Shown here: piece by piece, positions 1 through 64,000 of the stretch | How positions within the stretch are numbered: the first letter of the stretch is position 1 | Layout: each line of letters begins with the position of its first letter | Source of the DNA: an uncultured Acidobacteriota bacterium | Lineage (GTDB): Bacteria; Acidobacteriota; UBA6911; RPQK01; CBDAPI01 | DNA: 64,000 nucleotides | NCBI GenBank assembly: GCA_964565865.1 | Contig: CAZMGM010000003.1 | Location: forward strand, 6,572 to 70,571 | Reading direction: 5' to 3' | Program-made: the position numbers and the translations under genes | The notes under the pieces: model-generated | Seen by the model: only the letters and a program-made list of their open reading frames with translations | Databases searched by the model: none | Told to the model about the DNA's origin: nothing

Positions 1-1
1 T

Positions 2-811
2 GATCGATTCGGGATTGATGTGGAAAAAATCGAGGTCCGGCATGGAGATACCGACCAGGTGGCCTTCGGCTGGGGAACCTACGGAAGTCGGAGCGCAGCG
101 GTAGGGGGAAGTGCCCTGGCGGGCTCAGCCGACAAGATTATTGAGAAGGGCAGGAAAATTACGGCCCATCTGCTGGAAGCTGCCGAGGAGGATGTCGTCT
201 TCGAGAATGGAACGTACTCCGTCAGAGGTGTGCCCGACAAGGCGCATACGATCGAGGAGATCGCCCTTCAGGCGCATCTTGCCCACAACCTTCCCGAGGG
301 CATGGAACCAGGACTGCGGGCGACCACTTTTTATGACCCGGCCAATTTCACTTATCCTTTTGGGAGCCACATAGCGGTCGTAGAGGTCGATCCGCAAACC
401 GGGAAGGTCGACCTGATCAGCTACACCGCCGTCGACGATGTTGGGAACGTGATCAACCCGATGATTGTGGACGGACAGCTGCACGGTGGGATTGCTCACG
501 GAATCGGGCAGTGTCTTTTGGAGGAAGCCGTTTACGATGAAAATGGCCAGCTCGTCTCGGGAGAGCTTCTGGACTACGCAGTTCCCAAGGCCCACCAGCT
601 GGTCTCATACAATCTTGATCGAACGGTCACCCCTTGCCCACACAATCCTCTGGGAGTCAAAGGATGTGGGGAAGCTGGTGCCATCGCTGCACCTGCGGCC
701 GTCGCCAATGCAGTGATCGACGCCTTGAAGCCTTTCGGGATTAAGCATCTGGATATGCCTTTGACGCCGGAAAAGGTGTGGAATGCAATCCAGGCTCAGG
801 GTGGGTCCTAA
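2..811 (+). CDS. Molybdopterin-dependent hydroxylase large subunit, C-terminal part (CoxL/XdhA family; 5' end lies outside the window)
   Basis: The ORF runs in frame from the window edge with no upstream stop. The C-terminal region (…[13 protein letters not shown]…[18 protein letters not shown]…) is typical of aldehyde-oxidase/xanthine-dehydrogenase Mo-binding subunits. It is followed directly by FAD-subunit and maturation genes. Confidence 0.8.
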
Positions 812-812
812 C

Positions 813-1679
813 ATGTATCCAGCTCGTTTCGAATATCTTCGTGCAAGCAACCTGGCTGAGGCCATCGATCTGGTGGGCGCCCACCCTGGCGCCAAGTTCC
901 TGGCAGGCGGGCACAGTCTGATTCCGATGATGAAACTCCGTCTAGCTGGGGCTCCCGTGCTGATTGATATCGGCCGCTTGCCCGAGCTGAAGGGCGTAGA
1001 ACTGGACGGTGACACCCTGAGAGTTGGCGCTTTGACGACTCATTCCGAGCTGGCTTCCAGTGAGATGGTACGGAGCGCCTGTTCTCTGCTCGCGGAAGCC
1101 GCCTCCCAGATTGCTGATCCGGCGGTCCGTAACAGGGGGACAATCGGGGGGAATCTTGCCCACAGTGATCCCGGCTCGGACCTTCCTGCGGTGGTACAGG
1201 TTGTAAATGCCAGGCTGGTGGTAACTGGACCCAGCGAATCGCGGGAGGTTGAGGCAACTGATTTTTTCCTCGATCTTATGATGAGCGATTTGAAGGAGGA
1301 TGAGATTCTCACGGCAATCGAAATACCAGTTTCCGCTGGCAGCTCGGGATCCTGTTATCTCAAGTTCGAGCATCCTGCCTCGGGCTATGCAGTGTGTGGT
1401 GCTGCAGCCCAGGTTGAGCTCGCTGAGGACGGGAATTGCCGCGCCGCCAGCCTAGGATTTAATGGTGTGGCCTCCACCCCAGTCAGAATCGGATCTATCG
1501 AGCGTGCTCTTTCTGGCAGCTTTCTCGGGGACGATGAGATCGATCGCGCCGTGGATGACACTCTCTCCTTTGCCGACCCAATGGGTGATATGTACGCCTC
1601 TGCTCCCTACCGGGTGCACCTGGCCCACGTCTACGGGAAGCGGGCTCTCAAGAAAGCCAGAGACCGGGCTCGCGGCTAG
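813..1679 (+). CDS. Molybdo-hydroxylase FAD-binding medium subunit (CoxM/XdhB-like)
   Basis: Starts MYPARFEY…, a typical CoxM-type N-terminus, and carries the FAD_binding_5-like motif GGHSLIPMMKLR. The ATG at 813 overlaps the upstream stop. Confidence 0.8.
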   Translation: MYPARFEYLRASNLAEAIDLVGAHPGAKFLAGGHSLIPMMKLRLAGAPVLIDIGRLPELKGVELDGDTLRVGALTTHSELASSEMVRSACSLLAEAASQIADPAVRNRGTIGGNLAHSDPGSDLPAVVQVVNARLVVTGPSESREVEATDFFLDLMMSDLKEDEILTAIEIPVSAGSSGSCYLKFEHPASGYAVCGAAAQVELAEDGNCRAASLGFNGVASTPVRIGSIERALSGSFLGDDEIDRAVDDTLSFADPMGDMYASAPYRVHLAHVYGKRALKKARDRARG

Positions 1680-1685
1680 CAGTCC

Positions 1686-2594
1686 GTGGCGAAAGTTCTG
1701 GAATTATCGATCGAGCAGATCCAAGCAGGCCTTGAGGACAACCTTTACGTTGCTGATCGGTCCCTGAGCGTAGCTCTGTTCCTGTGTCTCCGTCTGCACA
1801 AGCCGCTGTTTCTGGAGGGCGAAGCGGGGGTCGGCAAAACGGAAGTGGCCAAGGTTCTTTCCGACCTTCTGGGACGCAGACTCATCCGCCTGCAGTGCTA
1901 CGAGGGCCTGGATATCAGCAGTGCCGTTTATGAATGGAACTACAGTCATCAAATGCTTGAGATCCGTCTTCTGGAGGCGCGGAAAGGGAGGCTCGACCCC
2001 GGTACCCCTCCCGACCTATTTGGTCGCCGGTTCCTTCTCAAGCGACCCCTGCTGGATGCTATAGATCATCAAGAAGAACAACCACCGGTTTTGCTGATCG
2101 ACGAGCTCGATCGCGCGGATGAAGAGTTCGAGGCTTTCCTGCTCGAGATCCTGTCCGATTTCCAGGTCAGCATTCCTGAGATAGGGACGATCCGAGCTAA
2201 GGATCCTCCCATCGTGGTCGTTACTTCGAACCGGACCCGCGAAATCCACGATGCCCTCAAGCGACGGTGTCTGTATCATTGGATCGACTATCCTGGATTC
2301 GAAAAGGAACTCTCGATTGTGTCTTTACGTTGCCCCGATGCTTCCGGGGCACTGGCTTCCCAGGTGGTTCGCTTCGTACAGGAACTGCGCAAGGAGGATC
2401 TCTTCAAGATTCCCGGGATTGCGGAGACCCTGGACTGGGTGAACGCATTGGTCGCCCTGAACCAGAACTCGGTTACCCAGGAGGCAACTGACGACACTCT
2501 GGGTCTGCTTCTGAAGTACCAGGACGACGTGGAGCTGGTTCGGGGTGATGGGGCCAAAAAGATTCTAGGCAAAACAGCAGCCTCTTCGAACTGA
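1686..2594 (+). CDS. MoxR-family AAA+ ATPase (CoxD-like maturation factor)
   Basis: Walker A (GEAGVGKT) and Walker B (LLIDELDRAD) motifs. The GTG start and MoxR-like architecture are typical of coxD in CODH/XDH clusters. Confidence 0.8.
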   Translation: MAKVLELSIEQIQAGLEDNLYVADRSLSVALFLCLRLHKPLFLEGEAGVGKTEVAKVLSDLLGRRLIRLQCYEGLDISSAVYEWNYSHQMLEIRLLEARKGRLDPGTPPDLFGRRFLLKRPLLDAIDHQEEQPPVLLIDELDRADEEFEAFLLEILSDFQVSIPEIGTIRAKDPPIVVVTSNRTREIHDALKRRCLYHWIDYPGFEKELSIVSLRCPDASGALASQVVRFVQELRKEDLFKIPGIAETLDWVNALVALNQNSVTQEATDDTLGLLLKYQDDVELVRGDGAKKILGKTAASSN

Positions 2595-2650
2595 GAAAGT
2601 GTTTGGCTTGCTGTCTTACCAACGGTGGGCTTTTCTTGAGGCTGACTAAC

Positions 2651-3889
2651 ATGCCCGATGCCGACAAGATTCTCGAGAATGTCATCCTCTTCTGCAGGGC
2701 GCTGAGACACAAGGGACTTGGCGTGACTACAGGGCAGGTGCTAACGGTAGTAGAGGCCCTACGCCACATCTCGCTCACTCGGCGCCGGGATGTCAGGTCA
2801 GCTTTGAGGGCGATTCTGATCAATCGAAAAACGGATCTAGATGCTTTCCATGAAGCCTTTGATAACTTTTGGAATGCCTCTTCAAGAAAGAGGGGCGCGG
2901 AACTCGGAAAACTTCTCCGGCCAACCAGCCGCCAAATGAACACCGCTTTTCTCGACCAGGCAGTCAGCCAATCAGCATCTGACGGGGAGGAAGATGAGCC
3001 TGACACCAGGCTGAGAAGTACCCGCATCCGATACAGCAACCTGGAAAAGCTGCGCCGGCACGACTTTGCCCATTTGACCGCCGCCGAGCTGGAACAGGTG
3101 AAAGAGCTGATGCGCCAGTTTTCCTGGTCCCCGCCGCTCCGTAAGACGCGGCGCAAAATAGCTGCCAGACGAGGAACGGACCTTGATTTGAGGCGTCTCT
3201 TTCGAACTAGCCTGAGGTTTGAAGGGTGGCCGCTCTCGCTGACCTGGAGATCCCGGAAGATACGCTACCGACCGCTGGTTCTGATCTGCGATGTCAGTGG
3301 CTCGATGGAGCCTTACGCACGGATCCTCCTTCAATTCTCCTATGTTCTGAGCAGGGGATGGAAGCACGTCGAGGTCTTTCTTTTCAGCACTAGGCTCACC
3401 CGGATTACTCATCAACTTCGGCATAAAGACATCGACGTGGCCCTGGATCGCGCCGTCTCCATCGCCCCTGATTGGGGCGGAGGCACCCGGATCGGAGAAG
3501 CGCTGAGAGATTTCAACTACCGCTGGTCGCGCCGGGTACTCGGCGGCGGTCCAGTTGTCTTGATCATCAGCGACGGATGGGATCGGGGAGAAACCAATCG
3601 CCTGGCTGAGGAAATGGACCGTCTGCGCAGAAGTTGCCATACTCTGATCTGGCTGAATCCGCTTTTGGGTACTCCCGGGTACCAGCCTCTCACGCTAGGG
3701 ATTGTAGCGGCTCTGCCCAGGGTGGACTTCTTCTTGCCAGCGCACAATCTCCTGAGCCTGGAACGCCTGGGTTCTATGCTACAGGGAGTGTCCCTCGCCA
3801 CGCATCCATATCCGCGACCAGGAGACGCAGTGGGGGCGTCGTGGGGTGTCCGGGTCCGGCCACCTCAACTGAGGGGGCATTCTGCATGA
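2651..3889 (+). CDS. VWA-domain protein (CoxE-like)
   Basis: MIDAS motif DVSGSM near the C-terminal VWA domain. Position after the MoxR ATPase matches the coxD-coxE pairing. Start chosen at MPDADKIL. Confidence 0.75.
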   Translation: MPDADKILENVILFCRALRHKGLGVTTGQVLTVVEALRHISLTRRRDVRSALRAILINRKTDLDAFHEAFDNFWNASSRKRGAELGKLLRPTSRQMNTAFLDQAVSQSASDGEEDEPDTRLRSTRIRYSNLEKLRRHDFAHLTAAELEQVKELMRQFSWSPPLRKTRRKIAARRGTDLDLRRLFRTSLRFEGWPLSLTWRSRKIRYRPLVLICDVSGSMEPYARILLQFSYVLSRGWKHVEVFLFSTRLTRITHQLRHKDIDVALDRAVSIAPDWGGGTRIGEALRDFNYRWSRRVLGGGPVVLIISDGWDRGETNRLAEEMDRLRRSCHTLIWLNPLLGTPGYQPLTLGIVAALPRVDFFLPAHNLLSLERLGSMLQGVSLATHPYPRPGDAVGASWGVRVRPPQLRGHSA

Positions 3890-4497
3890 GTGTGTCGGGA
3901 ATTCTGCTGGCCGCAGGCCGGTCTCTTCGGTTTGGTGACGAAGCGAAGCAGCTGCTCGATTTCGACGGCGAGCCGCTGGTTCGAAGAATCGCCCGGGCAG
4001 CTTGCCTCTCCACACTCGGGGAGGTCGTCGTAGTGACGGGCTATCGAGCTTCCGAAATGGAGGCGGCCTTAGAGGGGCTGGGGGTGAGAACTATTCTCAA
4101 CCCCCGCTATCGAGATGGTTTGAGCACTTCCATTGGGGTGGGGATCCAAAACGTAACGACCTGTGCGGGGGGCGCACTCATTATGACCGCGGATCAGCCA
4201 TTTTTGAGTACGGAAGTGATGGACCAAATCGTTTCAGCGTATGCTGGCACGGGAGCTGCCATCGTGGGCCCGGTGTTCGAGGGCCGGCACGGCTCCCCGG
4301 TGTTGTTCGACCGCAGCCTGTTCGTCGAGCTCCTGGAACTGAGGAATGATGAGGGAGGTCGACAAATCATCCAGCGGAGCCCCGGCATGCTGGAAGCAGT
4401 GGAGCTCGGAAGTGCCCTGCCTCTGACCGACATCGATACGCGGGCGGAATACGAGCGCCTGCTCGGATACACTAGTGCGGCGAGTTATAAATTCTGA
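3886..4497 (+). CDS. MobA-like nucleotidyltransferase, probably molybdenum cofactor cytidylyltransferase (MocA)
   Basis: N-terminal motif LLAAGRSLRFG of the MobA/MocA family. Overlaps the upstream stop by 4 nt (ATGA). Confidence 0.7.
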   Translation: MSVSGILLAAGRSLRFGDEAKQLLDFDGEPLVRRIARAACLSTLGEVVVVTGYRASEMEAALEGLGVRTILNPRYRDGLSTSIGVGIQNVTTCAGGALIMTADQPFLSTEVMDQIVSAYAGTGAAIVGPVFEGRHGSPVLFDRSLFVELLELRNDEGGRQIIQRSPGMLEAVELGSALPLTDIDTRAEYERLLGYTSAASYKF

Positions 4498-4681
4498 AAC
4501 CTGGCCCTCCGCCGTCAGTCGCAGAATGATCCTCACACTTTCGGCCGGGTCCTTTGGGACTGGAGACTGGGAGAGAGCTTGCCGACAGCAAGCGGAGTGA
4601 ACCAGAATCGATGATGCGTTGTTCCAGCCCCGACGAGCGGGAGAAAGAAAAGGACTCCGATTGTTGAATCTGGTCGAATCG

Positions 4682-5713
4682 ATGACCTCGGCCTGGCAGC
4701 GGGGGGAGAGGGTCTTTCTGGCGACCGTCGTCAGTGTCGAGGGTTCTGCTTATCGCCACGAGGGAGCCAAGTTACTCGTTTTTGAAGATGGGAGCTACCA
4801 GGGAATGATTTCCGGAGGCTGCCTGGAACCCGAGATTGGCGCGACTGTGTCCCGGTTCGACGTTGGGGAGCCCATATATCGACACTTCGATCTCCGCGAT
4901 GACTCCGTATTCGGACTAGGGATGGGCTGCGGGGGCATGGTGGGAGTGTTCATTGAGCCGGCTCTGGACGGACCCGTCTGGAGATCCTGGCTGCAAACCT
5001 TCGAAAGAAACAGCCCCTCAGTTAGAGCCCTTGTCTATCAATCGGACGTCGCAGACGTCGCTGTCGGGGCATTCCTGGTGATCGAGGAGAACTGCCACAG
5101 GGGATCCACGGGCGACGAAGGCCTGGACCGGGAGGTCCTGGCGCGGTCCAGGGCGTTGCTTGAGAGCGATGGGGGAGCGAGCAGAGAACTAGATTTAGAG
5201 GGTCTCCGCCTGCTGCTGGATGTTTCTCTTGCGCCTCCCCGGCTGGTGATTTTCGGAGGTGGAGATGATGCTATCCCGGTAGCGAGGCTGGCCCATATGA
5301 CTGGTTTCGGGGTGACTGTCGTGGATGCCCGCGCCAGTTTCGTCACTTCGGAGCGGTTTCCCGAATCTCGCCTAATCATTGTGCCACCAGAGCAGTACAG
5401 CGAAGTAGGTCTGCGCCCGAAGGACTTGATCATCATCATGCATCATCACCTTGCAAAGGATGCGGTGGCCCTCGGTCAGGCCCTCCAGAATAGGTGCAAA
5501 TACATTGGTTTGCTGGGACCTCCGCATCGCTTTGAAAAAGTCAAAGAGCTGCTCGAACAGGACGCCCACCCATTCGGTGCTTTCGATTTTTCCCGGATCG
5601 ATACGCCGATAGGAGTCGATATCGGCGCTCGAGGACCGGAGGAAATTGCCCTCAGCATTATGGCCAAACTGGTTTCGGTCAGGCGGGGGAGCAGCCGGCT
5701 GGATCAAGTCTGA
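4682..5713 (+). CDS. XdhC/CoxF-family molybdo-enzyme maturation protein
   Basis: XdhC_CoxI-like N-terminus (VFLATVVSVEGSAYRHEGAKL) and a C-terminal Rossmann-like region (LVIFGGGDDA…). Last gene of the maturation cluster. Confidence 0.75.
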   Translation: MTSAWQRGERVFLATVVSVEGSAYRHEGAKLLVFEDGSYQGMISGGCLEPEIGATVSRFDVGEPIYRHFDLRDDSVFGLGMGCGGMVGVFIEPALDGPVWRSWLQTFERNSPSVRALVYQSDVADVAVGAFLVIEENCHRGSTGDEGLDREVLARSRALLESDGGASRELDLEGLRLLLDVSLAPPRLVIFGGGDDAIPVARLAHMTGFGVTVVDARASFVTSERFPESRLIIVPPEQYSEVGLRPKDLIIIMHHHLAKDAVALGQALQNRCKYIGLLGPPHRFEKVKELLEQDAHPFGAFDFSRIDTPIGVDIGARGPEEIALSIMAKLVSVRRGSSRLDQV

Positions 5714-5768
5714 CCGATCTGAAGTTCCGGGTCTCGACTTTCCAGCTGCGTCGCCCGGTAGGACTGAA

Positions 5769-6191
5769 ATGAATTCCAAAGCTCTTCGTCTTCTCTGGAT
5801 TCTTCTCGTCCCGGCAATGAACTTTTCCTATTATTGGTCGTCGCTCGGGAGCTATTTTGTTTCCGAGGACTTTATTTTCCTGGTCCGGTCGCAAGACCCG
5901 TGGCAAACATTCGGGTCTCTCCAGGACAGATGGGTTCTCCCTGTGGGCCTGGTTTTCTGGAAACTTACGGTAGAGTTGTTCGGATACTCGGCTCCGGCTC
6001 ACCGTCTTTGTAATCTCCTCGTCCATTTCCTTAACGTGGCCCTTTTTTACCGGCTGTTGCGTGCGACGATCCAAGACAGGGAGGTGAGCCTTCTGGCAGT
6101 GGTCATTTTCTGTCTCTTCCTCATTCATCCCGAGGCAGTGCCAGGGCTCTCCGGGCACGGTGGTCTACCGATGGAACTAAAGCCATTTTGA
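5769..6191 (+). CDS. Hypothetical hydrophobic protein, possibly a truncated N-terminal fragment of a larger membrane glycosyltransferase-like protein
   Basis: 141-aa ORF with several hydrophobic segments (LLWILLVPAMNF…, LLAVVIFCLFLI…). No recognisable catalytic motif. It is followed by about 200 nt without a coding continuation. Confidence 0.3.
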   Translation: MNSKALRLLWILLVPAMNFSYYWSSLGSYFVSEDFIFLVRSQDPWQTFGSLQDRWVLPVGLVFWKLTVELFGYSAPAHRLCNLLVHFLNVALFYRLLRATIQDREVSLLAVVIFCLFLIHPEAVPGLSGHGGLPMELKPF

Positions 6192-6408
6192 AGCTCAGTA
6201 GGTCTGCTTGGTTTTCCGACCAGAGCGCGTCTTCAGTCGCACTATTTCTGAGTTCCGCGTTCCGTGCTCGGCATGTCGATCTCTCAGCTTCTCAGCCGGT
6301 TGAGGCGCCCATCGGCCCCGTGGTGATCGCCTTGCGTCGGTACCGTTGGGCGTCCGCAGTGCGGCCTGCGAGCCTTTCACCACGGACTGGTAGAATTTAT
6401 TCTTGAGT

Positions 6409-7380
6409 ATGCCATCGTTCGAGCCACGCCCCTGTATCGGAGTTGACATTGGTGGGACCAACATGAGAGCCACCGTCGTCGATTCGAATCATCATCCGGT
6501 TCGAGCTTTGCGCAGGAAGACCAGGGCTCACCTGGGATATCAATCCGTGCTTGATCGAATCGGGGAGATTGTTGCACTGCTGCGGGACGAGGTGGGTCTG
6601 AAGCGGGAACAGATCTCTGGACTCGGAGTTGGAGTTCCGGGGCCGGTAGACATGACCCACGGGAAGGTGATGGACGCCCCTAATCTAGGTTGGAAGCAGC
6701 TCGGTATCCGTGATTCTCTGGAGAGAATCACGGGTTTGTCCACGACCCTGGACAACGATGTCAACCTGGCTCTTTACGGCGAGGTAAAGGCTGGGGCCGC
6801 CGTTGAGTATGAGGATTGTCTCGGAATTTGGACTGGGACTGGGGTCGGAGGAGCTCTGGTGCTCTCGGGTCGGCTCTACCGCGGACCCCAGTCTACTGCA
6901 GGGGAGATCGGCCATACCACGGTGCTGCCGGGTGCAGGCCTGGGCCGAGAAACCCTGGAGCAGCTTGCAAGTCGTACAGCTATCGTGGGGACGCTGACGG
7001 ATCTGATACGGTCAAACCATCCGAGCACTCTCAGTGCGATGGTGGATGCCGACTTCGCTCAGATCAAGTCGAAAATTGTGTCCAGGGCCGTTCTGGCCGG
7101 CGACTCGCTTGCCATTCGGGTTGTCCGCGATGCGGCGCGCCTTACTGGCATCGCAGCCGCCAATCTCATAACCACCCTTAGTCTTCCCTGTGTCGTGCTG
7201 GGCGGCGGTCTGGCCACGGCGCTGGGCGCTCCCTGGGCCGAGTGGGTCGGTGAATCTGTAGCTGAGCACGTGTGGCCTGAATCCTTGCCGGAAGTTAAGG
7301 TGCTGATCGCCGCGCTTGGAGATGACTCTGGAACTATTGGAGCTGCCATCGCGGCCAGGGAGCGTTGCGGATCAGACTGA
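6409..7380 (+). CDS. ROK-family sugar kinase (glucokinase-like)
   Basis: N-terminal ATPase motif GVDIGGTNMR, plus the ROK signature regions (LDNDVNLALYGE; GTGVGGALVLSGRLYRG). Start taken at ATG 6409; an alternative TTG lies at 6403. Confidence 0.85.
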   Translation: MPSFEPRPCIGVDIGGTNMRATVVDSNHHPVRALRRKTRAHLGYQSVLDRIGEIVALLRDEVGLKREQISGLGVGVPGPVDMTHGKVMDAPNLGWKQLGIRDSLERITGLSTTLDNDVNLALYGEVKAGAAVEYEDCLGIWTGTGVGGALVLSGRLYRGPQSTAGEIGHTTVLPGAGLGRETLEQLASRTAIVGTLTDLIRSNHPSTLSAMVDADFAQIKSKIVSRAVLAGDSLAIRVVRDAARLTGIAAANLITTLSLPCVVLGGGLATALGAPWAEWVGESVAEHVWPESLPEVKVLIAALGDDSGTIGAAIAARERCGSD

Positions 7381-7483
7381 GGGGTCACGGAGACGGGTGC
7401 GGCCCGGCAACTCAAATGGCGTCCCGTCAGGTCCCTGAAGTTGTGAAACGAAGCCTCGCCGCTTGACAGGCTGCTAGGGAGAA

Positions 7484-8059
7484 TTAGCCGAATAATTTCA
7501 GCAGTACGAAGACCAGAATGCCCGTTGTGGACATATAGAGCCAGGCCGGGAAGGTGAAACGGGCAAGTTTTCTATGGTTGTGAAAACTGCCCGTGAAGGC
7601 GAGGTATAGCGTTGTCAGAATCAAGGGGAGTGTGATGGCTGCAGTCAGGACGTGGCTGAGCAGGATTGCCCAATACACTGTCTTTGCCCACCAGACACCC
7701 AAAAAGGGAGTGTTCCCGTGCAGGAAATGGTGGGTGATATAGCTGACCAGGAACACCACAGTGAAACAGCAGGAACTCAGCACAAAGCGCATGTGGACTC
7801 TGGCACGACCGCGCCGAATGGCCCGAACGCCCAGGATCAGGCAAGTCGCACTCAGAGTGTTCAAGGTGGCATTGAGGGCCGGGAGAAAAAGGAATTGATC
7901 GCTGAAGCCGTCAGCCGGCTCTTTTATGTACAAAATCCAAAGCAAAAAGGCGACCACAGAAATGCTTACCAGAAGGATCAAGGTCAGAACAGACGGACTT
8001 ACCCCGATCTTTGACCCGAGGCCGTAGAGCTTCAGATTGTAGTTCAACAAATTCTGCAT
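7484..8059 (-). CDS. DUF420-family integral membrane protein
   Basis: Four predicted TM helices and a conserved His-rich segment (ITHHFLHGNTPFLGVWW), typical of DUF420/YozB. Confidence 0.6.
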   Translation of the reverse strand: MQNLLNYNLKLYGLGSKIGVSPSVLTLILLVSISVVAFLLWILYIKEPADGFSDQFLFLPALNATLNTLSATCLILGVRAIRRGRARVHMRFVLSSCCFTVVFLVSYITHHFLHGNTPFLGVWWAKTVYWAILLSHVLTAAITLPLILTTLYLAFTGSFHNHRKLARFTFPAWLYMSTTGILVFVLLKLFG

Positions 8060-8347
8060 TTTTTCGTTAAGATACTACTACTGAGTAGGTCGTAATTCCA
8101 GATATTACACCTCTTGCCAACGATTCAGGGGCCGTAACCTGGTTTCTCCCGCTTCCGATGTATTTTCCTGCAGGCACCTCTTGGGTTGGGCGAGATCACG
8201 GCGCATAGGCGCGCCTCCTGCTGTGGGCGGCCATCACGAGACAACATTCGGTCCGGACTTGTTCTAAGGGCCTTTGAAGGCATCGGAGCCAGTACACACT
8301 GTTGACTGATTTTAAGTTTAGATTAGACTCGTCTACCCGGCAACACG

Positions 8348-8947
8348 ATGGCGGTCTCTAACGTTACAATAGTCTCTATGCGCAAACATCCTCCGGCATT
8401 TGCCCTGCTGTGGTTGGCCCTGGCCTGGAGCCTCTATGGGCAGGACATGGAGCTGAAAGCAAGGTCTATGTTAAAGGGTACCCTCCCTATCGGGTTCCCA
8501 ACGGAAATCCTGGATGCGGGGTTTGCCGTCATCGAGCTGACCATAATCAACAAGGGTGAATCGTCGAAGGAAGTGAGTCCCGATACAATTCTGACGTGGT
8601 CGCCCAAGAAAAAGCGGCTATCCCGTGTACTGCCCTCCAAGATTATGCCCAGAATGATGAAATTCTACCGGGGTCAGAATAGAATTGGCGGAGACATCTA
8701 CACGGGCTCCAGTCTCCCTCCAGGAGGGAATTCGGGGGGCGTGACTGCCGGTTCTAGGGCCAGGTCATATTCGGTCGTAGCCATCCAGCAACTACGGATT
8801 ATCCTGGAAGGGTATCAATTGAAAAAAGGCGCTCTGGAAGGGGGAGAATCCATTCAGGGTTACATTTACGTCAAGTCGAAGAAGCGGGGTGTGCAGTTGG
8901 CAGGGGGAAAGGTAGAAATAGACCAAACAAGCGCCGTGATTGAGTGA
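8348..8947 (+). CDS. Hypothetical secreted protein (signal peptide)
   Basis: N-terminal signal peptide MRKHPPAFALLWLALAWSLYGQ. No recognisable domain. Lies in an AT-rich region. Confidence 0.45.
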   Translation: MAVSNVTIVSMRKHPPAFALLWLALAWSLYGQDMELKARSMLKGTLPIGFPTEILDAGFAVIELTIINKGESSKEVSPDTILTWSPKKKRLSRVLPSKIMPRMMKFYRGQNRIGGDIYTGSSLPPGGNSGGVTAGSRARSYSVVAIQQLRIILEGYQLKKGALEGGESIQGYIYVKSKKRGVQLAGGKVEIDQTSAVIE

Positions 8948-9078
8948 GGTTCTGGATCGTTTCTGGGTACTAGCTGTTGTTGAAAGTTGAAAATTGGGAA
9001 TTTTGGAGGGCAGATTTCTCCCACTTTGTGATCCACGTTCTTAACTCAACTAAATTCTAGACTTTAAATTATAATAAC

Positions 9079-9252
9079 TTATAAATAAAAGGAAAAACTT
9101 ATACGTAATCCTTCAACGAATGGAGCCAGGCGAGCGACTGTGATCTGAAGGGTACTGAATATCCAGGAGAGCAGAATGATAAAACCGGCAAGGATTCCGA
9201 AAAGGCTGGCCGGGTGGGGAAGTGCATTTTCCAGCCGTTCCTGGCGGTTCAT
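9079..9252 (-). CDS. Hypothetical small single-TM protein (57 aa)
   Basis: Translated by hand from the minus strand: MNRQERLENALPHPASLFGILAGFIILLSWIFSTLQITVARLAPFVEGLRISFSFYL. It lies directly downstream of the SEC-C gene and is not in the ≥60-aa ORF track. Confidence 0.25.
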   Translation of the reverse strand: MNRQERLENALPHPASLFGILAGFIILLSWIFSTLQITVARLAPFVEGLRISFSFYL

Positions 9253-9306
9253 CTGAATGCGCTCACCCTGGTTGGGAAAAGTCTGAATCCTGCGTCAACT
9301 GTCGTG

Positions 9307-9549
9307 TCAGATTCGGAAAATTCTCTTGTACCAGGGGATCCCCAAGCGTTTCAGTTCTTCGCGGTGCCGCTGGCGGCTGAGCTTCTGCAGGAAGGCGTTT
9401 CCCCCCGACTGGTGGCAGTCCTTGTACTTGCGCCCGCTTCCACAGGGACAGGGCTCGTTCCTGCCCACGCGGAGCGATTTCCTAGGATCCTGAAAGGGAC
9501 CGGACTTGAGCATCTGACGTGTGATTTTCTGAGTTTTTTTTCTGGCCAT
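9307..9549 (-). CDS. SEC-C motif domain small protein
   Basis: Metal-binding SEC-C motif [13 protein letters not shown] in an 80-aa basic protein. Confidence 0.6.
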
Positions 9550-10143
9550 TGCAGTAGGGGGGATGATGCCTCCACCAAGATTGAATCATTTTCCCTTTTT
9601 CCTGGTCAACTCTCCCACCTAGCTCGACCCCTTTGGGAGTTCCTGGCTCCCACCACCTGGCCATCTTGCCGAATTCCAACACAGTAGGCTCCACCAAAGT
9701 AGGTCGACAGAGATTTCCAGTACCTTACCTGGTAGGCGATTTACTCCAGCGCTTGTCGGGTATTTTCTCCGAAGCCTGGTACTCACTTCAGGACGCCGTC
9801 CTCAGAGTGGAGCCCACGGACGTTGCACCGCACTTTCGAGGGAAAACTCAAAATCAATGAGTTTGGAGATCACCGGAAGGAGCGAAGTTCTGATTCGGGT
9901 GATTGCCCCGCTTCCGATGACAGCTCAACTCAATGATCCTAGAGAACAAGGGTGGGGTGCTCATCGTGGGGATTGTATGTCCGGGGGCCCGTCGTGTCTT
10001 GGCCGAAGTTTTCTTCGGCCTTGTCGCTCTCGAAGTTAGGTCGGAAGAACACTAAACCTCTAACTCGTGTCCTGGTATACTCGGGCTCGGTCGCCAGGAT
10101 GAGAAATCAGTCCGGCCCATCCCTTCGCTACAAGAAGCGTGAG

Positions 10144-10220
10144 TGGTGGGCGATACTGGACTCGAACCAGTGACCTCCGCCGTGTGAAGACGGCGCTCTA
10201 ACCAGCTGAGCTAATCGCCC
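10144..10220 (-). tRNA. tRNA-Val (anticodon CAC), with encoded CCA
   Basis: Minus-strand sequence GGGCGATTAGCTCAGCTGGTTAGAGCGCCGTCTTCACACGGCGGAGGTCACTGGTTCGAGTCCAGTATCGCCCACCA folds as a cloverleaf: 7-bp acceptor, D-arm GCTC/GAGC, anticodon stem CCGTC/GGCGG, loop TTCACAC, T-loop TTCGAGT. Confidence 0.9.
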
Positions 10221-10265
10221 ATCGAAAGGATCCGACATTCTAGAGAACGGCCGAAGTTGTGTCAA

Positions 10266-11255
10266 ATGAGTGAAAAACTGGACCTGGTGATAATAGGGGC
10301 AGGGGCTACCGGCCTTGCATGTGGAATTGAAGCGAAGCGTCGCAATCTCAAGTTCTGTATTTATGACAAGGGTACGGTTGTGAATTCCATTTACCGGTTC
10401 CCCGTCAATATGCAGTTCTTCACCACGGCGGATCTCCTAGAAATCGGGGGCCTTCCGTTGACGTCGCCGTCCCAAAAGCCGCGTCGTGATGAGGTGCTCA
10501 AGTACTACCGCCGCGTTGCACAGCACTATGATCTCCCCGTTCGAGACTATGAAAAGGTCTCGAGTGTTACGGGATCCGACGGGGATTTTCAGATCTCAAG
10601 TACAGACCGGTTTGAAGAAAACCACATAGTGAACTCCTGCAAGGTGATTGTCGCGACAGGCTATTATGACAATCCCAATATGATGAGCATTCCGGGGGAG
10701 GAACTGGACAAGGTGCAACACTATTATAGTGAGGCTCATCCATTCTTTGGAAAGCGGGTTGCAGTCATTGGAGGTAAGAACTCCTCCGTTGAGACGGCCC
10801 TGGACCTGTACAGGAACCACGTTGACGTAACCCTGGTTTATCGGGGTCCGGCACTGGGTAGGCACATCAAGTACTGGATTCTTCCGGACATTCAGAACCG
10901 GATTCGCAAAGGTGAGATCCGGGCATTTCTGTCCACGGAGGTCATCGAAATCCGCCCTCGGGAAATCGTGCTCGAGACGTCGGAGGGAATCACGACGCTT
11001 CCCAACGATTTCGTTCTTGCCATGACGGGCTATCATCCGGAGGTTAGCTTCCTCAAAAGTATGGGCATTGAGTTTGAGACTGAGACACTGATTCCAAAGC
11101 ACGACCCCGAAACCCTGGAGACCAATGTAAAGGGGCTCTACGTTGCCGGAGCCATCGTGGCTGGTCGAATGACCAACCGAATTTTCATTGAGAACGGCCG
11201 GTTTCACGGAGAACAGATCTTCCGACACTGGCCACAGCGCCAGCAGATCGGATAA
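10266..11255 (+). CDS. FAD/NAD(P)-dependent pyridine nucleotide-disulfide oxidoreductase, YpdA/thioredoxin-reductase-like
   Basis: N-terminal FAD dinucleotide motif VIIGAGATGLACG, a second Rossmann motif VAVIGGKNSS, and C-terminal GLYVAGA. Confidence 0.7.
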   Translation: MSEKLDLVIIGAGATGLACGIEAKRRNLKFCIYDKGTVVNSIYRFPVNMQFFTTADLLEIGGLPLTSPSQKPRRDEVLKYYRRVAQHYDLPVRDYEKVSSVTGSDGDFQISSTDRFEENHIVNSCKVIVATGYYDNPNMMSIPGEELDKVQHYYSEAHPFFGKRVAVIGGKNSSVETALDLYRNHVDVTLVYRGPALGRHIKYWILPDIQNRIRKGEIRAFLSTEVIEIRPREIVLETSEGITTLPNDFVLAMTGYHPEVSFLKSMGIEFETETLIPKHDPETLETNVKGLYVAGAIVAGRMTNRIFIENGRFHGEQIFRHWPQRQQIG

Positions 11256-11270
11256 AAGCCGGTCGAAACG

Positions 11271-12593
11271 ATGTTTAGAATTGCCATCGTGGGGCGTCCC
11301 AACGTGGGCAAGTCGGCCCTTTTCAACCGGCTGACCAGGAGCCGCAAAGCCATCGTTGGCAATGAGCCCGGCATTACACGCGACCGGGTTTACGGCAGGG
11401 CCCGTCTGGACGACCGGGAGGCCGAGATCGTCGACACAGGGGGAATCGTGCCTGATGACCAGGATGTCATCCCGGAGCACGTTTTAAGTCAGGCTAGGAC
11501 CGCCATCCGGGAATCAGACCTGGTCCTCCTGGTTGTAGATGGGCGGGGCGGTCCAACCCACCTCGACGTTTCTCTCGTCAAGCTCCTCAGGCAGTTGGGT
11601 CAGAGGTTTTACCTGGTCGTCAACAAGCTGGATGTTCCGAAAGTGGATGACCTGATCCACTCGTTTCACGAATTGGGCGTGGAATCGCTTTATGGCGTCT
11701 CTGCCGAGCATGGTCGTGGGCTCGACCGTCTGGCCGAGGATCTGATCCCGCTGATCCCCGGGGGTAGTACGGAAGAGGTTTCCGTGGAGACGCGAGTTGC
11801 GATCATCGGCCGCCCCAACATGGGTAAGTCCTCCCTTCTGAATCGGCTGGCGGGACAGGAGCGGTCGATCGTGACCGAGATCCCAGGGACGACGCGTGAT
11901 TCAATCGACACTCGGATTTTTCACGAGGGAAGAACGTACCGGCTCATCGACACGGCGGGGATCCGACAAAAGGGGAGGACCAGGGGGCTGGTTGAAAAAA
12001 TGAGTATGGTGATGGCCCGAAAGAGTATCGGGCGCTGTGATGTGGCCCTGCTCATGCTAGATGCTCAGGAGGGTGCCACCAGGCTGGACGCAACGATTGG
12101 TGGCTACGCACAGGATGAGGGGAAGTCCCTGATCGTTGTTATCAACAAATGGGATCTGATTGACAAAGACACTCATACAGCCCATGAGCTGGAGGAGAAG
12201 TTTCGGTTTCGCATGCGCTTTCTGGACTATGCTCCTATGGTTTTTGTGTCCGCCAAGACGGGCCAGCGAGTTTTCAAGCTCCTGGACTACGTTGATCGAG
12301 CCGGCCGGGCTCGACGGTTTCGAATACCGACGGCGGAGCTGAATCGACTGGTCGAGCGCCGGATTCAGTCACGGATTCCCTCGGCCGGAAGAGAGCGACA
12401 TCCGTTGTTGTATGTTTCTCAGGTAGCCACCGCTCCTCCCACCTTCGTTCTCTTCACCCGGACCAGGAAGAGGCTCCATTTCTCCATCGAGCGATTCTTC
12501 GTGAATCAGCTCAGAGAGGCGTATGATTTCTACGCCACGCCCGTCCGCGTCTTTCAGCGGATACGGGCCACGATCAGGTCCCGTTCGTCCTGA
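11271..12593 (+). CDS. der: Ribosome-biogenesis GTPase Der (EngA), tandem GTPase domains
   Basis: Two G-domains with GRPNVGKS and GRPNMGKS P-loops, plus a KH-like C-terminus. Confidence 0.95.
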   Translation: MFRIAIVGRPNVGKSALFNRLTRSRKAIVGNEPGITRDRVYGRARLDDREAEIVDTGGIVPDDQDVIPEHVLSQARTAIRESDLVLLVVDGRGGPTHLDVSLVKLLRQLGQRFYLVVNKLDVPKVDDLIHSFHELGVESLYGVSAEHGRGLDRLAEDLIPLIPGGSTEEVSVETRVAIIGRPNMGKSSLLNRLAGQERSIVTEIPGTTRDSIDTRIFHEGRTYRLIDTAGIRQKGRTRGLVEKMSMVMARKSIGRCDVALLMLDAQEGATRLDATIGGYAQDEGKSLIVVINKWDLIDKDTHTAHELEEKFRFRMRFLDYAPMVFVSAKTGQRVFKLLDYVDRAGRARRFRIPTAELNRLVERRIQSRIPSAGRERHPLLYVSQVATAPPTFVLFTRTRKRLHFSIERFFVNQLREAYDFYATPVRVFQRIRATIRSRSS

Positions 12594-12646
12594 CGATGAT
12601 CTCCAGAGCGCAACCGCCCACGGGCCTTTCACGATGGTACGAAAGG

Positions 12647-12682
12647 CTGCTTGACAGCTCTCTAGTCCCTGCCTATCATTCA
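12647..12682 (+). promoter_or_regulatory. Putative sigma70 promoter for the HU/IHF gene
   Basis: TTGACA, 17 nt spacer, then TATCAT, about 15 nt upstream of the TTG start at 12699. Confidence 0.4.
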
Positions 12683-12698
12683 TTTTCGAGGCGATTCA

Positions 12699-12962
12699 TT
12701 GATCAAAGCGGATCTGGCTAGGGCTGTCTACGAAACACACGGCGGAATCTCCCAGAAGGAAGCAAGGGAGATTGTTGACGTGATCATAACTCATATAAAA
12801 AACGCCCTGATCAGCGGGCAAAACGTAAAGCTCTCCGGCTTTGGATCGATCAATTTGATCCATCGAAGGGCGCGGTCAGGCCGGAACCCGCAGACGGGCC
12901 ATCGAATTCGCCTTAAGCCAAGCACATACGTCACCTTCCGACCCTCGAGAAAAGTGGTCTGA
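12699..12962 (+). CDS. HU/IHF-family DNA-binding protein
   Basis: Bacterial histone-like fold: …[13 protein letters not shown]…[21 protein letters not shown]…. Confidence 0.85.
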
Positions 12963-12970
12963 GTGCCCAT

Positions 12971-13333
12971 ATGCCTCGAACGGGACAAAAACTTTTTCAC
13001 AAAATCGGAGAAGTCTGCGAGATCTGTGGCGTGGAACCACATGTTCTCCGTTACTGGGAATCCGAGTTTCCCACCCTTTCGCCGGGCAAGAACCGCGCCG
13101 GACAGAGGATCTACAGGGCCCGGGATCTGGAGCTGATCAGCACGATCAGCCACCTTCTGTACGAAGAAGGCTTCACGATAGCAGGGGCCAGAAAGAAGCT
13201 CACTGACCAGGCCGGGGCCCGTGGGCTCCCCTTGTTCAAGCAACCAGATCTATCCTCTCGCAAGGTCTACTTACGGATTAGAAAAGAACTCGAATCATTG
13301 GCAGACGATCTCCGCAAAAAGGTTCTGTCCTAG
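12971..13333 (+). CDS. MerR-family transcriptional regulator
   Basis: N-terminal HTH_MerR: [22 protein letters not shown]…[13 protein letters not shown]. Confidence 0.8.
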
Positions 13334-13480
13334 CAGCCCTTATCTAGACTCCTTCTTTCGAGGGTCCTGGTTGAATGCTTCGACTTCAGTTGATGTTGGC
13401 CCGGGCACTTTAGATGCCGTCTCAGTCTAAGGGCGGAGTCCATTTCATCATGGTGAAAGGCCTACGGGGTGGGCTGGACC

Positions 13481-14083
13481 TCATTCGACGAGAATGGTTC
13501 TTCGCCCTTCAACCTTGATACGGTTCTGGCATACCAGGCGAAGGGCCTCGGGGTAGATTTCGTGCTCGATCTCCAGGATCCGGGCAGAGAGTGTCTCTTC
13601 ATCATCGTCGTCCATCACCGGGACGGCCCGCTGGATGATGATGGGGCCATGATCCAGTTCTTCATCTACAAAGTGGACTGTGCAGCCAGAGACTTTGGCG
13701 CCCCACGCAATGGCCTGTTGCTGAGCGTGCAGACCGGGAAAAGAAGGCAGCAGGGAGGGATGAATGTTGAGAATACCGGTCGGGAAACTTTGCACAAAGA
13801 AGGGACTCAACAGCCTCATGAATCCGGCCAGGCAAACAATCTGCGTGCCGGCCTCTTGAAGTCTGCACACCACCTCCCTGTCGAATTCCTCTCTCGATTT
13901 TCCCAGGGGCTGGATGCACCAGTTTGCGTAACCCTTGTCCCGTGCCCATTCGAGACCGGGGGCCTCTGAAAGGTCGGAGACGACGGCGACGATGCGGGCC
14001 GGGATCTTGCCTTGCTCAATAGCGGCTGCGAGAGCTATGAAATTGGAACCCCTTCCGCTCAGGAGAACAGCAACGTTTTTCAT
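13481..14083 (-). CDS. purN: Phosphoribosylglycinamide formyltransferase
   Basis: Formyl_trans_N motifs VLLSGRGSN, NIHPSLLP and the conserved HFVDEELDHGPII. Confidence 0.9.
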   Translation of the reverse strand: MKNVAVLLSGRGSNFIALAAAIEQGKIPARIVAVVSDLSEAPGLEWARDKGYANWCIQPLGKSREEFDREVVCRLQEAGTQIVCLAGFMRLLSPFFVQSFPTGILNIHPSLLPSFPGLHAQQQAIAWGAKVSGCTVHFVDEELDHGPIIIQRAVPVMDDDDEETLSARILEIEHEIYPEALRLVCQNRIKVEGRRTILVE

Positions 14084-15150
14084 TGCAACTGAACTTCCTG
14101 GTTGCCCTCCCTGATCTCGCCAACCACAAAATATGGTTCATTCCGGTTTTGAAGGTATCCCTGAACCCGATCGAAGCGTTGAGGAGAAACGACCAGAATG
14201 ATTCCCAATCCCATATTGAAGGTTCGATACATCTCCTGCTGAGCAATACCACCCAGGCTACGAATTAACCGAAAAATAGGTAGGACCTCCCAGCTTCCTT
14301 CTTCTACAATTGCGTCTAGGTGAGAGGGCAGGATTCGATCAAGATTGCCGGGAATACCTCCGCCCGTGACGTGCGCAACCGCATGGAGATCATCTGCCTG
14401 AATCAGCTCTCGGAGAACGGGAAGATAGTTACGATGTGGTTCCAGCAGTTCCTCACCTAGAGATCTGCCTACATCCTCGATATGTGCACCGGGTGGGATT
14501 CCCTTCACCTCAAAAAAGAGCTTTCTAACCAGCGAGAAGCCGTTCGTGTGCAGGCCAGACGAGGGAAGTCCGAGCAAAAGGTCTCCCTTTACAACACGCT
14601 CTGGACCCAGAAGCTTGGCCTGGTCGGCCACCCCCACTACGAAGCCCGCCAGATCATACTCCCCATCGGAATAAAAATCCGGCATTTCGGCGGTCTCCCC
14701 TCCCAACAAGGCACAATGGGACTCGCGGCAGGCACGTGCCAGACCGCTCACAACGGCCTCTATCACACCCGGGTCCAGACGTCCGGAAGCAATGTAGTCC
14801 ATGAAGAACAGCGGCAGGGCGCCCTGGACAAGGATATCGTTAACGCAGTGGGAGACCAGATCGATGCCGACTGTTTCGTGGACACCCGTCATGAAGGCTA
14901 TTTTCAGCTTGGTACCGACTCCATCAACGCTCGATACGAGGACCGGGATTTGCAGGCTCGAAAAATCAGGCCGGAACAATGCCCCGAAGAGACCTATGTC
15001 ACCTATGACCTCCGGGGTAAAGGTGTCGCGTGCCAGATTCTTGATACGCTCCTTGGCCTGGTTGGCCCGCTGGATATCCACACCCGCGCCCGCGTACGTG
15101 AGGCCAGCCCCGGCATCAGCTTTTCTGGAGCGTTGCCTTTGTTCGCTCAT
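14080..15150 (-). CDS. purM: Phosphoribosylformylglycinamidine cyclo-ligase (AIR synthetase)
   Basis: AIRS N- and C-domain signatures (GIGLFGALF…DGVGTK…HITGGG). 4-nt overlap with purN. Confidence 0.9.
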   Translation of the reverse strand: MSEQRQRSRKADAGAGLTYAGAGVDIQRANQAKERIKNLARDTFTPEVIGDIGLFGALFRPDFSSLQIPVLVSSVDGVGTKLKIAFMTGVHETVGIDLVSHCVNDILVQGALPLFFMDYIASGRLDPGVIEAVVSGLARACRESHCALLGGETAEMPDFYSDGEYDLAGFVVGVADQAKLLGPERVVKGDLLLGLPSSGLHTNGFSLVRKLFFEVKGIPPGAHIEDVGRSLGEELLEPHRNYLPVLRELIQADDLHAVAHVTGGGIPGNLDRILPSHLDAIVEEGSWEVLPIFRLIRSLGGIAQQEMYRTFNMGLGIILVVSPQRFDRVQGYLQNRNEPYFVVGEIREGNQEVQLQ

Positions 15151-15172
15151 AGAGAGCCACCATGGGCTGGGA

Positions 15173-16600
15173 CTAAGATCTCTCCAACTCGAAGAGTACT
15201 TTCTGCGATGTCCGAGGCGTGCGGGGAATGGGGTAGTCCCGATCGAAACAGGCTGAGCAAAAACCGTTTCCGGCTCGCACTGCGTCCTTCATGCCCTCCA
15301 CGCTCAGGTATGCGAGGCTATCGGCCTGGATGTGTTTCCGGATCTCTTCCACACTCATCTGATTGGCTATCAGCTCGGAATAGGTAGGTGTGTCAATGCC
15401 GTAATGACAGGGAGAGATAGTGGGTGGGGAGGCGACTCGCATGTGTACTTCGGCAGCTCCGGAGCTGCGCAGCATCTCGACAATCTTCTTGCTGGTCGTA
15501 CCCCTTACGATTGAATCGTCGATTACGATCAAGCGCTGATTTTTCAGCAGCTCACGAATGGGATTCAGTTTGACCTTGACTCCGAAATGACGGATGGATC
15601 GCTTTGGTTCGATGAAGGTTCGACCCACGTAGTGGTTTCGGATCAAACCAAACTGAAAGGGAATACCGGAGGCACTGGCGAACCCGAGGGCCGCAGTTAC
15701 ACCCGAGTCCGGTACCGGAAGCACGAAATCCGCCTCTTCCGGGTGTTCCAAAGCGAGTTGCTGACCCATACGGTAGCGGCTGGCATGAACACTTTTTTCG
15801 AACACCTTCGAGTCTGGTCGGGCAAAGTAGACGTGCTCGAAGATGCAGTGCGCGGTTCGCTGCGGCTCAACGATGGTCCATGAAGCCAGGTGTTCCCCCT
15901 GCATCTGGACGGCCTCGCCCGGATTGACGTCCCGGACATATTTCGCCCCGATCAGATCAAAGGCACAGGTTTCCGATGCGACAACCCAGCTGTCATTCAG
16001 TTTGCCTAGGCAGAGAGGGCGGACGCCAAACGGATCCCTAGCCGCCCAGATGCCCTCCGGGCTGGCCAGCACCAGAGAAAAGGCTCCCGCTACTCTCCCG
16101 AAGACCTCTCGAATAGCTTCTCCTATGTCCCGGTGCCGGGAACGTGCCAGAAGATGAAGCATGACCTCGCTGTCGGTGGTAGACCGAAAAATTGCTCCCT
16201 GGGCCTCGAGTTCCAAGCGGATCTGTTCCGCCTGCAGGAGATTGCCGTTGTGTCCCAGGGCCATCTGACCTCGCACCGAGTCGGTCACAATGGGCTGGGC
16301 ATTGGCTAGATTGCTCTCCCCGGTAGTCGAGTAGCGGACGTGCCCGATTGCGGCTGTCCCTGCGAGACCGTTCAACTCTTTGTCGCTAAATACGTCCGCC
16401 ACGTATCCCATTCCGTGGCGCTGATGGAGTTGACCATGGTTCAGAGTAACAATGCCCGCCGATTCCTGGCCTCTGTGCTGCAGCGCATAGAGCCCCAGAT
16501 ACGTCATCCTCGCCGCTTCAGGATGTTGTGAAATGGCGAAGACACCACATTCGTCGTGAAACTTGTCGTCAAGGAACGCTGTACTCCATCCAGACTTCAA
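15173..16600 (-). CDS. purF: Amidophosphoribosyltransferase
   Basis: N-terminal nucleophile CGVFAI, glutamine-amidotransferase class II domain and a PRTase domain. Confidence 0.9.
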
Positions 16601-18882
16601 TTGTGAAAAGCCTCCTCAAAAGAAGACTCCCAGGCGTGCTTCAACTCGTGGACCGAAACGTTGATCAGGTTCCGTTGGTTCAAGGTGATCTCGAAATCGT
16701 TTTCTCCCACCACTCCGATCCGGGTTACTGGAACTCCTCTAAATTGTTGCAAAAAATGAGTTTCGTCATCCTTGTGAATTGAAACGACAGCTCTGGATGA
16801 AGTTTCGCTGAGTAGAAAGTGGTCAGGTCGTAGCCTCCCGGATTCAAATTCCGCCTTCAGGCCCAGAGATCCATACAGGCACGATTCCACAAGGCCAAAA
16901 AGTAGACCTCCCTCGGAGAGATCGTGGGCCGAACGGATGAGTCCCGCCCGAATAGCAGATAGAAGTCTCTCCTGTAGTCTTTTTTCCACCCGCATGTCCA
17001 GACTTGGTATGGGGCCCTCGAGGGGAGTCCCAAGCAGCTGCAAGTAGACGCTGCCGCCAAGTTCGGCTCGCGTTTCTCCCAGCACAAACACTATGTGGCC
17101 TGCTTTCTGGAAGCTCGAAGGACAGACATTCTCCAGTCTTTCGACTTTTCCAATCATGCCGATCACCGGTGTGGGTAGAATCCCCGTCCCGTCCGTTTCA
17201 TTATAGAAGCTTACGTTCCCTCCTGTAATCGGAGTGCCAAAGAACGTGCAAGCTTGTCCCATGCCTGCAACGGCCTCCGCAAACTGCCACATCACTTCCG
17301 GATTTTCCGGATTGGCGAAGTTCAGACAGTTTGTGGCAGCCAGGGGTAGAGCTCCCGAACAGACCAGATTTCGGCAACTCTCCGCGACTGCGTGCTGAGC
17401 TCCCCGCCGTGGATCCAGGTAACAGAAGAAGGGATTCCCGTCCAGGCTCATAGCTAGAGCCCCACTCCCCTGCTTCAGCCTGAGCACGGCAGCATCGCTG
17501 CCGGGGCCCACCACCGTGTTGGTCTGTACCTGATAGTCATACTGCCGATACACCCAAAGGCGGCTGCACAGTTGAGATGAGACCGCCATGTTTGTGAGCA
17601 GCTTATTGTAGTCTTCAGGTTCGGAAAACGTCCGCTCTCTCCAGTCGGCCAGGGTTTCCAGATAGGCCGGGCGCCTGGTGGGTCGTGCATAGGCCGGAGC
17701 TTCATCGGTAAGGGCCCGGTTGGGGATTTCGGCTACCTTGGTCCCCCGGTCATAAACCACCAGGTTTCCGTGATCCTTCACTTCGCCAATCACAACGGCA
17801 TCGAGGTCCCATTTAGAAAAGATTTTCTTCACGTTCTCCTCGCTGCCTTTTTGGCACACGAGGAGCATCCTTTCCTGGGATTCCGAAAGCATGAGCTCGT
17901 ATGGACTCATTCCCGGTTCACGCTGAGGGACTCGGTCCAGATGGATTTCGACCCCTCGATCTGCCCGTCCTCCCATTTCACAGGAAGAGCAGGTCAAACC
18001 GGCTCCTCCCATGTCCTGAATCCCGACGATCATACCGGAGTGCATAGCTTCCAGGCAGGCTTCCAGGAGGAGCTTTTGCAGGAACGGGTCCCCCACCTGC
18101 ACAGTGGGTCGCTTAGAGTCTTCGCCCTCCTCGAATTGCTCGGAGGCCATGGTCACTCCGTGGATTCCATCCCGTCCTGTCTTTGCACCCACATAGATTA
18201 CGGGATTGCCGACACCCGAAGCTCTTGCGTAAAAAATGCTTTCCCTGGGAGCAACCCCGAGGCAGTACACGTTGACGAGTGGGTTGCTGCCGTAGTGTTC
18301 TTCGAAAATTACTTCTCCGCCAACCGTCGGAATGCCCATACAGTTCCCGTAGCCCCCGACCCCTGCGACGACTCCTTCCATGATGTACTGATTGCGGGTC
18401 CGGGCAAGCGGACCAAAGTGCAGGGCGTTCATGACAGCGATGGGCCGGGCACCCATGGTGAAGACGTCGCGAATGATCCCACCTACTCCCGTGGCCGCTC
18501 CCTGGTAGGGTTCGATAAAGGATGGATGGTTGTGTGACTCGATCTTGAAGACAGCCGTCTGGCCGTCCCCAATATCCACGACGCCGGCGTTTTCCCCAGG
18601 TCCCTGGATCACCTGGGCGCCTTCGATTGGAAGCTTCTTGAGGTGAGTCCGTGAGCTTTTGTAGCTGCAGTGCTCGGACCACATCACGGAGAATATGCCG
18701 AGCTCCGTGAGATTGGGAGTACGACCCAGGCTCCCGCAAATTTCCTCAAACTCTTCCGGGGTCAGGCCATGGCTGGCAACGAGCTCGGACGTGATTTTCA
18801 CGTTTCCGTTGTTATGCAAGTGAGTACTAGCTCCGGACCTCTCTGAGAGATCCGACAATGGAAGCGAAAAGCCTGAGTCCAT
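16597..18882 (-). CDS. purL: Phosphoribosylformylglycinamidine synthase II (large subunit)
   Basis: 761 aa with a duplicated AIRS-like architecture. 4-nt overlap with purF. The longest ORF overlaps purQ by 56 nt, so the true start may lie downstream. Confidence 0.9.
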
Positions 18883-19528
18883 CGGCCGACCCCAGAAGAG
18901 CCTCCGAGGCCCGTTCCGGGTGTGGCATCATGCCCAGGACATTACCTCCCGAATTGACGATCCCGGCGATGTTATTAAGGGAACCGTTGGGGTTGGCTTG
19001 TGGCGTTACCCTCCCGTCCCTATCGACATAACGAAAGATAACCTGGCCGTCTGCCTCCAGTGCATCCAGCTCAGCCGGCGGAAGGAAAAAGCTGCCATCG
19101 TTATGAGCGATCGGAATCTGGAGGCGTTCCCCCTCGCTTAGGCCAGAAGTAAAGGGGGTGTTCGCCTGTTCAGTACGAAGAAACACGGGTTGACAGAGAA
19201 ACTTCAGCCTGGCATTTCTGAGCAGAGCTCCGGGCAACAGACCCGCTTCCTGCAGGATCTGGAAACCGTTGCAGATGCCCAGGACCAGACCGCCCCGGTC
19301 TGCATGTTTCTTGACACTTTCCATGATCGGGGAAAACTTAGCGATGGCGCCGCTACGCAGGTAATCACCGTAGGAAAATCCCCCGGGAAGGATGATGATA
19401 TCCACATCCCGCAGGTTCAGATCCTGATGCCAGAGGAAAACCACCTCCCCTTCAGCGACATGCTTGATCACGAAATATGTGTCATGATCACAATTCGAGC
19501 CCGGAAAGACGACCACACCAAATTTCAC
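18827..19528 (-). CDS. purQ: Phosphoribosylformylglycinamidine synthase I (glutaminase subunit)
   Basis: Class I glutamine amidotransferase with the catalytic nucleophile in GICNGFQ. Confidence 0.9.
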
Positions 19529-19767
19529 GATATTTGCCGGATCTCAAAATCTTCAATAATGGGGTTTGAGAGTACGTCCGCGGCAATCTGCTCGCTGAGT
19601 CGGGTGACTACAGCCTCGTCTTCGTCGTCGATCTCAAGCTCGAAGTAACGGCCCTGGCGAACCTGGGATACTTCTTCATGCCCCAGTTTCTTGAGCGAGC
19701 GCTGGATCGCCTGACCCTGTGGATCTAGCACTTCTTGTTTCAGCTTGACAACGATCTGGACCTTCAT
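19525..19767 (-). CDS. purS: Phosphoribosylformylglycinamidine synthase subunit PurS
   Basis: About 80-aa PurS fold, [29 protein letters not shown]…; start at ATG 19767. Confidence 0.85.
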
Positions 19768-19957
19768 GAGAAATGCAGCCCCTCCTGTCGCTTTCGCGAA
19801 CGCGGTCATTCTAGCAGTCCATGGTGATAGTCGCTAGCGGGCGCAAACCCTCCTCGCCGATGCGCTTCGACGTGGTCTGCGTCGGTTCGCCTTGCATCTG
19901 GGACCACGGCGCCCGTAGCGCGACCCTCGGGACTTTCACCACGGGCTGCTGACACTA
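19768..19957 (-). promoter_or_regulatory. Structured ~190-nt leader upstream of purS; candidate cis-regulatory RNA of undetermined class
   Basis: GC-rich non-coding spacer between the BMC-P stop and the purS ATG. It has long-range complementary segments (CGGGCGC…GCGCCCG; CGUGGUC…GACCACG). The only ORF in it (19806..20051, minus) is low-complexity. Confidence 0.3.
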
Positions 19958-20233
19958 TTAGGTGTCGAGCAGATCCACCTGATCCACTACTCCCACGACC
20001 GCCGCGTCCACCGGTGTGTAAAACTCCCCCAGGACGTTCATGGCCGCCCATCCATCGAGGGTGCAGAGCACTCGGTCGCCCACGCCGGAGTCGGCTCCAT
20101 CGATGGCAAGGACCTGTTCGCCACGCTCCTCTCCTTTGGGAGTAAGAGGCTGAACGAGAAGAAGTTTCTGTCCCTCGAAACAGGAATCCTTCTTAGTAGA
20201 AAAAAGCTGATCGACTACTCTTCCGATGATCAT
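19958..20233 (-). CDS. BMC vertex protein (BMC-P, EutN/CcmL family), paralog 3
   Basis: 91 aa with the PF03319-like pattern MIIGRVVDQLFSTKKD…GQKLLLVQP…VLAIDGADSGVGDRVL…VVGVVDQVDL. 4-nt overlap with the upstream paralog. Confidence 0.85.
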   Translation of the reverse strand: MIIGRVVDQLFSTKKDSCFEGQKLLLVQPLTPKGEERGEQVLAIDGADSGVGDRVLCTLDGWAAMNVLGEFYTPVDAAVVGVVDQVDLLDT

Positions 20234-20508
20234 GTCGGGGAGCCCGGAAAGTTGGCCCTATCCAAAATTCCGACAATCGAGCAGTCGGATGGCACACGAT
20301 CCGGGTACCAGGGGAAGCTTCCCTCTTTCCCGGTTACGTAAAAAACAAGTTCCCCTGGTCCTGCCCCCACCGAGTCAAGGGCTACGCGGATGGGTCCCAC
20401 GGGATGACCTGTACGGTCGATCGGCCTGACCAGGAGGATTTTGTGGCCGGTCAGTGACGGATCCTTGATGGTAGTGACAACCGTTCCGACGATTTCGCCC
20501 AGGTTCAT
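20230..20508 (-). CDS. BMC vertex protein (BMC-P, EutN/CcmL family), paralog 2
   Basis: 92 aa, MNLGEIVGTVVTTIKDPSLTGHKILLVRP…ALDSVGAGPGELV…CSIVGILD. 4-nt overlaps on both sides. Confidence 0.85.
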   Translation of the reverse strand: MNLGEIVGTVVTTIKDPSLTGHKILLVRPIDRTGHPVGPIRVALDSVGAGPGELVFYVTGKEGSFPWYPDRVPSDCSIVGILDRANFPGSPT

Positions 20509-20792
20509 AGTTTGGACGTGGGGGTTCCATCGAAGTCGACGGCGTCGACGATTCCGACAATGGAGCAGTCCACCGGATGATCGGTCAATCCGTTGGCCAT
20601 CCGGGCTGAACTGCCTCGTACGATGATGACGGTCTCGCCTGCTCCGGCGCCGACTGTGTCGACCGCCACATGGTACCCGGAGGGATTCCCCGTCTCCGGA
20701 TCGATGGTCTTAACGATGAGTAGCTTTTTCCCCTGGAGCTTCTCGTCCTTACGGGTGGCGACTACGGTCCCGGCAACTTTACCTAGAAGCAT
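20505..20792 (-). CDS. BMC vertex protein (BMC-P, EutN/CcmL family), paralog 1
   Basis: 95 aa, MLLGKVAGTVVATRKDEKLQGKKLLIVK…AVDTVGAGAGETVIIV…CSIVGIVD. Confidence 0.85.
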   Translation of the reverse strand: MLLGKVAGTVVATRKDEKLQGKKLLIVKTIDPETGNPSGYHVAVDTVGAGAGETVIIVRGSSARMANGLTDHPVDCSIVGIVDAVDFDGTPTSKL

Positions 20793-20830
20793 GGGTGCTC
20801 AGAACCTTCTTTTCGGAATCGGGAAGTTGG

Positions 20831-21118
20831 TTATTTAGGGATGATGGGAAGACGTTCATCCAGGCTCGAATGGGGTCGCGGTATTACGTGAACGCTTACT
20901 AGCTCTCCTACCCGTCGAGCTGCGGCAGCTCCTGCGTCGGTGGCGGCTTTGACCGCGGCTACCTCTCCTCGAACGATGGCTGTCACGAGGCCGCTGCCGA
21001 TCTTTTCATAGCCAACCAGGGTAACCTTGGCAGCCTTAACCATCGCGTCGGCGGCTTCAACCATGGCAATGAGACCCTTCGTCTCTACCATTCCCAAAGC
21101 TTCCAGCGAATCGGCCAT
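20831..21118 (-). CDS. BMC hexameric shell protein (BMC-H, PduA/EutM/CcmK family)
   Basis: Canonical PF00936 sequence: [54 protein letters not shown]…VHVIPRPH. Confidence 0.9.
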
Positions 21119-21151
21119 TTCCGGTAGTGTCTCCCAGGATTCTGGACCTGC

Positions 21152-21985
21152 TTATCGGTCCCTGTTCATCTCCAGTACAACTCTCTCAACGATCTCATCG
21201 ATTTCCCGCGGAGATAACGTGAGAGGGTGTTCGCCGTGGGCAGTTACGGGACAGTCAGTCTGCCGCGAAACTGGAGCATTTATACCATACTTCCCACTGA
21301 CGTCAAAAAGTTTGTCCACAGATTCCCGAGTGAGTAAACTCTGCTTTCCAAGGATGCGTGTCAGTAAAGAGATCTTGGCAAAATGTTCGAGAATTTCCAT
21401 GCGGAAAAAGGCCTTTTGCAGATCCGATCCCATAGTGATTGCGCCGTGATTGGCAAGCAGGATTGCGTTGTGTTCGGGGACTAGATCAGTGAGGCTGTTG
21501 GCCAGTTCATCGGTGGAAGGAGTCCCGTAGGGCGCGATCGGGACACAGCCCAGAGTGAGTACAACCTCGGGCATAAGGGCTTCACGGAGTGGAAGACCGG
21601 CAACCGCGTGTGCGGTTCCGTACACGGGATGTCCGTGACAGACCCCCGTCACGTCAGGACGGCCCCGGTAGACTAGCACGTGCATTTTGATTTCACTGGA
21701 AACTCCGCGCCCTCCTTCCAGCTGGTGTCCCTCAAGGTCAGTTGTAACCAGGTCTTCAGGCTGCAGATCTCCCTTGCACAAGCCTGTCGGAGTGGCAAGC
21801 AGCCGTTCTCCCATTCGGATCGACAGGTTGCCTTCGTTGGCGCAGATCAGGTCTTTGGCATACATTCTCCGGCCGATCTCACAGATGAGTTCCCGCGCTT
21901 GCCATTCGATCATCATCAGCTCCGGGTTCCGAGCTCCCAGTTCCGGGCTGGCACTGGTCGTCACTCCCGCCATTACAGGTTCCAC
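21152..21985 (-). CDS. Class II aldolase (fuculose-/rhamnulose-phosphate aldolase-like) with a C-terminal encapsulation-peptide-like amphipathic helix
   Basis: Aldolase_II motifs: Zn-ligand histidines in VCHGHPV and the conserved LLANHGAITMG. About 40 aa past the domain end there is a linker followed by an amphipathic helix (LSPREIDEIVERVVLEM). Alternative start MM at 21913. Confidence 0.8.
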   Translation of the reverse strand: MEPVMAGVTTSASPELGARNPELMMIEWQARELICEIGRRMYAKDLICANEGNLSIRMGERLLATPTGLCKGDLQPEDLVTTDLEGHQLEGGRGVSSEIKMHVLVYRGRPDVTGVCHGHPVYGTAHAVAGLPLREALMPEVVLTLGCVPIAPYGTPSTDELANSLTDLVPEHNAILLANHGAITMGSDLQKAFFRMEILEHFAKISLLTRILGKQSLLTRESVDKLFDVSGKYGINAPVSRQTDCPVTAHGEHPLTLSPREIDEIVERVVLEMNRDR

Positions 21986-22070
21986 GTTCTACGAACCTTC
22001 AACCTGTAACTGTCAACTGTCAACCTTCAACCTTCAACTGTCAACCAGTAACCGGTAAGCCAGTCCCAGA
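21986..22070. repeat. Heptanucleotide tandem repeat (about 9 units, consensus AACYKTC), copy 1 of a dispersed family
   Basis: gaaccttc|aacctgt|aactgtc|aactgtc|aaccttc|aaccttc|aactgtc|aaccagt|aaccggt, in the divergent region between the aldolase and ruvA. Confidence 0.7.
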
Positions 22071-22088
22071 GCAGTCCGGTTCGCTATA

Positions 22089-22697
22089 ATGCAACCTATG
22101 CTTGCCCGACTCAGGGGAACGCTGACGGAGAAGTCGGCCGGCCAGATTATCATCGATGTGAACGGGGTAGGATACGAGGTGTTCATCCCTTTCTCCACTT
22201 ACTATGAACTGGCCGAACCGGGAGACAGAGTCACGCTTCACATTTACACTCATGTTAAAGAAAACGATCTGAGCCTTTATGGATTCTCGACTCAACGGGA
22301 AAAGGATCTTTTCAATCTGTTGATCCAAATTTCCGGCATCGGCCCCAAGCTGGGAGTGACTATTCTCTCGGGACTTCCAGCAGAGGAACTGGCCGAAGCG
22401 GTCGTGGCAGGTGACCTGGTGCGCTTGCATTCTATTCCGGGGGTGGGAAAGAAGACGGCAGAGCGGATCATTCTCGAGCTCAAGGAGAAGCTCGACCGGT
22501 TCCTTCCGGAGAGGTCCTCACAAGATGCTGCAAGGTCTGGCAGCGGGATGGGCGGCGACGTGGTCTCTGCCCTGGTTAATCTTGGTTACCAGAAGGCAGC
22601 TGCCGAGAAAGCCGTCAGCGCCATCAATAGGGAAGGGACGAATTGTGGCTTTCAGGCCCTCTTGAGGGGGGCTTTGAGTCACCTTTCTGGCTCTTAG
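22089..22697 (+). CDS. ruvA: Holliday junction DNA helicase RuvA
   Basis: RuvA N-terminal OB domain and HhH motifs (LIQISGIGPKLGVTIL; LHSIPGVGKKTAERI). Confidence 0.9.
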   Translation: MQPMLARLRGTLTEKSAGQIIIDVNGVGYEVFIPFSTYYELAEPGDRVTLHIYTHVKENDLSLYGFSTQREKDLFNLLIQISGIGPKLGVTILSGLPAEELAEAVVAGDLVRLHSIPGVGKKTAERIILELKEKLDRFLPERSSQDAARSGSGMGGDVVSALVNLGYQKAAAEKAVSAINREGTNCGFQALLRGALSHLSGS

Positions 22698-22722
22698 CCA
22701 GCGAAGAGGTTGAATCGTTCTT

Positions 22723-23748
22723 ATGGAAGAAGACAATCGCTTCCTCGATCCGTCCTTGAAGGATGGGGATCGATCGCTAGAGAACAGTTTGCGTCCGCGT
22801 GCGATGAAGGAGTTCATCGGACAGCCCAGGGTCAAGGAGAGCTTGGGTATCTCTATCCAGGCAGCCCTTCACCGCAGCGATCCCCTCGACCATGTGCTTT
22901 TATACGGCCCGCCGGGGCTTGGAAAAACGACCCTGGCTCAGATCATTGCTCAGGAATTGGGTGTGAACTTCAGGAGCACCTCGGGACCAACCGTAGAGAG
23001 ACGAGGTGATTTGGCAGCAATTCTGACCAACCTGGAACCGAATGATGTGCTCTTCATTGATGAGATTCACCGGCTTCACCCGGCCATCGAGGAAATCCTG
23101 TACCCGGCGATGGAGGATTTCAAGATTGACATCATCATCGGCGAGGGACCGGGTGCTCGGTCGATTTCCCTCGAAATTCCCCGGTTTACTCTGGTGGGGG
23201 CGACCACACGCAGCGGGCTGTTGACATCTCCTCTGCGGGCACGGTTCGGAATCTTACAGCGACTCGATTTTTATACCCAGGCAGACCTGGCTGAAGTGGT
23301 TCAACGATCGGCCGGGATACTCGGGATTGAGGTTGATCCAGGTGGCGCCGGAGAGATTGCAAAGCGCAGCCGTGGTACTCCTAGGATTGCCAACCGTCTG
23401 CTCAAGAGAGTCCGGGACTACGCTCAAGTCAGAGAAGACGGCTTTGTGGACGACGCGATTGCCTGCCGGGGGCTGGAGCTCATGAACGTAGATTCGCAAG
23501 GACTGGACGAGACCGACCGAAAGCTTCTGTTGACGATCATTGACAAGTTCGATGGAGGTCCGGTGGGCATCAAGACGATCTCGGCTGCGATTTCAGAGGA
23601 AACGGATGCCATTGAGGACATCTACGAGCCCTACCTGATCCAGGTAGGTTTCTTGAATCGGACTCGCAGGGGCCGAGTCGCTACACGGCTGGCCTTTGAA
23701 CACCTGGGAAAAACCTACGACCCAGCACCTCAGAAACGACTCTTCTAA
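22723..23748 (+). CDS. ruvB: Holliday junction DNA helicase RuvB
   Basis: AAA+ P-loop ([11 protein letters not shown]), sensor motifs and a RuvB winged-helix C-terminus. Confidence 0.95.
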
Positions 23749-24078
23749 GTCTTCTTCGCTAGGACTCCCGTCCAGTCAAACAGAACTTCCAGTCCCGGTT
23801 TGACGAGCTCTCCCAGATGCTTGCACAGATTATCAAGGGCAAGCAGGAAGTCCTTGATCTGACCTTGAGGATCGCACCTGTCTGGGTGCTGTAGGAACCT
23901 CCACCGAAGCCGCCTCCGATTTTGCCGAAAGCTCCGTCGAGTCCTTTTTCTTTTTCTCGGTTCCAAACTGCGTGATGCTGCTCACGATCATTGTATTCAC
24001 TCCCAGGACTTTGCCGATCCGGGCCGCTGTCTTCCAGGTTCTGCTCGGCGAGAATCTTATCCCGCCAGTTTCACTCGA

Positions 24079-24279
24079 TCACACGAAGGGTCCCATTTGT
24101 GACAAGTTCAGTGATGATGAGGTCGTAAATTCTTTGTCGATGTCCCAGTTGCCACGCCACCATTGTTGGACGGTTCCGAAATCGAAGTTCATGACAGCAG
24201 CGCGTTTTCTGTCTCTGGCCTGGCAAGGTACACTGAACAGGTAGGCAAAACAGAGAACCAAAGGCAATCGCAGTGCCAT
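24079..24279 (-). CDS. Hypothetical small secreted ORF; possibly the 5' remnant of a disrupted gene
   Basis: Signal-peptide-like MALRLPLVLCFAYLFSVPCQA. The ORF ends at a TGA after 66 aa. The following minus-strand region (23745..24078) has further open frames with no clear gene. Confidence 0.2.
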   Translation of the reverse strand: MALRLPLVLCFAYLFSVPCQARDRKRAAVMNFDFGTVQQWWRGNWDIDKEFTTSSSLNLSQMGPFV

Positions 24280-24353
24280 TTCTAGGTCTTCCGAGTTAGA
24301 GCTGGTCACTCTGATGGTTTAGCAGTTCCTACCGGATATAATCCCAGGCTCGT

Positions 24354-24965
24354 ATGGCAGAGGGCTGTTTTTCTCCATTTGTGTTACTGCGAAGGCTCTA
24401 TGAATGGGTATTGAGCTGGGCTGAGCATCGGTCGGCCCTGTGGGCATTGTTTGGCCTGTCCTTCGCCGAAGCGTCTTTCTTTCCGGTCCCGCCCGATGTC
24501 CTTTTGATGGCGATGGCAATCGGAAAACCGCGGCGAGCTCTTCGTTTTGCCCTGGTGTGTCTGGCTGGTTCCCTGTTGGGGGGGCTCTTCGGATATCTGC
24601 TGGGTTATCATTTTTACGCCCTGATCGGAAAACCCATCATTGGCCTATACTCGGCTGGCGACCAATACGAAAAGGTGCGTGAACTGTTTAAGACCTGGAA
24701 TGCCGTCGCCGTCGCCGTGGCCGGGTTTACGCCCATTCCCTTTAAAGTCTTCACGATTGCTGCTGGTGCTTTCCGGGTCAATCTGCTGACTTTTTTCCTG
24801 GCGGCAGCCGCGAGCCGGAGCGCCCGCTTCTTTCTTGTTGCGGGATTGATCTACTATTTCGGCCCGGCGGTCAAGGAGAAGATCGATCGCTATTTTAACC
24901 AGTTAACGGTCCTTTTCATGATCCTTCTCGTGGGTGGATTTTTGGTTCTGAAGTATGTATTGTAG
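24354..24965 (+). CDS. YqaA/DedA-family membrane protein
   Basis: Multi-TM protein with the DedA/SNARE-associated segment ([14 protein letters not shown]…[15 protein letters not shown]). Confidence 0.65.
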
Positions 24966-24982
24966 GAGGCCTTTTTGAGGAG

Positions 24983-25059
<77 letters not shown>

Positions 25060-25063
25060 GCTT

Positions 25064-25351
25064 GTGTCGACTCCAGAAGGGATTCATTCACGGCACTACT
25101 ACCTAACTGGACGGGTGCAGGGAGTGGGTTTTCGCTACTATGTATACCGTAAGGCGTTCGAGCTGCAAGTGAAGGGTTGGGTACGAAATCTCGCTGATGG
25201 CCGGGTAGAGTGCTGGGCTGAGGCAGATACCAGGGCGTTGGACGTTTTTGAGCGTCATGTGCGGACGGGTCCCAGCCTCGGCCGGGTCAAGTCCATGGAG
25301 GTCGAAGCGCAGCGGCCGCGCGGTTATTCTGATTTTTCGATTGAGGTCTAG
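25064..25351 (+). CDS. acyP: Acylphosphatase
   Basis: Acylphosphatase signature [13 protein letters not shown]…[12 protein letters not shown]. The only canonical start is GTG at 25064, 5 nt after the tRNA-Pro 3' end. Confidence 0.7.
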
Positions 25352-25363
25352 CAGCCCGCTAAT

Positions 25364-25879
25364 ATGGAAGAACTTAAGAAGCTGATCCGAGAAGTGCCGG
25401 ATTTCCCCAAACCCGGGATCCTTTTCTATGATGTAACGACGCTGCTGAAGGATGCTGCCGGTCTACGCTCGGTTCTTGGCCACTTCGAGGAAACCTTTCG
25501 GGATCAACCGATCGACAAAGTAGTGGGGATCGAATCACGGGGATTCATTCTGGCACCAACGATTGCCGCACGGTGCAACGCCGGTTTTGTGCCGATTCGC
25601 AAGCGCGGCAAACTTCCGGCGGAGACGATCGAGGCATCCTACGAGTTGGAGTATGGAGTCGACAGCTTGGAGGCACACCTTGACTCCATTGAAGAAGGCG
25701 AGAATGTCCTCATTGTGGATGACCTTTTGGCAACCGGAGGCACGGCCCGGGCGGCCCTGGAACTGGTTCGAAGACTGGGCGGAAACATAACCGCCGTGGC
25801 ATTCTTGATCGAGCTGGAATTTCTGTCGGGTCGCGATCAGCTGGGCGACGTCGAAGTGTTCTCGCTGCTGCGCTACTAG
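25364..25879 (+). CDS. apt: Adenine phosphoribosyltransferase
   Basis: PRTase PRPP-binding motif [14 protein letters not shown] and an APRT-like N-terminus ([15 protein letters not shown]). Confidence 0.9.
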
Positions 25880-26084
25880 TGGACGGTAATACCTGAAGCG
25901 CTAGCGCCTGAGCTACTCTCGACCCCGATCTGGGCCTTGTACCTCCTCGCCGCCATAGTCCTGGCTATGCCTCGTCCACGCGGCCTTGACCTCGGTTCCG
26001 AATGGCGCTCGCTCATCCACCAGCGATTCAAGCATTACAGTCCAGTACTAGAAAGGCTCGAGCGATGAGGTGTGGCCCACCGTT

Positions 26085-26135
26085 ACCGGCAAAAGTGCAA
26101 AGTAGAAAGTGCCTTGAACCTTCAACTTTCAACCA
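26085..26135. repeat. Heptanucleotide-repeat element, copy 2 (about 3 units)
   Basis: gaaccttc|aactttc|aaccagg, in the convergent gap between apt and the TPR gene. Confidence 0.5.
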
Positions 26136-26148
26136 GGAAAGGTCTTTT

Positions 26149-26961
26149 TTATCCGCTGTTTTCACCTGGGTTCTCGGGGTCTGCTTCAGCATCTTTGGAG
26201 GTGGGATGGGACTCCTTTCCAGAACCTGTCTCGTTCTCCAGCAGCGCGATGCGAGCCTCGATAGAGGCCACGTTGGGCAGCGCCGGGTGTTCGTCCTTGA
26301 GCCTCTTGAAGAGGTCCAGAGCCTCCGCCTTTTGCCCGGCCGCGTCATAGGTCTTGGCCAGGTTCGACATGATTTCCGAAGCAGGGACATGCGACGAGGG
26401 ATCATCCAGGATCTGGTTCCAGGCCTCGATTGCCTGAGGGCGCTGGCCCAGGTGAAGGGCCAAGAGGGCGACGTGGTTCCGAGCCAGATTGCGCATTTCC
26501 GGTCGCGACGACTGGTCGACAATGTCGCGAAACGACTCCAGGGATTCCTGGTAATGTTTCAGTCTTCGCTGCGTGACCCCAACGTAGAATCGAGCTAGTT
26601 CGCCTACCACCGACCAGCCCTGCTGATCAGCGATTTGGCGAAATCTTCGGAGGGCGTTCTCGTCCCGGGACTCTGTACTGGTGTAAGGCAACTCTCCATC
26701 GGGCTGCGCCTGATCCTCGGCATCCGGCACCACGGCGTTGAAGATCTTCAGGGCCCCGGCCAGCTCGTCCTGCGCTGCCTTTTTGCGGCTAACCTGGACG
26801 GCGTCGAAACCCCAGTAACCGATACCGGCTAGGATGACCGCTGCCACTCCTACCAGTAGGTAGTTGCGGTATTCAATCACTCTCTCCCAGGTTTCAACTA
26901 GAAGAAAGCGAATCCGATCTTCGCTGATTTCCTTACGCGTGAGGTGTTTTGGTCTGGGCAA
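26149..26961 (-). CDS. Membrane-anchored TPR-repeat protein (YfgM/YbgF-like)
   Basis: N-terminal TM helix (LLVGVAAVILAGIGYWGF) followed by TPR-like helical repeats. Confidence 0.55.
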   Translation of the reverse strand: MPRPKHLTRKEISEDRIRFLLVETWERVIEYRNYLLVGVAAVILAGIGYWGFDAVQVSRKKAAQDELAGALKIFNAVVPDAEDQAQPDGELPYTSTESRDENALRRFRQIADQQGWSVVGELARFYVGVTQRRLKHYQESLESFRDIVDQSSRPEMRNLARNHVALLALHLGQRPQAIEAWNQILDDPSSHVPASEIMSNLAKTYDAAGQKAEALDLFKRLKDEHPALPNVASIEARIALLENETGSGKESHPTSKDAEADPENPGENSG

Positions 26962-27145
26962 AGCGAGCCTCCATGTTAACAGCCCGTGGTGAAAGTCTCG
27001 CCGCCACCCACAGGGCTGGGCGGCCTGGGGGCGATGTCGGTGTCGTTTGTCGTCTCTGATGAACTTGCATTGGTTTCTTCCTCGTGCCTTGCCAGCGAAC
27101 CCAGTTCCCTAGCGTGCGACCTTCACTAGGGACTGCTAAAGAGCT

Positions 27146-27219
27146 TGCGCCTGGCAGGACTCGAACCTGCGACACACGGGTTAGGAACCCGTTGCTCTAT
27201 CCTTCTGAGCTACAGGCGC
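27146..27219 (-). tRNA. tRNA-Arg (anticodon CCT)
   Basis: Minus-strand sequence GCGCCTGTAGCTCAGAAGGATAGAGCAACGGGTTCCTAACCCGTGTGTCGCAGGTTCGAGTCCTGCCAGGCGCA: perfect 7-bp acceptor, anticodon stem ACGGG/CCCGT with loop TTCCTAA. No encoded CCA. Confidence 0.85.
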
Positions 27220-27277
27220 CTTAGGGTAGAAAACTGGTATAAAAAACCAGTTTAGCAAAAAGGATCCACGCCGTGCT

Positions 27278-28480
27278 ATGGTGGACAGAGTCGAGGAAGA
27301 ATTGACGCAGCGCTCCTCTAGACAAACGGTACACGTTGTCGGCGGCTCTCTTGCAACCTATGCCATGCGGGATGACGAGAGCAAGGGGAGACGCCATCCG
27401 GAACCCTCTCACTCATATCGCTCCGAGTTTCAACGAGATCGGGATCGGGTCGTACACACGAAGGCATTTCGTCGCCTGGAGAACAAGACTCAGGTTTTTG
27501 CTTCCCGGCTGTCAGACCATTTTAGGACTCGACTCACCCACACTCTGGAAGTGACCCAGATAGCTACAACCATTGCTCGAGCCCTGAGGCTGAACATTGA
27601 CCTCTGCGAGGTGCTCGGTCTGAGCCATGATATCGGACACCCTCCCTTCGGACATGAGGGTGAGAAGGTGCTGGATCAGATCATGAGAGACAATGGATCA
27701 GGGTTTGATCACAACCTTCACGCATTGCGTATTGTGGAGGATTTCGAGGTCAAGTATGCGGGCTTTCGAGGGCTCAACCTGACCTACGAGGTCAGAGAAG
27801 GGATTGTCAAGCACAGCAGTGACTGGGCTGATTCGACGCGAGCCTACCTGGATTTGAGCGAGTACGAACCCGGGGTGAAGCCGCCCCTGGAGGCCCAGGT
27901 CATCGATATCGCTGACGAGATCGCCTACAACACAGCAGATCTTGACGACGGGTACCGCTCGGGCTTGCTTTCATCTGATTTGATCGGAGCGGAAGTCCCA
28001 ATGTTTGCCCAAATTTCCCAGACAGTTCGGGCCAGGCATCCAGAGGCGGAGGAACGGATATGGGTCAATGAAACACTGCGGCTCCTCATCGACTATCTAG
28101 TAACCGATCTGATCGAGTTTACAGAGAAGACATTGAAGCAGCTGAGGGTGCGAGGAGTCGAAGACGTTCGGGCCGGTGAGACCCGGCTGGTCTCTCTCAG
28201 CCCCTCGGCTTTGCAGGACAATCGGCAATTGAAGACGTTCCTGACCGAAAATCTGTATGCCGATTCCACTCTCCGATCGGCTCAATTATCAGCTCGCAGG
28301 CTGATTGAGGTACTGTTTGTCCACTATCGAGACAACCCTGGAAAGCTGCCTTCACATCATCGGTCAAGACTGAGTGAGACAGGACTACCCCGGGTGATCT
28401 GCGACTATATAGCGGGAATGACGGACGGCTACGCTGCACAGCAGTTCGACTCCATAGGTGAAATTCAAGAAGCTCCCTAA
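27278..28480 (+). CDS. dGTP triphosphohydrolase-like HD-domain protein
   Basis: HD motif (HTLEVTQIA…LSHDIGHPPFGH) and a dGTPase-like C-terminal region. Confidence 0.8.
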   Translation: MVDRVEEELTQRSSRQTVHVVGGSLATYAMRDDESKGRRHPEPSHSYRSEFQRDRDRVVHTKAFRRLENKTQVFASRLSDHFRTRLTHTLEVTQIATTIARALRLNIDLCEVLGLSHDIGHPPFGHEGEKVLDQIMRDNGSGFDHNLHALRIVEDFEVKYAGFRGLNLTYEVREGIVKHSSDWADSTRAYLDLSEYEPGVKPPLEAQVIDIADEIAYNTADLDDGYRSGLLSSDLIGAEVPMFAQISQTVRARHPEAEERIWVNETLRLLIDYLVTDLIEFTEKTLKQLRVRGVEDVRAGETRLVSLSPSALQDNRQLKTFLTENLYADSTLRSAQLSARRLIEVLFVHYRDNPGKLPSHHRSRLSETGLPRVICDYIAGMTDGYAAQQFDSIGEIQEAP

Positions 28481-28587
28481 ATAATTGTAAGAATAGGGTT
28501 TGTAGTTTTCTGGAAGGGTGTGGGTCTTTGACAGGGATCGTAACTATGCAGTAAGTTTATCGTTTTCTCAGTCGGAGCAATGCCTCA

Positions 28588-29124
28588 ATGTTTGTCGAGC
28601 TTTCCGCAATCAGAGAGGGCGGGGGGGCTCACCGGGTTGAAGTCTTCTTTCCCGAAGATCGACTTGCGCTTGATCCCGGCGAGACGGCGCCGCGTCTGAA
28701 GGAGCCCATCAACGGATCCTGTGAGCTAACACTTTTGGCTGGGGGTCGGGTCAGGGTGAGGGGGGAAGTAAAGACAAAACTGATCGAAGCCTGTAGTCGG
28801 TGTTTGAGCCAGTTTTCGAGGTTCATCGAGAAGTCCTTTGATCTGGTTTACGCTCCTGATCCCACAGTGGCAGTCGGGCCAGAGATCAATTTGAACTATG
28901 ATGATCTGGAAGTGGGCTTTTACCGGGGTGACAGGATCGATCTGAGCACGGTCGTCACAGAATCGATATTGATTGACCTTCCCATGAAACTGATCTGCAG
29001 TCCGGATTGCAAGGGTCTTTGCGACCAGTGCGGGACCAATCTCAACCAGTCGGATTGCGGGTGCCAACCGATCCCGGATGCGCGCTGGCAAGGGTTGGCC
29101 GAATTTAAGAAGAAACTGACTTAG
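28588..29124 (+). CDS. YceD-family (DUF177) protein
   Basis: C-terminal Cys cluster (CSPDCKGLCDQCGTNLNQSDCGC) and its conserved position immediately upstream of rpmF. Confidence 0.75.
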   Translation: MFVELSAIREGGGAHRVEVFFPEDRLALDPGETAPRLKEPINGSCELTLLAGGRVRVRGEVKTKLIEACSRCLSQFSRFIEKSFDLVYAPDPTVAVGPEINLNYDDLEVGFYRGDRIDLSTVVTESILIDLPMKLICSPDCKGLCDQCGTNLNQSDCGCQPIPDARWQGLAEFKKKLT

Positions 29125-29155
29125 TTACTCACTTTCCAATTACGAGGGTACTGAG

Positions 29156-29335
29156 ATGCCTAATCCAAAGAGAAGACATTCCAAGTCCCGTCGAGGCAAG
29201 CGCCGGGCGCACGATCATCTGGTAACAGCCGGAACATCGCTTTGCACGGAGTGCGGATCCCCGACTCTACCCCATCGTGTCTGTCCCGAGTGTGGGTACT
29301 ACAAGGGAAGACAGGTCAGGGAAGTCGAGGACTAG
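29156..29335 (+). CDS. rpmF: 50S ribosomal protein L32
   Basis: Translated by hand: MPNPKRRHSKSRRGKRRAHDHLVTAGTSLCTECGSPTLPHRVCPECGYYKGRQVREVED. Too short to appear in the ≥60-aa ORF track. Confidence 0.9.
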   Translation: MPNPKRRHSKSRRGKRRAHDHLVTAGTSLCTECGSPTLPHRVCPECGYYKGRQVREVED

Positions 29336-29374
29336 CGGTTACTCTTTCAGGTATTCTCCGGGTGTCGTGTACAG

Positions 29375-30289
29375 ATGCAGGCATTTGTGTTTCCAGGGCA
29401 GGGATCTCAGTTTCCAGGCATGGGAAAGGACTTCGTTCGTGATTTTCGGGAGGCCAGAGAAGTTTTCGAGGAGGCGGACGAGGCACTGGGATTCCCGCTG
29501 TCCCGGCTGTGCTTTGAAGGCCCGACTGAAGACCTGGCTCTCACCGAAAACACTCAGCCTGCAGTACTGGCAACCTCTCTAGCCATACTTCGGGTAGTGG
29601 AATCCATGGGAAAACGGGCTGACATTGTTGCCGGACACAGTCTGGGCGAATACAGCGCTATTGTTTGTGCAGGAGGTATGGGCTTCTCGGATGCCATGCG
29701 GGTGGTCCGCCTGCGAGGTCGTTTCATGCAGGAGGCAGTTCCGTTCGGCTTGGGAGCCATGGCCGCCATCCTGGGGCTTGGGGATGAGCAGGTGCGCGAG
29801 ATCTGCCGGGAAGCGGCGGAGGGGGAAACGCTTTCCCCAGCCAACTTTAATGCTCCCGGCCAGGTGGTGGTCTCTGGTCATACTGCAGCCGTCGATCGCG
29901 CCTGTAGATTGGCGCGAGAGAGGGGTGCGAAAAGGGTCTTGACTCTATCCGTCAGTGCCCCCTTTCATTGTGCGTTAATGGAGTCGGCCCGGGAACGTCT
30001 TGCACAGACTCTGCAGCCGGTTCGCTTCCGGGACTTGCAGGTGCCCTTGATCAACAATGCAGACGCATCACGGATCACGACGGCGACTGAGGTCAAGGCC
30101 AGTCTGATCCGGCAGGTTACAGCGCCAGTCCGCTGGAACGAGAGCATCCGGAAGCTCATCCGGTTGGGCGTGGAAAACGCCTTCGAGATAGGTCCGGGAA
30201 GGGTATTGACGGGTTTGATTCGAGGAATCGACCGATCCATCCGAACTGGTCCCGTAGGCACGATTGCACAGGTAGAACAGTATGTTTGA
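29375..30289 (+). CDS. fabD: Malonyl-CoA:ACP transacylase
   Basis: Starts FVFPGQGSQ and has the active-site motif GHSLGEYSA. Confidence 0.9.
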   Translation: MQAFVFPGQGSQFPGMGKDFVRDFREAREVFEEADEALGFPLSRLCFEGPTEDLALTENTQPAVLATSLAILRVVESMGKRADIVAGHSLGEYSAIVCAGGMGFSDAMRVVRLRGRFMQEAVPFGLGAMAAILGLGDEQVREICREAAEGETLSPANFNAPGQVVVSGHTAAVDRACRLARERGAKRVLTLSVSAPFHCALMESARERLAQTLQPVRFRDLQVPLINNADASRITTATEVKASLIRQVTAPVRWNESIRKLIRLGVENAFEIGPGRVLTGLIRGIDRSIRTGPVGTIAQVEQYV

Positions 30290-31025
30290 TTTTTCGGACA
30301 GGGTGGCCCTGGTAACGGGTGCATCACGGGGTATCGGCCTGCAGATCTGTCGCGATTTTTCCCTCGCCGGGGCCCGGGTTGTACTGGCCGCACGTAGCCT
30401 GAACGTAATACAGAAACAGTCGGAAGTGCTGCGGGCGGAGGGCAAGTCCGCCCTTGGCATCCAGCTCGACGTCAGGGACAAAGAGTCTATTAGGTCGGCG
30501 GTCGCGGAAGTGATCGAAAAAGAGGGGAAGATCGATATTCTCGTCAACAATGCTGGAGTGACCCGAGACGGCCTGCTTATACGTATGGGTGACCAGGACT
30601 GGGATGAGGTAATGGAGACCAACCTGCGAGGGAGCTTCCGACTGATTCGAGAACTCTTGCCTCACATGCTCAGAAGGCGGTATGGACGGATTGTCAATGT
30701 GTCTTCAGTGGTCGCCTTAACGGGAAATCCGGGTCAGGCGAACTACGTTGCAAGCAAGGCGGGATTAATCGGCCTTACCAAGTCACTGGCACGAGAGGTT
30801 GCCTCCCGACACATCACCGTAAATGCAATATCACCCGGGTTTGTCGCAACAGACATGACGGAGGCACTTTCGCGAAAGATCCGTGATCAGCTGGTTCAGG
30901 ATGTACCATTGCGCCGGCCCGGAAGCGTTACAGATGTGTCTCCAGGCGTCCTCTTCCTGGCGTCAGAAGAAGCTGGCTATATCACAGGCCATGTGCTAAA
31001 TATTAACGGGGGCTTATATATGTAG
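30282..31025 (+). CDS. fabG: 3-oxoacyl-ACP reductase (SDR)
   Basis: Cofactor-binding motif [12 protein letters not shown], and the catalytic YxxxK (YVASKAG). Confidence 0.9.
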
Positions 31026-31057
31026 CTTCCCATGTGGCCATTCAATATGGAGGAGCA

Positions 31058-31300
31058 ATGGCGGTTCAGGATTTAGAAGAAAAAGTTAAAGAAATCATAG
31101 TGGAGCAGCTGGGAGTGAAGTCGTCGGACGTTGCCGGCGATGCCAGTTTTGTGGACGATCTTGGAGCGGATTCTCTGGACACCGTGGAACTTGTCATGAA
31201 GTTTGAAGAAGACTTTGACATCGAGATTCCAGACGAGGATGCGGAGAAAATTCAGACCGTTCAAGATGCGATAAGCTATATCCAATCCCACCACACTTAA
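31058..31300 (+). CDS. acpP: Acyl carrier protein
   Basis: Phosphopantetheine attachment motif [14 protein letters not shown] ribosome-binding site before the ATG. Confidence 0.9.
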
Positions 31301-31319
31301 ACTCCGGAGAAGCATTCAG

Positions 31320-32558
31320 TTGCGAAGAGTGGTCGTAACCGGAGTCGGCCTGGTCTGTGGTCTGGGCAATGACACGGACCCCACGTGGAAATCCATCCTC
31401 GAAGGGAAAAGCGGAGTCAGGCAGATTTCGCTTTTTGATCCGAGTAGCTTTGCCACTACGATAGCGTCCGAAGTCAAGAGCCTGGATCCCCTCCAGTTCG
31501 TCGATCGAAAACTGTCACGCAAGGTGGATCGATTTATCTTGCTCGCTATGGTCGGTTCAGATCGGGCTCTGGAGCATTCGGGACTGAAGATCGACCCCAG
31601 CAATGCAGATCGGGTCGGAGTCTATATCGGGTCCGGGATTGGTGGGTTTTCGACCATTGAGCGGGAGCACGAGAAGTTCGTGGAACGCGGTCCCAGAAGG
31701 ATTTCCCCTTTCTTCATTCCCGCGGCGATCGTGAATCTGGCGGCTGGCCAGGTATCCATCCGGGTCGGCGCTCGGGGACCGAACTTAGCTACTTGCACGG
31801 CCTGCTCCGCCGGAGCCCATGCCCTGGGAGAATCGATGAGAATCATCCAGAGGGGGGATGCAGATGCCATGATTGCCGGTGGTTCCGAAGCTGCTATCAC
31901 GCCGATGGGCGTGGGAGGCTTTGCGGCTATGCGGGCACTCTCAACCAGAAACGATGAGCCTGAGCGGGCCAGTCGGCCTTTCGATCGTGAGCGGGACGGT
32001 TTCGTGGTTGGCGAAGGCGCAGGTATTCTGGTTCTCGAGGAACTGGATTGTGCTCGTCGGAGAGGAGCTGATGTCATTGCAGAGCTGGTGGGTTATGGGA
32101 TGAGCGGCGATGCCCACCACATGACAGCACCTCCAGAAGACGGATCAGGTGCTCGTCGGGCCATGGAGGCCGCGGTCAACGACGCGGGCATCAACTGTTC
32201 CAGGGTGGACTATATCAACGCCCACGGCACCAGTACCCCCCAGAACGACCGCATAGAAACGCTGGCCATAAAGCGCTTTTTCGGATCACATGCCTCTAGC
32301 TTGGCGGTTAGCTCGACAAAGTCCATGACCGGCCATCTACTTGGCGCCGCCGGAGGTTTAGAGGGTGGTCTAACCTGTCTGGCGATTCGAGACCAGGTCC
32401 TGCCACCGACCATCAACTACGAAAACCCCGACCCTGAATGTGATCTTGATTACGTGCCCAACACACCCCGTGACGGCAGAATTACCTATGCTCTGTCCAA
32501 CTCGTTTGGCTTCGGCGGAACCAATGCTACGCTGGTTTTCAGACGATTCGAGAGCTAG
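31320..32558 (+). CDS. fabF: 3-oxoacyl-ACP synthase II
   Basis: KAS II active-site Cys in TACSAG, His residues in the HGTST and GHLLGAAG motifs. TTG start. Confidence 0.9.
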   Translation: MRRVVVTGVGLVCGLGNDTDPTWKSILEGKSGVRQISLFDPSSFATTIASEVKSLDPLQFVDRKLSRKVDRFILLAMVGSDRALEHSGLKIDPSNADRVGVYIGSGIGGFSTIEREHEKFVERGPRRISPFFIPAAIVNLAAGQVSIRVGARGPNLATCTACSAGAHALGESMRIIQRGDADAMIAGGSEAAITPMGVGGFAAMRALSTRNDEPERASRPFDRERDGFVVGEGAGILVLEELDCARRRGADVIAELVGYGMSGDAHHMTAPPEDGSGARRAMEAAVNDAGINCSRVDYINAHGTSTPQNDRIETLAIKRFFGSHASSLAVSSTKSMTGHLLGAAGGLEGGLTCLAIRDQVLPPTINYENPDPECDLDYVPNTPRDGRITYALSNSFGFGGTNATLVFRRFES

Positions 32559-32749
32559 CACCAGGTAGAAGGGGCCGCCGGGAGCCACGGGTTGCTGGGT
32601 CGTGATATGATTAGGTTTTGAATCGCCCATGAATACGAATCCCGCACTTTGCGCCACCTCGCGGGTGGCGGCCCCCTAGATCCCGATCACGAGTCCTTGC
32701 CTGCGGACCCGTCTTTCCCAGGACGGCCGCCAGTCCTGCTGGACACCAA

Positions 32750-35089
32750 ATGATCGAAAAAGAGCAGTCTCGCAGATTGAAGGCCCGCCCCTTGCGGCTG
32801 GAACAGTGGTGGAGTAGTTGGACGGAGGGATTGACTTTTCAACAGGTGCTCATCGGTGTCGGAACAGCCCTGATCATTGCCTTCGTGGTGCTGGGATATC
32901 GGTTCCGCCAGGTTCCGGACTACGAACTCGGGGAGATCGCGGACAGAGACATCGCTTCACCCCATGATTTTACGGTCATGGATGTCCCTGCCACTCAGCA
33001 GAAGCAGGATGAGAGCCTGGCTTCCGTACCGGCCGTTTTTGACCTGGACATTGGTATCAATAGCAGGTTGGAGGCGACTTTGCGCAGTGGCTTTGCAGAG
33101 GGTCGAAGAGCTACAGCCCAATTTCGCGAAGAGCTGGTAGTGCCGGAGGATGAGCCGCTTCCGGAACAGAGTCAGGACCAAATCGTCCAACAGTTGAAGC
33201 AGAGACTGCCTATCTTTGCGGAGCGGGACCCGGTCATCAATGTGCTTTTTGAGAACGGGTTTTCCCCTGAGCTCGAAAACCAGATGGTCAGTCTGCTGCA
33301 GATTGCGATGAAGTACCCGGGAGTGGTGGCTTCTCGTGATCTGCTCTTCATCTATCGCGATCGAAGCATCATCCTGGTCAACAAAGTGACTGGAAGAGAG
33401 GAGATTCTGAACGAGGCCTCGCAGGCTCGGGACTTGACCCAGGCACGCGATCTCCTGGGCCAGAATGAGTTTCAGCTCACAGCCGTCCAGGGGAACAGGA
33501 AGCTTCAGCTGATCGGCTTTCTGGCAGACCGCATCGAACCTACCGTCCGATTTAATGACGATGAGACCCGGGCCCGGGAGGAATTAGCGGCAGAGCAAGT
33601 TCCACCGGTCCTCATCCAGATTAAGAAGGGCCACAAGATCATTCGAGGCGGAGACCCGGTTGACGCCCAGAGCCTGATGATCCTGAAGGAATTGAAGAAG
33701 CAGGATCAGGCGACCCAGCCGGCCGACGAATTCGTTGGGATTCTACTCCTGGCATGCTTTTTCATGTTCGCCCTCTGGCGCTATCTTCTGAGCTACCACG
33801 AAAAGCCCCAGGAAGTTCCCAGCCACTTTCTACTGGCCTCCATAATCCTGGTTGCCCACCTCGGAATTGCCAAGATCCATGCACTCCTGGCCGAGTTCTT
33901 CACCCGAAACCTGACGATCAGCATCCTCCAGGATGCCTTCAACTTCTACTGGATCATCCCGGTGTCTTTCGGAGCTATCCTGCTCGTGTTGCTGGTGGGA
34001 GGCCAATTGGCGATCCTTTACTCGCTGCCCGTGTCGGTTTTTATTGGCCTTATGACCGGGGAGCTTTCCATCGCGATCTTTACACTAGTCTCGAGTCTGA
34101 CCGCCGTCTATGCGCTGAGACACTATCGAGAGAGGGCCGCGCTGGGGAGGGCAGCCCTCATTATCGGTTCCCTCAACATGCTCACTGTCCTGGCATTGCA
34201 GCTGCATGCCTCCTCCTTTCAGTGGAGTGTCTTTGGGGTACGGTCCTCGCTGGCCTTTCTAAGCGGGATTGGCTCCGCAATGCTGGCGGCGCTATTGCTC
34301 CCGATCCTGGAGAACTTGTTCCACATGACCACGGACATCCGCTTGCTGGAATTGTCCAACCTGAATAGCCCGATTTTGCGGCGGCTGGCTTTGGAAGCCC
34401 CGGGAACCTACCACCACAGTCTCAACGTCGGAGTCCTGGCGGAAGCCGCTGCTGAGGCAATTGGTGCCAATCCTCTGCTGGTCAGAGTGGGCGCTTATTA
34501 CCATGACATTGGAAAGCTTAGAAAACCCGAGTACTACGTCGAAAACCAGATCTACATGCCGAACAAGCACGAGAATCTGTCTCCCAGCATGTCGAGTCTC
34601 ATTCTTGCCAGTCACGTGAAGGACGGCAATCAAATGGCCAATGAAATAAGCCTGGCACCGGAAGTGGCCGCCCTTATTCCACAGCACCATGGAACTAAAC
34701 TGATGTCATTTTTCTACCAGAAGGCGAAACAGGCTGCTCAGAACAAACAGACGGAGGTCAGCGAGGAGGACTTCCGTTACCCGGGCCCTAAACCGCAAAC
34801 CAGAGAAGCCGCCATTTTGATGCTTGCTGACCAGGTGGAAGCGGCTTCACGTACGCTCCAGAAGCCGAACCCGGGCCAGGTTCGGAGCATGATTCGGCGC
34901 CTGATCCAGGGGACGATCCAGGACCGGCAGTTTGACGAATGCGACATCACCACCCGTGATCTCGACAGGATCACACGCTCCTTCGAAAGGGTCATCACCG
35001 GGATGTATCACCACAGGGTCGAGTACCCCGGTTTCGATTTCAACAACCGGGTTGAGCAAAAGTCATCGGAAAATCAACCTGTTCAATGA
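32750..35089 (+). CDS. 7TM-receptor / HD-domain phosphohydrolase (PgpH/YqfF family, putative c-di-AMP phosphodiesterase)
   Basis: Large N-terminal extracytoplasmic region, a 7-TM block, and a C-terminal HD domain (YYHDIGKL…HHGT). It sits upstream of ybeY-corC, as in phoH-yqfF-ybeY operons. Confidence 0.8.
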   Translation: MIEKEQSRRLKARPLRLEQWWSSWTEGLTFQQVLIGVGTALIIAFVVLGYRFRQVPDYELGEIADRDIASPHDFTVMDVPATQQKQDESLASVPAVFDLDIGINSRLEATLRSGFAEGRRATAQFREELVVPEDEPLPEQSQDQIVQQLKQRLPIFAERDPVINVLFENGFSPELENQMVSLLQIAMKYPGVVASRDLLFIYRDRSIILVNKVTGREEILNEASQARDLTQARDLLGQNEFQLTAVQGNRKLQLIGFLADRIEPTVRFNDDETRAREELAAEQVPPVLIQIKKGHKIIRGGDPVDAQSLMILKELKKQDQATQPADEFVGILLLACFFMFALWRYLLSYHEKPQEVPSHFLLASIILVAHLGIAKIHALLAEFFTRNLTISILQDAFNFYWIIPVSFGAILLVLLVGGQLAILYSLPVSVFIGLMTGELSIAIFTLVSSLTAVYALRHYRERAALGRAALIIGSLNMLTVLALQLHASSFQWSVFGVRSSLAFLSGIGSAMLAALLLPILENLFHMTTDIRLLELSNLNSPILRRLALEAPGTYHHSLNVGVLAEAAAEAIGANPLLVRVGAYYHDIGKLRKPEYYVENQIYMPNKHENLSPSMSSLILASHVKDGNQMANEISLAPEVAALIPQHHGTKLMSFFYQKAKQAAQNKQTEVSEEDFRYPGPKPQTREAAILMLADQVEAASRTLQKPNPGQVRSMIRRLIQGTIQDRQFDECDITTRDLDRITRSFERVITGMYHHRVEYPGFDFNNRVEQKSSENQPVQ

Positions 35090-35477
35090 ACAGGCCCTGG
35101 ATCTCGACACCAAATCTCTGGAGCGGTTTCTTTACAGAATGGTGGAGCATCTGGGAATTGTGTCGGAACTTTCGGTCAGGCTTGTGACGGATGACATCAT
35201 GAGGGACTTCAATCACCGTTACGCAGGTCGCGATGTTCCCACGGACGTGCTTGCCTTTCCCTCTGAACAAGATTGGCCCTCGGAAACTCCCTACGCCGGC
35301 GACATCCTCATCTCGGTAGAGACAGCCAGGCGTCAGAGCCAGGGGTTGCTCTTGAATGAAGTGAAGATCCTCAGCCTTCACGGGTTTCTCCACCTTCTGG
35401 GATACGAACACAAAAGCGAGAACGGGGAGATGGAGCGCTTGGAAAATTCGCTCAGAAAGGAGTTCTCACTGAGTTGA
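35052..35477 (+). CDS. ybeY: rRNA maturation endoribonuclease YbeY
   Basis: Metal-binding motif HGFLHLLGYEH. The start is uncertain (putative TTG at 35052) and overlaps the 3' end of pgpH. Confidence 0.8.
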   Translation: MSKSHRKINLFNEQALDLDTKSLERFLYRMVEHLGIVSELSVRLVTDDIMRDFNHRYAGRDVPTDVLAFPSEQDWPSETPYAGDILISVETARRQSQGLLLNEVKILSLHGFLHLLGYEHKSENGEMERLENSLRKEFSLS

Positions 35478-36757
35478 GCATTACTCTGATTCTGTTCGGC
35501 ACAGTGTCGCTGGCGTTCCTTTTCTGGCTGTCACTTTTGGAAAGCGCCGTTTCCAGGCTTTCTCAGGTTGCTTTGAGAGTGATGCTGGAAAAGGATCCGG
35601 ATCGGGAGGCATGGCTCCTGAAGGACCTGGTCCACGACCGGGCCCAATTTCTGCTTCCACTCCAGATCGCCATCCAGACGATAACGATTGTTGTTGCCAT
35701 TTTGATGGCCCGGCTGTTGCTCGACCTCCAGGTCGCCTACGCTGTACCCTGGGCGATTGTGTCGACTGTAGTGCTTCTGGGTCTGGTTCGCGCACTGGTC
35801 CCCCAAGGCATGACTCAGGAAAATCCGGAGCGGTACGTGCGGCGGCTTCTACCCCTGTGGAAGACGACCTATCAGTTCCTTGCGTTTTTTGCGTCTCCCA
35901 TTCTCTGGCTTTTGCGAGTTCGACAGGATCGGCTTGAAAAAGACCAGATTAGAAACGGCGACGAGACCTCCGAAGAAGAAATCCAGGCCTATCTGGATGT
36001 CGGGGAAGAAGCGGGTATTTTCGAGGAGCACGAGACTGAGCTCATTCAGAGCGCCCTGGAGTTTCAGGACACATTGGTTCGGGAAATCATGACGCCTCGT
36101 TCTCAGATTGTCTCGATTGCCGAATCTGAGACGATTTCCCAGTTGGCAGAGTTGATCGCGGGCAGCAAGTTCTCCCGGATTCCGGTATACCGGGAGACTG
36201 CGGATCAGATTGTGGGTGTTGTATACGTCCGCAACTTGGTCTCCGATCTTTCCAAGGGCAAGGTCTCTGATCCAATCACCCGACTTATCAAGGAGGTATG
36301 GTTCGTTCCTGAAACCAAGAACGTAAGAGAGCTGCTCCGGGAGATGCAGAGAGAGTCCCAGCCTCTAGCAATAGTAGTGAGCGAATACGGGGCCGTTTCC
36401 GGACTGGTATCGATCGAGGATCTGCTGGAAGAAATTGTGGGTGAGATCTACGACGAGGACGAGTCCCACGACGTAGCCCTTGTTGAGGAAGGGGAGGGGA
36501 ACTATCGAGTCCGGGGTCGAATGGAGCTATCGCACCTGGAAGCGGCACTCGGAATCGACCTGGGTGAAATCGATGCTACTACCGTCTCGGGCTTGGTGGT
36601 TGATCACCTGGGCCGCGTCCCTGCAATCGGCCAGGAGACAGAAGTCAACGGTCTTGCAGTAAAGATCCTGGAGGCCGATCGCAAACGAATCAAGCTCATG
36701 CAAATCCAGGTTTCGAGGCCCGAACAGAAGTCTAAGACCAAATTGTCTCCTTCATGA
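35474..36757 (+). CDS. CorC/HlyC-family (CNNM) transporter-associated protein with CBS pair
   Basis: DUF21 TM domain, tandem CBS domains and a CorC_HlyC C-terminal domain. 4-nt overlap with ybeY. Confidence 0.85.
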   Translation: MSITLILFGTVSLAFLFWLSLLESAVSRLSQVALRVMLEKDPDREAWLLKDLVHDRAQFLLPLQIAIQTITIVVAILMARLLLDLQVAYAVPWAIVSTVVLLGLVRALVPQGMTQENPERYVRRLLPLWKTTYQFLAFFASPILWLLRVRQDRLEKDQIRNGDETSEEEIQAYLDVGEEAGIFEEHETELIQSALEFQDTLVREIMTPRSQIVSIAESETISQLAELIAGSKFSRIPVYRETADQIVGVVYVRNLVSDLSKGKVSDPITRLIKEVWFVPETKNVRELLREMQRESQPLAIVVSEYGAVSGLVSIEDLLEEIVGEIYDEDESHDVALVEEGEGNYRVRGRMELSHLEAALGIDLGEIDATTVSGLVVDHLGRVPAIGQETEVNGLAVKILEADRKRIKLMQIQVSRPEQKSKTKLSPS

Positions 36758-36788
36758 GTACCCCGGTAGGTCTCTGCAACTGATCAGC

Positions 36789-37886
36789 ATGTCAGACTCT
36801 GATTTTAGAGCTGTGTCCCCTGAGCGTACTATGCTGCGGGCCCTGCGACTGGCCAAACGGGGAGCGGGCCACGCAAGTCCGAATCCGATGGTGGGAGCAG
36901 TCGTCGTTAAGAACGGTCAAATGGTGGGTGAGGGATATCATGTCTTTTCGCGCCGCCATCACGCCGAGAGCATTGCATTGCGGCAGGCCGGCGAGCTGGC
37001 GCGTGGAGCGGACCTGTTCGTTACCCTTGAGCCTTGCAGCCACACCGGCCGCACTTCTCCCTGTGTCGATGAAATCATTCAGGTCGGCGTAAAACGTGCG
37101 TTCATTGCAACTCGGGATCCCAACCCGGCTGTAAACGGGAAGGGGATTCAGCGTCTGAAGCGCGCGGGAATCGAAGTCTTCGAGGGTCTGTGCGAAGACA
37201 AAGCACATTGTTTAAATGAGGCCTTTTTTCATTGGGTCCGGACTGGAAGGCCGTTTGCCACACTCAAACTCGCACTCTCAATGGACGGCAGAATCGCTAC
37301 TCGTACCGGAGCCTCAAAGTGGATCACAGGTAAGAAGGCGCGCCGGCTAGTGCACCGGCTCCGCTACCGAAACGATGCCATTCTCGTTGGGGCCGGCACC
37401 GTGAGGGAGGACGATCCTTCCCTGGATGTTCGCTCGCCCCGGAAGAACCAGATCGTCAAGGTCATATTGGACAGTGAAATGGGAACGGATCCAGATGCCA
37501 GACTCTTCCGTTCGGGAGATCCCGTTTTGATTTTTCACTCTGCAGGGACAGTTGCTCCTCAGAGCTCCCAATTGGCCGGGCCGGCTCAACTGATAGGGGT
37601 TGACCGAGCTCGGGACGGACTGAATTGGGAGGCAATCCTGAACGAGCTGGGCGGGCGGGGGATAAACAGTCTGCTCATTGAAGGGGGTGGTCGGGTGGCA
37701 GCCTCAGCATTGGCGGCTGGAGTCCTGCATCGAATTCTTCTGTTCTACTCACCCAGGATCATCGGAGGGGACGGTGTGCCGGCATTTGCAGCCCCTGGTG
37801 CTGCAACCCTCCAGGAAGCCTGTCAGGTTCGCTTGTCGAAGATTCGAAGGGTGGGTGAAGACCTCCTGGTGGAAGCCCGCTTGTAA
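36789..37886 (+). CDS. ribD: Bifunctional riboflavin biosynthesis deaminase/reductase
   Basis: CMP/dCMP deaminase Zn motifs (HAE…PCSHTGRTSPC) and a C-terminal RibD reductase domain. Confidence 0.9.
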   Translation: MSDSDFRAVSPERTMLRALRLAKRGAGHASPNPMVGAVVVKNGQMVGEGYHVFSRRHHAESIALRQAGELARGADLFVTLEPCSHTGRTSPCVDEIIQVGVKRAFIATRDPNPAVNGKGIQRLKRAGIEVFEGLCEDKAHCLNEAFFHWVRTGRPFATLKLALSMDGRIATRTGASKWITGKKARRLVHRLRYRNDAILVGAGTVREDDPSLDVRSPRKNQIVKVILDSEMGTDPDARLFRSGDPVLIFHSAGTVAPQSSQLAGPAQLIGVDRARDGLNWEAILNELGGRGINSLLIEGGGRVAASALAAGVLHRILLFYSPRIIGGDGVPAFAAPGAATLQEACQVRLSKIRRVGEDLLVEARL

Positions 37887-37912
37887 AAAGGAGACGAAGT
37901 AGGGTGTGACTT

Positions 37913-38359
37913 TTATTCCACCAGCAGGGCATCTACCAGGGAGTCTGGGTTGGCGACGAAGAACTGCTTCCGGTCCACGCTGACGATTCCCGAATTCTAT
38001 ATGTTGCTCAAGACGCGGGTAGCGGTTTCCCGCAAGATGCCAGTCATGTCGGCCAGCTCCTTGTGGATCAGATTCAAGTTGATTCTGACCCCGCCGTCAA
38101 TCAAAGACATCTCTCCGGAAAACGAACCGGGCTCGTGGAAGGCCAGGAGCACTTCCTTACCGTTGGGGAGCAGGCGCTAAACTTTTACTCGCCCTTACTG
38201 GACGATGTACATGTAGTTTCCTGTGTCTTCTTCAAGGAAGACGCTTTCGTGCTTGACGTCCGCGCGCTCCCTGAATCGGGAAGAGACGATTGCCAGCTCG
38301 TCTTCGGTCAGGTCCTCAAAAAAGGTAATAGTTTGCAGGAAAGATGCTTCAACGGCCAT
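37913..38359 (-). pseudogene. Crp/Fnr-family transcriptional regulator remnant (3 in-frame stop codons plus an internal deletion)
   Basis: Hand translation of the minus strand: MAVEASFLQTITFFEDLTEDELAIVSSRFRERADVKHESVFLEEDTGNYMYIVQ*GRVKV*RLLPNGKEVLLAFHEPGSFSGEMSLIDGG|VRINLNLIHKELADMTGILRETATRVLSNI*NSGIVSVDRKQFFVANPDSLVDALLVE. The cNMP-binding beta-roll and HTH motifs are recognisable. TAA at 38195-97 and TAG at 38177-79 were verified codon by codon. About 70 aa are missing between the beta-roll and the HTH. Confidence 0.7.
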
Positions 38360-38939
38360 ACACTTCCGATTCCAGCAGTTCTTCGAGAGGATCCATTGAA
38401 TAACGTTTTTCCAGTTGTTTCAGCTCGTCGCGAAGCGGCTCCAGACTGGACGGTCCCGATTCTTCCACCTGGTCAATTAACGGTTCGGCGGAGAACGACC
38501 ACGCGAACTGCCCGGCACGCCTGGCACCTTTTCTGGCTAGGTAGTGGCCCAGGGCCCGAATCGCAGGGTAAAAGAAAAAGATATTGGGCCCGGGCAGCCA
38601 TGCCAGCGTTCCTCCCATGAGCGCCAGGGAAGCGTCTACGACAAACCAGATTGTATGCTTGCGATAGCCTACTCGAAGGTGTTCCCGCAGATCTTTCTCG
38701 ACCCGGTCGGAGTTCATGCCTCTTGCATGGAAGATCGAAAGACGATCAGCGTGGCGCAGATGCCCCAGCATTCGTTCCTGATAAGCAAAGTGCTGCCGCA
38801 AACGCCTATACCCATCGCGAAGCTTAGAGCGCAACCGGATCCACCACTGGTCCTCCAGTTCCAAAGGATCCGGGCGCTTGATTCGCTCCAGCGTGAAGTG
38901 GGTCTTTCCGTCTGGGTCGCGGAAGACGAGTAGGTTCAT
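38349..38939 (-). CDS. Hypothetical protein with a predicted TM segment
   Basis: 196-aa ORF with no recognised motif. Hydrophobic stretch IWFVVDASLALMGGTLAWLPGPNIFFFYPAI. Confidence 0.4.
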   Translation of the reverse strand: MNLLVFRDPDGKTHFTLERIKRPDPLELEDQWWIRLRSKLRDGYRRLRQHFAYQERMLGHLRHADRLSIFHARGMNSDRVEKDLREHLRVGYRKHTIWFVVDASLALMGGTLAWLPGPNIFFFYPAIRALGHYLARKGARRAGQFAWSFSAEPLIDQVEESGPSSLEPLRDELKQLEKRYSMDPLEELLESEVYGR

Positions 38940-39032
38940 CGGCTCTGCTCGTTGGAAAAACTTTGCCCCAGTTCCACCGGATGGCGACGGGGGCCGGCCC
39001 GCCGGCTGAGGATGCGAACTACATAGAGGGCT

Positions 39033-39680
39033 TCACCGATCCTCATTGGATTCCTTCCAGAGTTTCCGATATTGTCCCACCTGATTTGATGGACCGGACG
39101 AAGCACAGACGTCGGAAATCACAGCCAGTGAAGCGGCTCCCGCCGACCAAACATCTCGGGCCCGGATGAGGCGGATTCCTCCAATCGCTACAACTGGAAG
39201 CTGGCTCTTGCCTGCCAGTGTCCGGAAGGTTGGCAACCCCAGAACCGGCTCTGGAGACTGCTTGCTGGTTGTGGAAAAAACCGGTCCCAGGGACACATAG
39301 TCGAGGGCACTATCCCTGCAGGCGTGTTCGAATTGCCGGCAGTTGTGAGTAGAAAGGCCGATCAGGGCGTCTGTGCCCAGCAGAGATCTGGCTTCGTGGG
39401 GATCGATGTCTTCCTGACCCAGGTGAACTCCGTCGGCCCCGGCCGCCAGAGCCACGCCGGCGCGATCGTTGACAACGAGGCGGGCCCCAAACCGGTGACA
39501 TTCTCGAACGATGGGTCGAAGGGACTCCAGGAGACGGTCGTCGGTCATGGACTTTTCCCGGACCTGAACGAGCCGGGCTCCTCCTTGCAGGAACTTCCGG
39601 ATCAACGAAAAATGCCCGATGTGATTCACATAGGGGTGGGAAGAAATCGGATAGATGCAGGGAAGCTTTACAGCTGACAT
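39033..39680 (-). CDS. thiE: Thiamine-phosphate synthase
   Basis: TMP-TENI fold, LYPISS…QVREK…GADGVHLGQED…GPVFST. Confidence 0.85.
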   Translation of the reverse strand: MSAVKLPCIYPISSHPYVNHIGHFSLIRKFLQGGARLVQVREKSMTDDRLLESLRPIVRECHRFGARLVVNDRAGVALAAGADGVHLGQEDIDPHEARSLLGTDALIGLSTHNCRQFEHACRDSALDYVSLGPVFSTTSKQSPEPVLGLPTFRTLAGKSQLPVVAIGGIRLIRARDVWSAGAASLAVISDVCASSGPSNQVGQYRKLWKESNEDR

Positions 39681-39728
39681 TGCCTCACGACCAAGCCTTC
39701 GATGTAAACACAAGAACTGCTGATGGGA

Positions 39729-41093
39729 TCAGTAGAAAAGCCACTGGAGCACTCCAATCGTATTCAAAAAGACCAGCAGGATTATCACGGGACAGAAGAA
39801 CCTGATGAATGCGGGCCAAAGCCGTCCAAAGGGGCCCATCAGCGTACCCGTCCGCCCTTTTTCCAGTTCCCGAAGGGCTGGTTCGGTTCGCCACACGAAC
39901 CCTAGGAACAGGCAGATCATCAGGCCGCCTACCGGAAGTCCCACATTCAGGAATATATTGACCAGGGTTCCGATCCAGCTGGGGTCGTAGGCTACAAACA
40001 AGGAGAGCGCTGCGCCCAATAGCCCAGTTCCAACCGCAGCCTGCCGCCGGCTGATTCCCCACTCATCGACTAGGTAGGAAACCGGGACTTCAAGCAGTGA
40101 AATGGTTGAAGTCAGAGCCGCTATGCTCAAAAGGATGAAGAAAAAGAATCCGAGCGGTATTCCCACCAGACCCATTGTGTGGAAGAGGTTGGGAAGAGTG
40201 TCGAAGACAAGACCCGTGCTGGAGATGAGATTTCCTTCATCATCGAAGATCGGGATCCCGGCACGCTGGGCCACAAACATGGCCGGAATAATTAGGAATC
40301 CGGCTAGGAACGCGATCGAGATGTCGGCTCCTGTGACGAATGCGGCGGCCCGCGGTATGTTGTGTTTTCGGTTCAGGTAAGAGCCGTAGGTGATAAGAGT
40401 ACCGATGCCCAGGGAAAGGGAGAAGAAGGCCTGTCCCATAGCGCTTAAAACGAGTTTGGGGTTGATCTTAGACAGGTCAGGCTGCAGGTAAAGGGCCAGT
40501 CCCTGACGGGCTCCATCCTGGGAAATGACAAATAAGATCATGGTCATGAGAATCACGACCAGAACCGGCATCATGGTCTTTGCCGCTTTCTCAATTCCCG
40601 AACTGACTCCCCCGGCGACAATTGAAACGGTAGCCACCATGAAAAGGCACGAAAACAAAGCGTTCTTGGGGCCGTGCGAGAGATCGGCTAGCACCTGACT
40701 CAGACCTGTGGCTCCAGCTGTGTGGGTGATTTCCTCGAACACATATCCTAAGGTCCAACCGGCGATCACGTTGTAAAAGGCATGAATTCCAACTCCACAC
40801 AGAACCCCCCAGAAACCGATCAGGGGATAAACTTTGCTGCCCGGAACCAGGCTCCGAAAAGCACCGACAGGATTTTTTCCTGTGTGCCTTCCAATCGTCA
40901 GCTCCGCGACCATCAGAGGATAGCCGAGTGTGAAACAGCAGAGCAGATAGACGAGCAGGAATGCGGCCCCTCCGTTAGAGGCGACCTGGTTTGGGAACGC
41001 CCAAATATTACCCAGTCCGACCGCCGAACCGGCCGCCGCCAATATGAATCCAATTTTTGAGTCCCAGGTCCCTCGGTGGGTTGAAGCGTGCAC
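39729..41093 (-). CDS. Sodium-dependent transporter, SNF (neurotransmitter:sodium symporter) family
   Basis: NSS signature GFILAAAGSAVGLGNIWAFP and about 11-12 TM segments. GTG start at 41093 chosen to avoid a 120-nt overlap with accC. Confidence 0.8.
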   Translation of the reverse strand: MHASTHRGTWDSKIGFILAAAGSAVGLGNIWAFPNQVASNGGAAFLLVYLLCCFTLGYPLMVAELTIGRHTGKNPVGAFRSLVPGSKVYPLIGFWGVLCGVGIHAFYNVIAGWTLGYVFEEITHTAGATGLSQVLADLSHGPKNALFSCLFMVATVSIVAGGVSSGIEKAAKTMMPVLVVILMTMILFVISQDGARQGLALYLQPDLSKINPKLVLSAMGQAFFSLSLGIGTLITYGSYLNRKHNIPRAAAFVTGADISIAFLAGFLIIPAMFVAQRAGIPIFDDEGNLISSTGLVFDTLPNLFHTMGLVGIPLGFFFFILLSIAALTSTISLLEVPVSYLVDEWGISRRQAAVGTGLLGAALSLFVAYDPSWIGTLVNIFLNVGLPVGGLMICLFLGFVWRTEPALRELEKGRTGTLMGPFGRLWPAFIRFFCPVIILLVFLNTIGVLQWLFY

Positions 41094-41109
41094 TCTCGAT
41101 ATCTCTTGG

Positions 41110-42468
41110 TCAGAGTCCTTTTTCCACCTTGTCAAACTCGAAGCTCTCCAGGAATGCGGTGGAGAGAAGGCCTGCCTGGAAGTCCGGGTCTTGGAGGATT
41201 CTTTTGTGCAGCGGAATTGTGGTCTCGACACCCTCGATCATGAACATGTCGAGGGCCCTCTCCATTCGGCGGATCGCTTCTGCCCGGTCTGCCCCGTAGG
41301 AGATGAGCTTGGCGATCATTGAGTCGTAGTATGGAGTTACGGTCATTCCCGCGTAGGCCATAGAGTCGACGCGGATTCCCGGTCCTCCGGGCGGGTGATA
41401 AGCGGTGATTTGACCTGGCGAAGGCCTGAGGGTATAAGGGGACTCAGCGTTGATCCGACACTCGATACTGTGTCCACGAAGCCGGATGTCCTGCTGCTGG
41501 ATGGACAGTGTTTCTCCTGCGGCAATTCGTATCTGTTCCTTGACCAGATCCATCCCGGTCACTTTCTCCGTCACCGGATGTTCTACCTGGATCCGGGTGT
41601 TCATCTCGATGAAGAAGTAGTCGCCCTGCTCATCGAAAAGAAATTCGACCGTCCCGGCATTCAGGTAGTTGATCGATGACACGGCCTGGCTGATCAACTG
41701 CCCAAGAGCCTCGCGCATCTCCGGCTTAATCAGGGGACTCGGGGACTCTTCGAGGAGTTTCTGGTGGCGACGCTGAATGGAGCACTCCCTTTCGCCCAAG
41801 TGGAGCACGGTTCCGTTCTGATCGGCCATTATCTGGAACTCGATGTGGCGGGGACGTTCTAGGTAGCGTTCCAGGTAGATGTCTTCGTTACCGAAGGCAT
41901 TTTCCGCCTCCACCCGGGCGTTCGCAATAGCATCCTCAACCTGCTCGGGCTTCTCTACGATGCGCATGCCGCGGCCACCTCCGCCGGCTGAGGCCTTTAC
42001 GATGAGGGGAAAACCAACAGAAGCGGCGGCCTCCCGTATTTCCTCCCCTGAGTCGCCCACGACCCCTGTTCCCGGAATGATGGGCAACCCTGCCCGGGCC
42101 ATGGTTTCACGGGCCTTTGCCTTGTTTCCCATGAGGGCGATGGAGTCGGCATGTGGTCCGATGAAGGTAATTCCGCAGGTCTCGCAGACCTCTGCAAAGT
42201 CTGAGCTTTCGGCCAGATATCCATACCCAGGATGGATCGCTTCCACATCCGTGATTTCTGCAGCACTGATGATACTGGGGACGTTCAGGTAGCTTTCCAG
42301 ACTGGGGGCCGGACCGATGCAGACAGCTTGGTCCGCGAAGCGAACGTGCAGGGAGTCACGGTCCGGTTCGGAGTAGACGGCGACGGTGGGAATACGTAGT
42401 TCCTTGCAGGCGCAGATGATGCGAAGGGCGATCTCACCACGATTCGCTACCAGGATCTTCTTGAACAT
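41110..42468 (-). CDS. accC: Acetyl-CoA carboxylase, biotin carboxylase subunit
   Basis: Starts [17 protein letters not shown]-grasp domain and biotin carboxylase C-domain. Confidence 0.95.
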
Positions 42469-42469
42469 C

Positions 42470-42937
42470 TCACTGGGAGGATAGTCGGATCTCGAAGAGG
42501 ACTTCTCCGAATTCGACGGGCTGACCGTTCTCGACCAGAATCCGAACCAGTTCCCCTTCTATATCAGATTCGATCTGGTTGAAGATCTTCATCGCTTCAA
42601 TGATGCAAACAACCTGCCCGGGTTCAATTTGACTGCCCACCTCCACTAGGGACTCGGCATCCGGTTTGGGAGTGAGATAGAAGGTTCCCACTATGGGAGC
42701 CGTAAACAAATGAAGTTGCTCGTCTGGCCTTTCGTCGGCCTCCGCCTGGCCTGCCTCGACTGATCCCGAAGCTATCGGGTCTACAGCGGGAAGGGCCACC
42801 TCCCGGGTTGCCGTGGAAAGCGGTCCACCGCTCGGCTTTCGAATGCGGATTCGGGTGCCCTGTCGTTCCAGCTCAAACTCTTCGACCTGAGACCTTTCGA
42901 TGAGCCGGAGCAGTTCCTCAATTTCCTCAATCTGCAT
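42470..42937 (-). CDS. accB: Acetyl-CoA carboxylase biotin carboxyl carrier protein
   Basis: Biotinyl-lysine motif EAMKI near the C-terminus and a Pro/Ala-rich linker. Confidence 0.9.
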
Positions 42938-43039
42938 CCCTATTACCTGCTTTTATGAGACTCGCCATTGTGGGTGCTGTAACGGTATTAGTCAATGTTC
43001 TTGTGAGGAGAAGCGGCTCCGGAACACGCTTCTATGGAG

Positions 43040-44107
43040 CTACTGCGAGGAATCGATTCGCAGAACTTCGCAGCCTGAATCGGTGACGATGACCGCATCC
43101 TCCCAGCGGACTCCGTAGCGGCCCGGCAGGTAGATTCCCGGTTCCACGGTAAAAACCATTCCTGCCTCAAGAACTGTCTCGGAAGTGGAACTGATGCGGG
43201 GCAGCTCGTGTATCTCCAGCCCCAGCCCATGGCCCAGACTGTGTCCGAAATATTCCCCGTAACCTCGGGCCGCGATGTATTCTCGGCCTAGGGCATCCAC
43301 GGCCGAGGCAAGCTTCCCGGGGCGGATTCCGGCAATTGCCCGGATCTGGGCCTCCTGCACGATCTCAAGGATCTCCGGCTCGGCGTCCGGGGGCCTCCAG
43401 AGCACCCGGGTCGTATCACTGTGGAAGCCGTCTTTGACGGCCCCGAAGTCGATCAGCAAAAGTGAGGAATCGTCGATGGTAGCAGGCCCGGATCTGGCAT
43501 GGGGCAGGGAGGATCGGGACCCGGAGGCGATGATGGTGTCAAAGGCAGTGCCCTCAGCCCCCGCCAGTCGAAGTTCGTATTCCAGCCGCCCTGCCAGATC
43601 ACGTTCTTTCCCTTTCCAGTCAAATCCTTTAAAAACTTTCCCGTAGGCGCGACGAGCCACCTCAAAAGCCCGGCGAATGCCCTCTTGCTCCTTCTCACTC
43701 TTGATCTGTCTGAGGCGTTCGATGACTTCCGAAGTGGCCACTAGCGATGCCCCAGGCATTGCAGATTCCAAATCTGTGACCGAACTATAGGGGAGGTGAT
43801 CGCTCTCGAACCCAAGGTGCGACCCGTTTGTGGGAAACAGCTCCCTCAGCAGCTCCTTCAAAGCCTGTATAGGGGTGCCGGAGGCCAGCTTTACCCGGCA
43901 GTTAACCGCATCTTGGTGGGCCGTTTCGATGTACCTCGAGTCCACCAGCAGGATCGTTTCACTCTCCCGCGTGACGGCGAAACCAAGGCTGGCATCGAGG
44001 TTGAACAGGTAGCGCAGATTAGCCGGTTTCGAGGTTAGAAACCCGTCTAACTGGTTTTCTGCAACCGCTCTTAGAAAACGACGGTAGCTTAACTGGAAGT
44101 CGTTCAC
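43040..44107 (-). CDS. Xaa-Pro aminopeptidase / M24-family peptidase
   Basis: Creatinase-like N-domain plus an M24 pita-bread domain with metal ligands (HGLGHGLGLEIHE). Confidence 0.85.
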   Translation of the reverse strand: MNDFQLSYRRFLRAVAENQLDGFLTSKPANLRYLFNLDASLGFAVTRESETILLVDSRYIETAHQDAVNCRVKLASGTPIQALKELLRELFPTNGSHLGFESDHLPYSSVTDLESAMPGASLVATSEVIERLRQIKSEKEQEGIRRAFEVARRAYGKVFKGFDWKGKERDLAGRLEYELRLAGAEGTAFDTIIASGSRSSLPHARSGPATIDDSSLLLIDFGAVKDGFHSDTTRVLWRPPDAEPEILEIVQEAQIRAIAGIRPGKLASAVDALGREYIAARGYGEYFGHSLGHGLGLEIHELPRISSTSETVLEAGMVFTVEPGIYLPGRYGVRWEDAVIVTDSGCEVLRIDSSQ

Positions 44108-44867
44108 GCGAGAATCTTATAAAGAGACCATCGACTCTGTCCTCTCTTTTCTGCGGAGGCCTGACAGTTCCTTCTCGAGAACCAAAACCCTCCACTGGAC
44201 ATCCACCTGTTGGGTTCTTATCAGTTTAATTCTGGAAATCTCGAACCGAGTGTCTCCGAGTTTCTGCGGGAAACTGGCGGCACAGTTCCGCGCGGGCGCA
44301 ACGAATCCGACCCACAACCACAGTGACACGAATTATGGATAGTGACAATGCAAGTTTGTACAAGCAAATATTAGTGGGTGCCACTGGCTTCCAGCCTGCC
44401 TGTCAATTCGAACTGCCAGGCCGAGGATTCCTGATCCCTGAAGCTTCTGTCGATCTCCAAGGCGATAAGGACTCAGCGGTACCTGCAGACACTGCAGAAG
44501 AGTTTTCAGACCCGCCCCGCCTCCCGGGAACGCTCCTCAATCATCAGCACGGCCGAGTCCAGGGCCACCCCGGTCAGCCAGACGCCCCGGGCCACTAGCA
44601 GTTGTCGGAATCGGCTCGTTACCGGAGCGGATAACGACAAATTTAGACTCCCGGATGGGAGCTTCGAAACCACCTTTGTCCGGTTGGGCTGGTTCTCTCT
44701 CTTCTCGTTTCGAGCTTTCCGGGGGGTGCTTCAATCCTGCACGGGAGAAACGCGGGATGACGTATTGGAAAGCTCTCAGTGGTCTGTCTTAATTAATGCC
44801 GAAAGGGTAGAAAAGTGCGCGTTTGAAAGGGTCCGTTTCTGAACCGAAAACAGGGCCCGCGTTTATC

Positions 44868-44902
44868 TTGACACTAGATCCGGCGCTCCTGTATGTTTGG
44901 CG
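44868..44902 (+). promoter_or_regulatory. Putative sigma70 promoter of the rplM-rpsI operon
   Basis: TTGACA, 18 nt spacer, then TATGTT, about 30 nt upstream of the rplM ATG. Confidence 0.4.
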
Positions 44903-44933
44903 TTTGCTTGTTCTCGTTGTAGGGGATGGGGAG

Positions 44934-45362
44934 ATGAAGACGTTTGTTCCGAAGTTGAAGGACATAGCGCGAGACTGGTATCTGTGTGACGCAGATGGGA
45001 AGGTCCTGGGGCGCCTCGCCTCTCAGATCGCTCTCATCCTAATGGGCAAACATAAGCCGACCTATACCAGTTTTTTGGATTGTGGAGATTTCGTGGTTGT
45101 GGTCAACGCAAAAAAGATCAAGCTGACCGGAAACAAAATGTCAGATAAGATCTATTACCGACACAGCGGCCATCCTGGCGGCCTGAAACAAGTGAGTGCC
45201 GGAGAGATGTTGGATAAGTATCCCGAGCGCCTGATCCGTTTCGCGGTCAAGGGGATGCTTCCCAAGAACAAGCTTGGCCGCAAAATGCTTTTAAAGTTGA
45301 AGGTCTACCCGGGGCCTGAACACCCACATCAGGCTCAGCTACCGAAAACAGTGACCCTCTAG
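44934..45362 (+). CDS. rplM: 50S ribosomal protein L13
   Basis: [42 protein letters not shown]…. Confidence 0.95.
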
Positions 45363-45372
45363 GAATTCGTTT

Positions 45373-45765
45373 GTGGATAAAGTTCAGTATTACGGAACTG
45401 GAAAAAGGAAGACATCGACTGCCCGGGTGTTTCTCATGCCCGGGACCGGGCAGTTTGTGGTAAACCATGCCGACTATCAGGATTATTTTACCAACCTCAC
45501 GCAGCAGGCTACAGTCACCTCTCCTCTGCAATCGACAGGGCTGCTGGAGAAATTTGACGTCTACGTCAATGTGAAGGGAGGTGGAGTCTCCGGCCAGGCA
45601 GGTGCCATCCGGATGGGTCTGTCCAGGGCGCTGTTGGGGTTCGATGCCGAACTCCGGCCCCAGTTAAAGAAATCCGGCTTTTTGCGCAGGGATCCTCGCA
45701 TGAAGGAGCGAAAGAAGTACGGACAACCTGGAGCCAGGAAGCGGTTTCAGTTCTCCAAACGCTAG
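45373..45765 (+). CDS. rpsI: 30S ribosomal protein S9
   Basis: S9 C-terminal [17 protein letters not shown]. Confidence 0.95.
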
Positions 45766-45779
45766 ATCCGGAGGATTTC

Positions 45780-47051
45780 TTGTCAGCCATTTCAATCAAA
45801 GAGCTCCTCGATGCGGGGGTTCATTTCGGCCACCAGAAACGCCGGTGGAATCCCAAGATGCGCGACTACATCTTCGGGGAGCGAAACGGCATTTACATCA
45901 TCGACCTGCAGAAGACCCTGCGGCTATTCAGGGAGGCGATCGAATTTGTCTCCGATATCTCGGCAAGCGGACGGTCCATCCTGTTTGTGGGCACCAAGAG
46001 ACAAGCCCAGGAGACGGTGGAAGAGGAAGCGACGCGCTGTGGGATGTTTTTTGTAACCAACCGCTGGCTGGGTGGCCTGCTTACCAACTTTCTCACAATA
46101 AGCAACAGCTTGAAGCGCTACGAGGAACTTGAGCAGATGAAGACCGACGGTTTTCATCAGAAGTTCTCCAAGAAGGAATCGGCACGGCTGGAGCGAGAAC
46201 GCAAGAAACTGGAGAAAAACCTTCGCGGGATCCGGGAGATGGACCGTCTCCCTGGAGCTCTGTTCGTGGTTGATACGGAAAAGGAGTCGATTGCTATCAA
46301 AGAAGCGAGCCGGCTGGGAATCCCCGTCGTTGCGCTGGTGGACACGAACTGCGATCCCACGCCCGTCGACTATGTGATTCCCGCCAACGACGATGCGCTG
46401 AGATCGGTCCGTCTCATTACTTCGACGATTGCCGACGCGATTAGGGTGGGTCGTGCGATCTACGATTCGAAGGTGGAGGCAGACCTGAAGGCTCTCGAGG
46501 AGAGGAAGGCTCGAGAAGCAGCGGCCCGAGAAGCGGCTCGCAAAGCCAAGGAAGAGGCTGCAGCAGCCGCTGAAGAAGAAAAGGCCCGAGTTGAGGACCA
46601 GGCTGCCCCTAAGTCGGAAACGAAGGGGACAGCGGCCGAGACCCCGGCTGAAGATGCAGCCCCGGACCCCGCAGGTGGTGAAGAAGCCCCGCAAAGCGCT
46701 ACTCAAGCGGATGCCCCGTTGGAGGAAAAAGCTGCGACAGAGAAACCGCGGCCGGTAGAGCAAGCAGTAGGTGTAACAGAAGAAGCGATGGCTCAGCCGG
46801 AAGCGACTCCAGAAGACGTCGTGAATGGCGCCCACGATCAGGAAGAGCCAGTAACGGCCACAGAGGCTCCCGCCAAGAAGCCAGCCAGGGCCAAGAAGAA
46901 GTCGTTGCGAGCATCTACTCCTGCCGCTAAGAAAACCGCCAAAAAGGTTGGCAAACGCAAGCCACCTCGGAAGGTCAAAGAGTCCACCGAGTCGGACTCG
47001 GAGGCAGCGATCGAGGTGGCGGAGACCGCCTCGGAAGTTTCGAAGAAGTAG
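45780..47051 (+). CDS. rpsB: 30S ribosomal protein S2 with a ~170-aa low-complexity (Ala/Glu/Lys/Pro-rich) C-terminal extension
   Basis: A canonical S2 core occupies the first ~250 aa ([19 protein letters not shown]…). The tail is charged (…[25 protein letters not shown]…KKPARAKKK…). Confidence 0.9.
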
Positions 47052-47213
47052 CCCACACGAGTACTGTACGTTTCAGTCTTCAGGGAAATCGTAGGGACGA
47101 CCCCGGTGGTTGCCCCGCCGTGGAGAGACTGGTCCCTACGATCTACCCTTCGATAGATGAAAGTCAGGAAGAGTCTAATCTCCAAATTCCAGTGAAAATC
47201 GGAGGATGCAAAG

Positions 47214-47807
47214 ATGGAGATAGGTGCCCAGCAAGTCAAAGAACTGCGTGAGAAAACCAGCGCTGGAATGATGGACTGTAAAAATGCGCTGATGGAAGCG
47301 GAAGGAGACATGGAAAGGGCGATCCAGATTCTGCGCGAAAAGGGGATTGCCGCGGCCTCCAAGAAGGCGGCCAGAGTGGTTCGGGAGGGTCTTGTAGGCC
47401 ACTATGTTCATACGGGTGGGAAGCTCGGGGTTCTAGTCGAAATCAACTGCGAGACGGATTTCGTGGCCCGCACCGACGATTTCCAGGGACTGGTGCGAGA
47501 CGTGGCTATGCACATTGCCGCCTCGAGTCCCGGCTACACACGATCAGAGGAAATCCCGGAAGAGGAAATTCGGAAGGAAAGTGAGATCTATCGAAAGCAG
47601 GCTCAGAAGGAAGGGAAGCCGGACCACATCGCCGACAAAATTGTTGAAGGACGCCTGAAGAAATATTATTCTGAGGTCTGCCTGTATGAACAGGCCTACG
47701 TAAGAGATCCGGACATTACGGTAGAAGAGCTCATTAGATCGATGATCGTGAAGCTTGGGGAGAATATCCTCGTACGCCGTTTCGCCCGCTTCAAGATAGG
47801 AGAGTAG
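47214..47807 (+). CDS. tsf: Elongation factor Ts (short form)
   Basis: UBA-like N-terminus ([19 protein letters not shown]) and one dimerisation domain; 197 aa. Confidence 0.9.
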
Positions 47808-47856
47808 CGAACCTGCGCATCGTCTCGGGTGGCTCCTCTTCGGAGACTTCATAAAT

Positions 47857-48624
47857 ATGCCAGCCGACGCGGTCAAGGAGAAAGATTCTCAACAACCCCG
47901 TCCTGTTTTTGCCAAACCCAAGTTCAAACGCATCATCATGAAGCTGAGTGGTGAAGCACTCATAGGGTCGCAGACCTTTGGCGTCGACCCGGCCATGATG
48001 GAGGCCGTAGCCCGCGAGATCCAGGAGGTGCACCAGCTTGGCGTGGAGATTGCCATCGTGGTCGGGGGCGGGAACATCATCCGGGGAGTCAACGTCAGCC
48101 AGGCCGGCTTTGATCGAGCTACGGGTGACTACATGGGAATGCTGGCCACCGTCATCAACGCCCTGGCTCTTCAGAACGCACTGGAGAAGAACGGCACATT
48201 CACACGGGTCTTGAGCGCCATCCATATGGCCGAGGTGGCGGAGCCGTTTATCCGCAGAAGAGCCATCCGTCACCTGGAGAAACGGCGGGTTGTGATCCTG
48301 GCAGCAGGGACAGGAAATCCTTATTTCTCGACCGACAGTGCGGCGGCCTTGCGTGCCATGGAAATCAAGGCCGACGTCATACTCAAGGGAACGAAGGTGG
48401 AAGGAGTCTACGATTCGGACCCGGATGTGAACTCCGAAGCACACTTTTACGAGCGGATCACCTACGACGAGGTTCTCAGTCAGAAACTTGCCATCATGGA
48501 TGCGGCAGCCATCTCCCTGTGCCGCGACAACAACCTCCCGATCATCGTGTTCAACCTGCGTAAGCGGGGCAACATCAAGGATGTTGTTCTGGGAGAGCGG
48601 GTTGGATCACTCATCGCCAATTAG
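47857..48624 (+). CDS. pyrH: UMP kinase
   Basis: Amino-acid-kinase-family motifs LKLSGEAL and [10 protein letters not shown]. Confidence 0.9.
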
Positions 48625-48641
48625 GAAGCTGATAGGGAGCC

Positions 48642-49199
48642 ATGGTTTCGGAACTCATGAAGGCCACTCGTGGGCGGATGGGAAGGACCATCGAGGACTT
48701 GACCCGGAGCCTGTCCTCAATTCGGACGGGTCGAGCCTCGGTTCATTTGCTGGATCACATAGTCGTCAACTATTATGGGACGCAGACGCCTATCAACCAG
48801 CTTGCAACTCTCCACGTCCCTGAACCCAGCCTCATCACAGTGCAGCCCTGGGATGTTTCCCAGATCTCGGAAATCGAGAAGGCAATTATGGCTTCGGGCC
48901 TCGGTGTTAACCCGTCCAGCGACGGCCGACTGATCCACCTGCCGATTCCTCCCCTGACCCAGGAACGGCGACAGGAACTAGCGCGCCAGGTCAGCGGGAT
49001 TGCCGAAGACCACCGGACTGCAATTCGCAACATCAGGCGGGACGCGAATGATACGCTCAAGCAGGCGCTCAAGGAGAAAAAGATTTCTGAGGACGAAGAG
49101 TACAAAACTCTGGGGAAAGTGCAGAAAGTCACCGACGAATACGTGGGTCGGGTGGATGATCTGGCTGCCCAAAAGGAGAACGAGATCCTGGAGGTGTAA
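48642..49199 (+). CDS. frr: Ribosome recycling factor
   Basis: RRF fold, …IRTGRASVHLLDHIVVNYYGTQTPINQLA…. Confidence 0.95.
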   Translation: MVSELMKATRGRMGRTIEDLTRSLSSIRTGRASVHLLDHIVVNYYGTQTPINQLATLHVPEPSLITVQPWDVSQISEIEKAIMASGLGVNPSSDGRLIHLPIPPLTQERRQELARQVSGIAEDHRTAIRNIRRDANDTLKQALKEKKISEDEEYKTLGKVQKVTDEYVGRVDDLAAQKENEILEV

Positions 49200-49282
49200 C
49201 CGAAGCGGGCTGGGGCCAGAAATTCTGTTGAAATTGGAACCGAACCATTTCGTTTTTAGAGTGACTGGTTGTTCCTATTGTT

Positions 49283-49867
49283 ATGCAAAAACATGAATCC
49301 CGGCCACCCCACTTCCGCGAAGCGATCCAGCGCCATTCGGCTGGCGTTTTTTCTGCGGTGGCGGAACTGAAAAACTGGACTCGCGACATCTTCGTTGCCG
49401 CCTTGATGGCAATTCTGATCGTCATTTTCGTGATTCAGCCCGTTCGCGTCGAGGGCACCAGTATGCAGCCGAATCTGGTTGATCAGGAAAGAATTTTTGT
49501 TAACAAATTAGGCTACCATTTCAACGGCATAGAGCGGGGAGACGTCGTCGTGTTCTGGTATCCAAAGGACCGGGACAAGTCATTCATCAAACGAGTCGTG
49601 GGTCTCCCTGGAGAGACAGTCGAAGTACGGCAAGGCAGTGTTTACGTAGATGGCAGGTCCCTGAATGAGCGTTACGTCCTCTCGAAGTATGTGGACCGCT
49701 ATTCGTATCCTCCCAAGCGAGTGCCCTGGGACAGCTACTTCGTGATGGGCGACCACCGGAACTCCAGCAACGACAGTCGGCACTGGGGCTGTGTTCCGCT
49801 GGGTTCTATCTTCGGGAAGGCAGTTTTTCGCTACTGGCCGGTATCAAAGATGGGCCTGCTAGACTGA
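49283..49867 (+). CDS. lepB: Signal peptidase I
   Basis: S26 catalytic Ser in GTSMQPNL, Lys box in RVVGLPGE, and C-terminal [11 protein letters not shown]. Confidence 0.9.
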
Positions 49868-49901
49868 ACTCTTATTCCGATCGACCTGTTGGTTACTGGT
49901 T

Positions 49902-50990
49902 TTGAAAAGAAAAGCGATTCTCTACCTTGAAGATGGGACTCTGTACGAGGGAACCTCGTTTGGAGCGGCTGGCGAGTCCCTGGGCGAAGTGGTTTTCAAC
50001 ACGTCCATGACCGGCTACCAAGAAGTTCTTACCGATCCTTCGTACGCTGGTCAGATCGTTGTAATGACCCATCCTGAAATTGGAAACTACGGTACCAACG
50101 ACGAGGACCAAGAATCACGCCAGCCCTTTGTGGAGGGGTTTGTGGTGCGAGAGTGCAGCCGTGTATTCAGCAACTGGAGAGGGAAGTCAACTCTCGACTC
50201 TTATCTTGTCAGCCACTCCATTTCGGGAATCTCGGAAATCGACACTCGCTCGCTGGTCCGCCATATCCGTACCCGCGGAGCCATGCGAGGAATCATCTCG
50301 AACCAGGATTTCTCCCCGGAGAGTCTAAAGGAAAAGGTGCTGAAGCATCCATCCATGACAGGAAGCGACTATGTCCGTAACGTGACGGTCGGCCAGAGCT
50401 ATGAACAAAAAGCCGAGGGAGCCCGCTTCAAGGTGGTGGCTTATGATTTCGGGATCAAGACTAATATCCTCCGATGTCTCTCGCAGCGCGGTTGTGACGT
50501 AGTGGTTGTACCGGCACACACCCCCGGGCAGGATGTACTGTCACTGGATCCGGACGGAATTTTCCTGTCCAACGGGCCTGGGGATCCGGAACCATTGGAC
50601 TACATCGTCCGGGAGATCAGAACCGTGATCGCCCAAAAGCCGGTTTTTGGCATCTGCCTAGGACACCAGTTACTGGGGCTTGCCTTCGGCGGAAAGACCT
50701 TCAAGCTCAAGTTTGGCCATCGTGGTGGGAACCAGCCTGTACTCAATGAGGAAACAGGTCGCGTCGAGATTACCTGCCAGAACCATGGTTTTGCCGTGGA
50801 TCCGGAATCACTGGACACAGGAGAGATTGAATGCACCCACTTCAATCTTAATGACCAAACGCTGGAGGGACTGCGTCATCGATATCTTCCGGTGTTCTCG
50901 GTTCAGTATCATCCTGAAGCCTCACCTGGTCCTCGCGACTCTCTCTATCTGTTCGACGATTTTATAGAGTTAATGGAGCAGACATCGTGA
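49902..50990 (+). CDS. carA: Carbamoyl-phosphate synthase small (glutaminase) subunit
   Basis: CPSase small-subunit N-domain plus a class I glutamine amidotransferase domain (GICLGHQLL). TTG start. Confidence 0.9.
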
Positions 50991-51035
50991 AGATAGCTGT
51001 GCAGCTACCCGGTTTCTAAACCCTTTTGGAAAGCT

Positions 51036-54281
<3,246 letters not shown>

Positions 54282-54340
54282 GAGAGAGTTCCACGTTCCA
54301 CCAACCTTCGATTTTCAACCAGAAACCATTAACCGTTAAC
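54282..54340. repeat. Heptanucleotide-repeat element, copy 3
   Basis: agagttccacgtt…aacc|ttcgattttc|aaccaga|aaccatt|aaccgtt|aact, with a 7-bp period. It shares the leader agagttccac with copy 4. Confidence 0.55.
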
Positions 54341-55093
54341 TCGTTTCCGGCGGATACGATCCTGTAGGATAGTCTCAGCTCGGGCCAGCTGCTGCAGGTT
54401 GTTCACACCAAGGACCTCCTGTGCCGGAGCCTCCACTGTTTCTACAGGCAAGGCATCCCGTCCCAGAAGTGCCACTGTGTCGGTCAACAGGTACTCTCTT
54501 TGCTCGTTGTCATCGGAGACGCGGTCAAGGACCGGGAACAAGCGTCGCACATCGAAACAGTAGTACCCGGGATTGACCTCCCGGATTTTCTGCTGTTTTT
54601 GGGTAGCGTCCTTTTCCTCAACGATTCGCAGCGGTTCTCCGGCATTCCGTATCACACGCCCGTATCCCTTCGGGTCTTCCAGGTGACTCGTAATCAGTGC
54701 CAGCGCCGCGCCCGACTGCTCCCTGGTGCGGAGCAGGTCGTGTAGCCGTTCACTAGTGATGAGCGGACCATCGCCATGAAGAACCAGAACGCTCCCCCGC
54801 TTTCCGTGCAGGTAAGACTGGGTCATCGATACAGCGTGTGCCGTTCCCAGCTGCTGTGTCTGCGTTACCCATGTCACTGGCCAACCAGCAAACCGCTGTC
54901 GCACCTGCTCCGCCTGATGCCCCACGACCACGAGGGTCTGAGACAAGGTGAGGGCGCCGAGCCGGGTAAGAACATGTTGCAACATGGGAGCTCCACAAAG
55001 GGAATGTAGAACCTTGGGAAGCGATGAATGAAATCGAGTGCTCCTGCCGGCTGCCAGGACCACTGCGTAGCGCGATGGAGCCATGGTCAGCAC
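54329..55093 (-). CDS. Sugar-nucleotide nucleotidyltransferase, GlmU N-terminal-domain-like (no acetyltransferase domain)
   Basis: NTP_transferase signature VVLAAGRSTRF…LPKVLH and the conserved YYCFD. The left-handed β-helix is absent. Confidence 0.7.
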   Translation of the reverse strand: MLTMAPSRYAVVLAAGRSTRFHSSLPKVLHSLCGAPMLQHVLTRLGALTLSQTLVVVGHQAEQVRQRFAGWPVTWVTQTQQLGTAHAVSMTQSYLHGKRGSVLVLHGDGPLITSERLHDLLRTREQSGAALALITSHLEDPKGYGRVIRNAGEPLRIVEEKDATQKQQKIREVNPGYYCFDVRRLFPVLDRVSDDNEQREYLLTDTVALLGRDALPVETVEAPAQEVLGVNNLQQLARAETILQDRIRRKRVNG

Positions 55094-55138
55094 TGTAGCA
55101 GTCCGTGGTGAAAATCAGAGGAGGCAAATTGCCGGTTT

Positions 55139-55663
55139 TCAGTGAGAGATTTTCTTGGGCGTGACAAGTTCCCGAAAATCTTCCTGGGAGTCGAGAGACT
55201 CGAAATCTGGGTCGTGCTGGGCATGAAAGCGGTGTACCTCGTCCGCTGCAATGGCTTTCTTCAGATTCTGAAGGGTCTCCTCTATCAAGCCCATCCTGGC
55301 ATAGCTAGCGGCCATGGCCGCGTGCACCGCACCTAGGTTTGGCTCCTCGCCGGCTTTCTTTAAGGCCCGGCTGAAGTAATCGATTGCCTTCTCGTAGTCA
55401 CCTCGATTGTGCTCGTACACTCCTGCATCATAGAGCTCGATGGGACCCTTGGGAGCGGCTGCCGGGCTGACGCTCTTCTCCCTGCAAAGCCTGAGAAAAA
55501 GTTCTATCCGCGCGATGATCTTCTTATCGTCCGGGTACTTCTTAAGAATCGATTCGAAGCCCACCTGGGCCTTCTTATAATCGCCCCTGTATAGGAGTTT
55601 TATTGCCTGTTCATACTTCTTGTACGCTGGATTGTTTTCCTGGCGTGATTTCGTGGTCGGCAT
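55139..55663 (-). CDS. TPR-repeat protein
   Basis: Three to four TPR-like units (YDAGVYEHNRGDYEKAIDYFSRALK…). The longest ORF extends to 55765; the start at 55663 was chosen to avoid overlap with the divergent gene. Confidence 0.55.
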   Translation of the reverse strand: MPTTKSRQENNPAYKKYEQAIKLLYRGDYKKAQVGFESILKKYPDDKKIIARIELFLRLCREKSVSPAAAPKGPIELYDAGVYEHNRGDYEKAIDYFSRALKKAGEEPNLGAVHAAMAASYARMGLIEETLQNLKKAIAADEVHRFHAQHDPDFESLDSQEDFRELVTPKKISH

Positions 55664-55770
55664 CGCTCCTCCGCAAAAGCTTGATATTATAGCAGCCTGC
55701 AGCAGTTGGAAGTCTCGCGGTGGTGCTATCAAGGCGGCTGTTAGAAAGGAAGGATCTCGAGTCAAGAGTG

Positions 55771-57081
55771 ATGTCGGCCAGACTGGACAGGGTTGAAGAG
55801 CTGATCGGGCGTTTTCCAGACCTACCTCCGGAGGTGGCGTTCAAGGAAGACATCCTTCGGACCGGTCTGTCCTTCTCCGAAGATGCGCTGCGTGTCGCAG
55901 CTGGATGCAAGCCGAAAGCCTACTTCATCTTCTCATTTGATTTCCTGCCCGTCCAAGAAATGGAAAACCGGGAGAACTGGCGTGCTCCAGAGGAGATCTG
56001 CCTGCACGGTGGTAAGCGGAACTTTCGTCGCTTGATTGTGTCCGTTCGACTTAACCCGCAATCTCGGTATCGGGTAGAACTCTCTGGGGAGGGAAGATTG
56101 ATCCTGACCCTGGATGCTACTGAAATCTGTGACGTGGAGTACCAGGCCGTTCCAGACTACTACAAAAGGAACCTTCCCAATGGCAAGCCTGTGGCGGATA
56201 TCTGTCCCACCATCGAATGGGGATATCTGCTATACCTGACCGTCTTTCGCATCTGCCAATACTTCGGCAAGAAGGAGGAGTGTCAGTTCTGTGACATCAA
56301 CGCAAATTATCGGCAGCAGAAAAAGGCGGGTCGACCCTACACCGGCGTTAAGAGCGTCGAAGAGGTTTTGCAGGCCCTGGAAATCATCGACCGCACCGAT
56401 ACGGAGTCCGGGGCGTACACGGTCACAGGGGGCAGCATTACCTCAAGGTTGGACGGAAAGAGCGAAGTAGAATTCTATGAACAGTATCCGGCAGCCATTG
56501 AGGCCCGCTTTCCAGGGAGATGGATCAGTAAGGTTGTCGTGCAGGCACTTCCCAGGGAGGAAGTGCAACGTTTCAAAGATGCCGGAGTCCAGATTTATCA
56601 CCCCAATTACGAGGTGTGGGATCCACGCCTCTTTCGAATCATCTGTGCAGGAAAAAATCGGTACATCGGTCGGGACGAGTGGGTCCGGCGTATCCTGGAC
56701 GCAGCCGAGGTTTTTGGATCCGGCAACGTGATTCCAAATTTCGTGGCTGGCATCGAAATGGCGCAGCCCCATGGCTTCGAGACCCCCGAAGAAGCCGTTG
56801 AATCAACGGCTGAGGGACTTGAGTTCTTTATGTCCAGAGGCATCGTTCCCCGCTTTACGACCTGGTGTCCGGAGCCATTGAGTGTTCTTGGGAAAATCGA
56901 TCCTGGGGGTGCTCCTCTGGAGTACCATCTTCTGCTCCTCGACAGCTGGCGGACGACCCTCGAGAAACATTCCCTGAGCGCTCCTCCCGGGTATGGAAGT
57001 CCCGGCATTGGAAACGCAGTCTTTTCGGTCTCCAGTTTCATGGATGTCGTAAGACCAGCACCCCGGCAGGTCCCTTCTTGA
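55771..57081 (+). CDS. Hypothetical conserved protein with a Cys cluster (CX8CX2C)
   Basis: About 437 aa with no confidently recognised family. Contains the Cys motif CQYFGKKEECQFC. Lies upstream of korAB on the same strand. Confidence 0.5.
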   Translation: MSARLDRVEELIGRFPDLPPEVAFKEDILRTGLSFSEDALRVAAGCKPKAYFIFSFDFLPVQEMENRENWRAPEEICLHGGKRNFRRLIVSVRLNPQSRYRVELSGEGRLILTLDATEICDVEYQAVPDYYKRNLPNGKPVADICPTIEWGYLLYLTVFRICQYFGKKEECQFCDINANYRQQKKAGRPYTGVKSVEEVLQALEIIDRTDTESGAYTVTGGSITSRLDGKSEVEFYEQYPAAIEARFPGRWISKVVVQALPREEVQRFKDAGVQIYHPNYEVWDPRLFRIICAGKNRYIGRDEWVRRILDAAEVFGSGNVIPNFVAGIEMAQPHGFETPEEAVESTAEGLEFFMSRGIVPRFTTWCPEPLSVLGKIDPGGAPLEYHLLLLDSWRTTLEKHSLSAPPGYGSPGIGNAVFSVSSFMDVVRPAPRQVPS

Positions 57082-57424
57082 ACTGAATTTGGAAGAGGCG
57101 ATGGAAATAAGTGGTTTCCAGAACCTGGAACTATTCGACTTCTCAATTCCCAAAGATCGGCAAGCAATGGAGGAAGCAATTGCTCTCATCTGGTTGCAAC
57201 TCGGCCGCCACTACAACATTGTCATTGGTGGGAGCCACCTCAAGACCGAGGTCGTGGGTCCAGATGCCAGGCGAACCGACACAGGCCATGCTGAAGCATC
57301 GGCAGGCAGGGGCAATGCAGAAGATGGGACTGCGGCGTCCGTAACCCGAAGGACGCCAGGGGTTGGCGCTCTCTGGTTGCGTTTCTCGTTGTCTCCGATG
57401 AATCAGGATCGGTGTCCTCTTCCT

Positions 57425-57457
57425 TCCTTGCCAGGGAACAGAGTTCCCTGGCAAGGG
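57425..57457 (+). terminator. Perfect 14-bp stem hairpin (ccttgccagggaac-agag-gttccctggcaagg), putative terminator or regulatory element
   Basis: Seen directly in the sequence, followed by gacTTTTacc. Lies between the hypothetical gene and korA, inside the doubtful ORF 57089..57478. Confidence 0.35.
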
Positions 57458-57770
57458 ACTTTTACCATGGACTGCTAGTGCACCTCGTCGGTCAGGACCT
57501 TGCCTTCCCCTGCGCTTTTCGAGGAAGGCAGGGAGCTCCTCTTTTGCTCTCCCCGGTAGACGGAGTGGGTCTCCATTCACCGCGAGTGTCTCGCACCCAC
57601 CGCACGGTCGTTCAGAGTCCAGAATTCCAGGTTCTGGATCATGGTTTCCCGGTTCTGGATACACCCTTTTCTGGACGAACCGTTTCGGTGAGCTAATTCA
57701 CTGCAAACTAATCAGCCAAATCTGTTATATTACCCGCGCTTTGAGGCGTCTCGCTCTGAGGCATATGCAT

Positions 57771-59636
57771 ATGTTGGAGAGAGCATTGGGCCGGACAGAA
57801 ACACTTGTCAAAAAACAGAAGGCCACGAACCAGGTTGAGGAGGTCATCAACGATTTCAGCATTCAGGTTGCCACGGTCAACGGTTCCGGAAGCCAGTCTT
57901 CCAACAATGTGCTGATGCGGTCCATTTTCCAGATGGGGATCCCGATCAGCGGTAAGAATCTTTTTCCCTCCAATATCGCAGGGCTCCCAACCTGGTTCAC
58001 GATCCGTGCTTCCAAGGAGGGATATGTCGCCCGCAAGAAGGAAATTGACATCCTTATCGCCATGAACCCGCAAACCGCCCGGGAGGACGTAGAGGGTCTG
58101 GAATCCGGAAGCGTGGTGATTTTCGAGGAGAACCTGCGCCTCTCGCGCCTTCGGGAAGACCTCTGTTTCTATCCGGTTCCCTTTTCCAGGTTGGCTGCCG
58201 AGGTCGTCAAGGATTTCAGGTTGAGGAAACTGGTGGCCAACATGGTGTATGTCGGCTCTGCAGCACAGATCCTCAACATCGATTTAGAGGAAGTAAAGGC
58301 GGCTATTGGAAAGTGGTTCCAAAGCAAGACAAAGGCTATCGAATTTAACGTCAAGGCAGCGCGTCTGGGCGCCGAGTATGTTGAAGAGAACCTTGATAAA
58401 CAGGATCCTTTTCGAGTCGAAAGAATGGAGGCAACTCGGGGGAAGATTCTTATTGACGGCAATGCTGCCGCCGCGCTCGGCTGTGTCTTTGGCGGGTTCA
58501 CGGTCGCCACTTGGTATCCGATCACCCCTTCCAGCAGTCTGTGTGAGGCCATCATCGATTATGCTGGAAGATTCCGCGTCGACAAGGAGACGGGAAAAGC
58601 CACCTTCGCCGTGGTTCAGGCGGAGGACGAACTGGCCGCTTTGGGGATGGCAATCGGAGCGGGCTGGGCGGGGTCCCGCGCCATGACCTCCACCTCGGGA
58701 CCGGGGATTTCACTGATGTCCGAGTTTGCGGGACTGGCCTATTTCGCCGAGGTTCCCTGTGTGATCTTTGACATTCAGCGTGTCGGGCCCAGCACGGGTT
58801 TGCCGACGCGGACTTCTCAGGGTGACATCAATCTGCTCTATCATAACTCTCACGGCGATACCAAGCATCTGGTTCTTTTTCCGGCCACCATGAAGGAGTG
58901 CTTCGAGTTTGCACAGATGTCCTTCGATCTGGCGGAACGGTTCCAGCAGCCCGTTTTCATCGCATCGGATCTCGATCTGGCCATGAACAACTGGATGACT
59001 GCCCCCTTCGAGCACCCCGCTTCTCCCTTTGACCGCGGGAAGGTACTGACTGCCGAGGACCTGGACCGGCTGGGAGAGTTTGGCCGCTATAAGGACGTGG
59101 ATGGCGATGGAATCACCTATCGTACCCTTCCTGGGACCAAGCACGATCTGGCCGCCTATCTGACCCGGGGTAGCGGACATAACGAATCCGCTCGCTATTC
59201 GGAACGGCCCGAAGACTTCACCTACCTGCTGGACCGCCTGGCCCGGAAATACAAGACGGCTAAAGCGCATGTGCCGGCTCCTGTTGTCGATCGGGTCGAG
59301 GGTTCGAGGCTTGGTTTAATTGCCTACGGTTCGACCGACGCGGCGGTCCAGGAGTGCCGCGATCAGTTGAGCATGGGTTACGGAACTGAGGTCAGCTACC
59401 TGCGCTTGAGAGCTCTCCCGCTGACAGATGAGGTTACGGAGTTCATATCCGCCCATGAAGAAGTATTTGTCGTTGAACAAAACCGGGATGGCCAGGTGGC
59501 GGAGATTATACGCCTCGCCGCAGGAGCGGAAATAGTCAAAGTGAAAAGTGTACTTCACTATAACGGCATGCCCATCGATGCCCGATTTATCACGGATCAG
59601 GTGGCCGCCATGGCGCGATTGGAAAGGACGAGCTAA
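57771..59636 (+). CDS. korA: 2-oxoacid:ferredoxin oxidoreductase alpha subunit (fused gamma/alpha domains, KorA-like)
   Basis: The N-terminal POR gamma-like domain (FSIQVATVNGSGSQSSNNVL) is followed by PFOR domain I. Confidence 0.85.
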   Translation: MLERALGRTETLVKKQKATNQVEEVINDFSIQVATVNGSGSQSSNNVLMRSIFQMGIPISGKNLFPSNIAGLPTWFTIRASKEGYVARKKEIDILIAMNPQTAREDVEGLESGSVVIFEENLRLSRLREDLCFYPVPFSRLAAEVVKDFRLRKLVANMVYVGSAAQILNIDLEEVKAAIGKWFQSKTKAIEFNVKAARLGAEYVEENLDKQDPFRVERMEATRGKILIDGNAAAALGCVFGGFTVATWYPITPSSSLCEAIIDYAGRFRVDKETGKATFAVVQAEDELAALGMAIGAGWAGSRAMTSTSGPGISLMSEFAGLAYFAEVPCVIFDIQRVGPSTGLPTRTSQGDINLLYHNSHGDTKHLVLFPATMKECFEFAQMSFDLAERFQQPVFIASDLDLAMNNWMTAPFEHPASPFDRGKVLTAEDLDRLGEFGRYKDVDGDGITYRTLPGTKHDLAAYLTRGSGHNESARYSERPEDFTYLLDRLARKYKTAKAHVPAPVVDRVEGSRLGLIAYGSTDAAVQECRDQLSMGYGTEVSYLRLRALPLTDEVTEFISAHEEVFVVEQNRDGQVAEIIRLAAGAEIVKVKSVLHYNGMPIDARFITDQVAAMARLERTS

Positions 59637-60691
59637 TGCCTGTCAAAATACCCAGCTCTCCCCGGCGACGGAAGAAAACAAATCGGATTGGGTTGACGGT
59701 TAAGGATTACCGTGGTGTGCCCTCTACCATGTGTTCCGGGTGCGGGCACGATTCGATCACCAGCCAGATCATCAAAGCCTTTTTCGAGGCCGGAGTCGAA
59801 CCTCACCAGGTTGCCAAAATGAGCGGTATCGGCTGTTCTAGCAAGACGCCCGCCTATTTCTTGAGCAAGGCTCACGGGTTGAACGGGGTTCATGGGCGAA
59901 TGCCTTCCCTGGCAACCGGGGCCAAGCTTGCCAACCGCGATCTCATCTGCATCGGGATCAGTGGCGACGGTGATACAGCATCCATCGGACTTGGCCAGTT
60001 CTGCCACCTTCTGCGCCGCAACGTTCCCATGATGTACATCATCGAAAACAACGGCGTGTACGGACTAACCAAAGGCCAGTTCTCGGCTACGGCCGACATA
60101 GGGTCGAAACTGAAGACCGGAGTCATGAATGATCTTCCGGCAATCGACTGCTGTTCGCTTGCCATCGAAATGGGATGCAGCTACGTAGCCCGCTCCTTCG
60201 CAGGCGATCCTAAGCAGGTCGTGGCCTTGTTACGTGGTGCTTTGAGCCATGGGGGCACCTCTATGCTGGACATTATCAGTCCCTGCGTCACCTTCAACAA
60301 TCACGGTGCCTCCACAAAGAGCTATTCGTGGGCTAAGGAACACAAGGAATTGCTACACCGGATTGACTTTGTCCCTTACTACGAACAGGTGCAGGAAGTG
60401 GACTATGATTTGGGGGAGCTGGTGGAGGTGAAGATGCATGATGGTTCCTGCCTCAGGCTCAGGAAAGTGGCCCGGGACTACAATCCAATGGATCGGAATG
60501 CCGCTCTGGCAATGCTCCGCACAACAGATCGGAAGGAAGAATTTGCGACCGGCTTGATTTACGTCAACCCTGTGGCTGAAAACTTTATCGACCGTCTGAA
60601 TCTGCATGAGACGCCACTGGCTCACCTGCAAGACGACGAAATCCGGCCCGGCCCGAAGGCGCTGGCCGAAGCTATGTGCGAGCTGGAATAG
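59636..60691 (+). CDS. korB: 2-oxoacid:ferredoxin oxidoreductase beta subunit (TPP-binding, KorB-like)
   Basis: TPP-binding motif GDGD (IGISGDGDTASIG), Cys-rich N-terminus (CSGCGHD…GIGCSS). 1-nt overlap with korA. Confidence 0.85.
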   Translation: MPVKIPSSPRRRKKTNRIGLTVKDYRGVPSTMCSGCGHDSITSQIIKAFFEAGVEPHQVAKMSGIGCSSKTPAYFLSKAHGLNGVHGRMPSLATGAKLANRDLICIGISGDGDTASIGLGQFCHLLRRNVPMMYIIENNGVYGLTKGQFSATADIGSKLKTGVMNDLPAIDCCSLAIEMGCSYVARSFAGDPKQVVALLRGALSHGGTSMLDIISPCVTFNNHGASTKSYSWAKEHKELLHRIDFVPYYEQVQEVDYDLGELVEVKMHDGSCLRLRKVARDYNPMDRNAALAMLRTTDRKEEFATGLIYVNPVAENFIDRLNLHETPLAHLQDDEIRPGPKALAEAMCELE

Positions 60692-60775
60692 AAGAGTTCC
60701 ACATTTTCCGTTTTGCCCACTATCAACCGTCAACCGGTAGCCAGTAGTTGGTAACCGGCAACCAATTCCTGCTTG
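60692..60775. repeat. Heptanucleotide-repeat element, copy 4
   Basis: gaagagttccacatt…tatcaac|cgtcaac|cggtagc|cagtagt|tggtaac|cggcaac|caattcc, between korB and the FadB-like gene. Confidence 0.55.
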
Positions 60776-60809
60776 CATCTGCTACCTTCATCAGGCAAGT
60801 TCTTGGACC

Positions 60810-63149
60810 ATGGAGAGAAAGATTAGGAAAGCAGGAGTTCTGGGCGCCGGGACGATGGGATCTCAGATTGCCGCGCATCTGGCTAATGTGGGTATTCCTT
60901 CCGTGCTGCTGGACATGCCTCAGCCAGGACGAGACAAGAGTAAGCTGGCCCGTTCGGCCTTGAAACATCTCACCAGAATGAGGCCTGCACCATTTTACGG
61001 AAGGGGGGCCTGGAGCCTGATCCACCCGGGAAACTTTGAGGATGATCTGGGGTTACTCGGGGACTGCGACTGGGTTGTTGAAGCTGTCGCGGAACGTCTA
61101 GCAGTGAAGCAGAAGCTGTGGGCGGAAGTGGAGCCTCACTTGAAACCCGGAACGATCGTCTCCAGTAACACCAGCGGCCTGTCGATTGAGGCAATCGCTG
61201 GTGCTCGCTCCCAAGAGTTTCGCAGCCATTGGCTGGGAACCCATTTCTTTAACCCCCCTCGCTACATGAAGCTTCTCGAAATTATTCCGGGATCTGACAC
61301 CTTGCCCGAGGTTGTCGAGTTTCTATCCAGATTCAGTGACCGGAAACTCGGAAAAGGGGTCGTCTTCGCCAAGGATGTTCCCAACTTTGTCGCCAACCGG
61401 ATCGGGGCCTTCGCGGCCTCGGCGGCCATGCATTTGACGAAAAAGATCGGTCTCTCCATTGAGGAAGTGGACGCGCTCACAGGTCCAGTCATCGGCCGGC
61501 CGACGACGGCTACCTTCCGGCTGGCGGATTTGATTGGAAATGACATCATGTGTCACGTGTCGGAGAACCTTTACGAGAGTCTTCCCGACGATTCCTGGCG
61601 GGAGCTTCTTGCCCCAAACGATCTTCAGCTCCGCCTCGTGGAACGCGGCTGGAATGGACGCAAGGCAGGACAGGGATACTATCTGAAGAAGGGCGGAGAG
61701 TTCCTGGTCCTGGATCCGGAAACGATGGAGTATCGAAGTCAGCAGCCGGTGCAGATCCCATCTCTGGCCGATGTGAAACAATCGTCGGATCCGCTGGAGC
61801 GCATCCAACGGCTGATTCGCTCGGGGGACAGGAGCGAAGACTTCCTGTGGCCGCTCCTTCGAGACACATTCGCCTATTCCGCCGGCTTGGTCGGCGAGAT
61901 TTGTGATCATCTCTATCAGATCGACCAGGCTATGTGCTGGGGCTGGGCCTGGACACATGGTCCCTTTGAGCTGTGGGATGGACTGGGGGCGGCCGAGACG
62001 GCAGAGCGAATTCGGAGCGACGGCGTGGTGTTGCCGGACTGGGTTGACAGCGCCCTGGGTTTGGGGAAGGGCGGCTTCTACATTGCGGGCGATCTGACCC
62101 GCTTTTTCGATCGGGCTTCCTCGACCCACGGGGAAATGCCCATCGATCCGGAAAGCCTGAATCTTGAAGTCCTGAAATCGCAACAGGCTCCGGTTCTATC
62201 GAACCCCTCTGCCAGCCTGATCGACCTAGGCGAGGGTGTGGCCTGTCTTGAATTCCATTCCAAGATGAATGCCATTGACGAGGAGCTTGTCAGCATAGGT
62301 CTGGAGGCCACCGAGCGAGTGGCCAGCGACTTCCGGGCTCTCGTGATCGGCAATCAGGGGTTAAATTTTTCCGCGGGCGCCAATCTGGCCAGGCTCCTGG
62401 ATTCGTGTCGCCGCAGTGCCTGGCAGGAGATTGAACAAGTGGTCAGGCGTTTCCAGAAGTTTTGCGAGGGACTCCGGAAATCCCCTTTTCCTGTGGTGGC
62501 AGCTCCGTTCCGGAAAACTCTTGGCGGGGGAATGGAGCTCTGTCTGCCCTGTGATCGACTGGTCAGCTCGGCGGAGACCTACATGGGTCTGGTGGAGGTG
62601 GGGGTGGGACTGATTCCAGCCGGAGGGGGATGCTGCGAAATGCTACTCCGCAAGCAGCCGGCTGACCCCAATGACAAACTGCATCACCAGGCCGGTGTTG
62701 TGAAGGTATTCGACGCCATTTTTACGGCGAAAGTCTCGGGCAGTGCCGTGGAAGCACGGGAGCTCGGTTTTCTCCGAGACCAGGATGAAATCGAAGTCAG
62801 CCAGGATCGAGTTTTGTTTCGGGCCAGGCAACAAGCAATCGGTTTGAGCTCTAACTACACCCCGCCTGATTTGCCCCCTATGACCGCCTACGGAGCGTCT
62901 TGCCTGGCCCGACTCAAGGTAACAATCCATCTGATGAGCCGAGCCGGGTACTTGTCCGATCACGACGTACTCATTGGGAATAAGCTGGCCTATGTTCTGT
63001 GCGGAGGTGATTTCAGCCACGCCACGACGGTCCCGGAGGGGTACTTTCTCAATCTGGAGAGGGAAGCATTTCTCTCGTTGTGCGGCGAAGAAAAGACCCA
63101 GCAAAGAATCGAGCATATGCTCCGGACCGGAAAACCCTTAAGGAATTAA
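60810..63149 (+). CDS. Fused 3-hydroxyacyl-CoA dehydrogenase (N-terminal) / enoyl-CoA hydratase (C-terminal) fatty-acid oxidation protein
   Basis: NAD-binding motif GVLGAGTMGSQIA at the N-terminus, 3HCDH_N and 3HCDH C-domains, then a crotonase-fold region (…VAAPFRKTLGGGMEL…). Confidence 0.85.
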   Translation: MERKIRKAGVLGAGTMGSQIAAHLANVGIPSVLLDMPQPGRDKSKLARSALKHLTRMRPAPFYGRGAWSLIHPGNFEDDLGLLGDCDWVVEAVAERLAVKQKLWAEVEPHLKPGTIVSSNTSGLSIEAIAGARSQEFRSHWLGTHFFNPPRYMKLLEIIPGSDTLPEVVEFLSRFSDRKLGKGVVFAKDVPNFVANRIGAFAASAAMHLTKKIGLSIEEVDALTGPVIGRPTTATFRLADLIGNDIMCHVSENLYESLPDDSWRELLAPNDLQLRLVERGWNGRKAGQGYYLKKGGEFLVLDPETMEYRSQQPVQIPSLADVKQSSDPLERIQRLIRSGDRSEDFLWPLLRDTFAYSAGLVGEICDHLYQIDQAMCWGWAWTHGPFELWDGLGAAETAERIRSDGVVLPDWVDSALGLGKGGFYIAGDLTRFFDRASSTHGEMPIDPESLNLEVLKSQQAPVLSNPSASLIDLGEGVACLEFHSKMNAIDEELVSIGLEATERVASDFRALVIGNQGLNFSAGANLARLLDSCRRSAWQEIEQVVRRFQKFCEGLRKSPFPVVAAPFRKTLGGGMELCLPCDRLVSSAETYMGLVEVGVGLIPAGGGCCEMLLRKQPADPNDKLHHQAGVVKVFDAIFTAKVSGSAVEARELGFLRDQDEIEVSQDRVLFRARQQAIGLSSNYTPPDLPPMTAYGASCLARLKVTIHLMSRAGYLSDHDVLIGNKLAYVLCGGDFSHATTVPEGYFLNLEREAFLSLCGEEKTQQRIEHMLRTGKPLRN

Positions 63150-63285
63150 TCCGTTTCACCAAGGGAGTACCGAAGGTTCGGATACACTGCCCACCGCGCT
63201 TTCTCACTTCGAGTCAGCGGTGACCTTGGTTTTTCCAGAAGAGGTTGACTTCCTGTGTTTTCATGTATTAGTGTGTTAATACGAC

Positions 63286-63594
63286 ATGGAGCAAGAACTT
63301 CATCAAAATGAAGACCTTTGGTCGCTGTTTCAGGTTATCTGTCATCTTGACGATGTGGAGGCCTGTTCACGGTTTTTTCGCGACCTATGCACGGTGGGCG
63401 AGCTGAACGCCATAGCCGAGCGATGGGCCGTTGTACGTTTGCTAGGTGATGGTCTGGCGTACCGGGAAATCAGCGGGACGACCGGGTCCAGCACGACGAC
63501 CGTCACCCGTATCGCGCACTGGCTGCGCTACGGGGAAGGCGGATATCGGGAAGCCCTCAAGTGGCTCGAACAGGAGGAAAACGGAGATGAATGA
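63286..63594 (+). CDS. TrpR-like YerC/YecD-family protein
   Basis: Trp-repressor-like HTH (AERWAVVRLLGDGLAYREISGTTGSSTTTVTRIAHWL). Confidence 0.7.
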   Translation: MEQELHQNEDLWSLFQVICHLDDVEACSRFFRDLCTVGELNAIAERWAVVRLLGDGLAYREISGTTGSSTTTVTRIAHWLRYGEGGYREALKWLEQEENGDE

Positions 63595-64000
63595 CTTTCA
63601 AGGAACTGTGCTTGGGGGAATCACGGGAAGCCCCGACTCTCCTTCTGAAGAGCGACTCCGCATTGCGGTTCAGCGGCGGGGACGACTGGCCAAAGGTTCT
63701 CTCGATTTGTTGCAGAGCGTAGGGCTCGATTTCGACTACCACGAGGGACGCCTTTTTGCCCCCTGCAGTAACTTTCCTCTGGAATTGCTGTTTGTTCGCG
63801 ACGACGACATCCCCGAATACGTGCAGGACGGAGTTGCAGATCTGGGAATAGCCGGCCGAAACGTAGTCGAAGAGAAGGGGGGGGCCGTCGAATGTCTCGA
63901 GTCACTGGGCTTTGGGGGCTGCTGCCTAAAGATCGCGGTTCGGGAAGGAGGACCGCTAACAACGATCATGGATCTGGAAGGAAAGCGGATTGCAACCTCC
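63587..64000 (+). CDS. hisG: ATP phosphoribosyltransferase (5' part; continues beyond the window)
   Basis: Hand translation: MNDFQGTVLGG…LRIAVQRRGRLAKGSLDLLQSVGLDF…ELLFVRDDDIPEYVQDGVADLGIAGRNVVEE… is HisG-like. 8-nt overlap with yerC. No stop before the window end. Confidence 0.8.
   Translation, partial: MNDFQGTVLGGITGSPDSPSEERLRIAVQRRGRLAKGSLDLLQSVGLDFDYHEGRLFAPCSNFPLELLFVRDDDIPEYVQDGVADLGIAGRNVVEEKGGAVECLESLGFGGCCLKIAVREGGPLTTIMDLEGKRIATS

Follow-up and report, generated by a model that had tools for sequence, protein, structure and literature searches.

Loci of the PVM type carry the aldehyde dehydrogenase (AldDh), a PduL-type phosphotransacylase (PTAC), acetate kinase, several BMC-H and a BMC-P triplet in one operon. 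Their signature enzyme is the class II aldolase PvmN, whose likely chemistry is the conversion of a ketose-1-phosphate into DHAP and lactaldehyde (PMC8217296). In the HO type, hosted mostly by Deltaproteobacteria, the main locus encodes an AldDh with an N-terminal encapsulation peptide (EP) and three BMC-T, and a type I satellite distal from it holds an aldolase and two BMC-P without BMC-H (PMC8217296). The ACI type has been catalogued in Acidobacteria with 125 loci (Sutter, Melnicki, Schulz, Woyke and Kerfeld 2021, Nat Commun 12:3809; PMC8217296). Its core, found in Acidobacteria only, comprises a PF00596 aldolase that bears a C-terminal EP, one or more BMC-H and three adjacent BMC-P; a 2-hydroxyacid dehydrogenase and a protein of ~75 aa whose N-terminus carries an EP and whose tail is Cys-rich are common components, and the AldDh (PF00171), with a C-proximal EP, lies in most ACI genomes on a satellite locus and not in the main locus, which the catalogue takes as the one having both BMC-H and BMC-P (PMC8217296). 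ACI is described as the only BMC locus type in its genome, Solibacter-group genomes are filed under it, its aldolase is most similar to those of HO and MIC3, and the PVM, HO and MIC types likewise have BMC-P triplets and PF00596 aldolases (PMC8217296). We found no experimental observation of any ACI compartment in the literature.

In the 64 kb stretch of DNA analysed here (the window), we have identified five minus-strand genes at 19958-21985, called as ORFs and assigned with Pfam; their products are a class II aldolase, one BMC-H and three BMC-P. They probably represent the main locus, carrying the shell genes, of a BMC of the ACI type in a marine Acidobacteriota lineage, cut to its five-gene core. 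Its features are the following:

21152-21985, minus strand: aldolase ORF, 277 aa, with GTG at 21985; Pfam PF00596 (Aldolase_II), 5e-44
21161-21211, minus strand: encapsulation-peptide-like amphipathic helix of the aldolase, residues 259-275, REIDEIVERVVLEMNRD
21212-21286, minus strand: aldolase linker before the helix, residues 234-258, poorly conserved
20831-21118, minus strand: BMC-H, 95 aa; PF00936 (BMC), 1.7e-29
20505-20792, minus strand: BMC-P paralogue 1 (P1), 95 aa; PF03319 (EutN_CcmL), 4e-30
20230-20508, minus strand: BMC-P paralogue 2 (P2), 92 aa; PF03319, 1.5e-23; 4-nt overlap with P1
19958-20233, minus strand: BMC-P paralogue 3 (P3), 91 aa; PF03319, 4.6e-22; 4-nt overlap with P2
21986-22088, no strand: divergent spacer between ruvA and the aldolase, presumed promoter region; its membership in the system is uncertain

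Along the operon the genes are separated by 33 nt, 38 nt and two 4-nt overlaps, an operon-like packing. The flanking genes are divergent ruvA/ruvB and, at the opposite end, purS-Q-L-F-M-N. The preliminary description of this DNA had claimed just such a set, five co-directional minus-strand genes of these identities flanked by ruvAB and purSQLFMN; the ORFs lie exactly at the coordinates it gave, Pfam agrees and both flanks are present. The composition that it proposed, one BMC-H and three BMC-P, is supported by one PF00936 and three PF03319 matches, and the BMC assignment, which it had made dependent on such HMM matches, holds at 1.7e-29 for PF00936 and 4e-30 to 4.6e-22 for PF03319, the Pfam scores of all five proteins far exceeding the gathering scores. 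A consensus scan of the minus strand gave neither a sigma-70-like promoter nor a terminator, and the Rfam families found in the window are three tRNAs and no other, none of which delimits the operon. The ruvA/aldolase spacer contains a heptamer tandem array at 21994-22054 (TRF; period 7, 7.6 copies), similar to one in the related locus L007 (aldolase 89% identical) and found in none of the more distant relatives.

The BMC-H, judged by its sequence, is a PduA/EutM-type hexamer shell protein and the only facet protein of the locus. It scores 140.8 bits with the EutM NCBIfam model, above the 133-bit cut-off, the motifs K28, G41-S42-G43 and P80-R81-P82-H83 can be read from its sequence, among natural solved chains it comes closest to EutM, PduA and HO-5815, and with the BMC-H of other Acidobacteriota loci it shares 73-94% identity. 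Identities among the BMC-P are 50% for P1/P2, 27.5% for P2/P3 and 36% for P1/P3. The best solved match of P1 is the BMC-P of the HO shell (5V74), P2 also best matches an HO BMC-P, and P1, P2 and P3 each best match the BMC-P at the same position in related loci (in the case of P1, in nearly all).

The class II (zinc, DHAP-type) aldolase is presumed to be the signature cargo enzyme. Its true start is probably not the GTG at 21985 but M24 or M25 (ATG at 21916 or 21913, giving 254 or 253 aa); 6 nt ahead of the ATG at 21916 there is a GGAG, homologues are mostly ~250-260 aa long, public gene calls start later than the 277-aa ORF, and residues 1-20 have a pLDDT of 55-58 in the AF2 model. The enzyme has the fold and family of FucA (PDB 1FUA) and of the YgbL/OtnC-like 'Aldolase' 6VOQ/6VOP, with ~30% identity, also to E. 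coli FucA. The zinc, phosphate and catalytic Glu residues of FucA are retained: the equivalents of N29, T43, G44, S71, S72 and E73 are kept, as are those of H92, H94 and H155, and E98, H117, H119 and H180 of the aldolase are invariant among 42 homologues. Unlike in FucA, Tyr113 is not conserved, M138 standing at its place, and the protein carries an extra C-terminal linker and helix of ~45 residues. It also differs from the FucA-type entries in missing every NCBIfam equivalog cut-off by a wide margin, the best match reaching 128 bits against a cut-off of 250. As Tyr113 is not conserved and no NCBIfam equivalog is reached, any assignment of a substrate is tentative.

In the AF2 model, residues 259-275 form an isolated helix beyond the low-confidence linker, and this segment has the highest hydrophobic moment of the protein (0.65). 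The aldolase family keeps the motif LTLSRxELExLIExAV, whereas neither the length nor the sequence of the linker is constant. An EP tag had been claimed for the aldolase in the preliminary description, at an end left unspecified; an EP-like helix is indeed found, it is C-terminal, and it fits the "C-terminal EP" described for the ACI aldolase (PMC8217296). Nonetheless, the helix may have a role other than encapsulation, since it persists in 17 of the 18 checked loci with no shell gene within 10 kb.

The claim that metabolosome core enzymes are missing nearby was likewise sustained by Pfam scans and tblastn of the 64 kb window and by inspection of the 10 kb beyond it, all negative. Among window ORFs of at least 150 aa, Pfam detected no PF00171, PF06130, Pta, AckA, Fe-ADH, 2-Hacid_dh or further BMC domain, and tblastn of the window with AldDh, PduL, PduS, the ACI hydroxyacid dehydrogenase and two ACI small proteins returned noise only. 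The 10 kb past its right end contain the his operon and similar genes, with no AldDh, PduL/Pta, AckA or 2-hydroxyacid dehydrogenase, and BMC-T is absent from both intervals. The ~75-aa Cys-rich EP protein gave no match at E <= 10 in a six-frame translation of the window searched with an HMM of 16 canonical-locus proteins. The neighbourhood covered for core enzymes is thus ~74 kb, the contig of the closest relative being 4.95 Mb. The absence of a nearby AldDh is expected, because the ACI type is reported to have its AldDh on a distant satellite.

We then compared the locus with the best 80 aldolase loci among 185,579 GTDB species genomes. Of these, 78 come from Acidobacteriota MAGs, with Acidobacteriota, Vicinamibacterales, Bryobacterales, Terriglobia and Acidiferrales in their record titles, and two are labelled Eisenbacteria. 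The closest ones (67-70% identity) belong to "Acidobacteriota bacterium" MAGs and have the same ruv/pur synteny; it is from such relatives that we place the window itself in the Acidobacteriota. The present aldolase lineage is 43-53% identical to other ACI aldolases and ~50% to the canonical ones. The order aldolase-H-P1-P2-P3 is kept in ~60 of the 80 loci, and between the H-P1-P2-P3 genes and those of canonical ACI loci the orthology is one-to-one, with conserved order. Canonical Vicinamibacterales loci add a 2-hydroxyacid dehydrogenase (PF00389/PF02826) and a protein of ~75 aa that has its EP at the N-terminus and ends in a Cys-rich tail; as these are the catalogue's hydroxyacid dehydrogenase and small EP protein, the relatives are ACI loci. 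An intermediate arrangement is seen in locus L027, where ruvBA, aldolase-H-P-P, a hydroxyacid dehydrogenase and purS follow one another. The hydroxyacid dehydrogenase of L027 is of a generic GyaR/glyoxylate-reductase type, ~55% identical to homologues in many phyla.

The hydroxyacid dehydrogenase is adjacent in 12 of 44 complete cassette loci and in no Bryobacterales locus; from this count, and because Solibacter-group genomes are catalogued as ACI, we read it as a common ACI component rather than a universal one. The small Cys-rich EP protein is found in 15 of the 44, and 23, the present locus included, are without both. The bare five-gene cassette is kept in several orders. The small EP/Cys protein might be homologous to the ~50-aa domain that follows the EP in the ACI AldDh; the best 120 of at least 7,568 matches to its profile are all free-standing (~70-110 aa), with no AldDh fusion among them, which speaks neither for nor against such homology. 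A BMC-type AldDh lies within 10 kb of none of the Acidobacteriota loci surveyed; motif and phmmer searches of the surveyed loci for the ACI AldDh yielded just two enzymes, an ordinary ALDH (L015) and an AldDh of SPU/MIC7-like kind (L072). In L072, labelled Eisenbacteria, a related aldolase belongs to a full locus that also encodes PduL, AldDh, PduS and probably a BMC-T. As for the genomic surroundings, linkage of the aldolase to ruvAB is met with repeatedly in the phylum: the two adjoin in 11 of the 44 cassette loci and, where adjacent shell genes are lacking, in 14 of 19. Canonical ACI loci also sit among housekeeping genes (glmM, pdxJ, nth, queE, queC); for this type the housekeeping context is not the unusual one that it had been taken for.

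With respect to a relative of 89% aldolase identity, dN/dS is 0.03-0.13 at saturated dS (>1), the single values being 0.025 for BMC-H, 0.125 for P1, 0.115 for P2 and 0.044 for P3, in the same range as for the flanking ruv and pur genes. The operon genes are under purifying selection. Identical synteny is present on the 4.95 Mb contig of the relative (aldolase 89% identical; ENA ERZ28763718 ctg125605) and on six metagenome contigs of the same organism, and inheritance at the ruvAB/pur site is stable and vertical. A recent horizontal insertion was considered and rejected, with the GC content of the operon equal to that of its flanks and the synteny conserved at dS >1.

The locus resembles the ACI type in its Acidobacteriota host, in its PF00596 aldolase with a C-terminal EP, in a BMC-H with the standard K, GSG and PRPH motifs, in three adjacent divergent BMC-P, in a main locus without AldDh or PTAC and in the gene order of canonical Vicinamibacterales loci. 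It differs from canonical ACI loci in having no 2-hydroxyacid dehydrogenase in the main locus, no ~75-aa EP/Cys protein and no ~90-aa upstream protein, in an aldolase that is ~50% identical, and in its site between ruvAB and purSQLFMN. A class II aldolase as signature enzyme recalls the PVM and PVM-like types of Planctomycetes and Verrucomicrobia, but the window is without the PVM core enzymes and the relatives of the aldolase are Acidobacteriota, not PVC bacteria. Assignment to a PVM, PVM-like or SPU metabolosome was rejected, there being no PF00171, PF06130, PF01791 or PF02502 in the window, the last two being the SPU DeoC/RpiB families. PVM, PVM-like and SPU, to which the preliminary description had turned for comparison, serve badly as comparators: the aldolase relatives, both in named sources and in the best 80 loci, are nearly all Acidobacteriota, and the shell genes are orthologous to those of ACI. 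Likeness to HO (Haliangium ochraceum) is seen in the BMC-P triplet, in P1 and P2, which best match HO BMC-P, and in the BMC-H, which is close to HO-5815, whereas the HO main locus has AldDh and BMC-T and the HO aldolase satellite lacks BMC-H. The HO type I aldolase satellite was also rejected, as the locus has BMC-H and three BMC-P and belongs to an Acidobacteriota lineage.

That a shell assembles, that the aldolase is encapsulated, what its substrate is and that a distant AldDh partner exists are all inferred. In such a scheme, the single BMC-H would tile the facets and the three divergent BMC-P would cap the vertices of a small polyhedral shell, into the lumen of which the C-terminal amphipathic helix would draw the zinc-dependent class II aldolase. 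Its substrate may be a phosphorylated ketose similar to fuculose-1-P or rhamnulose-1-P, which the enzyme would cleave to give DHAP and a short reactive aldehyde, and the shell would retain this aldehyde until an EP-tagged AldDh, encoded at a distant locus, oxidises it. The AldDh satellite is assumed for the present genome from the literature (PMC8217296).

Perhaps no such partner exists. The ACI organelle may have been stripped to shell and aldolase, with no AldDh anywhere in the genome, and might, for example, run in the condensation direction or buffer a toxic aldehyde that has another way out. AldDh, PTAC, alcohol dehydrogenase and hydroxyacid dehydrogenase are all absent within ~74 kb, the bare cassette recurs in 23 of 44 complete loci, and strong purifying selection acts on the cassette as a unit. 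However, the catalogue reports an EP-bearing satellite AldDh in most ACI genomes (PMC8217296), and an AldDh missing from ~74 kb, where the contig of the closest relative spans 4.95 Mb, is what the ACI type itself predicts; we regard an aldolase-only compartment as unlikely. Loss taken further, to a decaying or non-functional ACI remnant deprived of its partner enzymes, would agree with the missing hydroxyacid dehydrogenase and small EP protein that canonical loci, and L027, possess. Yet the five ORFs are intact, their dN/dS of 0.03-0.13 is that of the ruv/pur neighbours, the catalytic residues and the EP are conserved and the bare cassette is maintained in several orders, which leaves decay hardly credible.

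It is also conceivable that the genes are accessory copies, a satellite of a larger PVM-, SPU- or HO-like metabolosome elsewhere in the genome. HO type I genomes do carry a satellite of aldolase and two BMC-P (PMC8217296), BMC-P triplets and PF00596 aldolases are shared by the PVM, HO and MIC types, and L072 shows a related aldolase within a full locus with PduL, AldDh, PduS and likely BMC-T. On the other hand, the HO satellite has no BMC-H and HO hosts are mostly Deltaproteobacteria (PMC8217296), the shell genes are orthologous to ACI main-locus genes and not to PVM or SPU types, and core enzymes occur in none of the ~60 related Acidobacteriota cassette loci. BMC-H and BMC-P are both present, and a locus with both counts as a main one in the catalogue (PMC8217296); we hold the satellite explanation to be very improbable. 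The preliminary description had offered either a satellite or an uncharacterised aldolase-centred compartment. The satellite is very improbable, and the compartment is not an uncatalogued one, its type probably being ACI; that it is experimentally uncharacterised holds.

The odd-looking locus is thus an ordinary, slimmed-down member of the known ACI kind and overturns nothing known. The survey shows that only five genes are invariant across the ACI type, namely the EP-tagged aldolase, one BMC-H and three BMC-P; in about half of the loci, hydroxyacid dehydrogenase and small Cys-rich protein are either accessory or not linked. With 125 catalogued loci, ACI ranks among the larger BMC types, and the Acidobacteriota are a phylum abundant in soils and, as seen here, found in marine metagenomes too. 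If the aldolase-only reading were true, no natural catabolic BMC would be known that is simpler than this class II aldolase nanocompartment of one hexamer and three pentamers, and its shell, put to a non-metabolosome use, would represent a new functional kind. For the ACI organelle, the invariant five genes narrow what its reconstitution needs, and a four-gene shell with one targeting peptide makes a compact candidate minimal system.

The five minus-strand genes at 19958-21985 form a reduced member of the Acidobacteria (ACI) type of bacterial microcompartment (BMC) locus, a catalogued type of 125 loci confined to Acidobacteria (Sutter et al. 2021, PMC8217296). The ORFs were found at exactly the positions claimed in the preliminary description, and all lie far over the curated Pfam cut-offs: the aldolase matches Aldolase_II (5e-44), the hexamer BMC (1.7e-29) and the three BMC-P paralogues P1, P2 and P3 EutN_CcmL (4e-30, 1.5e-23 and 4.6e-22). 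Their packing is operon-like: the first two gaps measure 33 and 38 nt, the next two junctions are 4-nt ATGA overlaps, and GC content does not change along the cassette. Divergent ruvA and ruvB lie upstream and purS-Q-L-F-M-N lies 148 nt downstream, with no terminator or Rfam element predicted in that gap. The spacer between ruvA and the aldolase gene carries a heptamer tandem array of ~7.6 copies (21994-22054), reading GTTGAAG/GTTGACA on the minus strand, several copies with TTGACA. A similar array and a second one, AGAACCT x5, occur in L007, a related locus with 89% aldolase identity (about 9860-9915 and 9975-10010), and the heptamer array is absent from relatives at 67-70% identity; the array may regulate the divergent ruvA/aldolase promoters.

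The assignment to ACI comes from a survey in which one genome per GTDB species was scanned with the aldolase, giving 587 relatives. The best 80 of these 587 loci were all from Acidobacteriota MAGs, except two labelled Eisenbacteria, and the labelled closest aldolases in a collection of 5.8 billion proteins were Acidobacteriota or Vicinamibacterales. The order aldolase-H-P-P-P is common to about 60 of the best 80 loci, where each BMC-P has as best match the window paralogue at the equivalent position. ORFs were called in the 80 loci and clustering of the neighbouring ORFs gave three architectures. The Vicinamibacterales architecture, which is the catalogue's canonical ACI, adds a ~90-aa protein upstream and, downstream, a ~75-aa protein (N-terminal EP-like helix and CxIEPxVxCxxCGYCxSxGH tail) and a PF00389/PF02826 dehydrogenase. 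Bare cassettes with none of those additions account for 23 of 44 complete loci; the window belongs here, as do the closely related L007-L011 and the Bryobacterales loci. The third architecture, in Terriglobia and Acidiferrales, is usually gdh-aldolase then ruvA-ruvB and often lacks shell genes within 10 kb. An intermediate linking the first two was seen in locus L027 (9525-12567: ruvB-ruvA, aldolase-H-P-P, 2-hydroxyacid dehydrogenase, purS), which suggests that in the window lineage the dehydrogenase once lay between the BMC-P genes and purS and has been lost or moved elsewhere.

The housekeeping surroundings, previously regarded as unusual, are in fact normal for the type. Canonical loci lie among glmM, pdxJ, nth, PPIase, queE and queC. 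The aldolase has ruvAB at most 5 kb away in 11/44 cassette loci and in 14/19 loci without adjacent shell genes, so this linkage recurs across the phylum. The preliminary description was right about gene content and is borne out in part in its interpretation: its choice between a satellite of a main locus and an uncharacterised aldolase-centred compartment gives way to ACI orthology with the same gene order.

The cassette appears to be functional, judging from its conservation and sequence evolution. Six metagenome contigs, some of marine origin, carry the same organism's cassette, and synteny is identical in the relative whose aldolase is 89% identical, where it was seen on a 4.95 Mb contig. 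Between the two, dS is >1, and dN/dS is 0.05 for the aldolase, 0.03 for H, 0.13 for P1, 0.12 for P2 and 0.04 for P3, against 0.14, 0.04, 0.06 and 0.09 for the flanking ruvA, ruvB, purS and purQ. These values and the conserved synteny at such divergence indicate a constrained, vertically inherited cassette and rule out a relic or a recent insertion.

As for the shell, the hexamer is over the EutM equivalog cut-off in NCBIfam, shows the canonical motifs (K28, the G41-S42-G43 pore and PRPH), and has EutM, PduA and HO-5815 as closest natural solved structures. The HO shell pentamer is the best match of both P1 and P2, P3 is more divergent, and the three share 27-50% pairwise identity. No BMC-T is present in the locus.

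The aldolase reached no NCBIfam aldolase equivalog (top match 128 bits, cut-off 250). Both the GTG-start ORF (21985) and the 273-aa public gene call are probably over-extended (21913-21985). The true start is probably M24 or M25 (21916/21913): there is a GGAG 6 nt ahead of the ATG at 21916, homologues begin near these residues and mostly have about 250-260 aa, and the model shows disorder over residues 1-20. E98, H117, H119 and H180 are invariant among 42 aligned homologues. Against E. coli FucA, whose known positions check out, N29, T43, G44, S71, S72, E73, H92, H94 and H155 are retained and Tyr113 is replaced by Met138, at 30% overall identity. The nearest PDB entries are 6VOQ and 6VOP, both named 'Aldolase', then those of FucA. 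These residues and neighbours mark the protein as a class II enzyme that binds zinc and phosphate, in a subfamily of its own.

In the AlphaFold2 model (pLDDT 88) the catalytic domain (residues 21-233) is followed by a linker of low confidence (234-258), then by an isolated helix (259-275) with the top hydrophobic moment within the protein. Its motif LTLSRxELExLIExAV is conserved family-wide and the linker is variable. A conserved amphipathic helix after a variable linker is the usual hallmark of an encapsulation peptide (EP), and the helix is EP-like. As a caveat to this reading, the same helix is kept by 17 of the 18 checked loci without a shell gene within 10 kb; either their shell genes are unlinked or the helix serves a purpose that needs no shell. 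These loci, from Terriglobia, Acidiferrales and other Acidobacteriota, usually arranged gdh-aldolase ... ruvA-ruvB, are:

L013, L014, L016, L018-L021, L025, L031, L035: ACI-clade aldolase loci without a BMC shell gene within 10 kb
L038, L041, L045, L046, L053, L075, L076, L080: further shell-less aldolase loci

The absence of metabolosome core enzymes near the cassette was borne out. Pfam scans of ORFs of at least 150 aa across the 64 kb gave only housekeeping functions (CoxMLS-type molybdoenzyme with accessory genes, ROK kinase, Der, fab genes, ribD, thiE, accBC, rpsB-tsf-pyrH-frr, carAB, 2-oxoacid:ferredoxin oxidoreductase, FadB-like protein). Searches of the window by tblastn with aldehyde dehydrogenase (AldDh), PduL, PduS, the ACI hydroxyacid dehydrogenase and two ACI small proteins returned noise, and an HMM of the small Cys-rich ACI protein had no match. 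The his operon lies in the 10 kb past the right end. The genes at 20-6191 (end of a CoxL-type molybdopterin subunit, CoxM-like FAD subunit, CoxD-like AAA ATPase, CoxE with VWA domain, MobA-like transferase, XdhC) are an aerobic CO-dehydrogenase or xanthine-dehydrogenase-family cluster. Three tRNAs were the only Rfam families in the window:

10144-10220, tRNA Val-CAC
24983-25059, tRNA Pro-CGG
27146-27219, tRNA Arg-CCT

We infer that one hexamer type and three pentamers would form a small shell, which may enclose the aldolase through its C-terminal helix; the enzyme would split a ketose phosphate into DHAP and a reactive aldehyde, to be oxidised by an EP-bearing AldDh encoded elsewhere. Across the surveyed Acidobacteriota loci, no BMC-type AldDh turned up within 10 kb, in agreement with the catalogue. 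Perhaps the compartment contains the aldolase only, but we hold this to be improbable. A complete metabolosome was observed at L072:4012-10816, in a MAG labelled Candidatus Eisenbacteria, with PduL, two BMC-H, BMC-P, AldDh (N-terminal EP), PduS-like Fe-S protein, a likely BMC-T, two BMC-P and an aldolase that shares 49% identity with that of the window and has a C-terminal helix of another sequence; this locus resembles the catalogue's MIC7.

The ~75-aa ACI protein (e.g. L074:12060-12287, L069:12113-12331), with its EP-like helix and HASH preceding the cysteine-rich tail, has no Pfam match and belongs to a family of at least 7,568 proteins in a large database, the top matches almost all of 70-81 aa; it probably binds metal in the lumen. 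The ACI 'hydroxyacid dehydrogenase' (L027:11599-12567 and homologues) is of the ordinary glyoxylate-reductase/D-glycerate-dehydrogenase (GyaR) type, about 55% identical in L027 to enzymes from many phyla, a hint that the chemistry of canonical loci involves glycolate/glyoxylate or glycerate. For the type as a whole, the survey defines an invariant five-gene ACI core and reveals its association with ruvAB as a recurrent one in Acidobacteriota.

Follow-up and report, generated by a model that had tools for sequence, protein, structure and literature searches.

A five-gene locus with three BMC-P paralogs in an uncultured Acidobacteriota bacterium, very probably of the catalogued Acidobacteria-type (ACI) microcompartment

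In bacterial microcompartment (BMC) loci, BMC-P genes most commonly occur singly or as three paralogs, the latter being called the 'BMC-P triplet' (Sutter et al. 2021, PMC8217296). According to the same catalogue a triplet is composed of one member of the grey clade, one of the orange clade and one of a canonical clade (green, blue or purple), and its authors suggested 'an additional functional role'; according to a 2024 paper it 'remains unknown' why there should be more than one BMC-P paralog in an organism (PMC11585597). One catalogued type, ACI, is restricted to Acidobacteria. A PF00596 aldolase that bears a C-terminal encapsulation peptide and is said to be closest to the HO/MIC3 aldolase belongs to its main locus, for which a 2-hydroxyacid dehydrogenase (PF00389/PF02826) and three proteins of unknown function are listed as well, with the aldehyde dehydrogenase, which has an encapsulation peptide too, lying on a satellite locus (PMC8217296, Supplementary Data 2). 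Solibacter and a marine Solibacterales MAG are typed as ACI there, and one entry of the catalogue's BMC-P tree is a 95-aa green-clade (fadedGreen3) protein from the ACI main locus of a marine Solibacterales MAG (PMC8217296). An earlier survey recorded one BMC-H, three BMC-T and three BMC-P genes in Haliangium ochraceum, and loci in which BMC-P genes outnumber BMC-H genes among the Planctomycetes/Verrucomicrobia (PVM) microcompartments (Axen et al. 2014, PMC4207490). The alpha-carboxysome paralogs CsoS4A and CsoS4B, expressed together, assemble into heteropentamers (PMC11606499).

We analysed a stretch of 64,000 nucleotides from an uncultured Acidobacteriota bacterium (the window). Between ruvA and the purS-purQ-purL operon it carries five genes in an uninterrupted run on the minus strand, with no intervening gene:

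21152..21985, minus strand: class II aldolase (PF00596), putatively the signature or cargo enzyme; longest ORF 277 aa
21155..21223, minus strand: C-terminal aldolase tail, LTLSPREIDEIVERVVLEMNRDR; candidate encapsulation peptide, an amphipathic helix after a linker of about 20 aa
20831..21118, minus strand: BMC-H hexamer shell protein, 95 aa (PF00936, 102 bits)
20505..20792, minus strand: BMC-P paralog 1 (P1), 95 aa (PF03319, 104.6 bits)
20230..20508, minus strand: BMC-P paralog 2 (P2), 92 aa (PF03319, 83.5 bits); its start overlaps the P1 stop
19958..20233, minus strand: BMC-P paralog 3 (P3), 91 aa (PF03319, 78.8 bits); its start overlaps the P2 stop

The tandem arrangement of three BMC-P genes, which a preliminary description of this DNA had reported, is real: P1, P2 and P3 are full-length ORFs that each cover positions 1-83 of the 83 in the PF03319 (EutN_CcmL) profile, for which the Pfam gathering score is 25 bits. 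All three are read on the minus strand, from 20792 to 20505 (P1), from 20508 to 20230 (P2) and from 20233 to 19958 (P3). The 4-nt stop/start overlaps given in that description are likewise seen in the sequence at both junctions: ATGA on the coding strand (TCAT on the plus strand) occupies 20505-20508 and 20230-20233, and each downstream ATG opens a tetranucleotide whose last three bases are the preceding TGA. The BMC-H gene does lie upstream of P1, although the gap measures 38 nt and not the 39 nt claimed. A tblastn search of the whole 64-kb window returned no further BMC-H or BMC-P gene, which bears out the single BMC-H for three BMC-P. Apart from the BMC cassette, the approximately 25 window ORFs that were scanned are housekeeping genes. 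The left end of the window (20-5713) has a cluster of the CO-dehydrogenase/xanthine-dehydrogenase accessory type with no relation to the BMC locus; it comprises an FAD-binding subunit, an AAA MoxR-like ATPase, a VWA CoxE-like protein, a MobA-like transferase and XdhC. Proteins of the window are also found on marine metagenome contigs.

The five-gene cassette is very probably the core main locus of an ACI metabolosome, with P1-P3 as its BMC-P triplet. It resembles ACI in its acidobacterial host, its PF00596 aldolase with an encapsulation-peptide-like tail, its one BMC-H with KAA and PRPH motifs, its three adjacent BMC-P genes, of which one is canonical, and a main locus that is without aldehyde dehydrogenase (PMC8217296). 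It differs from the catalogued type in its placement between ruvA and purS-purQ-purL, in the ATGA overlap at both BMC-P junctions, and in what is missing beside the shell genes. The 2-hydroxyacid dehydrogenase was absent from the window by tblastn and Pfam scans, and neither it nor the three unknown proteins of the catalogue are found there, which speaks against a match to the ACI core. The dehydrogenase appears to be accessory and not defining, because the Solibacter and Solibacterales loci are still labelled ACI; it adjoins the cassette in one of 80 related loci (L007). The three-pentamer layout is real and conserved, and it is not new, having been catalogued in 2021, for ACI and for many other types of microcompartment (Sutter et al.); the locus adds one more instance to a catalogued type and represents no new kind of system. 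This also removes the premise on which the 3:1 ratio of BMC-P to BMC-H had been presented as an inverted, anomalous one, since triplets are among the commonest patterns (PMC8217296); given the triplet pattern of the 2021 catalogue and the ratios of Axen et al. (2014), 3:1 is the norm for the ACI type.

The distribution of the cassette bears on its assignment. A scan of one genome per species with a profile of P3 orthologues gave 80 loci, nearly all of them in Acidobacteriota MAGs (Bryobacterales, Terriglobia, Vicinamibacteria and others), and the named protein matches are from Acidobacteriota. Two loci with the full aldolase-H-P1-P2-P3 cassette, L015 and L049, come from MAGs labelled Acidimicrobiia and Verrucomicrobiia; their occurrence outside Acidobacteriota could be due to mis-binning or horizontal transfer. 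That the cassette is a PVM fucose/rhamnose microcompartment and not ACI is very improbable. Solibacter loci were labelled PVM-like in 2014 (PMC4207490), but the 2021 catalogue types both Solibacter and the marine Solibacterales MAG as ACI (PMC8217296), and the relatives of the cassette are almost all acidobacterial. In PVM loci, moreover, genes for an aldehyde dehydrogenase (AldDh) and an acetate kinase are accompanied by those for a dehydrogenase and a DeoR regulator, whereas AldDh, PTAC, acetate kinase, lactate/malate dehydrogenase and DeoR regulator were all missing among the approximately 25 window ORFs scanned with Pfam and the gene calls of L001. The lack of AldDh and PTAC among the scanned window ORFs also counts against the ACI assignment, in which an aldehyde-dehydrogenase pathway is putative. 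It is consistent with a satellite location.

The aldolase matches PF00596 with 150.8 bits, the domain ending near residue 206. Residues E94, H113, H115 and H176 (273-aa numbering) are invariant in an alignment with five relatives, and fit what we take to be the catalytic glutamate and the zinc-binding histidine triad of FucA-type aldolases. Relatives begin at MIEW or MLREW, and because of the MIEW start the true start of the window's aldolase is probably M24 or M25 (nt 21916 or 21913), which would give a protein of 253-254 aa like those of the relatives. The tail contains the highest 14-residue helical hydrophobic moment of the protein (0.65, rank 1 of 260); the corresponding tails also rank first in L086, L087 and L007, and the spacing of the hydrophobic residues holds its position in relatives of 37-92% identity. 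We regard this tail as a putative encapsulation peptide, one that would draw the aldolase inside the shell; an aldehyde dehydrogenase whose gene lies in another part of the genome would then process the aldehyde product.

Upstream of the aldolase, the intergenic region towards ruvA (21994-22054, continuing to about 21920) contains approximately eight tandem heptads GTTGA(C/A)(A/G) (TRF period 7). A second heptad series, (G/C)(T/C)GGAAC, follows this array and extends into the beginning of the long aldolase ORF, which also argues for the later methionine as the start. The GGTTGAAAGTTGAAAGTTGAAGG array and the GGAAC series are found upstream of the aldolase in L086-L088 as well, and they may be regulator-binding arrays. 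Two other relatives have a malic enzyme of approximately 800-850 aa directly upstream of the aldolase (L006 3834-6248 and L007 2612-5167) that is not in the window; its Pfam domains lie in the C-terminal half only, leaving a long N-terminal region without assignment. L007 also has an ACT-domain protein upstream of the aldolase, and the window has none.

The three BMC-P paralogs of the window are clearly diverged from one another, as had been claimed, with identities of 49% (P1-P2), 36% (P1-P3) and 27% (P2-P3). Orthologues in a large protein collection are 67-100% (P1), 54-100% (P2) and 50-92% (P3) identical, all well above the values between paralogs. Each of the 261 listed matches has its top score with the paralog used to find it, with minimum margins over the other paralogs of 58.1 bits for P1, 32.6 bits for P2 and 11.5 bits for P3; P3 has 714 homologues, and among those listed 120 of 120 score best against P3. 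The same pattern holds within genomes. For 69 matched sets of the genes, one being the window's own cassette and 68 coming from genome loci, the identity between paralogs of the same genome is 35-41%, and the mean identity within orthogroups is 71% for P1, 54% for P2, 65% for P3 and 86% for BMC-H. The order aldolase-H-P1-P2-P3, all on the same strand, is kept in approximately 70 of the 80 loci.

Closer relatives are provided by three related metagenome contigs, L086-L088, which have the identical layout ruvB-ruvA <- -> aldolase-H-P1-P2-P3-purS-purQ-purL. Relative to these, dN/dS (Nei-Gojobori) is 0.10-0.15 for P1, 0.07-0.14 for P2 and 0.05-0.08 for P3, with 0.02-0.05 for BMC-H and 0.05-0.07 for the neighbouring purS, so that P3 is about as low as purS. 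Values of 0.05-0.15 in all three indicate that none of P1-P3 is decaying. Evidence that two of the three were recent duplicates turning into pseudogenes had been named in the preliminary description as what would refute its claim. The probability of that reading is negligible: the ORFs of P1-P3 are intact, every paralog has its own orthologues across orders of Acidobacteriota, the paralogs are 27-49% identical whereas orthologues reach 92%, and dN/dS is low throughout. The triplication is very probably ancient, older than the split of the sampled Acidobacteriota lineages, with a fixed order and purifying selection on each copy.

The genes flanking the cassette recur in relatives. The purS-purQ-purL genes follow P3 in the window, in L006, in L007 and in L086-L088 (window span 19525-22697), and ruvA is adjacent to the cassette or within a few kb of it in many loci, including those of distant Acidobacteriota (several Terriglobia loci).

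Differences between the paralogs are concentrated at residues ~56-74, and the loops at 61-70 are specific to each orthogroup. P1 is of the canonical type, with the edge motif GAGAGE and the loop GSSAR; residues G60-S-S-A-R-M-A are invariant or nearly so in 69 orthologues. P2 retains the edge motif as GAGPGE, and its residues 60-69 read GKEGSFPWYP. The motif G(K/R)E(G/A)SFPW.P is nearly invariant among its orthologues, with G60, E62, F65, P66, W67 and P69 invariant in 21 of them, and the loop consensus of the P2 orthogroup is G-(R/K)-E-A-S-F-P-(F/W)-(L/Y)-P. P3 is the most divergent, with the edge motif DSGVGD, in which the acidic residue is retained, and the loop GWAAMNVLG; the loop consensus of its orthogroup is G-(F/W/Y)-S-A-M-T-(A/S)-V-G-R-P. 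Common to all three orthogroups are T13, K15, D45, G50, E/D53, G60, D75, G80 and D83, with G50 present in 68-69 and E/D53 in 67-69 of the 69 sequences of every orthogroup. Going by the GSSAR loop, P1 would be the canonical-clade member of the triplet; P2 and P3 would take the grey and orange places, by elimination only.

The preliminary description had attributed to P2 an insertion, GKEGSFPWYPDRVPSD, that the other two lack. In a MAFFT alignment this segment pairs column by column and gap-free with GSSARMANGLTDHPVD of P1 and GWAAMNVLGEFYTPVD of P3. It is a substituted loop of unchanged length, paralog-specific and conserved. An insertion is rejected also by the alignment of P1-P3 to solved pentamers over residues 1-89, which contains no extra segment. 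An exhaustive profile search with P2 orthologues returned 1041 cluster representatives at E <= 1e-10, and an (R/K)EA(S/A) loop takes the place of GSSAR in many of the best 150 of these 1041. The P2 type therefore seems to form a large clade and to be more than a local peculiarity.

Among solved structures, P1 comes closest to 5V74, the shell pentamer of H. ochraceum (76 bits over residues 1-89, E = 1.7e-20). P2 and P3 were modelled with AlphaFold as single chains. The P2 model (pLDDT 81) aligns to pentamer chains of CcmL, EutN and 5V74 with TM scores of 0.75-0.77; its loop, of low confidence with a mean pLDDT of 57 over residues 61-70, contains a three-residue turn only and no long helix. The P3 model (pLDDT 92) aligns to GrpN, CcmL and 5V74 with TM scores of 0.85-0.86 and has a helix at residues 61-68. 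As predicted monomers, then, P2 and P3 match the subunit fold of solved vertex pentamers.

How these proteins would meet the hexamer can be read from motifs. The window's BMC-H has the sequences AMVKAAKV and VIPRPHSS, which contain KAA and PRPH, described as inter-tile or interface motifs of BMC-H (PMC13370225). The G-x-G-(E/D) edge motif of pentamers contacts the KAA lysine and the PRPH arginine of BMC-H, its acidic residue being the one that pairs with the arginine (review, PMC13370225). In the arrangement we propose, BMC-H would tile the facets and pentamers of P1-P3 would occupy the vertices, each docking through its edge motif, kept in P1-P3, onto KAA and PRPH. On the best reading of the sequences, all three paralogs would serve as vertex subunits of the shell that have become differentiated in a surface loop. 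The idea of specialised functions put forward in the preliminary description fares accordingly in part: distinct, conserved and probably co-translated paralogs fit some specialisation, but the supposed rarity of the arrangement, from which the idea had been argued, falls away.

It may be asked whether P1 is the real vertex cap, with P2 and P3 in non-capping roles, perhaps that of adaptors with conserved loops that recognise cargo, encapsulation peptides or an assembly factor. Only P1 keeps the canonical GSSAR loop, and it ranks top against Pfam and the solved vertex proteins, while the invariant, aromatic and proline-rich FPW.P of P2 is typical of a binding epitope; the related (R/K)EA(S/A) loop in many of the best 150 of the 1041 representatives and the 'additional functional role' suggested by the catalogue authors (PMC8217296) point the same way. 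Nevertheless we consider this distinctly unlikely, as the hexamer-docking motif G-x-G-(E/D), a C-terminal (I/V)(V/I)D and the full pentamer-subunit fold are all retained in P2 and P3, which argues that both are still in the shell.

Two multi-pentamer systems help to place the cassette. The cassette is like that of H. ochraceum in having one BMC-H and three BMC-P, in that P1 has its closest solved relative there (5V74), and in that two of the H. ochraceum BMC-P genes are accompanied by an aldolase gene in a satellite locus (PMC8217296); it differs in that H. ochraceum has three BMC-T, is a myxobacterial host and splits its genes between a main and a satellite locus. CsoS4A and CsoS4B of the alpha-carboxysome are also adjacent BMC-P paralogs that are always found together, but they are a pair and not a triplet, both fall in one clade of the BMC-P tree (PMC8217296), and their organelle is anabolic.

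The CsoS4A/CsoS4B heteropentamer (PMC11606499) is the precedent for a further reading, in which P1-P3 are obligate partners in mixed pentamers and their adjacency and stop/start overlap deliver a fixed proportion. The order P1-P2-P3 is fixed in approximately 70 genomes with very tight spacing, the ATGA overlaps have been retained within the lineage of the window, and core residues are common to all three orthogroups. Five subunits, however, are not equally divisible among three paralogs, and many relatives have gaps of 20-560 nt between cassette genes, so that overlaps are not universal. The H. ochraceum shell, moreover, is said to assemble with a single BMC-P type. On balance we hold obligate mixing to be unlikely. 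A related and equally tentative proposal, which we put forward as a possibility with the odds against it, is that the loops G(K/R)E(G/A)SFPW.P of P2 and G(F/W)SAMT.VGRP of P3 might be specificity determinants, either for a defined mixed pentamer or for docking of cargo or an assembly factor at the vertex, with coupling setting the stoichiometry. If so, the cassette would be among the smallest natural systems in which to ask why triplets exist. Being compact and having conserved, paralog-specific loops, it would in any case be a convenient minimal construct for homo- versus hetero-pentamer assembly.

The spacing of the genes is informative on coupling. Where H, P1, P2 and P3 could all be called cleanly (72 loci, of which 68 are genome loci and four are copies of the window sequence), intergene distances are mostly -7 to +10 nt. 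Both ATGA overlaps are kept in L086-L088 at dS values of 0.5-1.7, and their retention despite diverged synonymous sites suggests more than chance. No recognisable Shine-Dalgarno sequence lies in the 15 nt before the starts of P2 and P3. With no obvious ribosome-binding site and starts inside the preceding stop, P2 and P3 of this marine lineage are probably translated by termination-reinitiation, in a roughly fixed proportion to P1.

A promoter and terminator scan of 19500-22300 gave no sigma-70 promoter-like site and no minus-strand terminator, so that read-through from P3 into the purine operon is possible. The spacer between P3 and purS (19810-19957, minus strand) contains approximately 130-150 nt that are missing from close relatives, in which the spacers are 50-60 nt, and it folds to -64 kcal/mol (z = -2.5). 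A regulatory RNA in this spacer was considered and rejected, as it matched no Rfam family and the Rfam search of the whole window gave three tRNAs only. Directly before purS, a box CTAGAATGACCGCGTTCGCGAA is conserved in the window, L086 and L087.

Follow-up and report, generated by a model that had tools for sequence, protein, structure and literature searches.

A class II aldolase with a predicted C-terminal encapsulation peptide in a reduced, ACI-like shell-gene module of an uncultured Acidobacteriota bacterium

Described aldolase microcompartments and the module between ruvAB and the purine genes

Class II aldolases that end in an encapsulation peptide have been described from several types of microcompartment (BMC) locus. 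When 23 class II aldolases from BMC loci were aligned with 12 others, a C-terminal peptide of ~17 residues, preceded by a linker of 23-81 residues, was found in 21 of the 23 BMC-associated enzymes (Aussignargues 2015, PMC4594438). The helices reported there, from loci of the PVM, PVM-like and GRM5 types, are 12-17 residues long, the linkers are described as unconserved, yet unusually Cys-rich, and the non-BMC aldolases are without the extension (PMC4594438). The ACI type is known from Acidobacteria only, for the most part from their subdivisions 4 and 6. Its main locus has a PF00596 aldolase carrying a C-terminal encapsulation peptide, one BMC-H gene and a BMC-P triplet, and also encodes a 2-hydroxyacid dehydrogenase (PF00389/PF02826) and three functionally uncharacterised proteins; its aldehyde dehydrogenase, which also bears an encapsulation peptide, is encoded at a satellite locus with an extra BMC-H or BMC-P gene beside it (Sutter 2021, PMC8217296). 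An encapsulation-peptide tail on this aldolase family is already known, including in Acidobacteria, and because it is already in the literature its presence in a further locus answers no open question. In the literature searched we found no experimental test of aldolase encapsulation peptides and no aldolase tail of the clade studied here that had been shown to target cargo.

The locus analysed here lies in a 64-kb stretch of DNA from an uncultured Acidobacteriota bacterium (the window). The aldolase gene is the first of an operon and is followed by genes for one BMC-H and three BMC-P shell proteins (Table 1), with gaps of 33 nt (aldolase stop to BMC-H) and 38 nt; the aldolase is thus encoded with shell protein genes. 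The ruvA and ruvB genes are divergent upstream of the aldolase, and purS, purQ, purL, purF, purM and purN come after the third BMC-P gene. This arrangement of a five-gene module between ruvAB and purS-purN (window 13481-23748) is kept in four related loci (L001-L003 and L094), whose aldolases are as little as 67% identical. Only ~150-190 nt separate the module from purS, so co-transcription with the purine genes is possible. A search of the operon for promoters and terminators gave no signal above background. The divergent ruvA/aldolase intergenic region contains a heptad tandem repeat, GTTGA[AC][AG] on the aldolase strand, of ~7.6 copies (21994-22054), several of which read TTGACA. A similar repeat precedes the 89%-identical aldolase of L002 (~9860-9915) and is absent in L003; the repeat in the window could be a regulatory array.

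Table 1. Features of the aldolase gene and the adjacent shell genes, in window coordinates
Feature	Position	Strand	Basis or remark
Class II aldolase ORF	21152..21985	minus	277 aa counted from GTG
24-codon N-terminal stretch of the GTG ORF, probably 5' leader, non-coding	21914..21985	minus	without homologue coverage
FucA-like catalytic domain, probable start ATG 21913 to DVSGKYG	21284..21913	minus	Pfam, fold match
Linker INAPVSRQTDCPVTAHGEHPLTLSP, 25 residues	21209..21283	minus	low pLDDT, without match in solved aldolases or NCBIfam models
Amphipathic C-terminal helix PREIDEIVERVVLEMNRD, predicted encapsulation peptide, S-P N-cap	21158..21211	minus	AlphaFold2, hydrophobic moment, conservation
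BMC-H shell hexamer	20831..21118	minus	Pfam BMC E 1.7e-29; NCBIfam EutM 140.8 vs cut-off 133
BMC-P shell pentamer 1	20505..20792	minus	Pfam EutN_CcmL E 4e-30
BMC-P shell pentamer 2	20230..20508	minus	Pfam EutN_CcmL E 1.5e-23; 4-nt overlap with gene 1
BMC-P shell pentamer 3	19958..20233	minus	Pfam EutN_CcmL E 4.6e-22; 4-nt overlap with gene 2

Like the aldolases of the PVM, PVM-like and GRM5 types, the enzyme of the window belongs to PF00596, has its extension at the C terminus, has a linker, of 25 residues, whose length falls within the published 23-81, and ends in an amphipathic helix, of 15-18 residues where 12-17 are published (PMC4594438). It differs from them in its host clade and locus, and in that part of its linker (CPVTAE) is conserved, whereas the published linkers are unconserved (PMC4594438). 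None of the partner genes of a PVM-type locus (Erbilgin 2014; Axen 2014), namely those for aldehyde dehydrogenase, phosphotransacylase, acetate kinase, the lactate/malate-type dehydrogenase and the DeoR regulator, is adjacent to the aldolase. Across the 64-kb window, covered by Pfam for part of the ORFs and by eye for the rest, we found no aldehyde dehydrogenase, phosphotransacylase, hydroxyacid dehydrogenase or other core enzyme, and nothing else related to microcompartments.

With the ACI type the locus shares a host among the Acidobacteria, as the names of its closest homologues indicate, a PF00596 aldolase with a C-terminal encapsulation-peptide tail, a single BMC-H gene, an adjacent BMC-P triplet and a main locus without an aldehyde dehydrogenase. 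The 2-hydroxyacid dehydrogenase (PF00389/PF02826) and the three unknown proteins of ACI were found neither in the operon nor among the window ORFs scanned, which are part of the total, and two further differences from ACI are the position of the five-gene module between ruvAB and purS-purN and the separate branch that the aldolase forms in the tree. Because these four ACI proteins are missing, we would call the module, going by its gene content, reduced ACI-like and not a full member of the ACI type.

The aldolase-H-P-P-P module, usually beside ruvA, was present in every context examined, that is, in the clade of the window, Terriglobia, Bryobacterales, Pyrinomonadaceae and a lineage with 9-Mb genomes, and in none of these contexts did an aldehyde dehydrogenase gene lie near it. 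Some of the modules have additional genes. In Terriglobia, genes for PF05635 '23S rRNA intervening sequence' proteins are interleaved among the BMC-P genes (L087 10308-11538; L005 11881-12363), as is a gene for a protein with TPR and CarboxypepD_reg domains in Pyrinomonadaceae (L052 11431-12471). In the 9-Mb-genome lineage (L095-L098), a 91-aa YHS-domain protein is encoded upstream of the module (5890-6172) and a 72-aa ORF overlaps the end of the last BMC-P gene (8143-8361); these may be small unknown proteins of the ACI type, and neither has a counterpart in the window.

The aldolase and its C-terminal extension

The aldolase ORF starts with GTG, and Pfam places the Aldolase_II domain at residues 33-206 of its 277 aa (E 5e-44). 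The closest homologues have 253-261 aa, align over ~91% of the query and begin with MIEWQ or MLEWQ. A 14-nt tandem repeat (21918-21949) lies within the first 24 codons of the ORF; in an 89%-identical relative the corresponding position, ahead of the ATG, is occupied by a short repeat of another sequence. Given where the homologues begin, and given that the leader codons overlap repeats that also lie upstream of the relative's ATG, translation probably starts at ATG 21913 (M25 of the ORF) to give a product of 253 aa, with ATG 21916 as the alternative candidate. A 277-aa protein initiated at GTG was rejected, its first 24 codons being repeat-laden and without homologues. The original prediction had the catalytic domain end in DVSGKYG, which is correct, at around residue 215, which is approximate and fits neither numbering exactly: the motif ends at residue 234 in ORF numbering and at residue 210 of the 253-aa protein. 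The linker it quoted, INAPVSRQTDCPVTAHGEHPLTLSP, corresponds exactly to residues 235-259 (211-235 of the 253-aa protein) and the amphipathic segment, REIDEIVERVVLEMN, equally exactly to residues 260-274 (236-250), after which the protein ends with RDR and a stop codon.

Solved FucA chains match the fold of the aldolase over ~207 of its 253 residues with a TM-score of 0.92 (normalised to the target). E74, H93, H95 and H156 are invariant in a 62-sequence family alignment, and we take them to be the equivalents of FucA E73, H92, H94 and H155, of which the Glu is catalytic and the three His bind Zn. With the Aldolase_II fold and, on this residue equivalence, the active-site Glu and metal-binding histidines of a class II (Zn-dependent), FucA-like enzyme, the protein is probably catalytically active. 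No NCBIfam equivalog cut-off was reached, the best score being for the OtnC-like 3-oxo-tetronate 4-phosphate decarboxylase (128.8 vs 250), with FucA at 119.5 vs 264. These NCBIfam scores do not support orthology to the characterised L-fuculose-1-P aldolase, so neither fuculose phosphate nor rhamnulose phosphate should be taken for granted as the substrate.

Comparison with aldolases from outside BMC loci had been proposed as a check on the extension, and the solved free-living FucA enzymes are indeed without it. E. coli FucA (PDB 1FUA and others) has the same fold at ~28-35% identity, and its C terminus aligns with the KYG segment common to both proteins, but it ends ~5 residues past that segment, with neither linker nor helix, whereas the aldolase of the window has both. 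The sequence match to solved fuculose-phosphate aldolases accordingly stops at the KYG segment, and all NCBIfam aldolase models end by residue 211. Since both the solved FucA enzymes and the NCBIfam models end at the catalytic domain, the last ~43 residues are, as far as sequence and fold comparison indicate, an add-on to the standard FucA fold.

The criteria of Kinney 2012 and Aussignargues 2015 for encapsulation peptides are a predicted amphipathic alpha-helix of ~15-20 residues at a terminus, a flexible and poorly conserved linker, no such extension on homologues from outside microcompartments, a gene located with shell protein genes, and a peptide both necessary and sufficient for loading cargo; we read this add-on against those that concern sequence. 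The original prediction of an amphipathic C-terminal segment of ~15 residues was borne out. AlphaFold2, run on the 253-aa protein with a 62-sequence alignment (mean pLDDT of the model 92.8), predicted a helix of 18 residues, SPREIDEIVERVVLEMNRD, at residues 235-252, with an average pLDDT of 94 for the block 241-250. Across the protein, the helical hydrophobic moment over 15 residues peaks in the tail, at EIDEIVERVVLEMNR (0.63), and only ~1% of shuffles of the 18-residue segment reached the observed moment (p ~0.01). On a helical wheel, which had been suggested as a check along with structure prediction, I262, I265, V266, V269, V270 and M273 (ORF numbering) lie inside an arc of 140 degrees, so that the tail came out as both helical and amphipathic. 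The tail is therefore predicted to be an amphipathic alpha-helix of the expected length at the expected place. The same helix terminates 120 of the 120 best database homologues, down to ~44% identity, when the C-termini are judged by reading, and 96 of these 120 match a strict motif pattern. The consensus, Φ(I/V) x L(Φ) (T/S)(R/Y) x E L x x L I E x A V x x Φ, has hydrophobic positions spaced 1, 4, 5, 8, 9 and 12 (Φ..ΦΦ..ΦΦ..Φ).

This spacing recalls the PduP18 and PduD20 targeting tags of the Salmonella Pdu system, quoted in PMC5405515 as MNTSELETLIRTILSEQL (PduP) and MEINEKLLRQIIEDVLRDMK (PduD), which have the same spacing at 1, 4, 5, 8, 9 and beyond with acidic residues between, as in ELETLIRTIL of PduP and KLLRQIIEDVL of PduD compared with EIDEIVERVV in the aldolase tail. 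The Pdu tags differ in that they are N-terminal, belong to different enzymes and have no detectable homology to the aldolase tail, and in that they are experimentally validated whereas the aldolase tail is predicted.

For the linker, the two AlphaFold2 blocks over residues 211-230 each have a mean pLDDT of 69. It had been described as a Pro/Thr/His-rich stretch of ~25 residues, and both the length and the composition hold for this one sequence, but conservation does not extend to the histidines. The part that follows the YG motif ranges from 43 to 116 residues between clades, and the sequence of the linker varies as well; its dN/dS in related clades exceeds that of the flanking parts and is ~3 times that of the helix. 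A Cys-Pro core (GCPVTAE) is conserved in the clade of the window (homologues P0002-P0046) and in Bryobacterales; in the window itself this motif reads CPVTAH (21236-21253). Elsewhere, the linkers of Vicinamibacteria have two cysteines and those of Pyrinomonadaceae a CQACGY…C pattern. The linker is thus flexible and poorly conserved overall, with a CPVTAE core that is conserved within several clades and hints at a further role.

Two other origins of the tail bear on these observations. It could be an artefact of annotation or sequencing, such as read-through or a frameshifted end, and errors do affect this gene in assemblies: on a 4.84-Mb contig of one close relative (protein P0055, L094 4203-5000) the aldolase is a truncated, frameshifted call of 184 aa with a garbled end next to intact shell genes, which reflects an indel error in long reads or else a genuine pseudogene. 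The probability of an artefact in the window is nevertheless close to nil, as the reading frame is continuous and the tail, present in all 120 homologues from independent assemblies, is under purifying selection. A RhaD-like extension was, like read-through, ruled out by the position and conservation of the tail.

The extension could also be an intrinsic part of this aldolase subfamily, for example an oligomer clamp or an active-site lid that prolongs the C terminus, known to be mobile in FucA, with the shell genes travelling along through shared ancestry only. The high pLDDT of the helix in a monomer model could reflect packing on the core, and the conserved Cys-Pro motif directly follows KYG, which itself lines up with the catalytic tail at the C terminus of FucA. 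Against such an origin, the length, terminal position, tether and hydrophobic spacing of the helix are those of known encapsulation peptides, and the wide variation of the linker between clades argues against a fixed structural role. We consider an intrinsic element highly improbable, also in light of the distribution of tails described below.

Tails and shell genes across Acidobacteriota

The closest named homologues of the aldolase and the related loci are from Acidobacteriota MAGs. We scanned one genome per species, which gave 80 related loci, nearly all from Acidobacteriota, in which shell genes were located by tblastn and the C-termini of the aldolases classified. An encapsulation-peptide-like tail with shell genes within 10 kb was found at 50 loci and a tail without shell genes within 10 kb at ~22 (13 of them with ~10 kb of sequence on both sides), while 6-7 loci had neither an amphipathic tail nor shell genes within 10 kb and none had shell genes within 10 kb of an aldolase without the tail. 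All 50 of the 50 shell-adjacent aldolases therefore carry the tail, usually with a gap of <300 nt to the nearest shell gene, and tail and shell genes are associated with a Fisher p of 0.0015 that is not corrected for phylogeny. The lack of this correction leaves some room for co-travel of an intrinsic element with the shell genes. The tail-less aldolases, however, form a Terriglobales clade that kept the catalytic domain and lost the helix; their C-termini have decayed to basic or polar, non-amphipathic sequences and they have no shell genes nearby.

According to the original prediction, homologues carrying the tail outside BMC loci would speak against an encapsulation peptide, and here the outcome was divided. 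The FucA enzymes and the 6-7 Terriglobales aldolases have no tail, as expected, but of the 72 homologues with a tail ~22 lack shell genes in their 10-kb flanks. In a neighbour-joining tree, some of these shell-less, tail-bearing loci group with shell-bearing Acidiferrales and others sit in a deep clade of subdivision 2. The Terriglobia show both states on one backbone, CofD-GDH-aldolase-[H-P-P-P]-ruvA-ruvB-HPPK, with the cassette present in L087 (8737-13348), L091 (6647-10405), L093 (6767-10243) and L005; in L084 (10001-11507) and L007 (9962-12998) the backbone is without the cassette and the aldolase has kept its tail.

In two shell-less, tail-bearing clades, dN/dS was 0.065-0.084 for the tail helix, 0.061-0.083 for the catalytic domain and 0.19-0.29 for the linker, values from comparisons in which synonymous sites are saturated. 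As the dN/dS of the helix is as low as that of the catalytic domain, the helix is functional in the shell-less clades too. There are two possible reasons: shell genes at another site in these genomes, or a function of the helix that does not require a shell. Shells elsewhere are plausible in view of the ACI satellite loci with their extra shell genes. Protein-database searches with a Terriglobia BMC-P and the BMC-H of the window, with matches listed at >=75% identity and nearly all >80%, turned up no relocated shell cassette and no second locus in close relatives; the four BMC contexts recovered, three of them from Terriglobia, had the canonical aldolase-H-P-P-P order only.

These loci raise the alternative that the helix is mainly a shell-independent element for self-association or regulation, acting, for instance, by clustering of tetramers or docking of a partner, and that loading into BMCs is secondary or restricted to some lineages. 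It would account for the aldolases that keep the tail at cassette-less sites (L084, L007 and the subdivision-2 'Acidoferrum' clade), for purifying selection there as strong as on the catalytic domain (dN/dS 0.065 vs 0.061) and for the three Terriglobia BMC-P contexts, which show the aldolase-linked site only and no relocated cassette; in the published model, moreover, encapsulation peptides aggregate cargo before the shell is recruited (PMC4594438). We nonetheless regard this explanation as unlikely, given that the tail is present in every shell-adjacent aldolase, that the Terriglobales clade lost the amphipathic helix together with the nearby shell genes, and that further shell genes at satellite loci, as in ACI, may still provide shells for the orphan aldolases. 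In Acidiferrales and the subdivision-2 'Acidoferrum' the cassette seems to have been cleanly removed and the helix kept; were shell genes truly absent from those genomes, the helix could have a shell-independent job, for example in shell-less enzyme clusters, a suggestion that we find doubtful.

The tail as a putative encapsulation peptide

The encapsulation-peptide layout proposed for the aldolase is supported by the shape of the helix, the linker, the Pdu-like spacing, the operon, the absence of the extension from FucA and the association with shell genes at 50 of 50 loci. We consider it likely that the last 43 residues are a C-terminal encapsulation-peptide module consisting of a flexible 25-residue tether and an 18-residue amphipathic helix. 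FucA is a homotetramer, so several helices would be exposed on each aldolase particle. Through their hydrophobic face, predicted to be formed by the six residues within the 140-degree arc, the helices would attach to the lumen side of the BMC-H from the same operon, to helices on other cargo proteins, or to both. The aldolase would in this way collect in the core of a microcompartment whose shell consists of the BMC-H and the three BMC-P proteins encoded next to it. There, a sugar phosphate, the presumed substrate, would be split by the aldolase into DHAP and an aldehyde, and the aldehyde would be handled by a putative partner, an aldehyde dehydrogenase whose gene lies at another genomic site, as in the ACI type. 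We infer shell binding, lumen location, substrate and partner enzymes alike from these comparisons.

On this reading, the module between ruvAB and the purine operon would be a genuine microcompartment module that has one or more cargo enzymes of its own, and a further clade of Acidobacteria would be added to those with known aldolase microcompartments. The analysis also yielded two by-products: a reduced five-gene module that is conserved across classes of Acidobacteria with no aldehyde-handling enzyme nearby, and a natural series of loci (cassette and tail, tail only, neither) that is usable for asking what encapsulation peptides do without shells. The tail-bearing aldolases at shell-less sites are the one aspect that may be worth pursuing; if their helix does have a shell-independent job, the tail of the aldolase in the window would be more than a loading tag.

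What the first reader, a model, noticed from the sequence alone, without database searches (positions are those of the whole stretch)
21986..22070. Dispersed family of 7-bp-period tandem repeats (AACYKTC)n at four intergenic sites
Four intergenic spacers hold arrays of 3 to 9 heptameric units built on AACC/AACT (…aaccttc aacctgt aactgtc aactgtc aaccttc…). They lie at 21986-22070, 26085-26135, 54282-54340 and 60692-60775. Copies 3 and 4 share a 12-nt leader (agagttccacgtt / agagttccacatt). The arrays contain GTTAAC and GGTAACC palindromes. They occur in mixed contexts: a divergent promoter region, two convergent 3' ends and a tandem gene boundary. A 7-bp phased repeat recurring four times in 64 kb suggests a REP/BIME-like or small non-autonomous element family, or an arrayed binding site for a nucleoid-associated protein. 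Unit-number variation would make them VNTR-like typing loci.
Basis: seen in the sequence. Interest (0 to 1): 0.55.

Follow-up and report, generated by a model that had tools for sequence, protein, structure and literature searches.

The report
Dispersed heptamer repeat arrays between genes
The four sites are real members of a family of 7-base tandem repeats (AAC plus four bases) that fills spaces between genes in this acidobacterium and many other environmental bacteria. It is a new example of a known but poorly understood kind of bacterial simple-sequence repeat, not a transposon-like REP element.

Summary
All four spacers carry AAC-phased heptamer arrays far above chance, and I found a fifth small one at 8979-8996.

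The "leader" GTTCCAC is itself a heptamer unit. It is the antisense of AACGTGG.

The window comes from a marine Acidobacteriota lineage. The GTTCCAC+AACCTTC composite recurs in related MAGs. AACYTTC arrays also occur in more than 120 metagenome contigs, 47 viral contigs and a Mucilaginibacter-like contig (Bacteroidota).

Nearly identical sequences differ by whole units: 11 units in one pair, 3 in another. This points to slippage and VNTR-like behaviour.

Orthologous spacers in relatives hold arrays at the same positions but with different units (AACCTTC, AACCCAG, GTTCTGG).

The arrays follow a polarity rule: the C-rich AAC strand points at the adjacent gene. Among Pfam-validated genes, 24 of 25 that end at an array read the G-rich strand, which has TGA in all three frames. 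Facing arrays always have the G-arm 5'. They fold into very stable hairpins that resemble REP elements in behaviour only.

Best reading: STRR/TAACTGA-like heptanucleotide simple-sequence arrays, made by slippage and filtered for compatibility with flanking genes. REP/RAYT membership and a Rho-loading (rut) role are not supported. A protein that reads the 7-nt register remains possible.

The parts
21917..21993 (-). Left arm of site 1. Degenerate heptamer/14-mer tract that abuts the true aldolase start codon (21916). It ends in GTTCCAC GTTCTAC G (21979-21993), which reads AACGTGG-type units on the minus strand.
   Evidence: TRF finds a period-14 repeat at 21918-21949. The aldolase alignment with L197 starts at residue 24 of the ORF. 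Orthologues carry (AACCTGG)n or (AACCCAG)4 at the same place.
21994..22064 (+). Site 1 main array. Ten AAC-phased heptamers that end 20 nt upstream of the conserved ruvA -10 box.
   Evidence: Orthologous arrays with different units lie upstream of the same TTCGCTATAAT in L193, L196, L197 and L198.
22085..22090 (+). TATAAT, part of the TTCGCTATAAT motif conserved in most of the relatives compared (L197/L198 read TTCGATATAAT). It lies about 8 nt before the ruvA ATG at 22098, so it is probably the -10 box of a leaderless ruvA mRNA. It is context, not part of the repeat.
   Evidence: the spacers compared end in this motif or the one-base variant. RuvA is called at 199 aa in relatives. The promoter role is inferred.
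26092..26112 (-). Site 2 left arm: AAAGTGC AAAGTAG AAAGTGC. These are degenerate inverse units, so site 2 is a weak G-arm/C-arm pair.
   Evidence: The fold is only -14.5 kcal/mol with z +1.3, so it is not a convincing hairpin.
26117..26137 (+). Site 2 array: AACCTTC AACTTTC AACCAGG. Its 3' end lies 11 nt from the stop codon of the converging TPR gene (26149).
   Evidence: L197/L198 have (AATCTTC)3 at the orthologous position.
54288..54301 (-). Site 3 leader: (GTTCCAC)2, which reads (AACGTGG)2 on the minus strand. It starts 6 nt after the carB stop codon.
   Evidence: L201 has (GTTCCTC)4 just after its carB stop codon.
54303..54344 (+). Site 3 array of six units. Its last units overlap the 3' end and the TAA stop (54329-54331) of the converging nucleotidyl-transferase gene.
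60696..60702 (-). Site 4 leader: a single GTTCCAC unit (then ATT), 4 nt after the stop codon of the 2-oxoacid:ferredoxin oxidoreductase beta gene.
   Evidence: L200 has (GTTCCAC)2 GTTTAAC GTCTCAC GTCTCA and L202 has (GTTCTGG)2 at the same place.
60725..60766 (+). Site 4 array of six degenerate units. Its 3' end lies 43 nt before the ATG of the 3-hydroxyacyl-CoA dehydrogenase gene (60810).
   Evidence: This part is absent from the orthologous spacers in L199-L202.
8979..8996 (-). The + strand reads GTTGAAAGTTGAAAATTG, so the minus strand reads AATTTTC AACTTTC AAC. It lies 31 nt after the stop codon of the + strand ORF 8348-8947.
   Evidence: TRF and sequence. The flanking ORF comes from the mechanical list only.

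Best explanation
These are heptanucleotide simple-sequence arrays of the same kind as cyanobacterial STRR and the TAACTGA repeats. They are a lineage-wide family with unit AAC-N4: AACCTTC, AACTTTC, AACTGTC, AACCAGT, and GTTCCAC when an AACGTGG unit is read from the other strand.

Shown:
- Arrays sit in spacers between genes.
- They change length in whole 7-bp steps between near-identical genomes.
- They persist at orthologous spacer positions while the unit sequence is replaced.

Inferred mechanism:
- Replication slippage creates, expands and homogenises the arrays. A 7-nt unit cannot be tolerated in most coding DNA.
- Selection then filters orientation. The C-rich AAC strand has no stop codon, no ATG/GTG/TTG, little or no G, and little structure. 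The G-rich strand has TGA in all three frames and SD-like GAAGG.
- So arrays survive next to genes only with the AAC strand running toward the gene. A gene that ends at an array reads the stop-rich strand. A gene that starts after an array gets the harmless strand.

Likely secondary effects (inferred, untested):
- Spacing or upstream-element effects at promoters. Site 1 occupies the -35/UP position of the ruvA promoter.
- A three-frame stop cassette at gene ends (sites 2 and 3).
- Where two arrays face each other, long mRNA hairpins that act like REP elements. These are seen in other organisms and only weakly at site 2.
For: Family is real and widespread:
- The composite GTTCCACGTTCCACGAACCTTCAAC is found in 5 loci of 3 Acidobacteriota MAGs, and each 8-kb locus holds up to 4 arrays.
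Locus GC runs from 0.30 to 0.70.
- One locus is 98% identical in its ATP synthase delta protein to Mucilaginibacter sp. E4BP6.
- The window itself is Acidobacteriota (RuvB homologue names).

Slippage:
- L161 and L190 have 99.9-100% identical flanks, and their arrays differ by 77 bp, which is 11 units.
- L197 and L198 encode the same RuvB protein but carry (AACCCAG)3 and (AACCCAG)6.
- L062 and L184 differ by one unit.
- Decay at the two array edges is symmetrical, as expected for simple-sequence repeats.

Persistence with unit turnover:
- In the aldolase|ruvA spacer, the array upstream of the conserved -10 box is AACCTTC/AACTGTC in the window, AACTTTC/AACCTTC in L193 and AACCCAG in L196/L197.
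- Next to the aldolase start codon the units are GGAACYS/AACGTGG-type in the window, (AACCTGG)n in L193 and (AACCCAG)4 in L197.
- The orthologues of sites 2, 3 and 4 behave likewise.

Polarity:
- Of Pfam-validated genes with a stop codon within 20 nt of an array, 24 read the G-rich strand and 1 reads the C-rich strand. In 11 of the 24 the stop lies 3-16 nt outside the array.
- None of 14 ORFs that would read through a sense array and end just beyond it was validated.
- Among validated gene starts within 25 nt, 10 have the C-strand as sense and 4 the G-strand.
- Inverse arrays were found only 5' of the AAC array: 23 detections, about 12 pairs, against 0 on the 3' side. One search gave 20 against 2 pair records, about 15 loci against 2.
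- By my own tabulation, all the roughly 12 arrays in the window and in clade loci that have tool gene calls obey the rule.

Little structure: the window arrays fold no better than shuffled sequence at sites 2-4.
Against: - The identical 25-nt junction of two different unit types at three separate loci of one MAG (L002, L012, L018) is hard to get from independent slippage. It hints at copying between loci, or at selection for the composite.
- Most multi-copy period-7 arrays in loci chosen by RuvB homology, not by motif, contain AAC: about 10 of 14 against roughly 0.2 expected. This is my own count. The same motif across phyla could mean that a trans-acting factor, rather than neutral drift, fixes the AAC core and the 7-nt register.
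- The 24:1 bias at stop codons holds even when the array does not supply the stop (11 against 1). The selection I propose, against read-through after loss of the stop codon, would be weak in that case.
- In the window, the GTTCCAC units lie 4-6 nt after the stop codons of carB and the oxidoreductase beta gene. GTTCCAC has no stop codon on either strand, so the stop-cassette logic does not cover them.
- Nothing here shows transcription, protein binding or any effect on expression.
- Gene calls for the metagenome loci were my own ORF calls. Only those with Pfam hits were counted.
Confidence: 0.6

Rival explanations
1. The arrays are cis-elements read in single-stranded form (RNA or ssDNA) by a protein with a footprint of about 7 nt, such as a cold-shock-domain protein or ribosomal protein S1. 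The AAC core and the register are what is recognised. The arrays would tune translation initiation or coupling and define mRNA ends.
For: - AAC is kept while the other four positions drift between orthologous arrays.
- The polarity rule is strict with respect to gene boundaries.
- Arrays abut start codons. (AACCCAG)4 touches the aldolase start in L197, and the hairpin 3' arm ends at the sucD AUG in L073.
- MacGregor 2015 (PMC4679880) proposed S1, Csp or CsrA-like binders for the analogous TAACTGA repeats.
- A Nostoc preprint reports expression effects when heptamer repeats are deleted (10.1101/2022.06.06.494920).
- The 7-subsite footprint of cold-shock proteins is from my memory, not tested here.
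Against: - No binding data exist.
- Arrays occur in 5', 3', convergent and intercistronic contexts.
- Site 1 lies upstream of the inferred ruvA transcription start, so it would not be in that mRNA.
- The bias at gene starts is only 10 to 4.
- The family spans phyla with very different translation-initiation signals.
Confidence: 0.2
2. The arrays are a small non-autonomous mobile element family, REP/BIME/REPIN-like or MITE-like, spread by a RAYT or another transposase.
For: - An identical composite junction at several loci in one genome.
- A sharp 5' boundary just before GTTCCAC in the copies compared.
- Inverted pairs with a fixed arm order, as in REPINs, that fold at -32 to -54 kcal/mol with z from -4 to -10.
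- Presence in viral contigs.
Against: - The units are direct, non-palindromic heptamers.
- The window copies do not form hairpins.
- No terminal inverted repeats or target duplications were noticed, though they were not searched for systematically.
- The 3' boundary and unit types vary from copy to copy.
- Arrays sit at orthologous positions in relatives, with the unit replaced rather than the element present or absent.
- No PF01797 (Y1 transposase) appears in the Pfam lists of the genes called in 11 clade loci.
- A true REP-like GTAG...CTAC double hairpin exists in relatives L199 and L201. It looks quite different and is absent from the window.
Confidence: 0.1
3. The C-rich, G-poor arrays are Rho-utilisation (rut) sites. 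They would load Rho just after stop codons and terminate transcription.
For: - AACCTTC is 43% C and 0% G, and the window arrays are unstructured.
- At sites 3 and 4 the C-rich tract begins 4-6 nt after the stop codon of a + strand gene.
Against: - Across validated genes the orientation is the opposite. 24 of 25 genes ending at an array transcribe the G-rich strand.
- Many arrays lie upstream of genes or promoters.
Confidence: 0.05
4. The arrays are phased binding sites on duplex DNA for a nucleoid-associated protein or transcription factor, like the TTTTGAT heptads of the ctxAB promoter.
For: - Site 1 and its orthologues occupy the region 17-46 nt upstream of the conserved ruvA -10 box.
- Heptad arrays in the ctxAB promoter are a known precedent (abstract of 10.1101/2021.05.14.444153).
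Against: - A 7-bp period puts successive sites on different faces of the helix.
- The unit sequence differs between orthologous promoters (AACCTTC against AACCCAG).
- Most arrays are at gene ends or between cistrons, not at promoters.
Confidence: 0.08

Closest known systems
TAACTGA heptamer direct repeats of marine Beggiatoaceae, some Cyanobacteria and Bacteroidetes (MacGregor 2015, PMC4679880)
   Same: - Tandem 7-nt units with an AAC core, usually 2-6 copies and occasionally dozens.
- Hundreds of intergenic sites, often a few nucleotides upstream of start codons.
- Patchy distribution across phyla, with no transposition machinery known and function unknown.
- Relatives of this window even carry (CGACTGA/CAACTGA)4 arrays, and site 1 contains AACTGTC units.
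   Different: - The unit is AACYTTC/AACCAGT/AACGTGG, not TAACTGA.
- The host is Acidobacteriota.
- Arrays here are at least as common at gene ends, with a strict strand rule and G-arm/C-arm hairpin pairs. The parts of that paper I read do not describe these features.
STRR (short tandemly repeated repetitive) heptamers of heterocystous cyanobacteria: CCCCAGT, TTGGTCA, CAACAGT (Mazel et al. 1990; recalled from memory, not read here)
   Same: Several co-existing heptamer families dispersed in non-coding DNA of one genome. Different unit types lie side by side.
   Different: The taxon and unit sequences differ. No polarity rule is known to me for STRR.
Long simple sequence repeats with 5-11 nt units (Mrazek et al. 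2007, as summarised in PMC4679880)
   Same: Heptanucleotide units were the most abundant class in most genomes. Polymerase slippage was proposed as their origin. They are excluded from coding DNA because 7 is not a multiple of 3.
   Different: That is a statistical class, not a motif family. I did not read that survey, and my literature searches found no paper linking heptamer repeats to Acidobacteria or containing this motif.
REP/BIME/REPIN elements (Bertels and Rainey 2011, PMC3116915; listed, features from memory)
   Same: - Short intergenic repeats.
- Inverted pairs in a fixed arrangement form hairpins between genes in operons (atpF|atpH, sucC|sucD, pyrH|frr). So they plausibly work like REPs on mRNA.
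   Different: - The unit is not an imperfect palindrome.
- Arrays are tandem direct repeats of variable number.
- No RAYT association was found.
- The window copies are unpaired.
Promoter heptad arrays such as TTTTGAT in Vibrio cholerae ctxAB (10.1101/2021.05.14.444153, abstract only)
   Same: A tandem heptamer array upstream of a promoter whose copy number varies between strains.
   Different: That is a single-locus, AT-rich site bound by a transcription factor. Here there is a genome-wide family in every kind of spacer.

Membership tests
Heptanucleotide long simple-sequence repeats (LSSR) | Head-to-tail copies of a 5-11 nt unit, longer than chance allows in that genome | tested here: met
   7 and 10 pattern hits against 0.00 and 0.07 expected. 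TRF reports period-7 arrays.
Heptanucleotide long simple-sequence repeats (LSSR) | Length changes in whole units between close relatives (slippage) | tested here: met
   An 11-unit difference between L161 and L190, and 3 against 6 units between L197 and L198. This is not shown for the window's own loci, because the only other copies found are 100% identical.
STRR / TAACTGA-type dispersed heptamer families | The same unit family recurs at many non-coding loci of one genome | tested here: met
   5 sites in 64 kb here, and 2-4 per 8 kb in related MAG loci.
STRR / TAACTGA-type dispersed heptamer families | The specific unit sequence (CCCCAGT, TTGGTCA, CAACAGT or TAACTGA) | tested here: not met
   The units are AACCTTC, AACTTTC, AACTGTC, AACCAGT and GTTCCAC. 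Only the AAC(TG) core is shared.
TAACTGA repeats | Most copies lie in forward orientation within a few nt upstream of start codons | tested here: inconclusive
   Among validated starts within 25 nt, 10 arrays are forward and 4 reverse. At least as many arrays abut stop codons.
REP / BIME / REPIN | The unit is a 20-40 nt imperfect palindrome that folds on its own | tested here: not met
   The window arrays fold no better than shuffles at sites 2-4 (z +0.4 to +1.3 on the + strand at sites 2 and 3, -0.7 at site 4). The units are direct repeats.
REP / BIME / REPIN | Association with a RAYT (Y1 transposase) gene flanked by the repeats | tested here: inconclusive
   No PF01797 appears in the precomputed Pfam lists of the genes called in 11 clade loci. 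No whole genome could be scanned, and window genes outside 12089-32697 were not scanned.
REP / BIME / REPIN | Inverted doublets in a fixed arrangement that form hairpins | tested here: inconclusive
   True in other organisms: about 12 pairs with the G-arm 5' and none the other way, folding at z -4 to -10. In the window, only site 2 has a weak pair.
MITE | Terminal inverted repeats and target-site duplication with defined ends | not tested
   The 5' edge is sharp but the 3' edge varies in the copies compared. I noticed no terminal inverted repeats or duplicated flanks, but I made no systematic search.
Rho-utilisation (rut) sites | A C-rich, G-poor, unstructured tract in the transcript downstream of the stop codon | tested here: not met
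   The composition fits. But 24 of 25 validated genes ending at an array transcribe the G-rich strand.
Known RNA families (Rfam) | Match to a curated covariance model | tested here: not met
   Only three tRNAs reach the gathering score in the window.
Protein-binding heptad arrays (ctxAB type) | A defined protein binds the repeats and copy number sets promoter activity | not testable with these tools
   Only position is known. Site 1 and its orthologues lie 17-46 nt upstream of the conserved ruvA -10 box.

The most novel reading that the evidence does not exclude
AAC-phased heptamer arrays may be a cross-phylum cis-element system. It is seen here in Acidobacteriota and Bacteroidota and, for related AAC-containing units described by others, in Cyanobacteria and Beggiatoaceae.

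In this reading a conserved single-strand nucleic-acid-binding protein with a 7-nt footprint reads the register and the AAC core. The strict rule that the AAC strand points at the gene, together with the G-arm/C-arm hairpins between cistrons, would then reflect a function. That function could be defining mRNA ends and coupling or tuning translation of the flanking genes, rather than mere tolerance. Slippage would give a built-in rheostat for expression.
Probability: 0.13. Interest if true: 0.75.

Novelty: new member of a known kind. Interest (0 to 1): 0.4.

Why it matters
Heptanucleotide tandem repeats are the commonest class of long simple-sequence repeat in many bacteria. Thirty-five years after STRR was described, nobody knows why the unit is 7 nt or what the arrays do.

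This family adds several things:
- A new phylum (Acidobacteriota).
- A motif shared with a close relative of a cultured Mucilaginibacter isolate (98% identical in one protein).
- Direct evidence for unit-number polymorphism.
- Orthologous arrays whose unit turns over while their position is kept.
- A clear strand rule relative to stop and start codons (24:1 and 10:4).

Any functional or neutral model must explain that rule. If the isolate itself carries the arrays, reporter and pull-down experiments become feasible.

For annotation, the arrays matter in three practical ways:
- They shift predicted gene ends and starts. The aldolase start is called about 20 codons too early here.
- They can break assemblies.
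- They could serve as VNTR markers for uncultured lineages.

Tried and rejected
- Rfam at gathering threshold found only tRNAs.
- RNA folding of the four window arrays on both strands gave no structure beyond shuffles, except a modest z of -2.0 at site 1. A structured-RNA reading was dropped.
- The consensus terminator/promoter scan of 21000-27500 found nothing at the arrays and no more sites than in shuffles.
- Replication-strand idea. All four main arrays lie on the G-skewed + strand. In 68 metagenome loci the AAC strand shows no skew association (34 of 68), and viral loci lean the other way. The fifth array and the leaders are on the other strand. Rejected.
- Polar, leader-end growth. Edge decay is symmetrical once the bias of the search pattern is allowed for. 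Rejected.
- Rut/Rho idea. It is contradicted by the validated orientation at stop codons.
- Crude ORF-based orientation counts gave weak, conflicting signals because of shadow ORFs. About 40% of ORFs ending at arrays had no Pfam hit. Only Pfam-validated genes were used for the final counts.
- Break-healing by telomere-like addition would explain the G-arm/C-arm order. It fails for the GTTCCAC+AACCTTC composite, where both arms are C-rich on the same strand. I kept it only as a remote idea.
- The window's population copies (L023-L025) are 100% identical, so there is no VNTR information for these loci themselves.
- A literature search for the motif strings returned nothing.
- A search for the REP-like GTAG hairpin of relatives in the window returned nothing.
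- The weak AAC tract at 10050-10072 (3 of 5 phased AAC) was not counted as a member.
Full report

Yes. Read directly, each of the four spacers holds units of 7 nt that start with AAC on the + strand:
- Site 1: ten units, 21994-22064.
- Site 2: three units, 26117-26137.
- Site 3: six units, 54303-54344.
- Site 4: six units, 60725-60766.

AAC at four consecutive 7-nt steps occurs 7 times in the window against 0.00 expected from dinucleotide-preserving shuffles. AACY at three steps occurs 10 times, at sites 1-3, against 0.07 expected. Tandem Repeats Finder reports period-7 arrays at the same places.

GTTCCACRTT occurs exactly three times in 64 kb, all on the + strand and all immediately 5' of arrays 1, 3 and 4.

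A permissive scan found a fifth small array on the other strand at 8979-8996. Rfam finds only three tRNAs in the window.

**2. Gene context**

Pfam confirms the flanking genes:
- Site 1: class II aldolase (-) | ruvA (+), divergent.
- Site 2: phosphoribosyltransferase (+) | TPR protein (-), convergent.
- Site 3: carB (+) | nucleotidyl-transferase (-), convergent. The array overlaps the last codons and the stop of the minus gene.
- Site 4: 2-oxoacid:ferredoxin oxidoreductase beta (+) | 3-hydroxyacyl-CoA dehydrogenase (+), tandem.

Alignment with an orthologue shows that the aldolase really starts at residue 24 of the ORF, which is position 21916. The site 1 spacer is therefore 21917-22097, and a degenerate 7/14-nt periodic tract (21918-21949) abuts the aldolase start codon.

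**3. Whose genome, and are there more copies?**

The same sequence is found in marine metagenome assemblies (ERZ23491077, SRR5007147). All copies are 100% identical, so they give no copy-number information. RuvB and oxidoreductase homologues at 65-75% identity are named Acidobacteriota or Acidobacteria, and a tight clade of unnamed relatives lies at 77-91%.

Scanning one genome per species for leader plus first unit gave 22 hits. About 17 are expected by chance, but five are plainly the same thing: GTTCCACGTTCCACGAACCTTCAAC followed by more units, in three Acidobacteriota MAGs, with three of the loci in one MAG. Those 8-kb loci hold up to four arrays each, on both strands.

(GTTCCAC)2 is found only in this clade's loci and in none of 167 loci collected by the AACCTTC motif. 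The composite is therefore specific to this clade.

**4. The motif reaches far beyond this clade**

Nearly every hit is a true tandem array. The units counted were AACCTTC (383), AACTTTC (112), AACCTGA, AACCTGC, AACGTTC and others.

Locus GC runs from 0.30 to 0.70. One locus is 98% identical in its ATP synthase delta subunit to Mucilaginibacter sp. E4BP6, which is Bacteroidota. No paper in the searchable library contains the motif.

**5. Evidence for slippage**

- Two IMG/VR contigs with 99.9-100% identical flanks differ by exactly 77 bp, or 11 units, within the array.
- Two contigs that encode the same RuvB protein have (AACCCAG)3 and (AACCCAG)6 upstream of ruvA.
- Two 92%-identical loci differ by one unit.
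- Unit similarity decays symmetrically at both edges once the search-pattern bias is allowed for. That is typical of simple-sequence repeats, not of polar addition.

**6. Orthologous spacers**

Synteny around ruvAB and around the oxidoreductase genes is conserved in relatives.

The aldolase|ruvA spacers compared end in TTCGCTATAAT (TTCGATATAAT in L197/L198), about 8 nt before the ruvA ATG. This is probably the -10 box of a leaderless mRNA (inferred), and it puts the true ruvA start at 22098. Upstream of it, four of the five lineages compared have a clear heptamer array, but with different units:
- Window: AACCTTC/AACTGTC.
- L193: AACTTTC/AACCTTC.
- L196 and L197: AACCCAG.
- L194/L195: only decayed 7-nt periodicity.

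At the other end of the spacer, next to the aldolase start, there are minus-strand arrays: (AACCTGG)n in L193, and (AACCCAG)4 touching the start codon in L197.

- Site 2's position next to the TPR stop holds (AATCTTC)3 in L197. In L193 it is replaced by a perfect 30-bp bidirectional terminator hairpin.
- After the oxidoreductase-beta stop (site 4), L200 has (GTTCCAC)2 GTTTAAC GTCTCAC GTCTCA, L202 has (GTTCTGG)2 and L201 has a decayed version. The closest relative, L199, has none.
- After carB (site 3), L201 has (GTTCCTC)4.

So array presence and position are old, while the unit is replaced. That is concerted evolution of tandem repeats in place. It is not insertion and excision of a fixed element.

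In the loci chosen by protein homology rather than by motif, most multi-copy period-7 arrays still contain AAC. By my count this is about 10 of 14, against roughly 0.2 expected.

**7. What the "leader" is**

GTTCCAC read on the other strand is GTGGAAC, which in register is AACGTGG. Leader plus array is therefore two AAC arrays on opposite strands that diverge from a junction.

This matches a general rule seen in the large sample. When an inverse array lies within 170 nt of an AAC array, it is always on the 5' side: 23 detections (about 12 pairs) against 0. One search gave 20 against 2 pair records, about 15 loci against 2.

**8. Polarity relative to genes**

Crude ORF counts were ambiguous because of shadow ORFs, so I validated the flanking ORFs with Pfam.

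| Boundary | Gene reads G-rich strand | Gene reads C-rich strand |
|---|---|---|
| Stop codon within 20 nt of an array | 24 | 1 |
| Start codon within 25 nt of an array | 4 | 10 |

- In 13 of the 24 stop-side cases the stop lies inside or at the edge of the array. In the other 11 it lies 3-16 nt outside.
- None of 14 candidate ORFs that would read through a sense array and end just beyond it was validated.
- By my tabulation, all the roughly 12 arrays in the window and in clade loci that have tool gene calls follow the same rule: the AAC strand runs 5' to 3' toward the nearest gene boundary.

Sequence logic fits this. (AACCTTC)n has no stop codon, no ATG/GTG/TTG and no G. (GAAGGTT)n has TGA in all three frames within 21 nt, plus TTG and SD-like GAAGG.

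**9. Hairpins**

Where the two arms are complementary, they fold into very stable stem-loops of -32 to -54 kcal/mol, with z from -4 to -10.

Three of these lie between cistrons of operons: atpF|atpH in the Mucilaginibacter-like contig, sucC|sucD and pyrH|frr. Others lie between convergent genes (L059).

These pairs plausibly act like REP elements on mRNA. The window's own arrays are unpaired and fold no better than shuffled sequence, and site 2 has only a weak pair.

**10. Interpretation**

The best-supported account is a family of heptanucleotide simple-sequence arrays that is generated and resized by replication slippage. The arrays are excluded from coding DNA. Their orientation is filtered by what each strand would do to the neighbouring gene.

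Secondary effects are inferred, not shown:
- Promoter spacing or an upstream element at ruvA.
- A three-frame stop cassette at the ends of the TPR and nucleotidyl-transferase genes.
- mRNA hairpins where arrays are paired.

What this account does not explain well:
- The identical two-unit-type junction at several loci of one genome.
- The conserved AAC core and the shared motif across phyla.
- The 11:1 bias at stop codons even when the array does not provide the stop.

These points keep open a factor that reads the 7-nt register, as MacGregor proposed for the TAACTGA repeats (PMC4679880).

Three rivals are weakened by tests:
- A REP/RAYT or MITE identity fails the structural tests.
- A rut role is contradicted by the orientation at stop codons.
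- A duplex-DNA binding array is disfavoured by the 7-bp phase and the unit turnover.

**11. Comparison and novelty**

The kind is known. Examples are LSSR heptamers (Mrazek 2007, as summarised), cyanobacterial STRR (from memory) and TAACTGA repeats (PMC4679880).

This is a new member: a new unit family and a new phylum. It adds a quantified polarity rule, a fixed arm order in pairs and documented unit turnover at orthologous sites. I rate interest as moderate at 0.4. It is not a new class of element, but it gives a concrete and testable regularity for an old open question, and possibly a culturable host.

Noticed in passing
window 8979-8996: A fifth heptamer mini-array on the minus strand. The + strand reads GTTGAAAGTTGAAAATTG. 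It lies 31 nt after the stop codon of the + ORF 8348-8947 and is followed by GATCCACGTTC, which differs from the leader by one base.
   Followed up: partly
window 21914-21985: The aldolase ORF is called from 21985 or 21973, but homology starts at residue 24 (MMIEWQ...). The real start is probably the ATG at 21916, preceded by GGAGCTG. The 'N-terminal extension' is repeat-derived 5' sequence, which shows how these arrays mislead gene callers.
   Followed up: yes
window 22080-22100 and L193-L198: TTCGCTATAAT is conserved (one-base variant in L197/L198) about 8 nt before the ruvA start codon across relatives with 87-91% RuvB identity. This suggests a leaderless ruvAB mRNA, with the true RuvA start at 22098 (199 aa).
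   Followed up: partly
window 19806-21916: A bacterial-microcompartment cluster (three EutN/CcmL genes, one BMC-domain gene and a class II aldolase) lies directly next to purS/purQ/purL and is conserved in all relatives fetched.
   Followed up: no
window 60772-60805; L199-L202 spacers: A conserved partly palindromic element, CTTGCATC-N9-12-CATCAGGCAAGTTC, lies just upstream of the 3-hydroxyacyl-CoA dehydrogenase ATG in the window and all four relatives. It may be an operator or an RNA element for the fatty-acid oxidation gene.
   Followed up: no
L199 8892-8950; L201 8950-9010: A REP-like double hairpin sits in the orthologue of the site 4 spacer in two relatives. In L201 it reads GTAGGGGCGACCCTTGTGGTCGCCC...GGGCCGGCACAAGACCGGCCCCTAC; the L199 copy starts at GGGCGACCC and lacks the leading GTAG. 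It is absent from the window. This clade therefore also has a classical hairpin repeat, distinct from the heptamers.
   Followed up: partly
L193 17798-17898: A perfect bidirectional intrinsic terminator of about 30 bp (A-run, stem, T-run) occupies the PRTase|TPR spacer, where the window and L197 carry a heptamer array instead.
   Followed up: no
L196 9139-9167; L197 9165-9193: (CGACTGA/CAACTGA)4 arrays lie in the aldolase|ruvA spacer of relatives. They differ by one or two bases from the TAACTGA repeats described in Beggiatoaceae and cyanobacteria.
   Followed up: no
L197 11045-11154: A perfect (TGGTTAC)12.7 array, which is (AACCAGT)n on the other strand, is joined to (AACCTTC)3 right after the ruvB stop codon. 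It shows the same AACCTTC-to-AACCAGT order of unit types as the 3' end of window site 1.
   Followed up: partly
IMGVR_UViG_3300048778_000586 (L154, L163, L171, L180, L187): One 51.6-kb viral contig carries at least seven separate AACYTTC arrays, six of them on one strand. Phage or prophage DNA therefore accumulates the same repeats as cellular genomes.
   Followed up: no
L063 about 4225-4241; L044 about 6672-6706: A few arrays lie inside Pfam-validated genes (AMP-binding enzyme, FAD_binding_4) in sense orientation. The L063 array has three units, which is 21 nt or 7 codons and so preserves the frame.
   Followed up: no
window 9040-9100: An AT-rich stretch (ctaaattctagactttaaattataataacttataaataaaagg) lies downstream of the fifth array. 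It falls in the window's lowest-GC interval (0.515 for 8001-10000).
   Followed up: no
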